This document shows positions 1 through 64,000 of a stretch of DNA of 64,000 bases, one piece after another (within the stretch, counting starts at the first letter, position 1; the number at the start of each line of letters is the position of its first letter). Below the pieces are notes generated by a model. It saw nothing but the letters and a program-made list of their open reading frames with translations. It had not been told where the DNA came from and ran no database searches. A program made the position numbers and the translations under genes. Origin of the DNA: Malacoraja senta (taxonomy: Eukaryota); NCBI GenBank assembly GCA_038087875.1, contig CM075986.1, forward strand, positions 15,190,001 to 15,254,000, in the 5' to 3' direction.

Positions 1-529
1 GCTGCATTTCTCATCTGAAACCGAGGTTGAGTGCATGGTCTAGGCGGCACTGGTATAGTACCAAGGTCGTTGAGGTAAATTTCAACAATTTCAAGAGCAC
101 ACTTGATGAAAATTACGGGTTTCCCTGTGCCTTGAAATATATTCATCTTGGTCTTTTAGTATTGGAATATCACTGACAAAGCCAGCATTTATTACGTATC
201 TGTAGTTATCGTTGAGAAAGTAAGGGTAGCCATTGCTGCTATCCATCCACGGTGAAGGTACTATGTGTAGGGAACTCAAGATTTAGGCTCAACAACAATG
301 AAGGAATGGTGAAATATTCCCATGTCAGGATGCTGCACATTGAGAATCCACCAGTGTGGTGCTTATATAAGTGTGGTGCTTATTCGCATAGGGCTAGTGC
401 CCTCGGTTTGGTGGTGGCATTTGCTGGTGTGGGAGATGCTATCAGAGAGCCGAAGGGATGGTGCATTCTACTGCCACGGTGCATTGGAGGTCAAGGGAAC
501 TAATATTTAGGATAGTGCATAGAGTACTA

Positions 530-1140
530 GTCAAAGGTTGAAAGTACTGAAAAAACTCAGCAGGTCATGTAAAATATGTGGATATATAATCCGAAAACAA
601 ATAATGTTTCAAGTAGAATCAAAACTGGGAAAGAAAGTTGCAGAAAAGATCAGGGTGGAATGAATAAGACAAAGGGAACATCTCTGATTGGGCGAGGCTG
701 AGGTTGCCCAGTTTTCAGAGTTGGCTGGTTAATAGATTAACTAAAGCGTTTTGAGAGGAAAGGGAAAAAGGGATGTATAAAACTGGAATGTAGGTCAGAG
801 CTGTTGCTAAAACTCTCAAATCCAAAGGAGAATGTTGGAAATACTCAGTAGATCAGGCAATATCTGTGGAGAGAACAAAACGAAGGTAATATTATAGCTG
901 AACAACCTTGCAATAGAACTGGACGAATCTGATACTAGTCGACAAAGGAAGATATCTGAAGTTGTTGAATTTGATTTTGGGTCTCTTAAGCTGCAACATA
1001 CTGAGGTAAAAGATGATCCTGAAGCTTGCATCAAGCTTTGTTGAAACTGTAGGAGACCACAGGCAGGCAGGTTGGAGTGGGGTGGATGTACAATGATGGG
1101 CAACGGGGTCTTTAATTCTTACCCCACTTTCACCCACACC
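530..1140 (-). mobile_element. Penelope-like element 3' remnant
   Basis: Minus-strand TKLDASFRIIFYLSMLQLKRPKIKFNNFR resembles the PLE C-terminus (RKLEEQHLIFRLG..QP.G.NIEFSNF); two copies of the terminal repeat follow. Confidence 0.6.
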
Positions 1141-4077
1141 AATCTGTTTGTGCTTGGTAATGAATCAACGTCAGTACAGAGAAAGAAGAAGGAATAAGAG
1201 ATAAATTTACACTGTTGCTGATCCAAAAGTAGAAATTTTGTTGGTGTTGATATAGCGTCAGGAATTAGGACAAACAATCTTTACATTGAGGGCAGTCTAG
1301 TTTAGCCTGAGATCATGCCAAGGGAAAGATATGAAATTGATGACAATATCACAGGGTTCATAGCTAGGATCAAATGTTGGAGAAAATTGAGGATTATCTG
1401 AATATCATGCAGGATAAGTACTCTAAAACCAAAACAGTGGAACTTTGGAGTCGAGTCCTGGAGGAATAATTTTGTGTCATTACATGTATAGAAGTCAATA
1501 AATGATATTGGCAAAGTGCAATATATAAGTGAAAACAGGGAGGGGCAGATTCAATACTGAAAGGTGGTGGTGAGACATTTTTCTTGAGTCTCTCTAGCTA
1601 TGCTGAGGTAAATATACATGAACTCAACCAAGGAGGGTGTTGGAGGAATCTGCTATGAAGAAATTATTCAACTCTGCAGAATAGTCAAAGAAAGTTGATT
1701 TCCTATTGTCACAGAGAAGGTTGTTTATGATAGAACAGATCATTTGTCACGGCAGAAATGGGAAACTCAAACAGGATATTAAAGGAATGACGTGAATGGA
1801 TTAAGGAATCGACATGGTTAATGACTTTGGAAAAGATTGGAGTTGGAGAAAGTGTTTTTACGTGTAAGCTTATAAATGCCTGTCACTGGTTGAACAGGGC
1901 CAGAAGCCCAGATTTCACTGAATTCATATTTTCAAATACTAACTGACAGGATGTTACTTGAGATTGATCAATTATTTGTCCTCCTCTAAGACTCAGGGCA
2001 CTGATACTCTCAAGTTAGGTTTATTGTCATATGCACAAGAACAGCGAGGAACTGATACAATGAAAATTCTGCAGCAGCATCAGAGGTAATTGACTCAGAC
2101 TATGCATAAAACCATAAATTATACATACATCATACATGACAGTGGAAAGAATCGTTAATAACATTAGCTCTCAGCTAGAGTGACAACTTGTATCTTTGTA
2201 GGTGATATTACCATCAAAATACTAACAGAAATAGGTAGGGAAGTGATGGGAGGGGGGGTGACGTTGGGTGTGAGAGGGAGATGGAAGTGACCAAAGTTTG
2301 GATAAAGCCAGACAACATGTGGTCCCGCGTGTAATATTTTTTGCCTGCAATTTTTCACTAAAACTATCCTGTGATGTCTGCCAACGTAAAAAAAGGCAGC
2401 TGCTTTGACAGGCTGAAATATTACATTGAGCTTAGTAGATTAAATTGAATGGAAGATTATAAGACAGACCTCAGGTGTTCAATCTGAGCCATTAATAAAG
2501 TGCTGCTGTGTAATCATGGGTTTCTTATTTCCTCCTGATGTGTATTAAAACTCATGGCAGAATTCAGTTGTGATTACTGAGCCATGGTGGCACTGACACC
2601 TGAAACAAAATGCATGACAGCGGAAAAAAATACCTGTAGCGTTGAGGTATGAGCTCTGTATTCAGTCATGTTTGCGGCATTTTCCAATGGAGCACTTTGT
2701 GATTATAAAGCATTATTTCTCATGGGAAATATTCCCATTTTATCAAACGGGAAAACTGAGTGATGTGTTGTTTTCCCCAAGTAGTCGGAAGCCATTAGTA
2801 TAAGTAAATGCAATTAAATGTTTCTGATGCTCATTAATCACCTGCAGTTTCATTTCAGGATATAAGCAGTGACCTGTCTTGTTCCCAGCAAACTCGAGAC
2901 CAAATGGTAAAACTGATATCAGTTATCATTAATGCACACATAATCTCAGTAAGACAGAACTAAAATGTTAGTTTAGCTATCTATATGTTTGCTTAGAAAC
3001 CGGAAAGTGGAGTATCTTTCAGCATATGATGCAACTAAAAATCAAGTTTTCCATTGGTGAGTGATAACCACTTCTGGACCCTTTTGCAGTATTCAAGAAT
3101 TTGACCAATACACTCTTACTGCATAAGCTCCAGATTCATCACAGTGTTTTTGGTCCTCCAGACCAAACCGTCACAAATACTTCCATCCAAATTCTAATGA
3201 AAAGACTCATTGCTGTGCTGGGAACCTGGGATGAAACCCTGGCCTTGGATTGGCAAGGAGAGGCTGCATGTGAGGATTGCTCGTGAGTGGGTTGGGGCTG
3301 AGATGAGGATCTCAGGGCAGCAACTTGGCTAACCTGGATCCTATGATCTTTCTCATGACCTCCTGCTGGAATTGAAGGAAACTGCTTTCTCCATCTCTCT
3401 TTATTTGACTGCACAGCTCTCACCCTGGCCCAGAGATTTCTTCATGATAACAGCTCACGTGAGAGGGGTGTTAGCAACATCCATCACATGCTGAGCAGAA
3501 TCACCACTCCTGGTTCCCCCAACAGCAGTTCTCAGGAGCAACCTGGTACTATGGGGTGACCCATTGTAGGGTTCATGATAATGGCTCCTTAAGTGCTGGT
3601 TCCATGAGCAAGCTCATTCTTGGGAATACTTGTGTAGTACCATCCGTGCTGTGGAGACTCGAGGAATTGCAGATGCAATTTTGAGCAAAACACAAGTGCT
3701 GGAGGAATTTAGCAGGTCAGGCGTGATCAATAGCAGGAATGCACAGGTGATGTTTCAGGTCAGGATCTTTCTTCAGACTTACTGTGCCATTCTAGATGTT
3801 AGAGCACCTTGCCTCATGTTTTCAACTTTTGCAGCCAAACTGATCAAATAACTACTGCTACATGCATTGAATTTGATAATGAAATAGCAATTAAATTAAT
3901 TAGAAAACACAGGGAACTTGTTTGTTCATTTTAAAAGCCCTTCCTGCACCTAGAAAGGGCTGAGGTACGCCTGTATCTACTTTTTTGGTCAGGCTGTTAA
4001 TGGAGACCCTGGGGGTTTTTTCCTGGACGACTGTAAACCATCCATGAGATTACTACAAAGTAGAGCAGGGAAGTTAA

Positions 4078-4405
4078 AAGCCCTGTCCCACTGTACGAGT
4101 TCATTCAAGTGCTCTCCCAAGTTTTAAAAAAAATCAAACTCGTGGTAAGCACGTAGAATGAACGTAGCGGGTACGTCGGAGCTCGGGGACGTCTCTTAGC
4201 GGCTCGTAACGCTAACGGCAGGTACTCGGGAAACGCGGTAAGCTCGGGAAGACTCGTGAAGATTTTTCAACGTTGAAAAACGTCCATGAGAGCCCCATGT
4301 ACATGTCCATGTACCTACGAGCGGCCATTACCGTAAATCTCCGAGTTCGAATCAGGGCAAACTCGGGAGAACTCATGAATGAACTCGTACAGTGGGACAG
4401 GGGTT
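4078..4405. mobile_element. MITE, CTGTCCCAC-terminus family A (PIF/Harbinger-like), 328 bp
   Basis: TIR CCCTGTCCCACTGTACGAGTTCATTC / GAATGAACTCGTACAGTGGGACAGGG; flanks TAA and TCA; close paralog at 60402-60731. Confidence 0.85.
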
Positions 4406-5407
4406 TCAATCTCAACATAACAAAAATAGATGATATCCTCATTGTCACATTGCTTTTTTCAGATCTTACTGTGTACAGCTTTCCTTGTTTCCTGATTTGC
4501 GATGATAGCTACTTGTTCGGCATGGATATATTGGGCCAAAGGGACCTGTTTCTGAATGTATGAATCTATGACTATGCTTGAAAAACACTTTATTGTCCAC
4601 ACGTGAATATAGACTCTCTTCATAAGGACAACCCCTTCATTCCAGGAAAAAGCTTGTAAATGTACACTGAAGTGCCCACAAGGCCTGTATGTTCTTACTT
4701 AAATGTGGAGTACAAAACTCCATCCTGTACTCTGAATGTATATGTTAAGTAACTCTTTTGTACTCCAATCCATTGCAATAAAAAAACAACAACCCATTTG
4801 CCTTCCAGCATATTCATTGATTGTTCCCAGAACCACCTCACACAAGCTTTTCCGTTAACAATTTCTGTTAAGTTTCTTACCATTTTACAAATGGTGCTTT
4901 TCTATTTATTTCCACCAAGGTGAACAGCCTTACAAATTTCCACAACTCCATCTGCCTTTACCTTGCTCCATCAGTTGAAGATTCTAAGCACCTTCACATC
5001 TCACTTTCTTATCTAGTTTTCATATCATCATCAAAATTAGATACTTTACACTCAACACAGAGCGTATTGTCAATTGCTTATGCATTACTGTTCCTGTGCC
5101 ATCTACTAGCAACTGTTTGGTGATCTGCAAATAACACGTTAATTTTCACTCTCTGTTCTTTAAACAATTTTCAATCGATGCTGATGAATCCATCCTGCAC
5201 CACATTGTACAGGATGTGTACTGAATGAGACTGAGGGGCCTTCGCTATATCTATTTATCAGAGTACTAAGTATACATTTAGTAACTCTTATTTATCTACA
5301 GTTTTACAGATAGCTTGTCAGCTCCTCCAGAGTTAATGGCTACTCCAGACTCTCCCACTTCCTGTTATCAGAAAGCTCTGAGCTAGAGGATAGCAATTTC
5401 TGGGAGG

Positions 5408-6383
5408 CAGGGCCGGCCTTAGGAGGTGCGGGGCCCAATTGGGAACAATTTTGGTGAGCCCCAGGTTCCCAGCCAAGGTCTGTAGATTCATAGAAATATA
5501 ATTAAAGTCTATTATAGACTTCATATCTCCATGGTAGAATGGAAAGTAATCAAAATGTGCGCTTAAAAGGTGCATGCGACTTAATGGACCAAACAGATCT
5601 AAGCTACATTTTAATATAAAATTGCAAACATGTAGGCCTACAAGTAACAAACAAAATGTGTAGATCACCTCTGAAAAGTACATAGTTACAATACCACTTG
5701 TTTTAGTGACTGTGAAATGAAAAAAAAAAGTAATTAAATTAAATAGATCCTGGAAAACCAATAACCATTGGTGAAAAAACAGTCCGGGCATTAAATTTTG
5801 GGCTTCAGCCCCATCCTAACTTAGTTGTGTGTGTTAGTTTCTGTGCGTGATGTGTGTGTGGGAGGGAAGGAGAGAAGGAAGGGAGGGAGGGAGGGAAGTA
5901 GAGAAAGGAGGGAGGGAAGGAGAGAAAGAAGGGATGGAGCAAATGAGAGAAGGGAAAAGAGAGAGGAAGGAGAGAAGGGAGGGAGAGGGCCGGCAGCGGG
6001 AGCGGATGCCAGGTTCCGGGCGGACGGGTATGAGCTGAGGCCGAGGTTTGTAAACGTTGCTCCAACCCCTGGCCCGGCCCTCCGTGTATTGTTCACCGCG
6101 TCTCCCCAATGGAGAGAGAGGGGTGGAGCCGGGGCTGTGTGCCTGAAGCACGGTGACTGAAGGGGCGGGAGCGCTGCCCCGGGACCGTGAGGGAATGACC
6201 CACCTCTCCTTCTCCCCCTTCTCCATTCCCCCTCACACCCCCCTCCCCGTCTACGCCTTTGTTTCCCCTTCACCCCTCTCTCCCCCCTCCACCCGGGGTA
6301 CATCTACCCGTGCCGAGAGTAGATTACTCTGGCGCGGGGCCCAATTGGGAGCAATCGGTCCAATCGGCTTAAGACCGGCCCTG
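5408..6383. mobile_element. Non-autonomous hAT element (Tip100-like termini), 976 bp
   Basis: TIRs CAGGGCCGGCCTTA / TAAGACCGGCCCTG (1 mismatch); perfect 8-bp TSD CTGGGAGG at 5400-5407 and 6384-6391; subterminal GCGGGGCCCAATTGGGA near both ends; internal GA-rich and CT-rich tracts; no transposase. Confidence 0.92.
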
Positions 6384-7660
6384 CTGGGAGGCTGTTCTGT
6401 CTGGCCTTTCATTCTGTCTGGCCTTTCATTCTTATAGCCTGGTAAAGGAGATTGGCAGTTCCTTAATATGTCCAGCTGCATATGCATTGCTGAACCAACC
6501 CCTTCATTAAATGATGCTGATCATAGAGCTGCTTCTTTTGGAAGAAGAACCATTTGCTCAACTCATCCTGCTTCCTGTCCCAGCCTCTGGATTGGAAAAT
6601 GGTCTTGGACTCTATGAGACAAAGGGCATAGGTTGCTGCTTCTCTATCTCTTGGAGCCCCTCCTTCATATTCACCTCCATCAAGAACTGCACGCTACTTC
6701 AGGGTTGACACACAGTTCCATCTATATTTCTAAATACATTTGAGGATGAAGAACCTTTTGATGTTCATCTTGATTACGTCCCTCCAATCCATCAGGGAGT
6801 CAAGGTGGGTTTCACATTTCTCCAATACGTGTAATCCCCTAAAAGTTATTTGTTCTCTGGGGTCAACTGTTCAACTTTCAGCTTCTATGTCCCTTTGTCA
6901 GCCTTTTGGTCTCTCTGCATACAGCCAACAGGAAGCAATTGTCAGAGTTGAGGCTCTGTTTTTCTGTATTATGACTCTCTGAATCTATGTCGACTTGGTG
7001 AAGTTAATGACTTAGACTATCATGCATTGGTGGTTAGAGTTCCGCTTGCTAGACATGGTCAGTGACTGGCAAATGTTACTTATCACTTGTCAACCCATGC
7101 CTGAATGTTGTCCAGGTCTTGCTGCTTGAAAAGATGGATTGCTTCATTTTGCTGTGGAGTTGTGAATGGAATTGAACAACTTACAATTGTTGGAATACTT
7201 CCCCTCTTCTGAACATACAATGAATTGGGGGTCAGTAATGAAGCATCTGAATTTGGCTGTTCAAGTTTGATCCAAGGATCAAAATTGGAATGCTCAAATA
7301 GTAATTTTGAAAAGAAACAAAAATTAAAGGCTAAAAGTTTTTTTAAAAAGCTATAGTGATAGTGACTGGCATGGACTGATTATGAATTGCAAACAAGAGA
7401 TGAACTGCTGGTTCACTTTGTTGGTTGTCCATCCTTCAAGGACTCCTTGCATGTCAACCAACACAATAGATAAATGGGATGGTGCAAGTTATGATAGGTT
7501 CAGTAAAGCTTGAATGTAACAGTGAAAGAGGCCAATAATCTGTTGGTATTACACTGGCTGTTTTGAAAAATAATCCAGTCAACCACATTGCATTATTCTT
7601 TCCTGAGCACCACTTTTAGCTCGTCAAATTCCTTACTGAAGGCAACTATTGATCTGTAAA

Positions 7661-7763
7661 CAAAGGTAGACAAAAGTGCTGGAGAAACTCAGCGGGTGCG
7701 GCAGCATCTATGGAGCGAAGGAAATATGCAACGTTTCGGGCCGAAACCCTTCTTCAGACCCGG
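7661..7763 (-). mobile_element. 103-bp Penelope-terminus insertion with 16-bp TSD and hammerhead-like core
   Basis: Perfect direct repeat ACTATTGATCTGTAAA at 7645-7660 and 7764-7779; minus strand reads CTGAAGA-A-GGGTTTCGGCCC-GAAA-CGTT. Confidence 0.85.
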
Positions 7764-8098
7764 ACTATTGATCTGTAAATGCGGCTTCTTCCTCACAATA
7801 TCTCTGGTTCTTTTGCCATTCATCCTAAAATGGTCCTGTCCGGTTATCAACCTTTCACCCATTAGAAAGCATTTCTCTTTATTATATCCATTGAAATCCA
7901 GCGCAACATTAAACGTTTTTTTCGTTTTTTTAATTAATATGGTATGCTAAAGGAAAATATCCAAGATTATTCACATTAATATATTTATAAATTTCCGTTG
8001 CCAGTCTAGTATGCCTCTCAGAGCCTTACATCTTTCTCAAATTGCCCAAAACTGCACAGAACACTTCAGCTAGGGCAGGTCTAGTGTTTAACATTGGT

Positions 8099-8412
8099 CA
8101 AGAGTGTTTTATTGTCATATGTCCCGGACAGGACAATGAAATTCTTACTTGCTGCAGCACAACAGAATATGTGAACATGTAAACATTGTATATAACGGGG
8201 AAAAAAATAAAAAGTTCAATAAATAACTAATATAGTGCAAATAACAAGTAATATAGTCTTTTGCAGTTCAGAGCTCATAGCTTATTTGTTGTGTTTAATA
8301 GCCTGATGGCTATGGGGAAGAAGCTGTTCCTGAACCTGGACATTACAGTCTTCAGGCTCCTGCACCTTCTTCCTGATGGCAGTGGTGAGATAAGTGTATG
8401 GCCAGGATGATG
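8099..8412 (-). mobile_element. Rex/Babar-type LINE 3' fragment
   Basis: HHPGHTLISPLPSGRRCRSLKTVMSRFRNSFFPIAIRLLN, then 3' UTR ending TGACAATAAA. Confidence 0.8.
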
Positions 8413-8902
8413 TGGCTGAGTGGATATAAGTTTATGTTGGGTGGAATATTGGAGGTCAAGCACAAGAACAGTGAAATCATCAAGTCTAGGGGAAGCACAA
8501 GATGGAGCCCGATGCTGAGTATTTCCAGCATTTTAGGTTTGCTTTTACATAATTGTATGTGAAACTGACTGCCAGGGAGAAGCTTGCAAATAGTGTCCAG
8601 TGAAAAGACTTTATGGCAGGGACCAACAACAAAGGCCTCAAGGACATTTCTGTTTAGTCAATCCTGATGAAACAGCAGTGGAACAAATCAGAGTGCACTT
8701 TACTGCAATGATTTATTTTTTATCATTCTTCAATATGGCCATTACGATTTCAAAGTACAACTCAAGTAACTCAGACCTTGCAGAACCGTCGTCACGCACA
8801 GGATGATTCATTGTAGTTGGCCATAACCATTTATCTTCAGAAGTGACATCCATCAACATAACGAATATCAGAGAATAATTACACTTCCTCAGGTGGCATA
8901 GA

Positions 8903-9163
8903 GGGGTGCAACGGTAGAGTTGCTGCCTTACAGCGCCAAAGACAGGGTTCAATCCTGATTACAGGTGCTGTCTGTACAGAGTTTGTACATTCTCCCCGGT
9001 TTTCTCTCCCACTCCAAAGACGTACAGTTTTGTAGGTTAATTGGCTTGGTGTAAATGTAAATTGTCCCTGGTGTGTAGGGTGGTGTTAATGTGCAGGGAT
9101 CGCTGGTCGGTGCAGACTTGGTATGCCAATGGGCCTGTTTCCACGCTGTATCTCTAAACTAAA
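8903..9163 (+). mobile_element. HE1-type V-SINE
   Basis: tRNA-like head (CGGTAGAGTTGCTGCC, B-box GGGTTCAATCC), V-domain GAGTTTGTACATTCTCCCC, CR1-like tail GGGCCTGTTTCC..CTAAA repeats. Confidence 0.9.
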
Positions 9164-9844
9164 TACCAAGGCATGTAAAACTAGACTAAACTAGGAATTA
9201 TCAAATTGCCATTCTAAACAGTGTGGTAACACTTTGAAAATGAGAATTGATAACATTTACAGTTTTAATTGTAACAGAATCAAGATGGAACATTAAGTGA
9301 GTTTATCTCATAATAAATTGAACATAATTACTTTTCATATTTTGTTTGGTTTCCAATTCACAACTAGATTACTACAATTTATCATGGAAAATGTGACCTT
9401 GTACTTTATTTCAGTACCACTGCTATCTGGTTGTCAAGATTCAGCAAATACCATCTGCTTAGATCTTTACCAATGTTGCTCAGTAATCAGTTAATAAAGG
9501 ATGAGCAAGCTTAGCTTAGAAAAATGCCTATTCATTGTTGAAGGGCACATTATTGACGCATGACTGAAAACTTGACCTGCAAAAAGTCACCATGCTTAAG
9601 TGTTTTTGGTGATGAAGGTGAAATGCAATACGTGAGGGTCACAACGACCGCAAAAAACGTATTCTCATGTTCATAATCAGAACATAGTATTTGCACAACA
9701 ATCTTTCAACATTTCACAATCAATGAACACAACTGCCAAACACAATTAGTAAGGAAATAATTATCTAGTAGATTAGTTTCAAATGTTGCTGTTATATTTG
9801 GTAGATCTTAGATGTGAATTCTGTTTTAGTTATTGAGATAACTA

Positions 9845-10137
9845 GTTTAATTTAGTTAAGGGATACATCAAGGAAACAGGCCTTTCGGCCCACCGAGACC
9901 ATGCCGACCAGCAATTCCTGCACACTAGCACTATCCTACACACACTATGAACAATTTTACCAAGCCAATTAGCCTAGAAACCTGTACGTCTGGAGCATGG
10001 GAGGAAACCGGACCACCAGGGGAAAACCCATGCAGGTCACGGAGAGAACATACAAACTCCATACAGTTGGCACCCGTAGTCCGAATCAAACCCAGGTCTC
10101 TGGCGTTTAAGGTAGCAACTTTACCGCTGTGCCACCC
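9845..10137 (-). mobile_element. HE1-type V-SINE
   Basis: Reverse complement of the same consensus. Confidence 0.9.
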
Positions 10138-12129
10138 CTATAATTTGCAGAAAACTTCTTGTGGCGTTTTAGAGCACAAAACAGGCCCTTTGGTCCAATT
10201 TATTCATGCTGCCCACGTTGCAGAACTGAGCTAGTCCTACTTGCCTCCGCTTGGCTCATATCCCTCCAAACCTCTCCTATCCATGTACCTGCAAGACAAA
10301 GGCAGAGTTGACAAAGCCAGTCTTGCCATTTGCCAGGTAATAGAATCTCCTTAATAGCAAGGGGCACCAGTATTACGTAGTCCCGCTCCACCAAAACATT
10401 TCAGGTTGATCGAGTTCTTGGCCGTTCCTAGGGTTTCTCGCCCAGTCTGGTATCCCTGGGGTGATGGGAGATGAGTGAGGAGTGAATTTGATTAATATTG
10501 TCCATAGGTCTATTTGCTTAAGGGATGTGGATTGTGGGCAAACAATTCAACGAAAGGTGAAGTTGGACCATATATTTTCTACAACTTTTCACACTTGTGC
10601 TTTATCCAGATGATTAACATGGACTGCTCAGGCTTGTTTGTTGGTTGTCCTTTGTGTTGTGCCTGAGAAGGCAGGTATTAGGTTTCCCACATTCCCTAAA
10701 AAGAAGATAAAAGTTTTATCAAGATATCATCAGTGCATTTGAAAATTTATCCTGTAATCTCTGATGCATAAATGGACTTGTAAGAGGCTAGTTAAAGAAA
10801 ACCAGCTGCACGAGTTACAGCTACGACCTACTAATATGTGATGATGAGTGTCAGGTCAATCTGTCCAATAAGGCAAAGAAAACTTCACATCATTAGTTCA
10901 GCCACACGTCCCAGCGGCACTAATATACACAAACAAGGGTTAGCTGTGCATCATTTTCAGTGGTTTCACAATGGATGTAAGAGCAGACATCTTATTAATT
11001 ATTACTGTCATTGTGTAACTCACCCTTTGTAGCTCACATGTTTATACTACTGAATGGGAGATTTCTAATGTGCTTGTACAGTTTTCTCTGAATTAGGAGG
11101 AATTATTTGTGCCAACGTTTGTAGAGTTTTCTATATTTGCAATTGTCTTTGGGCATCTTAAACATTTTGTTTTTATGGGCACTTCCCTTTTCCTGAAATC
11201 TAAATTTACCAGGCAACAATTATAGTTAACAATTGTGGCTGTGTTTTGTCTGTCTCCTATCTCATTTTTTGTGGTCTTAAATACAAGATTGTTGTACCCT
11301 CCAAATACTGATGTAACTGAATTCAGCTGACCTGGTACAGATTTAGAATAGGGCAGCGATGAAAGGCATCCTATCAATTTCGGAAGGACTGATGCTGGTT
11401 AATTTGCTGCTTTAGTCCTAAAGAGACCTGCCTGTCACTGAAGCGGTCACACTGCCCACCTTTTGAGCTAGCTTCAGTCATCTCTGCAGTCTATTGCCAA
11501 TGTAATGGCTGTGTTGAATGGTACTATATAATTGAATAGCAGGAACTATTGAAAGCTTCCTCCCCACCCCAAAGGAAGCCGCAACCTGTTCCATTTTTAA
11601 GACTGCGTCAGCTGCTGGCTCAGTAAGTGGACGTTTGCTAATTGCCACACGACATTCAGTCTTGATCACATTTCCTTGATTTCAGTGTGCTTGCTCGGTC
11701 AACTGTAAGGGCCCTGTTGGAGTGGCAGTAGTGGGAGCACAAATGTTGTCATCCTCAGAGATGTATGCCATAGATTTTCTGGCACCTCTCCCCCCCCATC
11801 CCCCCAATCTTCCCTGGCCAGAGAAGCAGATGGCAGTAGTTTGCACTTGAAGACAAATGCCACAGCCGCTTTCACAGCCTTGAGGCCTCTGCTAAAAATG
11901 GACTCCAGCAATATGATGGCAGCTAGTTGAGCCGGGATGATGAAGCATTGCCTCTGGTGCAATGACAGCTGAAAGGTCTGCTGTCATCCATCAGCATGTA
12001 GTCAGGTTGTCTGGTGAAAATAAGTTTTTATGCTGAAGAGTGCAGAGACATAGGGAAGGTTGAAGCTGTGCTCCTAGATTCATGCTCCTTGCGTCAAGGC
12101 CTCTCTGCTATCACTGGCTCTTCATACCA

Positions 12130-12248
12130 TTGTAAATTGTCTCTAGTTGTGTGTGTAGGATAGTGTTAGCGTGCGGGGATTGCTGGTCGTGGCCGACTCG
12201 GTGTGCCGAAGGGCCTGTTTCCACACTGTAGCTCTAAACTAAACTAAA
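12130..12248 (+). mobile_element. HE1-type SINE 3' half
   Basis: TGTAAATTGTC..GGGCCTGTTTCC..(CTAAA)3. Confidence 0.85.
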
Positions 12249-14289
12249 CACTGCAGTGTCTCTCTGCAGTGGTTGTCATGCTGACCGGTGACCTCTGTGA
12301 GTGGTTGGATATATCGGTCAGCATATTTACCCAAATTGGAGCCAGAATATCGCATTAGCATTTGTTGCTTCAACAAGTGTGTAATACTTGAGAAATTCCT
12401 CTTAGTAGTCCTAATCAACACAATACTTGACTATGTAGCATCATGTTCTTGAATAAGAGGTGGACACAAAAGCTATCCACTGTAAAATGAGACAAATATG
12501 TCCTCATTTACTGCAAAGATCATTTTATTAGTTATTCCTATTGGTTTTCCAATATCTATCTTAGGTTTGCAGTAGTTTGCACTGTTGTGCTGCTGCAAGT
12601 AAGAATGTCATTGTTCTATCTGGGCCATGTGGCAATAAAACACTCTTGATTAGTCCGTACAACCACTTTTCCTGCTTTTAGTAATCGCATCAAACCCAGT
12701 CCAGTCAGATGGTTGAGATGTCCATTTATCACTGAAAAACAATTCAAGTTATTTTTGCATGCATGGTACCTTTCTCTACTGCAGCTAGACTCTGGAGATT
12801 TAACCTGACCTTCGATGAGAAGGGTAAATTAAGTAGTCTTGGAAAATTCCAGGAGGTTTTATAATGACATAGTATTGCAATCATATGACTTTTCATTTCT
12901 ATTCTATTTGTAATCCCCAGCGACCTGGTAAATTACACTGAATCATTAATTGACATTTAAAACGTCCAGGAAGCCATGTTGCTTCCACTTGATCAAATTG
13001 GTTCTAAGATTTTTACAAAGTAGACATATATTTAAGCAGAAATAAAAGCACAGGTGCAGCTTCTTTGCTGACCTTCCCCATATGTCCTCTGTATTAAGCT
13101 GGAGACTTGTATTGCACAAAGCAAAATTCATGCTAGTTTTTTAATATGGCAGTTAAGACAACACAGAATGGCCACATCTAATTAAACATTAATGGAGTAT
13201 ATATAATTATGGGTGGGGTGGTACACCATGTCCATTTGGTGGCACTGAAGATATGCCTCACCTGCGCATTGATGTCAATGTATTTTATTGCTGCCACCAA
13301 GACCTCATTCACCATGCTCACATGGTTTTTAATTTATGGCCTTTTTAAAATTAAATTGATCCTACGTTTAACATTATGCTCTCCAGTAGTTTGTCAGAGA
13401 AGTTTTAAAAACATACCATATAAAGTTGGAGGAAGCAATGAACTAAGAAAAAGTTGAAGTCTAAAGGAAAGTGATTTATAACATTGAATCGTGAGATTTG
13501 AAAGAGAGCCAACTATCTGAACACACCTTATCCACATGCAATTATTAACATTGTCATGAGGAGATCAGGATGTGTCGTTGTAGAGAGCACTACAAGTGTC
13601 TGAATAGCAGATATCAAAATGTTTAAAGCTTAACTTAAATAATTGGACAATGTTCTAAAAAAATCCTTTCCTGCTTAAACAGCAGAGGTTCCCACCACAT
13701 TGCAGAACTGTTGATAAAAATATTTTGACATTATCTGGTGTGGGAATTCTAGCACAAAGCACCCATTTTGAATTTAATTGTGATTTAAGTTGTTTAAGTG
13801 TATAAACTTTCCGTAATTTTAAACAGTTACAAGGTATTGTTGATAATTTATTTATTGTGCTAAACGTATCACATTTCTGATGACTCTGCATGCACTTCTC
13901 TAGCTACTTCCATGATAAATGATAAAGCAGTATGGCTTAAAGCATTGAAGAAAGTGTTTTTAAAAGTATTTGTCTAGATTTTTTGTACGTTTTATCTTCC
14001 AAATGAGACATTTCTCCAAAGCTCCATCTGCTCTCTGAGGAAGATGATGTAATAGAGCAAAGAAATTATCCCATAAATGTCATGGTCAATATTTATTTCT
14101 AAATCAGCAATTCTAAAAACAAGTAATCTGCACATTGTCATTTTTCCATTTATGTGATTTGATGGTAAATTAGCTGCCAGATTTTCAATTTTGCAACATT
14201 TCCAAAGTACTTAATTGGTTACTAACCCATTGACTTATTCTGAAAGTGGTATATGGCACAATACAAGTGCACTACATTTATTTCCTTTG

Positions 14290-15070
14290 TTAAGGCACGT
14301 GGGATCCATCTAGGTTTGAAAGATTAGATTCAAATTTATCTTGGCCATATAAAACATGAGTAGTGGCAGAGGGTTGTTATTCTGACTGGTAATCTGTGAC
14401 CAATGTTATTCAGCAGGGATCAGTGCAGGGACATCTGTTGTTTGTGAAATATACAAATGACTTGGATGAAAATGTGGTTGTGTAGTTTAATAAGTTTGCA
14501 AAAAACACGAACCTGGCAAACTTGTGGACAATGCTGAAGGTTGTCAAAGGGTACAGCAGGATATTGATCAGTTAGAAATACAGGTGGGAAAATGGCAGAC
14601 TGAATTTAATCTGCAGAAGAGTGAGATGTTGCATTTTGGGAGGTCAAGTGTAAGAGGAAAGCATACAGCAAATGGCAAGGCCCTTTGGAGCATTGAAGTG
14701 CAGAGGGGTCTAGTGGTGCAAGCCCCTAGCTCCCTGAAAGTGGCCACACAAGTAGGTTGGATGGTAAAGGAGGCATGCAACATACATGCCTTCATAGGTC
14801 AGTATGTTGAGTGGAAAAGTCAGAAGTCATTTTGCAGCTGTATAAAACTTTGGTAGATACACATTCGTTGTTTTATTTGCAGTTCTGATCACAGTATTAC
14901 AGGAAGGATTTGCCTCGATTAAAGAGTATTCGCTGTAAAGATAGGTTGGCAAACATGCAAAGTTTTATCTGGAGCATCGAAGGTCGAGATTTGATGGAAG
15001 CCTAGAAAATTATTAGAGGCATAAATAGGACAGAGTCTTTGTCCCAGGCTAGAAATATCAAATACTAGAG
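14290..15070 (+). mobile_element. Degenerate CR1 LINE RT fragment
   Basis: Decayed NDLDENV..KFA and GCQRVQQDIDQLE..WQTEFN..LHFGRS motifs with stops and frameshifts; boundaries approximate. Confidence 0.85.
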
Positions 15071-15071
15071 G

Positions 15072-17198
15072 TCCATAACCCTCCAAATCTGTCCTATCCA
15101 TGTACCTGTCCAACTGTTTCTTAAACTATGGGATAGTCCCAGCCTCAAATAATCCCTCTGGCATCTTGTTCCATCCACCCACCATCCTCTGTGTGAAAAA
15201 GTTACCCCTACTCTGTGCATCTACCCGTTCTATTCCTCTCATGATTCTGTATACCTCTATAAGATCTCCCCTCATCCACCTGCACTCCATGGAATAGAGA
15301 CCCAGCCTACTCAACCACTCCCTATAGCTCACACCCTCTAGTCCTAGCAACATCCTCGTAAATCTTTTCTGAACCCTTTCAAGCTTGACAATATCTTTCC
15401 TATAACATGGTGCCCAGTACTGAACACAATATTCCAAATGCGATCTCCCCAACGTCTTATACAACTGCAACATATATGTGAGGGCGGCACGACCGACGTT
15501 GCAGTTGTATAAGACGTTGGGGAGATCGCATTCTGCAGTCCGTCTGTCTTTTTTTAAATTTTTTGTCCCATTGAATGGTTTGTTATGGTTTTTATATTGT
15601 TTTTTAGCTGTGTATAGCGGGGGGGGGGGGCGGAGACTTTTAAATCTCTTCCCTGTACGTGTGACCTTTTCCCTGTCGGGTCTCCGTTGTCGTTGGGACC
15701 TAGCACCGTGGAGCGGCCTCCAACCAGAACGACCTGGGGGCTCCAGTCTCGGAGCCTGTGGACTTACCATCGTGGGGCTGGCCGGCTTCAGAGTGTGGAG
15801 AGCTGTGGTGGCGCGCTGCTGTGACCCGACTCCGGAGCTCGGAGGCTCCAGCCGCGGGTCCGGTGGACGGTGACATCGGGAGCTCGCGGGTCCCTGGTGG
15901 GAGACCGCTTTTCGGAGCTCCCGCAACGGCAACTTCTCCCGCCCGAGTTGCGGGGTTGAGGGTGACCCGGAGCGGGGCCTTGCATCGCCCGGCGCGGCCT
16001 TAACGGCCGCGGGACTTGCCATCGCCCGCCAGGGGCTTTAACATCGGGAGAAGAATGGAACAGGGGAGAGACAAGACTTTGCCTTCCATCACAGTGATGT
16101 TTGTGTGTCTTGGTTCTTTTCTTGTTTTTTGCAGAAACCAAATTTTGTTTGAACTTCTTGTTAGGTTCAAATGACAATAAATTTGTATTGTATTGTAATC
16201 TCCCAACTTCTATACTCAATATTCTGTCTGATCAAAGGCCAAAGTGCCAAAAGCCTTTTTGACCACCTTATCTACCTGCGACTCGACCTTCAAGGAACCA
16301 TGCACTTGTACTCTTAGATTCCTCTGCTCTACAACACTACCCAGAGGCCTAACATTTACTGTGTAAGTCCTGCCCTTGTTAGACATCCCAAAATGCAACA
16401 CCTCACACTTAAATTCCATCAACCATTCCTCCGCCCACCTGGCCAATCGATCCAGAACCTGCTGCAATCGTTCACAACCATCTTCACTATCTGCAAAACC
16501 ACTAACTTTTATATCATCAGCAAACTTGCTAATCTTGCCCTGTATGTTTTCATCCAAATCATTGATGTAGATGACAAACAGTAACGGGCCCAACACCAAA
16601 CCGTGTGGCACACCACTAGTCACAGGCCACCATTCTGAGAAGCAACCTCCCATCATCACCCTCTGCTTCCGTCCATGGAGCCAATTTGCTATCCATTCAG
16701 CTATCTCTCCTTGGATCCCATGAGATCTAACCTTCCAGAGCAGCCTACCATTCGGAACCTTTTCAATCTCCCTACTGAAGTCCATCTACACAACATCTAC
16801 AGCTCTGCATTCATCAACATTTTTGCTCACGCCTTCAAAAAAACAATCAGATTTGTGAGACACGACCTCCCACGTACAAAACCATGCTGATTGTCCTTAA
16901 TCAGCCCTTGCCCATCCAAATGCCTGTATATCCTATCCCTCAGAATACTCTCCAGTAACTTACCAACTAGAGATGTTATGCTCACCGGACTATAGTTCCC
17001 AGCATTTTCCCTGCAGCCCTTCTTGAATAGAGGCACAACATTTGCCACCCTCCAATCCTGTGGTACCTCTCCTGTATTTAAGGACGACTCATAAATTTCA
17101 ACCAGAGCTCCCGCAATTTCCTCTCTAGTTTCCCGCAATGTCCTCGGATGTATCTGATCAAGCCCCGGAGATTTGTCTACCTTCAAACACGACAGTAC
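15072..17198 (-). mobile_element. 5'-truncated CR1 LINE (RT region), interrupted at about 15472-16197
   Basis: ORFs 16827..17186 (WRVANVVPLFKKG, QHGFVRGRSCLTNL) and 16216..16785 (YINDLDE, SKFADD); 3' part LQLYKTLGRSHLEYCVQYWAP. Confidence 0.95.
15533..16197 (+). mobile_element. GC/CpG-rich non-autonomous retroposon nested in the CR1
   Basis: Interrupts otherwise contiguous CR1 sequence; ends in AATGACAATAAA plus (TTGTA)3, a LINE-type tail; no recognisable coding capacity. Confidence 0.7.
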
Positions 17199-18352
17199 CT
17201 TCAGTACTTCCTCGATGGTAACCGTGACTGGGCATGGATTTGGGTCATCACCCTAATGTTGCTGTGAACAGCAAACTGTGAGAAAGGACGTATATTTAAG
17301 CAGCCTGAAATGTTCCTGAGGCTAGGAAGATAAAAATTACTGTGATCTTCACTCCCATGGGCACAGCCGTCCAAGCATGCGTATGAGGTCAGATTTGGTA
17401 TCACAGATCTCAGGAAGAATCATCTTGGTGAAGCATAACCAGTGTAGACATAGCTCTCCCAAGAAGTCTAGTTCTAGGTTTAGATCAATGTAAAGTGTGG
17501 GTGTATAAGATCTTGCATGATATGCACTTCAATGTCTCATCTCACCTGTTTGTTGTTAATGCTCATGAGGTGCCTCCATACAGCTGAGCAAGAGGAGGGT
17601 GATGTGTTAACATATCCACTTTTGAAATTAAGTTTGAATTAGAAAACTACCTGAAGATGAAAAGAAGGCTCAGCGATAAGTGTGAACTGTACTGAGAAAG
17701 TAATGAAGCTTCAGTGTTAGGGAACAGCTTGGCAAGAAATGCAATATGATTTTTTTTGTCCATTAAATCACACAATCTCAGTCCAGATTATGTTAGTAAA
17801 ACTGGATTGTTCTGTGAATAACAAGGAATTATCAATTGTCTGTTCAACAGAGCTGAAAACCATTCTGGTATTTAAAGTTAGGCCATGTACTATTGTTGAC
17901 ATCATATGGGGGGAATGAGTTTTATATCAGAATCATGTTTTGAGTATTTCTGAAAATTCTGCCTGAACAACTTGAGCTGTGTGATAAAAGGCTGAGAAAT
18001 AAGCATAAACTTGCTGTAATCTTCCTTTTTAAGCCAAATTTGATCTGCGCAGCATGTCTTTCACTGCTCGGAAAATAAATTCTTTGGCTTAGCTCATTAT
18101 CCTGCTGCTGTGTAGCGGGAATTGCTATGTGCAGAGCTTTCGAGGGGAAATTGCTGTGTGCAAATTGGCTGCTTTTATTTTCCTAAATTAAATCATGAAT
18201 AAACATCACAGAGTGCTTTGTTGGCTGTAAGTGCTTTGGGAGATCCTGAGGATATGAAACTCATATGAAAGTCATTAAATATTTCTTTTTTCCCCGACAA
18301 AGTTGATGCACTTCTCTTAATTGTATCTGGAAGCACAAAAGCGAAGAAGTAA

Positions 18353-18589
<237 letters not shown>

Positions 18590-18952
18590 TAGAACTAACT
18601 AAAGTCAATGTGAAGCAGCTGCGTTGATAACAATGCATAGAAACATAGCAAATCGGTGCAGGAGGAGGCCATTTGGCCCTTTGAGACAGCAGTACCATTC
18701 AATATGATCTTGGCTGATTGCAATGGCAGATTTAAACTGCTACACCATCCTATTATATTTACCGCTGTCTCAGTGTGATACTGACCAATATTACAGATGA
18801 CATTTCTTTTTATTTTCCCTTCAATCCTGTTCCAGTATATCTGTCCTTCCACCAGTTTTGTCTCCTAATTGCAGTGAGGGCTGGTAATATTGCAAATCCA
18901 GGTCCTGTCATTCCAAACAACAATCCAGAATATCTCCATAGAATCGGTAACT

Positions 18953-19530
18953 CATAGAACACAGAACAGTACAGCAGAAGAATGGGCCCTTTGGCCAATA
19001 AAGCCTGTGCCGAACATGATGCCAAGACTAACTCTGCCTGAACATAATCCATATCCCTCCATTCCCTGCATATCCATGTTCCTATCCAATCCTATCTCTT
19101 AAATATCACTATCGTATTTGCCTCAACTACTACCCCCGGCTGTGCACTACAGATACCCACCACCCTCTGCGCAAAAGAAACTTGCTCTGCATAAGCGACT
19201 TTGAGTCCTGAAAAGCGCTATATAAATAAAATCTATTATTATTATTATATCATCTTTAAACTTTCACCTTGAAGCTATGTTCTCTAGTATTTGATATCTC
19301 CAGCCTGGAAAAAGTTCTGACTGTCTCCCCTATCTATGCCTCTTATAATTTAATATACTTCTATCAGGTCTCCCCACTATCTTCCAGAGAAAATAATCCA
19401 AGTCTGTCCAATCTCCCCCTGCAGCAATTACCGCCTAATCCAGGCATCATTCGGGCTGGCCTCCTCTGCACCCTTTTTAACGCCTCCATTTTCTTCCTGT
19501 AATGTGTCGACCAGAACTGCACGCAATACT
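18953..19530 (-). mobile_element. CR1 3' fragment
   Basis: Reverse-complement CR1 tail: CATAGAAC..GGCCC..CCATATCCCTCC..ACCAGAACTGCACGCAATACTC. Confidence 0.8.
19191..19248 (+). mobile_element. L2-type 3' terminal fragment inserted in the CR1 piece
   Basis: AAGCGACTTTGAG..GAAAAGCGCTATATAAATAAAAT plus (TAT)n, the typical fish L2/SINE 3' end. Confidence 0.65.
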
Positions 19531-19557
19531 CGCATTTCAGTTTTGCGATGGAGATGA

Positions 19558-19749
<192 letters not shown>

Positions 19750-20989
19750 TAGATTTGAATTCAACATTGAGGTATAGACTGTTCCTGTGCCACAAATTTA
19801 TGTTCCTTTGTTTTATTGATGTTTTTTTTTAAATCATATATCTTTTCCATGTGGTCATGATAATACACCTTAAACTTGTGTTCTGGTTTGGAAATTATTT
19901 TATGACTGAAACAAAACAATGCAAAAAAAAGTCATACAAAATGTACTCTTGTGTTTGTTATTCTCAGAACTTAATTGTAAATAAGTGACAGCAATAATTT
20001 AGTAAGTCTAGAAGGCAGAGGTTTCTGTTTATATGTGCTTTATTTATGTCACGTCAGAAGTAATTCTTGCTAGGAATGGCAGAAAGGCTCCATAACATAA
20101 TCCTATTTTGCTCGATCAGCCTTACCTGCCTACCTTCATTATCAGGACACCCAGTTTGATAGGTCTCCAGTGTCAACTGAATATAATATAGGGCATCTGG
20201 TTCATCAACATTTCAAAGAAATCTCTCCTAAACTACCTAGCATTATAATTTGGAGTCTTCCTGTAGCTATGTACCATTTAGGCAATTCTTTCTCATATTT
20301 GAAAAGTCTCTGGTGGTGGTTACAATCAGTATTTTATGCCAGAGTTATATTTCACTTTCTATTTTTATCCTGGCCACCAAGGACAAATTTCAAAACACAC
20401 AATGAGCTTTCCAAAAATCTAGACCTACATTTCACCTGCCAAAAGCTGAGTAATATTTTTAAAAACTTGCATCAAGATAATGAAACAAGTATCTTGACAT
20501 TAAGTTAATACATTTTATTTTTTATCTTTAGACTAAGCAGCATGGTTCAAAAGAGTACAATTTACTTTATGTTAACAAAATCATAAAGACACAAAGATCT
20601 TAAATGGGCAGTAATGTTGTATAATTTAAAAAACGTTTCTTTTCAAGAGGGCATACAAGAACACATTTTTGTATTTGGTCCTGATGTTGAGATTTTCTTG
20701 TGTATCGAGCAACAATGCGCTCTTTAAGTAGCAGTGCCTGAAATAGACACATTGAATCACATTCAAAGTCTTCATGTCTGTCATTCAATTACATCATGTA
20801 TGATTTGATGAGTTAAAAGTTATAAAGTGTAAATCTGTTCATTTAAAATCAACAGCAATGTAACTATTAACAGTGCATGTTTCAAATAGCATGCAATTTT
20901 ACCTCTATTTGCAATTCAGTTCTTTTATAATGTCACCTGCCTCAAGATTTTGAAACTTTGTCTCCCCATTTCCAGAGTAGTCCTTGACA

Positions 20990-22080
20990 GAAAGCAGCCT
21001 TTCACTATCGACTTTGTTAAGTCCTTTGAAACCTTCCATACTTAAATTAGATCTCTTCTCATTTTGCTAAACTACAACATATTGACCATACTTACTTGGC
21101 CTATTCTTGTCATCATCCTATAAATCAATCTTGTGATCCTTCATTGAACTTCCTCCAGTGCAAGTATAATCATACCTTAAAAAAGGGGACCAAAATCATA
21201 CACACTCACTTCAGTGCGGTTTCACAGGTGCACGTATTTAGCAAGGTTTTCATATATTTATACTCCATTGACTTTTTATTAAAGGCCCACATTTCTCTTT
21301 CCTTCCTAATTACTTGTTCGTATATGATAACTTTCTCTGTTAATGCATGTTGACATCCAGATTATTCTGCTCCACTGTTCTATAGTCTCTCCCCAGTTAA
21401 TCAATATTCTTTTCTATTTTTGCCACCGAATTCATATTTCCCAATATTGTTCTCCATCAGCCAATATTTTGCCAATTTGCTTAATATTCCTTGCAGATTT
21501 TCTGTACTCCATCACAAATTGCATTTCTACTTATTGTTGTATAGTCAGCAAATTTGGCTAAATGACACATTATCTTTCTTCTTAGTTTCTCCCTCCACTA
21601 TCCATGCCAAAATATTTATCCAAATGAGCACTTTCCCAATATATAAAGTTACATTTTTTATACAGCACTTTGTCAAATGCCTTCTGAAATTCCAAATATA
21701 TTATATCTATTGCTTCTACTGCACAATCCCAAAAGAGCCTTAATAAGTTTGTCAGACACAGTTCCCTTTCATAAAGTCATGTTAACACTGTTAATTGTAT
21801 GGTGACTTTCTAAATGCCTTGCTGCTATTTCCTCAATAATGGACTCTAACCATTTCTCAGTGGCAACTATCAGGGTCCCACAAAGGATTGTATCTTGTCC
21901 CGTCGTATCTTGAACAGAGGTGTTACATTTGCAGTTTTTAAACCACAGAGCTCTGTCCAGGAGAAATTAGGAAGATCACAACCAAAGCATCCATGTTCCC
22001 TTCAGCCAAATCTTGTGAGAATTTAAGGTGCAGGCCTTCAGCTCCATTTGTCAGTCATTTGTTTCCCAAACACCTTTTCT
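20990..22080 (-). mobile_element. Ancient CR1 RT remnant
   Basis: Reverse-strand decayed motifs TCAGCAAATTT (KFAD), TCAAATGCCTTCTGAAATTCC (FQKAFD) and GGTGTTACATTTGCAG (ANVTP); boundaries approximate. Confidence 0.6.
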
Positions 22081-22416
22081 GTGATGAATATGTTTGAACT
22101 TCAACCTCACGTTTGCTACTGTATTTTCTGGTTGGGAAGGATACTTTTAATGTCTTTTATTCAAAATACGTAATCAAATTGCATACAAAGATATCAAAGC
22201 AGAAAATCGCATTATTAATTCCCCTGATCCATTCCCTAAGTGACTAATGTTAGTTTTGCTAGCTTCTTCTTTTTAGATATAGTTATTTAGCTTTTGCTGT
22301 GTGTTTTTACATTCCTTGGTAACTTACTTTCATCAGCTATTTTTTCCATTACTAATATTTTTATGTCAACATTTGTTTTGTTTTTTTCATTTCCAACCTT
22401 CAGAGAGAGTGAGTAA

Positions 22417-23090
22417 AGGGCCTGTCCCACGTACGTGTCCTTGGCATGCAAATTAAGCGACCTTGTGGTCACGTTGAGGGCACGGGCATCGTATGGCCGC
22501 GCTGGGCCGGTCCCACTTAGAAGCGCGGAGGGGTATGTAGTTGTGCGCGACATCGAAGCGGGGCTCCGAAATTTTTGTAGTGAACGAAATCTTCGCGCGC
22601 CAACGGCCTGTTGCGGAACTGACGGCCAAAGTGGGACAGGCCCAAGACCCTGGCGCGACGCAACGTCTCACCTTCAACAGCAGTAGAAGCAGGCAAACGA
22701 TCACCGAACTCGGCCTGGGGCTCACGGCCGTTGCGGTCCGGATCCGCCCCCACTTCTACTCCCAGAGCAGGGCCAAGAAAATTGAAGATGGACACAAAAT
22801 GCAGGAGTAACTCAGCGGGACCGGCAGCATCTCTGGAGAGAAGCAATGGGTGACGTTTCAGACTGAAGAAGCGTCTCGACACGAACGTCATCCATTGCTT
22901 TTCTCCAGAGATGCTGCTGGTCCCGCTGAGTTACTCCAGCTTGGTGTCCATCTTCAAATGACGTCACGCGCTCCAGACGGCTGTGCGTACGCATGTAATC
23001 GCGCCCGGCCTTCGCGGGACTATCGCGGCTCAACGCGACCACGAGGTTGCGTAATTTGCGTGCCAAGGACACATAAGTGGGACAGGCCCT
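22417..23090. mobile_element. MITE, CTGTCCCAC-terminus family B (PIF/Harbinger-like), 674 bp, CpG-rich
   Basis: Imperfect TIRs of about 60 bp, AGGGCCTGTCCCAC...GTGGGACAGGCCCT; flanks TAA and TTA; internal palindrome at 22782-22957. Confidence 0.85.
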
Positions 23091-24066
23091 TTAAGGTTCA
23101 CCAAATTGATGACAGGGCTGTGGTCTGGCGAGAGATTAGATCATTATTACTCATGAGAGTTCAGCAGAAGGAGAGAGAATCCTTGCATGGAGAAACCGAC
23201 TGCATTTGAGGGGGCAGGGGAGGGGTGAGAATGGTTGTCCTGGCTCAGGGAGTAGGGGGTGGGTTGGGAGTGGGGATGGGATGGCTTATCCCACTCAGCT
23301 TCAGGATGTAGGGTATGGCATTTAGGGTGAAAATGATGAGAAATGTCTTCACTCAGAGCTCATTGAATATATTTAAGAAGGTAGTAAACACATTGGGAAT
23401 GGATGAGACGTGAGGATATGGCATTTAGTTATAGATCATCCATGATTATATCAAGATAATAGTTTCAGACCCACGTTTCTCATTTGCAAACTGGTAATGA
23501 AGTTTTATCATGTTACGATCAGTCTGCCCTAGAGGATCCTTCACTACGAGATCACTCATTAATTCTGTCTCATTACCAGTGAATATGTCTAAAAAAGACT
23601 GTACAATGATTAGTTCCACAGCTTAATATTCTAAGAAACTACACTCTACAATTACATGCTCAAGGCCATCTTTGCCAATTCGATTTTGATGTGAAGCTTA
23701 AAGGTATCCATTTCACTGCAGTATCTTCCCTTTAAGCCCCCATTCTTTAATAGTTTCTTAAATCTCCCCAATCTTTTGACTGAGGACTAATATTCAAAAT
23801 ATTAAACGTCTGACTTTCTTTTTTACCGCATTCTTAATGTCCTTAGTCAACCTCTGATGGATATTTCTTCTCAAAGTTTCATTAATTCTCACTTGATTGA
23901 TAATTATGAAATGTCCCCTTAAATATCTGCCACTGCTCATCAACCATTTGATCTTTCATTTTTATTTACAGTGTTAGTACTATTTTGGGTCTTATAAATT
24001 GCTGCTAATTGTGACTTATCTCTGCCCGTGGATTTTGTATTTTGATCTTCTGAGCTAAAATCATAA

Positions 24067-24109
24067 CTCATCATTGTATTGATCTCATCATTGTATTGAT
24101 CTCATCATT
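24067..24109. repeat. 17-bp tandem repeat, about 2.5 copies (CTCATCATTGTATTGAT)
   Basis: Directly visible. Confidence 0.85.
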
Positions 24110-25281
24110 TATTAATCGAGCCATTCCATCTCCTTTTCCTTTTTCCATATTCTTCCAAAGAGTCCGTATCCTGGAATATATAGTTCCCAGCCTTTATCAC
24201 CTTGCAGCCGAGCCTTGTTATTGTACTTGGTCATATGGATGTGTTCCTTTTCGTACTATCAATTCATCCAACGTTTTGCAAATGTGTACATTACAATAGC
24301 GATGTTGTAAATTTGTTTTTAAAATCAATTTTATTATATTGCAATTATTTTTGCAAATGCATCCATATAGTTCTATCCTTTATTGCTTGTTACACTCTGG
24401 TTATCATCGCCAATTTTAGTGCCGTGCCTTGTCCTTTCTCTTTAACCTTCAGAATTTCCCTCACCTGAACCCTGCCTGTACCAGTTGGTTTTTTTAAAGC
24501 ATACTTTATGCTTTATTTAGTGTGATTTTTTCAATGTCCTTTATGTATGTAAATCATTGCAACCCCTGATCTACCTGCATAATTTCAAAATGCCATTATG
24601 CATTTTTGAGGGTTATTGCTGCTATGTTGCAGTATAATTTCCAACTTAGATAGATGACCATTGCTACTCAGTTTTCTATTTGTTTTGCTTTCTACTGAAT
24701 CTATTCAATTAAGCATGCTGTGTTGTGCACATTATCTAGCCCGATGCTAGAAAAATATGTAAATTTCAAAATCTTCGCTTAAGAGAGGAGATTCGTGGCA
24801 CTGCAGTGGTTTCTCCCTATTGGCACAAGGCACGGAGAAAGATGACAACAACAACCTCCAACCCTAGCCAGTTTATAACTCGGCCAAATTTTGCAAAATA
24901 CATGAAAATATTTCTGTTAAATAACATTGAATTAATTAGCTTGCAAGGAGTAAAAAGCTCAGATTTAAAAATCTGTACTAAAATAATATTGCATTTGATT
25001 TTTTTTTAAACTTGAGACCTACATGTAAGAAGTTAAGTTTGTGCAATCAAGTTTTTGGATGTGATAAACCTAATCCGAGGCAAAACATTTAATACAAAAT
25101 CATTCTTAACATTTTGAGAGTTTTGAATTCTTCACTATCAACAATAAAAGTGCGCACCTTAAAACCTCCCATCATCTAATATATTTATATAGCAGCTTTA
25201 ACAATGTAAGCTATCCTGGTTCACAGGATCATTCTTCATCTCTTTACCACATTGAGGGCACTGTCTAACATTTACAAAATA

Positions 25282-26891
25282 CAGTGGCTTGCAAAGGTTT
25301 TCATACCCCTTGAACATTTCCACATTTTGTCACGTTACAACCACAAACGTAAATGTATTTTATTGGGATTTTATGTGATAGACCAACACAAAGTGGTGCA
25401 TAATTGTGAAGTGGAAGGAAAATGATACATGGTTTTCAAATTTTTTTACAAATAAAAAACTGAAAAGTGTTGTGTGCAAAAGTATTCAGCCCCCCTGAGT
25501 CAATACTTTGTAGAACCACCTTTTGCTGCAATTACAGCTGCAAGTCTTTTGGGGTATGTCTCTACCAGCTTTGCACATCTAGAGACTGACATTTTTGCCC
25601 ATTCTTCTTTGCAAAATAGCTCAAGCTCAGTCAGATTGGATGGAGAGCGTCTGTGAACAGCAATTTTCAAGTCTTGCCAGAGATTCTCAATTGGATTTAG
25701 GTCTGGACTTTGACTGGGCCATTCTAGCACATGAATATGCTTTGATCTAAACCATTCCATTGTAGCTCTGGCTGTATGTTTAGGGTCGTTGTCCTGCTGG
25801 AAGGTGAACCTCTGCCCCAGTCTCAAGTCTTTTGCAGACTCTAACAGGTTTTCTTCCAAGATTGCCCTGTATTTGGCTCCATCCATCTTCCCATCAACTC
25901 TGACCAGCTTCCCTGTCCCTGCTGAAGAAAAGCATCCCCACAGCAATGTGCTGCCACCACCATGTTTCACAGTGGGGATGGTGTGTTCAGGGTGATGTGC
26001 AGTGTTAGGTTTCCGCCACACATAGCGTTTTGCATTTAGGCCAAAAACTTCAATTTTGGTCTCATCTGACCAGAGCACCTTCCTCCACATGTTTGCTGTG
26101 TCCCCCACATGGCTTGTGGCAAACTGCAAACGGGACTTCATATGGCTTTTTTTCAACAATGGCTTTCTTCTTGCCACTCTTCCATAAAGGCCCGATTTGT
26201 GGAGTGCACGACTAATAGTTGTCCTGTGGACAGATTCTCCCACCTGAGCTGTGGATCTCTGCAGCTCCTCCAGAGTTACCATGGGCCTCTTGGCTGCTTC
26301 TCTGATCAATGCTCCCCTTGCCCGGCCTGTCAGTTTAGGTGGACGGCCATGTCTTGGTAGGTTTGCAGTTGTGCCATACTCTTTCCATTTTCGGATGATG
26401 GATTGAACAGTGCTCCGTGAGATGTTCGAAGCTTGGGATATTTGTTTATAACCTAACCCTGCTTTAAACTTCTCCACAACTTTATCCCTGACCTGTCTGG
26501 TGTGTTCCTTGGGCTTCATGATGCTGTTTGTTCACTAATGTTCTCTAACAAACCTCTGAACAGAACAGCTGTATTTATACTGAGATTAGATTACACACAA
26601 GTGGACTCTATTTACTAATTAGGTGACTTCTGGAGGCAATTGGTTGCACTGGATTTTATTTAGGGGTATCAGAGTAAAGGGGGCTGAATACTTTTGCACG
26701 CGACACTTTTCAGTTTTTTATTTGTAAAAAAATTTGAAAACCATGTATCATTTTCCTTCCACCTCACAATTATACGCCACTTTGTGTTGGTCTATCACAT
26801 AAAATCCCAATAAAATACATTTACGTTTGTGGTTGTAACGTGACAAAATGTGGAAAAGTTCAAGGGGTATGAATACTTTTGCAAGCCACTG
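25282..26891 (-). mobile_element. Full-length Tc1/mariner DD34E transposon, IR/DR type (Passport-like), 1610 bp
   Basis: TA|CAGTGGCTTGCAAA...TTTGCAAGCCACTG|TA; 213-bp TIRs at 25282-25494 and 26679-26891, each with outer and inner GCAAAAGTATTCA-type direct repeats; TA target duplication. Confidence 0.97.
25500..26519 (-). CDS. Tc1 transposase, 339 aa, uninterrupted ORF
   Basis: Paired-like HTH with GRPPK AT-hook and RRKP NLS-like motif; WSDETK, QQDNDPKH and SPDLNPIE with 34 residues between the second D and the E. Confidence 0.97.
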   Translation of the reverse strand: MKPKEHTRQVRDKVVEKFKAGLGYKQISQASNISRSTVQSIIRKWKEYGTTANLPRHGRPPKLTGRARGALIREAAKRPMVTLEELQRSTAQVGESVHRTTISRALHKSGLYGRVARRKPLLKKSHMKSRLQFATSHVGDTANMWRKVLWSDETKIEVFGLNAKRYVWRKPNTAHHPEHTIPTVKHGGGSTLLWGCFSSAGTGKLVRVDGKMDGAKYRAILEENLLESAKDLRLGQRFTFQQDNDPKHTARATMEWFRSKHIHVLEWPSQSPDLNPIENLWQDLKIAVHRRSPSNLTELELFCKEEWAKMSVSRCAKLVETYPKRLAAVIAAKGGSTKY

Positions 26892-28229
26892 TATATTGCA
26901 ATGATTCACCTGACAAATGCAACAGTACCTTTCAAAACTGTCACCTTTTACCAAGATAGTCATTGGCTGCAGGCACATGGGAACACCACTATCTGTAGAT
27001 TACTCTGCCAGACCCATACCATCCAGGCGTGGAATTATCATAGACACAAAATGCTGGAGTAACTCAATGGGTCAGGCAGTAACCAGTGTGTCCTCCACAA
27101 CCAAAATAAATAAGATAAGAGAAGAATTCAAAAAAACATTATATATTATAACGTAATATGTAACAACCAAAATATAATAATGACCATTTTCAGGTTGTTT
27201 TATTTCACTTCAGTTTCTAACCTGGTATTTCTTAGATTGGGTTGGACTTGCTCTTTTGATGTGAATTCCACATAAGACACAAATCAAGTTGCGTTGTTTA
27301 GCAATCAGTGCTTTCCTTGGAGATTTGCCAGAGCACTCAGACCACGGCAGGTCACTCCAGGGCGATACAGTGTTTCGGAGGATACAAATTTACAATAACA
27401 TGTGACTTTGTCGATCCCTTAGTAAAGTAGTTGTAATTTTGGAAAATAAGTAAATTTTGTTGAAAATGAAGAGGGAAATTGTTTTCACAAGTGTTATTTT
27501 GCACTAAAATGGATTGTCCTGTATCTCCCACAAACAGCAATGTGATGAACACTAGATAATCCGGTTATGTTAAAAGATAGATATTGATTCAGACTTTTAT
27601 TTTCACCCGAGAATACAGACAGGGTATTAGTTTAACAAACTTTGTACTACTGTCTCAGCAGCTGTTAGAAGAGAATTTTGAATAGAATATCAGAAATCTC
27701 GACTTAAATTTTATCTTTCACTGGAGGTCAGCTTGAATTTCATTGGTGATAAATGTGAAATGAAAAGTTAGAACTGATAGTTGCAACATAAGCATGCAAA
27801 TTATGAATTTATTTTCACTATGCTGTTGGCCAATCACCTGAAAGTTGTAATCTTTTCATCATTTGTTCCTTAGATAGGACATATAATTATTTGGGTTTAA
27901 TGCAGACTATGAAAAACAAGTTGAACGCACTGATAACAGCAGAGGCTGTTGGCCTTAACAATATTCTGACTGTATTGCTGATGATATGCTCTAGGACTGA
28001 TTGCGCCTTGATCCAGTCTCTGCAGTACAGCTACAATACTGCCATCTGCCTGAGCATGGAAGATTGTCTAGGTCTGTCTTGTACAAAAAAAAAGGACAAA
28101 TCCGATATAACTAATTGCCATCAGTAATGTATTCAGTAACTTTCTCACCCGTAACTTATTCACTTTGCTTAATTTAAATTCATTTATGACCACTTAGTTC
28201 TGCACACAGTTCTTAGTCAACATATTGGT

Positions 28230-28720
28230 ACTGGTTTATTATTGTCATGTGTACCGAGATAAAATGAAAAGGCGTATTTGTGCATTATCTAGTCAAATTA
28301 TACTATATATGAATACAATCCAACCATACAGAAGTACAACAGATAGTGCAACAAGAAAAATGCCAGAGTGCAGACTATAGTTTTAGGGCATTATAGAGAA
28401 AGTGCAGGTAAAAAGATTACAAGGTCCAAATTTGAGGTATGTTTGTAAATAGGGACTACACCCCAGCTATGGGAGGACGGTTCAGTCGTCTGATAACAGT
28501 GGGAAATAAGGTGTTCCTGAATCTGCTAGTATGTGCTTTCAAGCTTTTTGATCTTCTGCCCAACAGGAGAGAGGAGAAAAGGAAATGACCAGTTTGTAAA
28601 TGATCCTTGTTTATGTTGGCTACATTCCTGAGGCAACATGATGTATAAAAGGGGATAAAGTGGAGGGAGGCTTGTTTTTGTGACGAATTGAGCTATATCC
28701 ACAACTCTGTGCTATTTCTT
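28230..28720 (-). mobile_element. Older Rex/Babar-type LINE 3' fragment
   Basis: Minus-strand GRRSKSLKAHTSRFRNTLFPTVIRRLN-like motif and GACAATAATAAACC tail. Confidence 0.65.
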
Positions 28721-29643
28721 GTGGTCTTGCAAAAATACAGGGAAAAGAGCAGAATTCTTGAGGTCAGGTGAAAATAACTGCCTTTGGGGTTTAGTTAATG
28801 TTTGTTGCAATGTGGCATCAAGAAGTCTTAGTAAAATTGAAATCAGAGGAAGCCAGGGAAAACTGCCCAGTAACCAGCATCCTTCTGCACGCAAGGGAAG
28901 ATGGTTATAGCTGTTGGAGTTTTTTTATCTCAGTTCCAAGACTTCACGACAAGAATAATTCAGGGCAGTGCCTAATGTTATTTGATCATCAATGACACTC
29001 TTTGCAACATAAGATCAGAAGTGAAGATGTGATAATTACATGATGGGTCATTTCAATTCACAGTTCCTGAAATAACTAAGCAAGGCTTTTATTCTTGTCT
29101 GACCTAATTAGTGGATCATATCCCTAGTGCTGGGGATTACTTAGGACGGAGTTTGTGAATGATTTATTGAAGGCAGTAGTTATAGAGAACATTTGGAAAT
29201 AAAAAGTTCCTATTGTGAAGACGAGTTTAACATTAGAAATGAAACAGTTGTTCCTCTGTCAGAATTTGTAGTCAGTTGTAGTCAGATTTTGAACATACAG
29301 CAAGAATTCAGCAATATCTCGAAATTTTAATTTTAGTGGAAAATGTGCCATATTTCAATTGAAAATATTGTGAACCTATTGAACATACATTTTTACAGTA
29401 TAATGGAGACAAATGCAAACCATGTTTAGTTTAATTCAGTTTATTATTGTCACGTGTACTGAGGTACAGTGAAAAAGCTTTTTTTTAAACTGCATTTTGA
29501 ATATAGTTTTAGTGGAGAAAAAGATCAGCTGACTATTTCACCCAACAGGACCAAACCACGGCATACGTTGTACACTTATTGTAGAGATCCTGATTTATTT
29601 TTTTGACCGTCTCCCTAATGCTGAGAATCTTATCAATAAATAG

Positions 29644-29919
<276 letters not shown>

Positions 29920-30329
29920 TGACAATTTATACTGAAGATGACCATTACTGCTACAGTTTTCTTCTTTTTTTTTAAACTTTCTACTGAATCAATTCAATCA
30001 GTTGATCTTCTTTGTCATGTCAATTAAAAAATCATGTTCATTGATTTTAAGTAAAACCCCCCTGCACTGTTTTTTTTCTCTTTTCCATCAAACTGTGTTC
30101 CTTGCACTATAGTGATTGAAGCTAATTCTAGACAGATTGCTGAGTCAGAGTATTTAGGACCGCAGTAAATGATTTTAATCTACATCGAGTCGAAGATGTC
30201 TGGGATGAAACTAATGAAGCTTTTATTCTGTAGGAAATACTAATCTTCAATTAAATCTTCCTAATGCCTTACTTTGATGGAAGTGAACCGAGGTTCCTTG
30301 TCACGCTAATATTTCCCTCTTTTCTAAAG

Positions 30330-30515
30330 GTGGACCACTTGGATAAGAATGGGCAGTGCGCCTTAGTCCATGCAGCTCTGCGTGGCCACTTGGAAATTGT
30401 TAAGTTTCTGATCCAGGCCGATTGGACACTGGCAGGGCAACAGCAGGGTGTGTTTAAAAAGAGCCAAGCAGTTCAACAGGCACTTATAGCTGCAGCAAGC
30501 ATGGGATATACTGAG
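30330..30515 (+). CDS. TANC2: TANC2 exon (186 nt): [20 protein letters not shown]...AAASMGYTE
   Basis: tctaaAG|gtggac ... actgag|GTgcgt; phase 0 to 0. Confidence 0.95.
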
Positions 30516-31360
30516 GTGCGTAATGTGTATGATGAATATTGAAATTGTTTTATGATTTATAATCCCATAGAAACTAGGAATCTAATTGTATTTTGTCCAA
30601 GTGCTGGGTATAACAATATAATCAACAGAGAAGTGCCTGCTTCTCTTCCACAGAGCGGGAAAGACACCATAGATCAGCTTTCCAATGGACCTCGCAGAGC
30701 GTTTAAAATTTGTTGAGTTATGAATGTTCAACAATATATTATTTGGAATTTGATCCTTCTGTGTGTGATCTTGGAAAAAGCGGGCTGCAAAAATATATCA
30801 TAAAAATGATCAGTATAAAAGTATTTAACTGCAGCAAGGCTCACTTTAATATGTTTAAACAGGATCTGATCCATGTGGACTTGAATCAAATTGGTAGGCA
30901 AAGCATTTATTGAACAAAGATAAATGATATGAGAAGATTAAACACATTTCTATGTGAGGGAAAGAGAGAGCTTATCACCAATGAAATAGATATTAACACG
31001 AAACCAAAAGGTTTCATTTTAGGAACACGAGACTGCAGATGCTGGAATCTGAAGCAATCAACGATCAACAACATCCAACGATGGAAGAACATTTGTAAAT
31101 AATTTTCAGAAAGAAATAAGAAGAATTCTTGAAGCAAGGGGAAAAATAGTAATGGGGAGGAACTCTAAAATTGTTCTAATTGGTAAGTTTTACCAAAGGT
31201 CTAGTCCAATTGGATAATTGGTATCTTTCATTAATGATTCTATGGAGAGGTTGAAAGTTTGAAACTGCAATCTCATTTTGTTCTACACAAAAGTATCTTC
31301 TGTCCATCACTGCTCTAGATGGGATTTTGGAATAATATGTAAAGTTGCATTTTGGAAAGA

Positions 31361-31750
31361 GTTCAAGTTCAAGTTCAAGTGAGTTTATTGTCATGTGTCC
31401 CTGATAGGGCAATGAAATTCTTGCTTTGCTTCAGCACAACAGAACATAGTAGGCATTGACTACAAGACAGATCAGTGTGTCCATATACCATTCTATAAAT
31501 ATATACACACATGAATCAATATACTGATAAAGTGCAAATAACAGTTAATTGGCTAATAAAGTTCAGTGTTTTGTCCGAGGCAGGTTTAATAGCCTGATGG
31601 CTGTGGGGAAGTAGCTATTCCTGAACCTGTTCGTTGCAGTCTTCAGGCTCCTGTACCTTCTACCTGAAGGTAGTAGGGAGATGAGTGTGTGGCCAGGATG
31701 GTGTGGGTTCTTGATGATACTGCCAGCCTTTGTGAGGCAGCGACTGTGAT
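31361..31750 (-). mobile_element. Rex/Babar-type LINE 3' fragment
   Basis: RCLTKAGSIIKNPHHPGHTLISLLPSGRRYRSLK..RFRNSYFPTAIRLLN; (CTTGAA)n tail. Confidence 0.8.
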
Positions 31751-32062
31751 ATATTTGAGGCATCTTTCCCTGATGTATTTTAGCCAAGAATCTTATGGGA
31801 TTTCTTGAAACTCAATTTGAACAGGTGAATTTTGATATGCTACTGCCAAGTACTGAAATGTTGCAGTCTTAAGTTGCCCAAAGCTGAGATGTTGGTGCTT
31901 TTCTGCTTTGTGGCACAAATTATTGGTGAACCAAAACACCTTGATGGAGGTTAGCATAAAAAATCTATTATCTGCAAACCCTTTATTAGATAATGCAAAA
32001 TATGACCCACAAAAATCAGAAACAAATTGATCTCATTCTTGTAATATTCTTTTGAACTTCAG

Positions 32063-32156
32063 ATTGTCTCTTATCTATTGGACCTGCCAGAAAAAGATGA
32101 AGAAGAAGTGGAACGAGCTCAGATTAACAGTTTTGATACCCTTTGGGGAGAAACAG
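32063..32156 (+). CDS. TANC2: TANC2 exon (94 nt): [31 protein letters not shown]
   Basis: cttcAG|attgtc ... aaacag|GTatgt; phase 0 to 1. Confidence 0.95.
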
Positions 32157-35100
32157 GTATGTAACAGCCAAAATATTGATGGAAATCATAGCTTGTATAT
32201 TGATGGAGCTTATGACAAACCTGGAGACAGAAGAAATTGCAGATGCTGATTTCCTGGAGCAACTCAGCAGGTCAGCCAGCATCTCTGGAGAACATAGATA
32301 GGGACATTTCAGATTGGGACCCTTCTTTCAAAGGGTTGCTTCAGTACTTTGTGTCTTGCTTCACACAATAAACTTACCTCTGCAACTGAATTCACAACAA
32401 CCTGTCCTAACAGTGCTGTTGGATGCAATGGGCAGGGTCTCTATTGATGTTCAACGAGAAACTGAGACTAGGTCAAGATTTGGCCAGAGTTGAAATTTGG
32501 CCTGAATCTATTCTATGTAAAGGGCTACCCTTGTACACTTGGAATTTTTCTAAACATCCTGAAAATCAATGCTAATATTAATCTTCAGTTTGAAGGGTTA
32601 GTAATTATTATTAACCCATCATCCACTGATCAAATGAGTCTAAAGATGCCAACATGGGGATATCACCAATATATAATTTGGCTCACACAGTTTTCAAAGC
32701 ACTGGCTTTATTTTGCTCTATCCAACAGTCCTTCCCTGTCTAAATTGATCCGTCTGATTAAATCAAATATATTTTATTTTTATTTATGCCTTGCTACTTG
32801 GCTCAATCAGATTGCAATCATAGTAACGTCAGTGTTTTACTTTACAATGAGTTGACTTCCCAAAATGCAACACCTCGCATTTATCTACATTAAACTCCAT
32901 TTATTATTCCTCAGCCCAACCGATAAAGATCCTGCTGTAATTTTTGATAACCAAAATTAAAAATATTAATACCATTGCAGTGAGCAATTGAAGTCAGACC
33001 ACCATGTTGATTTAAGTTCCAAAAACTATTCCAAGATATATTTTGGACAGACTACAATTTATTTGATGTATGTTCAGAACAAATCCAAATTGGAAATTAT
33101 TGAAAGCTTGGACAATTGTATGAATTGAGTTCTGGTTCAAAAGCAAAATTTTCTTTGCACTGTTGATTTTTTACGAGAGACTGAAGGCTCGGGAACAATA
33201 GAAAGTCTGAATAAAATGGAACCATTTTTATCCTTGAATTTTGCTAATCAGCATTCTACCCAGTTACTCTTTTGTGCAATTATAATACAATGAAAAGACA
33301 CCTAATTGGGGGAAAAAATTGGTGGTTATTATTATTCAAACTATAATCAGTAGAAAGTAGTCCTAAACAGAAATAAAAGATTTTGACATGAATGAGTTAA
33401 TCTAAAAAGCCACAAATAACCAGATGTAGCAAAAAAAGTTAACATCCATTGGATAACCAGATTGTTGTTTCTGGAAAACTTAAGTTGCAATATAGCAAAA
33501 CAAGGCAATAACTTGACTCGTGCTTTAACGACTCTTCTTTTACACTGGTTGAAGTAACCCAGTATTGCAAGTATTTCTTAGAAGGATCCAAGGAAATTGG
33601 GAGCTTAAGCATGTTTACTGAAACTGTGTCCAGAGTTCTATTCACTCATCTCCAACTGCCAGAATGATTTATAGAATTGGAAACTTTCACAAACGAATAG
33701 AAATCTGTTTCAAAGCACGAGTAACTTCAGAGCAGTTAGCCAGCCATTTGAGAACCTTTTAAACTGCATGCTTCAAGTTTAAACATTGGCTTCAGGCCAC
33801 CATACTGTGTTTAGAGTGTGAGATCACTTTTTTTCCAGTGGTTTCAACACCAATAACAGGGAATCCTTTTCTGTATAATCGGCAGTTTTACCACAATCTA
33901 TGTTAGTGCAAGGCAGAAGATTTGTGCCTGTTTCTGAGCCCTGACACATTCACTTGGAAGCTTAATTGGAATTACTTTAACTAGGTTCTTAAGTTTAATA
34001 ATCTGCATCTGCCTTATGTCACCCTATGTACCCAGTCTCCAACTCCTTTCATTCACCTCACCACGGAGAGCAACTGTTCTTACCAGTGCTCTTGGCTTTG
34101 TAATCTGTCACTTTGCTGTTTAAAAACCTCAAAAAGAGCATTTCTCCTTTAATTATGACTGTTTCTTTATGTTCCATGTAAAAAAACATAAAATCATGTC
34201 TTTTGAGTGTTTGTAATGAATCTTGTTTTGTTTTGATTACGTTTGTCAAGTGTTTATAACCAGTAAGGGTATTTTTGGAAGCCTGAGTTTAATTTTCTCG
34301 ATTTGATAGGAGCTGACAACACTACGTTTCAAACATAGAAACAAACCCAATAATTTATTGTATACATCGATTTTTCTAAAGGCTGTCTTAACAATAATTT
34401 CTGAGACATCTCCACAGTGCCCCCAAATGAATGTCATTGATCCAGCAATTAAACTAATCTTCCAAAGAAAATTATTCAGTCACGCACAATTTTCTCCCAA
34501 CAGCGTAGAATTCACCAGTATTGTCAGTATGAGTTCATTTTCAAGCATACATAAATATAAAATATATAAAAGGGGATTAATAATTTGCAGATATCAGAAA
34601 TGAGCACGTTTTAAAATAATTACACTTGATAAGATAAAGAATGACCAAATGTGGCACCGCATCGAAATACAAGGCATATTTCCCCACTCCAGCATGAGGC
34701 CATTTCTCATAAGGCCATCAGGGATCACTAATAAAACACTTTTATTTTCTATTTCAAAAGTGACATTTGTTGGTTCCATCTGCAGACGTTACCTGAGGTG
34801 TCATCGGGAAATAAATGGAAACTGAGATCACATCTCTGCTGAGGATCTTTGTTAATGTAGAACAGCTTAGGAGAATTTCGTATTAAACAGTTACATATTA
34901 CTGAGTTGCGTAACATGTATGAAAGAGAAATAAACTACTTGGGAATTCAGTATGTGATGATGTTTAGGCTCCACATGAACTTCCTTGGACCCTTCATTCA
35001 TCTTTCAGCATATCTTCATGTTCTTTCCTTCTGCATTTATTTAATGTCTCTTTAAATGCATCAACTTATTTGCCTCAACATATGATCTTGAATTCCAGAG

Positions 35101-36889
35101 TAATTTTGCTTGCATTTTCTATTGCATAATTGATTTAATTTGATTTAAATTGTAAATTGGTAAATTCATATGGTTTCATGTTCTTTTCTTCTTTGGTATT
35201 CCTCTCGATTAAAATGATTACATTTCTACATACTTTGCTTACTTAAGTGTCGGACACAGGTTCTTTGGCCTATCTTCTACTTGCCAACCGAGTTTGCCTG
35301 CCTATACTAATCCCATTTTGCATTTGGCAAATGTACCTCTATTCATTCCTGTACATGTACCTGTCCAACTGCTTTTTCATTGGTATAATTACACCAGGCT
35401 CTACCACCACCTCAAACAGCTTGATCCATATACCCATCACCCAAAGTGAAAAATTTGCCCCTCAAAATTCCCTGAAATGCTCCCTTCTCACTTTAAACCT
35501 GTGCCCTCTAATTTTAGACTCCCTTATTTATCCTTCTCCCTGGTGAATACTAACATGAAATATTCATCCAGGGCACCAAACATGTCCCCTGGCTTCACAT
35601 AAAGACCTTATTGGTTGCTGATGAAATCTATTCTTTCACCACTATTCTCTTTAAATATATTTGTAAAAGAGACATTTCATGTCTCCTTTTTGTCCTACTA
35701 AACGCTTTCTTAAGATTTCTCCTACTTTCTGTAAAAACCTCACAGACATCACTGGATGGGGTGGACTTGTGAATTCAATGGGCTTTATCTTTTAAAATGC
35801 TATGCCTTTCTGAACTGATTACTTGTACCTGACATCCGCTTCCTTTTTCCCGATCAAACCCTCAACTTCCTTTGGTTGCCTAATCTTACCATCTTTACTT
35901 CTTAAACCTGTATCCTCTAGTTTTGGACACCCCTCTCTCGCAACATTTACTATTTCACTTTTTAACGCCTCCCATTTATTGGATGTTAGTTTTATTTCTA
36001 GCAGTTGCTCCCTTTCTACCCTTGTCAAGTCATGTCTTATACTTTTGATGTCAATCGTCCCCCAATTTAAGACCTTAAATTTAGGCCCAACAGTATCCTT
36101 TTACATAGCTTATTGTAGTCTACCATGAAGCTTTTTGAATTGTAGTCATTGTTTGCAAAAGGTTCTACTACCTACCCAGTCTCATTCTTCTTTCTTTCCT
36201 GCTTGTCCATCTCTACTGTAGAACATGCCAGATCTATGAAACAGATAAGGCAGACCTGACTTCCTCATGATAGGTCTAGCTCTTTTAGGAATTATGGTTA
36301 AACGTTGTCATAACAATAGGAAAAAATGAGAAAGTTTGATTAACATTTCTTTCCCATTTTTAAGTAGCTCTTATTGTTATCTTATTTTGCCCATTATCGG
36401 TAATGTGTTCTTTACCACTATATACAGAAGAGTAACCTCTTCTCTGAAGAAGACAAGCCCAATATTATGTCCTTCCTAATTCTAACTAGGGGTACCACTT
36501 TAATATCTTGGTAATTTAGAAAAAAATTGTTTAGAATTATAGGCAATGAAGATGACTGAAATATAAAATAACTTAGCTCTGTGGTTAGCTCTGTAATATC
36601 ACTTTTGTGATGCTTTCTATTTAATACATTCAATGATTTCAAAAGGCTGTTAGCCAGTGGAATAATGTGCATTGTTCTGGTCTTACACTTGTGAGTAAGA
36701 TTTTTTTTTCTTGAAAGGTATTTATTTACACAATGTAGTTTGCTTGGTGTGTCAGTGATGAAGGTTAAGTAAATTGGGCTCAGAATGTGAAGGCAATTGG
36801 AAAACTTAATGCAGTCAGACTTTGTTTTACTTCAATAATGGTTTCAAGTTTCAAGAGGCAGGATGCCAGATAAAACATTTTCCAAAAAT

Positions 36890-37620
36890 AGGAGACACAA
36901 GAGACCGCCAATGCTGGAATCTGGAGCAAAAGATAGACTGCGGGAGGAACTCAGCGGGTCAGGCAGCATATGTGAAGGGAAATGGACAGGCAGCATTCCA
37001 GATCACAATTGTTCCAAAGACTGATGAAATAAAATGCAGTTAGCTGGTAGAAAGAAGTGTGGTGAAGGGATGGAATAAGAGTAAGCGATAGATTGGTTGT
37101 ACTAGGAAGAGGGGTTACTTAGCAGATGTCAGGTGGGGGAGAGAAGAGTGGAGATAGTAACCAAGGCCGGAGGCGATAAGTAGAGAAGACAAAGGGATCT
37201 AATGGGTGGAATCTGAGAGGAAAAGAAAGTGGGGAGTGAAAAATAGAAGCAGAGGGAGGGATGGTATAGGGAATGTGGGGGATGAAAACTGGGGGACTCG
37301 GAGTATGGAGGTGTGGGTGCTGAGCAGATGGAAAATGTAGAGGAGGGCTGTGTGCAGTTGGAGGATAGGGAAAACTGGGTAGCTCAGAGGAGGGGGGTGG
37401 GGGCATGAGTTTACCTTAAACTGGAGAATTAATTGTACATGCCGTAGGATTATAGTCTATCCAAACAGAATAAAAGGTGCTGTTTTTACAGAGGAGAAAG
37501 CTGAGGACAGACAGGATGTCATGGGAATGTCAAGGGAAATTGAAGAGCCCAACAAACGAAAAGTCCAACTGGTCCTGGTGGACAGAGGGCAAGTGTTTGG
37601 CAAAGCAGTTGCCTAGTCAC
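36890..37620 (-). mobile_element. Penelope-like element 3' remnant
   Basis: Minus-strand KQHLLFCLD..; purine-rich spacer; terminal GGAACTCAGCGGGTCAGGCAGCAT. Confidence 0.6.
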
Positions 37621-37785
37621 CAAAATTAGGAATCTGTTAGTGAGCAGTGCTTTGAAACCGGCAAAACTAGTGGGTTCTGGAAGCTCACTGAAGCATATCT
37701 GATTTGAATAATATAAAATGAATGGGGTGGACTTGTTGACATCAATGGACTTTCTTTTCAAAATACTCATGCCCTTCTGAACTGA

Positions 37786-37944
<159 letters not shown>

Positions 37945-38743
37945 TGAATTGCCATGCTGCGACAAAGGTATTCCATACCTTCATGCATTTCAATATTTCT
38001 GTGTCATCCAACTGCTCCAGCCTTCCCACCTTTTAACCAGAAAATCACCAGTATTGGTTCGCATCTTACATTTCATCGTTTTCTTTTGCGGTACCATGAG
38101 TATTAGCTGGGTCGCTTTCAATTTTACATTGTCATTGGTGGTCTGCGCAGACCCCAGCCAGACCTGATCACAAGGCAGCACTTGGAATTTTTTCTGGTAT
38201 CCAACCCAAACGTGGTGCATTTATTCAGGTCCTGTCCAACTCTAATCTGCATGCTGAATTTCAGTGATTTTTTAAAACATATTTTGAGATCTAGTCAATG
38301 CAAGCATCCTTAAATTGCCTTTGAATAGGTGGTAATGAGACATTGTCTGGAACTGCAGGAGATCCTCTGGTGAACATACAGCCATAGTGCATTTGGGTGA
38401 GAAATACCTGGATTAATACCCAGCAGTGATGACTCAATCAACAGCAAAGTGTTGGAAATAATCACACACAGTGCTATCAAATGACATTTGTTTCACCAGG
38501 AGCATGTGTCTCCAGGCCCAAATAAGGCCTAAAGAGCAGAATTCCCAAGGAGAGTTGAGAATTACTGCCCATTTTATGAAGGTAACATTTGATCAAGTGT
38601 GCATCAGGAAGCTATGGCAACAATGGGAAAACACTCCAGCAGTGTGAATTATTCTTTCACAAAAGAAGATGACTGTGGCCATTGGATGGCAATTATTATG
38701 GTCCAGGGCATCACTACAGGTGTTCCTCAGGCCAGAACCCTAA

Positions 38744-39260
38744 AGGGGCTGTCCCACTTGGGCGACGTAATCTGCGAGTTTAGAAGAGTGTCTTCGACCT
38801 TCAAACTCGCAGCATGGTCGACACGTGGTTCTAGAAGGTCCTATGAGGTCGCTGGAACGCTCTTTCATGCTCGAGGGAAGTTCCCGAATACGCGTGGCCT
38901 CATCTAGGTCACGGAAAAATTTTCAGCATGTCGAAAAGATTTCCGCTAGTAAAATTTGGTTGGCATGGTTCTTTATAACTCGTAGTGCAGTGCAGTGGGG
39001 TTGCTATTTAGTTACAGGCAGTTGAGGGCAGCCATAGGCAATCTCCTTCACTGACCGGGCATTTTGATTGGCTCATTGGAGTTTTCAGGACCAAGGAAAA
39101 CCTAGCTAAACTTTATTATACTTCTTAAAAGTGTCTCCGCTCCTTCTCCCCACCTTCTCTCACCTTCTCTCACCTTCTCTCCCCTTGTCCCCCACTTCTC
39201 TCCCCTTCTCCCCCCCTTCTCTCTCCTTCTCTCCCCTTCTCTCTCCTTCTCTCCCATCCC
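38744..39260. mobile_element. Truncated CTGTCCCAC-terminus MITE ending in a CT-rich tract
   Basis: TAA|AGGGGCTGTCCCACTTGGGCG left end; AAAATTTTCAGCATGTCGAAAA resembles the family A centre; no right TIR seen. Confidence 0.65.
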
Positions 39261-39869
39261 TCACCATCAACATCCTGGTGGCCACCATTGACCGCACATT
39301 CCACCGGACTGGCCACATGATACCATGGCTACAAGGGGAGATCAGAAGTTGGGTGTTCTGTAACAGTGACTCATGTCCTGATATTTCAGAATGGTTCCAC
39401 CATCGACAATGCACAAATCAAAGGTGTGATAGAATACTCACTGCTTCCCTGGATGAGTGAAACTACAACACTGTGAACAGGCCTGTTTAATGAACACTTC
39501 ATCAGCTACCTAACTTTCATTCCCTCCAGCATTCGTGCAGAATGGTAGTGGCATGTACCATCTGGAAAATGCACCATTCGGCCCTGACAGAACGTACCAT
39601 AACTGTGATCTCTACCAAGAAGGACAAGGTTCACAGATGCATGAGAACACCTGCTGGTTCTTATCCATGTTACACAGTTGGAAGTATATTGTTGTTCCTT
39701 CACTGGGTGGATTCTGACGTTCACTACCCAACAGCGCCATTACCTGACACTAAAATGACTGGAGCAGGTCAAGAAGTTTCTTCCATACCACCTTCTCAAG
39801 AGTGATGGTCAATAAATGATGGCCTTACCAGCATTGCCCAGATGCTGGGAAATTAATTATTGTACTTAG

Positions 39870-54600: not shown

Positions 54601-56692
54601 AATGGAAATACAATATTATAGATTAATTGATGGAGCTTTGATTCTGCATACTGCTGTTCTGTTCCAAAAGGGGTTGCAATGATAGGAGGTGAACAAATTC
54701 AGTGTACAAAATAGAATGGTCATCTTGTGGGATATGTCTGTGAATATATGTTCCCATATTCTTTTACCTGATTGGTCACTGTTATGGATCAAAATGATGT
54801 ACAGTTCTTGGCCATACGTATGTATGGGTTCAAGCTTTGTGTATGATTAGTGGCAAAAAACCCCACTAAGTCTTCATTATTGAATTGTATTAATCCAGCA
54901 TTTCAAATGATATACCCGATTTATATATTTATAAGATGCAGCAAATTCAGTGCACATTTAAACAGTGTTGTTATAAAATGTTATTTTTTAAGTGTTTTCT
55001 GGTTTGCAAACATTTTTGGTTATATGAGCAGATGTTTCGTATCAAATGTTAATTAGTGTAAATGTTTTCTTAACTGGATGTCTTTATTGTTCGGGCTATT
55101 ATAATATCAGAACTAGTGTTGTGAAAGTCTCCAGGTTAATGAATGTAGGTTTTTGCTCTTTTTACTGCTCAATATTTTGTAGTATCACCAACAAAGCAGG
55201 CCCCGGATGTCTTTAGCATTAATAGTGATGATGTAGTGTCTGAAAGACTTTAATGACCACCATAATGCCTTTATAGTAGAAAGCATCAGAACCTTGGTAT
55301 TTCATCCAAATCTGTTAAATAACCAGTTAACTTGATATGATTAAATTTAATTGTCATGAAAGCTTTCATGTCACATTATTATTACTTCTCTTGTAGTTAG
55401 TGTAATACATTTGTTCCTCAGTGAAACTTTATATTAACAGTGTTTCATTGATGTTGGAATTTCGCAAAAAATCTCTTGAAAATTGAGACATGATTGGTTA
55501 TTTTCTTTATTAATTAATCAAAGATGTTCAGAAACTTGGTAAATTGGCTGATGACCAACATTTTCATCCTGGGAGATATTTTTAATTAAACTTGCTTTGG
55601 CCACCTGAAGAGCAAAAGGAGAACATGGATATATTTCTTGAAGCTAACAAGGGCTTGTGTTATTCCAATCTTTTTTTCTACCACAGGGAAGTTATAAAGA
55701 GCCTTGTACACTGAAAATTACAGAGAATCCTTTTGTTTCGCACTTAAGCCTGAAAAGTCATTATCACTTGGAAAATATATCTGGAAATGAACACTTTTGA
55801 CTTAATCAATTTGGTTACTTGTCTGCTGTTTGTTATTTGGTAGGAATGGTGTAGGAATGAGCACTACTTTGTTCCAGTCATACAGATGGGGAAAATATGT
55901 ATTTTTGGTTGTTTTTGTTATTGATGTTAACCAATGGAATATTACCATTGAATGCAATACTTTTGGATTGGTTGTGTATCTAACTCAAGTGTTTAATCTA
56001 TACCAGGGTTTCTTCTGTTAATGTACACTTCTCTTTAATTTCTACGTGTTCTTGTATACTTCAATGCTACTGCCTTGAATATGATATTCAGAAGAGATAA
56101 GTCTGATCTCACTGTCATTATGTAACATTTTCAAAACCATTTTAAAATCATGATAGATATTTATTATGAAGTGGTTCTGATGTACAACCCAAAAATAGAA
56201 GTGGATGTGGGGTCAGAGAAAGTCAACAGCATTGCTGCTGGTTTTAAGTTTGAGTGGGGACCTCAGATCTCAATCATGCAGATGATAACACCGCATTCTT
56301 TGATGTAGACAATTAGTGCAATGATTTATGTTGCCTTTTACATCTGTACATATATTTTGTGCAGAAACATTAGAAAAAGCTAGGACCCGTATTTTTCTTT
56401 AAATATTTTGAGAGTCGGGTCCCCAAATCAAATAAATCTTCCAGCTTTGGAACTAATGCTTCTGATGTTACCGTATGCTATAGGCAGCTTTCTGTGCGTG
56501 TGCTTCAGACAGTTATGTGTATGCTTGGCTTCACACAGTTCCTCTTGTGTGCTGTGTTTTTGTGCAATGATTTGCTGATGCACTGGCTTTGCTGCTTGCT
56601 CACTGCAATTTTTTTTCTTTTCTGTTCTTCATCCTCATGTCTTTTGAAAATCCCTTCCCTTCCCTCTTTCTCTTTCCTTCATCACTGACAAG

Positions 56693-56722
56693 GTTGCCAA
56701 ACACTCCCAAGTCGTCCTCGAG
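56693..56722 (+). CDS. TANC2: TANC2 30-nt symmetric microexon: (G)CQTLPSRPR(G), probably alternative
   Basis: Long pyrimidine tract, acaAG|gttgccaaacactcccaagtcgtcctcgag|GTacac; phase 1 to 1 and stop-free; the peptide matches my recollection of the 10-aa insert in a human TANC2 isoform. Confidence 0.88.
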
Positions 56723-59608
56723 GTACACGATTTGATTTGTTTTTGTTTGCCCCCATCCAGTTCATTCTGGACAGCATGAAAGATTCATGTGCTTTTCTTT
56801 CTTTATCCCTGATGAAAGCAACCAATAGGATTGTTGTAGAGGACAACTTATTTGGTAAACAGTAACACTAAATTGTGATTCAGTGATATATCTTTTGGAT
56901 CAGATGGAAAGGGGACAATATGGATATATCTAGTCCCTTTTAACCACTATTGATGCCATGATTATCATGTTATTTTCTGCCCCAATTAATTGGATCAAAT
57001 GTTAATTATCTGCAATCGGTCACCAAATTAATGATATTACAGTCATAGCAGTGCTCCAGGAATAATCTATTGGATGTGAAGTTCATTGGTCGGTGTTAAG
57101 GATATGTTCTTTGCTTTTATTTTTTTAATAAATTGCAGTAGCTGCCTCCCTGCAAATAAAACCACTGAAAATCCAGTAACCCCTTCCTTTTCCTGTTTCT
57201 CACTTCTTCCAATTCTATTTGATGGTTTCATACCAGAATTTCTCAAACTGTCAGACTGTTTCTGCACAATCTTGAAGAAGGTTTTTGAATATGAAATATC
57301 TGCCATGTAACATTTCTAAATTAATTCAAATCTCAGAATATCAACATGGAATTTTGAGAGCTATGACGTCAAAACATTTCCCTGTCAGTCTGCCTCCAGA
57401 GATTAGAGGCAGAGAGCTAGATGCCTGAAGTACTCAGTTTCTAACGTAATGTATGCAGTATTGCTGATGACCATGTCACAAGCTGTCGTGTGGCTGAAGA
57501 GCCACTGATTCAAATCCTTGAGATTTGTTTCTGTTTCAAGAACCTCCTCAAGTGACATAACACAATCCCTTTCAAATTCGTCACATAAAAGAACAAGGAT
57601 CTCAAACGCAAACCTTTACAGAGGCATTTGCGTGTGACTGATTCATTGAGAGTCCTTGTAAGAAGAGTAGTGAGGGTGTTGTTTCCAATATTTAAAACGT
57701 CAGTGAAATAAATTACCATGATGACGTGTTCGTCAAATTCAAAATGGATGTCATTGTTTCTGGGGAGAAAAAAATCACCATCATTTTCTCCATCACCTCT
57801 CACTAAGTAGTTTTTTTTTACTGCCTTTAAACCCAAATCAGCAATGTGTTTGCGAACATGTCCAGTTTTAATACATTTAATCATGTGGACATGATTTATA
57901 AATGTAAAAAACAATAGTAAGAAGTCACTCATGCAGTTTATCTTAGACCCGATGGTGTTTCATATAAAGAATTAAAAATCCCATTCAACTACATTAACAC
58001 AGCATTGTTACCAAAACGAATATTAAAGCTACATATTAATACAGCATTGCTTAAATGAGAGAGTTCTGCTTTGCAGCGCTGCCATTTCTCCCCACTATAG
58101 TGCAGCATTTTGCAAGAGCTGCTTTCAATGTGTCAATCGTTTCTCTTTTGCTATAGAGATGGTGAATGTTTTGAACTTGCAGCAAGGTTCCCCCTTACAC
58201 TATCTAGCAGACCTTATAAGTAACATCCTTGGAGTATGTTCACATACGCAGTTGTCATGGAAATTGCAGCAAATTCTATGGTCAGCACCTATCTATATCA
58301 GTGCCTCAAGAGGGTGTGCATTTTTAATATACTGGCTTTTAGATGGTACACACCTGTCCTCAACATTATAGGACAAATGTCCATAGAATTGTTTTACATT
58401 TTATTGCATGGGGGGCTTTGCTCCTGCTTACCTCCCTTGCGCCCTGCCCTTCAATTGAAACTATTGCCATGTTTACATCTGGCTGCTTCCTGTTCCTATA
58501 TTAATTAATGGAATTATGATCATATCTCATTCTGCACCTAAATTGGGATTGAAAAATCAATCCAATCTGTTTTCAATCTGGCCTAACGAATGCCACAGTC
58601 ATCCTCGTCCTACAGCACCGAGCAATCACCCATTCAATTATTTTTAATTATATTACTGCCTCTTTTTATTTTACTGCTGGACATAAATTATTGTTCGGTC
58701 ACATCAAATATTCCCGCAGTTGTCTTCTTTGGAATAAACTTGCCATGAGTAATTCAAATGTTCCCAGTTAAGATCGAAGTCTCACTGGATAAGACTTTTA
58801 GATGAGTAGTTCTTGTTGACAATTTGTATGCCTGTCATTTTGACAAGGTTTGAATCCATTGATGTAAGTAACACAATGTACATAAAGAATTTTCGGAAAG
58901 AGTGTTAACAAATAAGCCCCTTGAACTCAGGTGAATGCCAAATTGAGTTAGAGCTCTGCCTTCTTATTTCTCTGAACTGCCGAACAGGTGATCTCTTTGT
59001 GCTGAATATCAAATTGCTTTCAGTTAAACCTATACCCAAAATATCTATTTCTATTTTTAATTAACATAGTTTCACAGTACTAAACCAAATGGAGTTCATA
59101 TTAAATTAACCTAAAGCTTTCAGGCTTTAAAACACTTCCACCATTCTAGGTTGCACAGAAGGCTGACATGATACAAACATCGGTAAGATGCCACTCTAAA
59201 GAATGATTTTGTATTTTGTCTGAACCTTCATACCAGGGCTGTATATGACAGGGTGAGGTTTAGCTGTGATTGTGTCTAAATTGTATTTTTTTTAGTTTAA
59301 TATACCATTCCCACATCTCCATAATCACTTAATTCATAAAATTACAATTATTACATATAATAATTCTGACATATTATGAAATAAGTGATTTGCTAACACT
59401 GAGGCACATAGAAGCATCAAAATCAAATTCACCACCAATAATTGTTCCCATTCAATAAAAATAAATTTTAGGAAGTTTACTCTTAATAGGCTACTATATA
59501 AAATTAGCTGCATACCCTAACAATTGAGATTGACGCTATTTTAAATGATAGTCATATGGCACAATATCTAAACATGGAAAGTTGTTCTCTACCTTCATTC
59601 GCCTATAG

Positions 59609-59776
<168 letters not shown>

Positions 59777-60401
59777 TGAACCAGAGATTAGCTGGTGCCA
59801 GGACCAAACTGCAACTGGCTGAGGCACTTCCCTTTTCCTCTTGGGCACCAAGTTAATTCTGATACTACTTTTAATACCTGGATAAAATTACCTAGAATGC
59901 TTTTATTTACTTGCCTTAGTTTTACCTAAATTTGAAAATCTTCCCATCAGCAATATGCAGTATAATTCAACAATGCTTCAGAAAAAATTAGACTCCCTTT
60001 AGATTACCCCTCCCAATTTATTCTGATCTGATGTAGTTCTGGACATGGCTGCTAGATTGTTGGAATGGACCTCAGCATTAAGGGACGAACGTTATACTGT
60101 TCTATCCTTTCCAAATTCACGCACATAAATGCAGACGTAATTTACACGATCAGCTATATCCGTATTTCCAGTTTTTAAGATGCTGCTTAAAAGAATTAAT
60201 GAGAGAGATGGATATGTCTTTTTTTAAACCAATAAACAGATTCATTAATATTCAAAGTCTAGCAATAAATTCAGAACTTACGAATATAGGAATTGTTTCA
60301 TGGATTTTTCCAGCTGCAATTTCTAAGAATACGTATATGTCTCTACTAATCATTTGGGTCAATTAAATTAAATCAATATTGTAACACTATTGTCTGCTTT
60401 A

Positions 60402-60731
60402 AAGCCCTGTCCCACAGTACAAGTTCATTCCAAGAGCTCTCCCGAGTTTAAAAAAAATCAAACTCGTGGTAAGCACGGAGAATGAACGTAGCGGGTACGT
60501 CGGAGCTAGGGGACGTCTCTTAGCGGCTCGTAATGCTAACGGCAGGTACTCGGGAAGACTCGCTAACGGCAGGTAAACTCGGGAAGACTCGTGAAGATTT
60601 TTCAACATGTTGAAAAATGTCCAAGTGAACCCCGAGTACCGACGAGCGGCCATTACCGTAAATCTCCGAGTTCGAATCAGGGCAAACTCGGGAGAGCTCT
60701 TGGAATGAACTCGTACCGTGGGACAGGGCTA
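60402..60731. mobile_element. MITE, family A second copy, 330 bp
   Basis: TIRs of about 45 bp; TTA...TTA 3-bp TSD; interior aligns by eye with 4078-4405 in the same orientation. Confidence 0.88.
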
Positions 60732-60992
60732 TTACACTGTTACAGCTCCCCAATATATTGTAAAATTGAGGGAGTGGGTTTATGGAGGATATTGCATTTA
60801 AAAAAAATGTGTTTTATATACATCTCCTTAAGTTGCCAGAATATGCAAAAGCAATGTGTTTGACACTGAATATCCATTTTCCACCTCTCTTAGAGGTTAT
60901 GCTTGTTTCCCTACTGCTGTAACTATTCCAGTTCCACAAAAAGCTTCACAAAATAGCAGAGTTAGTTTCACTCATCCATGTCAAGGCACCTA

Positions 60993-61131
60993 GAATGGAA
61001 TCAAGGGATATGGGGGAAATATCAGGAACGGGGTACTGATTTTGGATGATCAGCCATGATCATATTGAAAGGCGGTGCTGGCTCGAAGCGCCGAATGGCC
61101 TACACCTGCACCTATTTTCTATGTTTCCATA
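60993..61131 (+). mobile_element. CR1 3' end fragment
   Basis: Nearly the same sequence as 47855-47988. Confidence 0.85.
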
Positions 61132-61189
61132 TTGTATGTTTCTCCCTTTCCTTACATTACTGATGCTTCTGCAAGAGATAAGCAAAAGG

Positions 61190-61890
61190 AAAAAAACAAA
61201 CTCTGAACGGTGATGATTTAACAATTTCAGTCGGGTTCTTAAGTATAATCTGTATAAGGTGGGAGATATAAATTAACAAAGTTAGCCTGCAGTGATGGAG
61301 AGAAGTTAGGAAGACAAATGCCAGGTTGCCCTTTATTGCGAGATGAGATGGAGGCAGTTTTAATACAAGAATAAAGAAGCCTTGCAACACCACTACATAG
61401 GATTTAGTAAAACCAAGTCTGGAGTTGTTTTTGATTTTAGTGTCCATGTGAAAAGAAAAATACCTTAGGAGTAATGGAATATCGGTTCACTGGAACAATA
61501 CCTAGAATGTGGTTAATCTGAGGGTAAGGATTTTCTCCATGTAAGATCAGATAGAACTGGACTACATTCACTTCATGGGCTCTCAAGAGTTGAGAAGAAG
61601 TAATAACATTGGGATATATTAAAATCTGAAATGGATTGACAGGTAGGTACAGATAAATTGTTTCCCCTAGTTGCAGAGCTGTGTTCATTTCCCGAGATAA
61701 ATGTCAGCGATTTATAGGTGAGAAATTTCTTCACAAAAGAGATTGCGCATCTTTGGCGTTGTGGATGCTCAGTATATGGCTGAGAATGGATTTTATTCAC
61801 TCGGGAATAAAGGAATATGGTGAGCAGGCAGAAATGTAGACGAAGCAGTATCAATTATAGCATTGCATAGCGGAGCTGGCTTGAGGGACC
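61190..61890 (+). mobile_element. Old degenerate CR1 fragment
   Basis: Decayed motifs LVKPSLE.. and GAGAAATTTCTTCACAAAAGAG; boundaries approximate. Confidence 0.6.
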
Positions 61891-64000
61891 TACATCGTAG
61901 CTCTTACATGGGAAGTATAACTAATGTAAACTAATATTTACAGTCCATTCAGCCAACTGGTCCACATCTCCCATCACTCTTTGTTCAACTCCAGCAATAT
62001 ATCCTTCTGGTCCTTTGTCCATCATCTGACCTCTTTAAATGCATCTATGCATTTTACCTGAACTATTTCAAGCTCTTACCTGATTTGAGTTGTTAACATT
62101 ACTCCTGAATCATATATTGGATTCATTGGTGGCCACTTGTATTCAAAGAAATTAACAGATATAGCAGAAAAGTACAGTTGAAGTAAATAATCAGCCAGGG
62201 TCTTACTAAATGGCAGAGAAGGAATCGTATGGTTAGTCCTCTTGCCATTTAACATGCACTTATTTATTACCTTTGTCCCTGGTCCATCTTGCAATAGAAA
62301 ACATCATAATGACTTCCCTGTCAAACTTTATGAAATCACGATCACCTCTTCAACATATCCTTATTAGAATAAAAAACTTCAGTCTACTAAGTCTTTCCAG
62401 ATGGATATAACTTTTCAATTCTGCACTCATTCTGGTAAACCTCGTTTCCATTGTATTTATATAAAATAAAATGATTCACTGAGCACAAGTTGGAGATGTG
62501 TGGTGAGGTAACAGCACTAACTGTTACATCACAACTCCTTTGACCTTGGAGGTTCAATAGACACAAAAATCTTAGGTGCTTTTGGGCCATTTTGCACATT
62601 CCATGACTGCAAGTTTCCTCGGAGTGCTTCAATTTCCTTTGAAACCCCAAAGTGTGCTGGTAGGTTCATTCATTATATATTTCTCCTTAGTGGAGGTTAA
62701 TAGCAAAAAGAATCAAAGGGGAGTTGATGTAAAGATGTGAGAGAGAACACATTGCAGGGATACATCAAAGTAAGGAGATGGGGAAATGGGACTAATGGAA
62801 TTGCTCACGGCAAGCTGCATGGCTCAAATGGCGACCACATGTTTTTATTATAAGGGTAATGTAAGGTTCCTCCAAGATCCACTGCATAACATTACTGCCC
62901 TTCAATACTATTCCTCTGGAAATGAACCCTCATGTTTTCCTTTTTTTATAATGACCACAAAGAATTATATAATTAAATTGGTAAAGAATAAAAGGTAGAG
63001 AATGGATCACGATCTTCTTACACACCTTAAGAAATAAGAAAAATTATATCATAGGGAGAAAAGAAGGTTGAGTGGTGGGAAGCACGATTTGGGAAACATC
63101 AAAAACTATTTGTCATGATTCCAAATTTGAAATATTCGAGCTGATCTATGTAAATAAATAAGAAGCTGACTGGCTGATGTAGCCTGTGAATGCATCAAAG
63201 TGTTGTTCCACAATGTAGCTGAATATCTGTACAACTCGGATTCCCAGCCTCGGAATTCCAACCTGGAGAAATGCTGAACATAGAGAAGTGAGGAAAATCT
63301 CTGGGGATTTCCTCTGGTTGGCTTCCTGCACCTAAATCCCAACTGTTAAAACATTGGAAGATCTAGGCAATGTGAATGGAATGTGGGAATAGTGTATTTC
63401 AATATTTGGATGATCAGCCATGATCGTATTGTGAGCGCAGACGGGATCGTGGACGTATTGCGTGCAAACGTTACAATGCTTTGCATTGTGGGAGTTTTGA
63501 AATAAAGGCCTCTGGAGAATTTCTGGAGTTGCACATATCTTGGCACCTGGTTTCACAACATTTATAGAGTCAATCATTCATCTTGCACGGTAACCCTGAC
63601 ACCTAGTGGCTCAGCTTTAATTTTCGTGTCCCCACACAATAGAAAGGATCTGGACTGCCTTGCCTTTAATAACTTTGCAATCTTGGCATATTGCCAGGAC
63701 TTAGTTCTCTTGGTTACTTGATTACAGCATTCATTAACTGTCCAATTGGAATAATCTAAGTTCTTTCACAAAGTACAATTATAATGTCATCATATTTTGG
63801 CAACTGAGCTTGTGGTTAGACTTGTGAGGCACATCTTACGTATAGTGGGAAAAAAAGGTGGAGCGATGGGTCCAATGTCGTAGCATTCTTGGAAATTATT
63901 CATATAGAATTCTTTAGAACTGGAGTTTGTTACCCATCTTTTTAGTAGTGGTGAAAACAGATTTTCTTTCCTTTTCCTATATTGATTCTTGAGTTAATCC

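Follow-up and report, generated by a model that had tools for sequence, protein, structure and literature searches.

An ordinary, slightly decayed copy of an abundant Passport-like Tc1 transposon family, probably acquired horizontally, in a skate genome

We analysed a transposon at positions 25282–26891 of the window, that is, the whole 64,000-nucleotide stretch of Malacoraja senta DNA under study. In all likelihood it is a neutrally decaying insertion of a Passport-like Tc1/DD34E transposon of the IR/DR type, which is very abundant in this skate; the family was almost certainly acquired horizontally, and the transposase frame of this copy has probably stayed open by chance. The window copy is an ordinary, slightly decayed member of its family.

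Results

Architecture of the element

The element measures 1610 bp, is flanked by TA on both sides and lies in a region without N stretches. Its tips read CAGTGG from 25282 and CCACTG up to 26891; it opens with CAGTGGCTTGCAAA, and the far end is the reverse complement of CAGTGGCTTGCAAA. The terminal 28-mer was found at both element ends and nowhere else in the 64-kb window, with 0 occurrences expected by chance. A repeat finder showed the arms of the terminal inverted repeats (TIRs) to be 94% complementary, and pairwise alignment gave a TIR length of 213 nt, with mismatches at exactly 8 positions; further inwards the identity collapses. The terminal repeat core GCAAAAGTATTCA recurred about 185 nt inside each tip, which is the IR/DR layout; the repeat pairs were 26677–26704 with 26862–26889, and 25475–25498 with 26860–26883. 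TIRs of about 200–250 nt with an outer and an inner direct repeat (DR) in each correspond to the IR/DR group of Izsvak. Likewise, the TA duplication, the DD34E triad and the N-terminal paired-like bipartite helix-turn-helix (HTH) found here are those of Tc1/mariner DD34E elements. Hence the original prediction of a TA duplication and 213-bp IR/DR TIRs with about 8 differences was confirmed. The features, by window position, are as follows.

25280–25281: TA target-site duplication, left (TA also at 26892–26893)
25282–25494, plus strand: TIR on the 3' side of the transposase gene (window left); outer DR about 25282–25313, inner DR about 25467–25498
25500–26519, minus strand: stop-free transposase ORF of 339 aa, Tc1/DD34E
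25686–25688, minus strand: codon of catalytic E278
25791–25793, minus strand: codon of catalytic D243
25944–25949, minus strand: codons 191–192, GGGSIMLW changed to GGGSTLLW (I-M to T-L); the family and all relatives read I-M
26064–26066, minus strand: codon of catalytic D152
26520–26678, minus strand: 5' untranslated region (UTR), with a 7-bp deletion between 26559 and 26560
26572–26579, minus strand: conserved TATAAATA (TATA-like box) in the 5'UTR, common to relatives
26679–26891, minus strand: TIR on the 5' side of the transposase gene (window right); inner DR 26677–26704, outer DR 26862–26889/91
26892–26893: TA target-site duplication, right, read from the sequence

The inverted-repeat match also ran 10 nt past the element on each side (25272–25281 and 26892–26901), with 8 of the 10 positions complementary. 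Because the complementarity continues outside the element, the pre-insertion target, TTACAAAA-TA-TATTGCAA, was read as partly palindromic; it is also AT-rich. Sleeping Beauty-type integration sites are AT-rich, partly palindromic targets.

The transposase contained the Pfam domains HTH_SB (residues 1–51), HTH_Tnp_Tc3_2 (70–138) and DDE_3, and its C-terminal 228 residues matched the catalytic domain of SB100X (5CR4) with an E value of 1.7e-86. The catalytic triad was located at D152, D243 and E278, with 34 residues between the second D and the E. Indeed, the stop-free 339-aa ORF with an intact D-D34-E triad had already been noted in the first reading of this DNA.

Placement among Passport-like elements

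As the reference copy of Passport (PPTN), we used L009:1112-2737 from the plaice genome, which is 1626 bp long as published and is matched exactly by the published end primer and start-codon primer (PMC2651795). The window element was 83% identical to this copy in nucleotides overall, 89% in the ORF and 84% in amino acids, and the TIRs were 80% identical in one arm and 61% in the other. We then placed the transposase in a maximum-likelihood tree of 39 transposases, with proteins at the distance of Sleeping Beauty (SB) as the outgroup. Plaice Passport was sister (SH-aLRT 96) to, and placed outside, a 24-row clade with a support of 99, which contained the skate copy together with Pangasius, Oreochromis, piranha-type characiforms, Cirrhinus, Polypterus, Xenopus, salmonids, gar and a poison frog. 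The batoid copies formed their own clade (support 95).

Both the tree grouping and the nucleotide identity of more than 80% to the verified PPTN copy, the latter being the criterion for Passport-like elements used in PMC2651795, assign the window element to the Passport-like group. Passport sensu stricto is the plaice, flounder and turbot element, 98–99% identical among flatfish, whereas the window element shows 83% nucleotide and 84% amino acid identity to PPTN. On these identities, the window element is a relative of Passport, not Passport itself.

The nearest named relative was a copy from the catfish Pangasius djambal, with 91% nucleotide identity over 1377 nt from the element tip, TIR and UTR included. 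Furthermore, pangasiid protein fragments shared a 90%-identity cluster with batoid-type ORFs. At the amino acid level, identities were 87% to Oreochromis, 87% to Pygocentrus and 84% to Xenopus. The transposase had been predicted to be closest to that of flatfish Passport; the Passport-like grouping stood, but the pangasiid catfish, cichlid, characiform and Xenopus elements were closer than Passport itself. An exact-sequence look-up of one transposase of the family core (defined below) returned a single contig; many identical loci were not seen.

Private changes and decay of the window copy

For comparison with close relatives, we defined a family core of 8 ORFs from at least 5 samples (L012a, L012c and L015–L020), using natural contigs only; several of these contigs were assembled at low coverage and may each merge many copies instead of representing one locus. 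The core ORFs differed from one another by 0–3 nt in 1020, whereas the window-copy ORF was 12–15 nt (about 1.3%) from each of the 8. Over the whole element, the identity of the window copy to L015 was 98.0%, and the alignment contained a single 7-bp gap. Positions at which nearly all family contigs in four runs disagree with the window copy coincided with the differences from the core ORFs.

These differences gave 10–12 private amino acid changes: K26Q, L31S, R69G, Q124K, K127M, T171P, I191T, M192L, R236Q and I310M. The off-consensus QASNIS, RARGAL and GGSTLLW picked out by the original prediction were indeed private changes, from QALNIS, RARRAL and GGGSIMLW, respectively. I191T and M192L interrupt the GGGSIMLW strip, which is present even in SB100X, and three adjacent bases there (25946–25948) differ from nearly all family contigs. 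Together with R236Q and K26Q, they hit otherwise nearly invariant positions, and L31 aligned to a leucine of the PAI helix-turn-helix of SB. Some private residues were also seen in relatives, namely P171 in plaice Passport, M310 in a trout element and S31 in a gar element. Since each of these occurs in one relative, not all ten changes need be harmful, and the transposase of the window copy could retain some activity.

Outside the ORF, the window copy lacked 7 bp in the 5'UTR, about 40 nt upstream of the ATG and just downstream of the TATA-like box. The missing bases were kept in every relative (batoid-type contigs, catfish, plaice and others). The 7-nt sequence, GGCCTTC on the plus strand, accounted for about 3% of the word depth in the host run, yet every longer family contig carried it. 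Either some short insert-bearing contigs were left out, or a sizeable subfamily shares the deletion. One outer DR had been noted as mutated. It carried one private A>G change at the left tip (GCAAAAG to GCAAAGG), but the neighbouring A/T varies in other copies as well.

Against its sister copies, the window copy showed a dS of 0.018, a dN of 0.014 and a dN/dS of about 0.8, a pattern of change that is neutral as judged from these substitutions. Its terminal branch in the tree was 0.031, about ten times the 0.003 of its sisters. In a simulation of 20,000 trials, we also introduced 13–15 random substitutions into a family-core ORF. The frame was still open in 56–60% of the trials, with 9–11 amino acid changes on average, as observed. 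An open frame is therefore expected by chance and is no sign of selection or youth. The idea that the open ORF and the near-identical TIRs reflect recent activity was not borne out, as the copy is about 1.3% (ORF) to 2% (element) from the core.

An alternative is that the window copy is an active autonomous transposon, with a functional transposase and functional ends, that inserted recently or is still jumping. The complete structure, the open ORF and the intact DD34E triad would be in keeping with this, as would the tolerance of some private residues in relatives and the precedent of native Passport, which is active without reconstruction (PMC2651795). Against these stand the 12–15 private ORF substitutions at a near-neutral dN/dS, the changes at nearly invariant positions, the deletion beside the TATA-like box, the private outer-DR change and the chance expectation of an open frame. 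In addition, none of the host-run contig joints listed skipped 25282–26891, as an empty site would, although this is a weak argument that covers contigs only. We consider an active copy unlikely. The earlier suspicion that this copy may be dead appears reasonable from its changes, and neutral decay remains our preferred reading.

Considering the divergence of about 1.3–2% and the substitution rates of elasmobranchs, which are reported as slow, the age of the insertion probably lies between millions and tens of millions of years, as an uncalibrated estimate. Dating by the differences between the left and right TIRs was rejected, since a cut-and-paste element may already have differing arms when it inserts.

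A separate observation concerns L012 (ENA ERZ25070917 contig, about 1–19400), in which three Tc1-family copies lie 8.1–8.6 kb apart with the same LINE fragment before each. Because the copies share arm-specific mutations, which is also relevant to TIR dating, and the same preceding LINE fragment, the triplet has the appearance of a segmentally or tandemly duplicated, Tc1-bearing unit of about 8.3 kb, not of three independent insertions.

Horizontal transfer of the family

The cartilaginous and bony fishes split about 450 million years (My) ago, long enough for saturation of synonymous and non-coding sites. We calculated dN/dS between the window ORF and its relatives by the Nei-Gojobori method. 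The dS was 0.106 to the Pangasius djambal copy, 0.14–0.20 to three Logan contigs and 0.27 to plaice Passport, and dN/dS across these comparisons was 0.25–0.54. The non-coding 5' TIR and 5'UTR were 89–92% identical to those of the catfish, the conserved TATAAATA box included, and between batoid and teleost copies the non-coding TIR and UTR were 80–92% identical. The transposase tree was incongruent with the host phylogeny. Furthermore, the best 120 transposase matches came from teleosts, Polypterus, gar, sturgeon/paddlefish and frogs; no shark or chimaera protein was among them, though Callorhinchus proteomes are in the database.

As a control, we examined the largest LINE reverse transcriptase (RT) ORF in the window. 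Its best named matches were the batoids Hypanus, Leucoraja and Mobula at 80–85%, and identities were 59–70% in the chimaera, 53–60% in sharks and about 45–55% in turtles, birds and frogs. This gradient identifies the host as a batoid; it tracks the host phylogeny and so provides a control for a vertically inherited element.

Similarity far above the host divergence (with host dS taken as saturated), patchy distribution and phylogenetic incongruence were all found for the transposase, and these are the usual criteria for horizontal transfer. The transfer proposed in the original prediction is well supported by these comparisons: the family appears to have crossed between bony and cartilaginous fishes. 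Inheritance from the jawed-vertebrate ancestor of a family that is merely well conserved would agree with the ancient and widespread occurrence of Tc1/DD34E elements, but it is very improbable in view of the low dS (0.11–0.27), the similarity of the non-coding TIR and UTR, the host-incongruent tree, the absence of sharks and chimaeras from the best 120 protein matches, and the near absence of TcMar elements in sharks and chimaeras (PMC12361510).

The element, not its flanks, was also present in an RNA run with the label 'amphibian metagenome', with about 100 positions differing from the window copy; most of those listed were shared with teleost copies. Viral contigs scanned with the transposase and with a 12-protein alignment yielded no relative.

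Abundance and spread

In the host run X1, the word depth was 22–40 in the flanks and 2e5–1e6 in the element (about 10^4 times the flanks), with 40,605 contig pieces. By likeness to the element, 22% of the pieces were at least 99% alike, 27% were 95–99%, 33% were 90–95% and 18% were below 90%. Summed word depth, a rough proxy and not a copy number, suggests about 10^4 copies and tens of Mb, as an order of magnitude only. This abundance agrees with the TcMar content reported for skates, 3.28%, compared with 0.14% for sharks and 0.03% for the chimaera; the same paper describes 'three rounds of expansion' in skates (PMC12361510). That 2025 study mentions neither horizontal transfer nor the family responsible.

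One X1 contig passed from 24700 into the element up to 25306 with 0 differences, so the left junction is real. The family was also found in longer contigs of two further organisms, B and E, at 98.5–99% identity. As these share the ultra-abundant short retroposon of the host, they are probably related cartilaginous fishes; the flank depth was 0 in their shallow runs. The original prediction had spoken of a young invasion. Relative to the split of about 450 My this holds, but the family is already huge and heterogeneous (half of the contig pieces are less than 95% alike) and also occurs in organisms B and E.

That the element is a contaminant from a teleost or amphibian, or an artefact of assembly, is hardly credible: vertebrate Tc1 and LINE proteins do occur mislabelled in bacterial assemblies, but the X1 contig enters the element from unique flank, the element depth is enormous in two host-organism runs, and the family recurs in organisms B and E with the abundant short retroposon of the host.

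Neighbours in the window and side observations

As the first reading of this DNA had stated, the LINE copies in the window are truncated or frameshifted; none of their ORFs, all of them fragments, exceeds 298 aa. An Rfam search of the window gave no match. Just downstream of the Tc1 element, a 40-nt piece (27040–27079) had the highest word depth of the window, about 5 million in the host run. It was also present in organisms B and E and absent from the amphibian run. The piece matches the 5' part of a hammerhead-bearing retroposon at 7645–7779, and partial copies were observed at 43237–43276, 43908–43947, 22788–22827 and 7667–7704.

Vertebrate Tc1 transposase and batoid-type LINE RT were also encountered under bacterial names on very short contigs (P0055; P0129, P0135, P0137), with labels such as E. 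coli 'IS630 family transposase', Aeromonas, Klebsiella and Proteus. These proteins are probably fish DNA contamination of bacterial assemblies.

Discussion

The history that we propose for the window copy draws on the mechanisms of Sleeping Beauty and Passport. By analogy with these systems, the 339/340-aa transposase would bind the two direct repeats in each TIR of about 213 nt through its paired-like PAI+RED domain, and the DDE centre would excise the element, which would reinsert at a TA with duplication of the TA. The family would have entered the batoid lineage by horizontal transfer from bony vertebrates, or would be shared with them, and would then have amplified to the order of 10^4 copies. 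The window copy would have inserted at a TA of an AT-rich, partly palindromic site and gathered about 1.3–2% private changes without selection, its reading frame surviving by chance. Its own transposase is probably impaired, judging from the positions changed, but an active family member, should there be one, may still mobilise the element in trans.

One close comparison is with Passport of plaice (PPTN; Leaver 2001; Clark et al. 2009, PMC2651795). The two share the TA duplication, CAGTG termini, IR/DR repeats of about 200–215 nt, a paired-like DNA-binding domain, DD34E, and a conserved TATA-like box and 5'UTR. Their sizes are 1626 bp with a transposase of 340 aa for Passport, and 1610 bp with 339 aa for the window element. 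The terminal repeat is CAGTGGCTTGCAAAAGT in the window element and CAGTGCCTTGCATAAGT in Passport. Passport is present in 200–300 copies in plaice, whereas the skate family reaches about 10^4 in its host. Passport is, furthermore, an element of demonstrated activity. The nearest named kin are the pangasiid elements and the Passport-like elements of the Eagle/Glan type in Xenopus tropicalis and teleosts (Clark et al. 2009), the assignment of these relatives to the Eagle/Glan subfamily being inferred from their host species.

Sleeping Beauty is a reconstructed consensus of salmonid elements. Its SB100X version shares with the window transposase the fold and mechanism class, the GGGSIMLWGCF strip, DD34E and a matching PAI subdomain; it differs in belonging to another DD34E subfamily, with far lower identity. 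An SB/Passport-type Tc1 has already been described from a cartilaginous fish, namely the ZB-like Tc1 of Callorhinchus milii, with 1612 bp, 340 aa, TIRs of about 200 nt, a TA duplication and 125 full copies (PMC9777934). Unlike the skate element, it belongs to a different clade and a chimaera host, and no Callorhinchus protein was among the best 120 matches of the window transposase. The ZB survey lists no batoid (PMC9777934).

The Passport-like group of Tc1 elements, and its horizontal spread among fishes and frogs, became known in 2001–2009. What is new here is that a candidate family for the TcMar excess of skates and rays is named, that its dS to teleost copies is 0.1–0.3, and that catfish-type elements are its nearest named kin. 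These results can be used for genome annotation and possibly for the study of transposon transfer into cartilaginous fishes. The window copy itself carries no special weight, being one among roughly tens of thousands.

A broader proposal, which we put forward only tentatively and hold to be possible rather than likely, is that this Passport-like Tc1, with pangasiid catfishes as hosts of its nearest named kin, passed between bony fishes and batoids no more than a few tens of My ago, accounts for much of the published TcMar expansion that sets skates and rays apart from sharks and chimaeras, and still has intact near-core copies able to transpose. Near-core intact ORFs are present in public contigs, several of them possibly being a collapsed consensus. 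It has been suggested that internal fertilisation shields cartilaginous fishes from the horizontal transfer of class II elements (PMC5811955). If the proposal is true, the family would be a counter-example to this idea and would provide a naturally active Tc1 in a cartilaginous fish.
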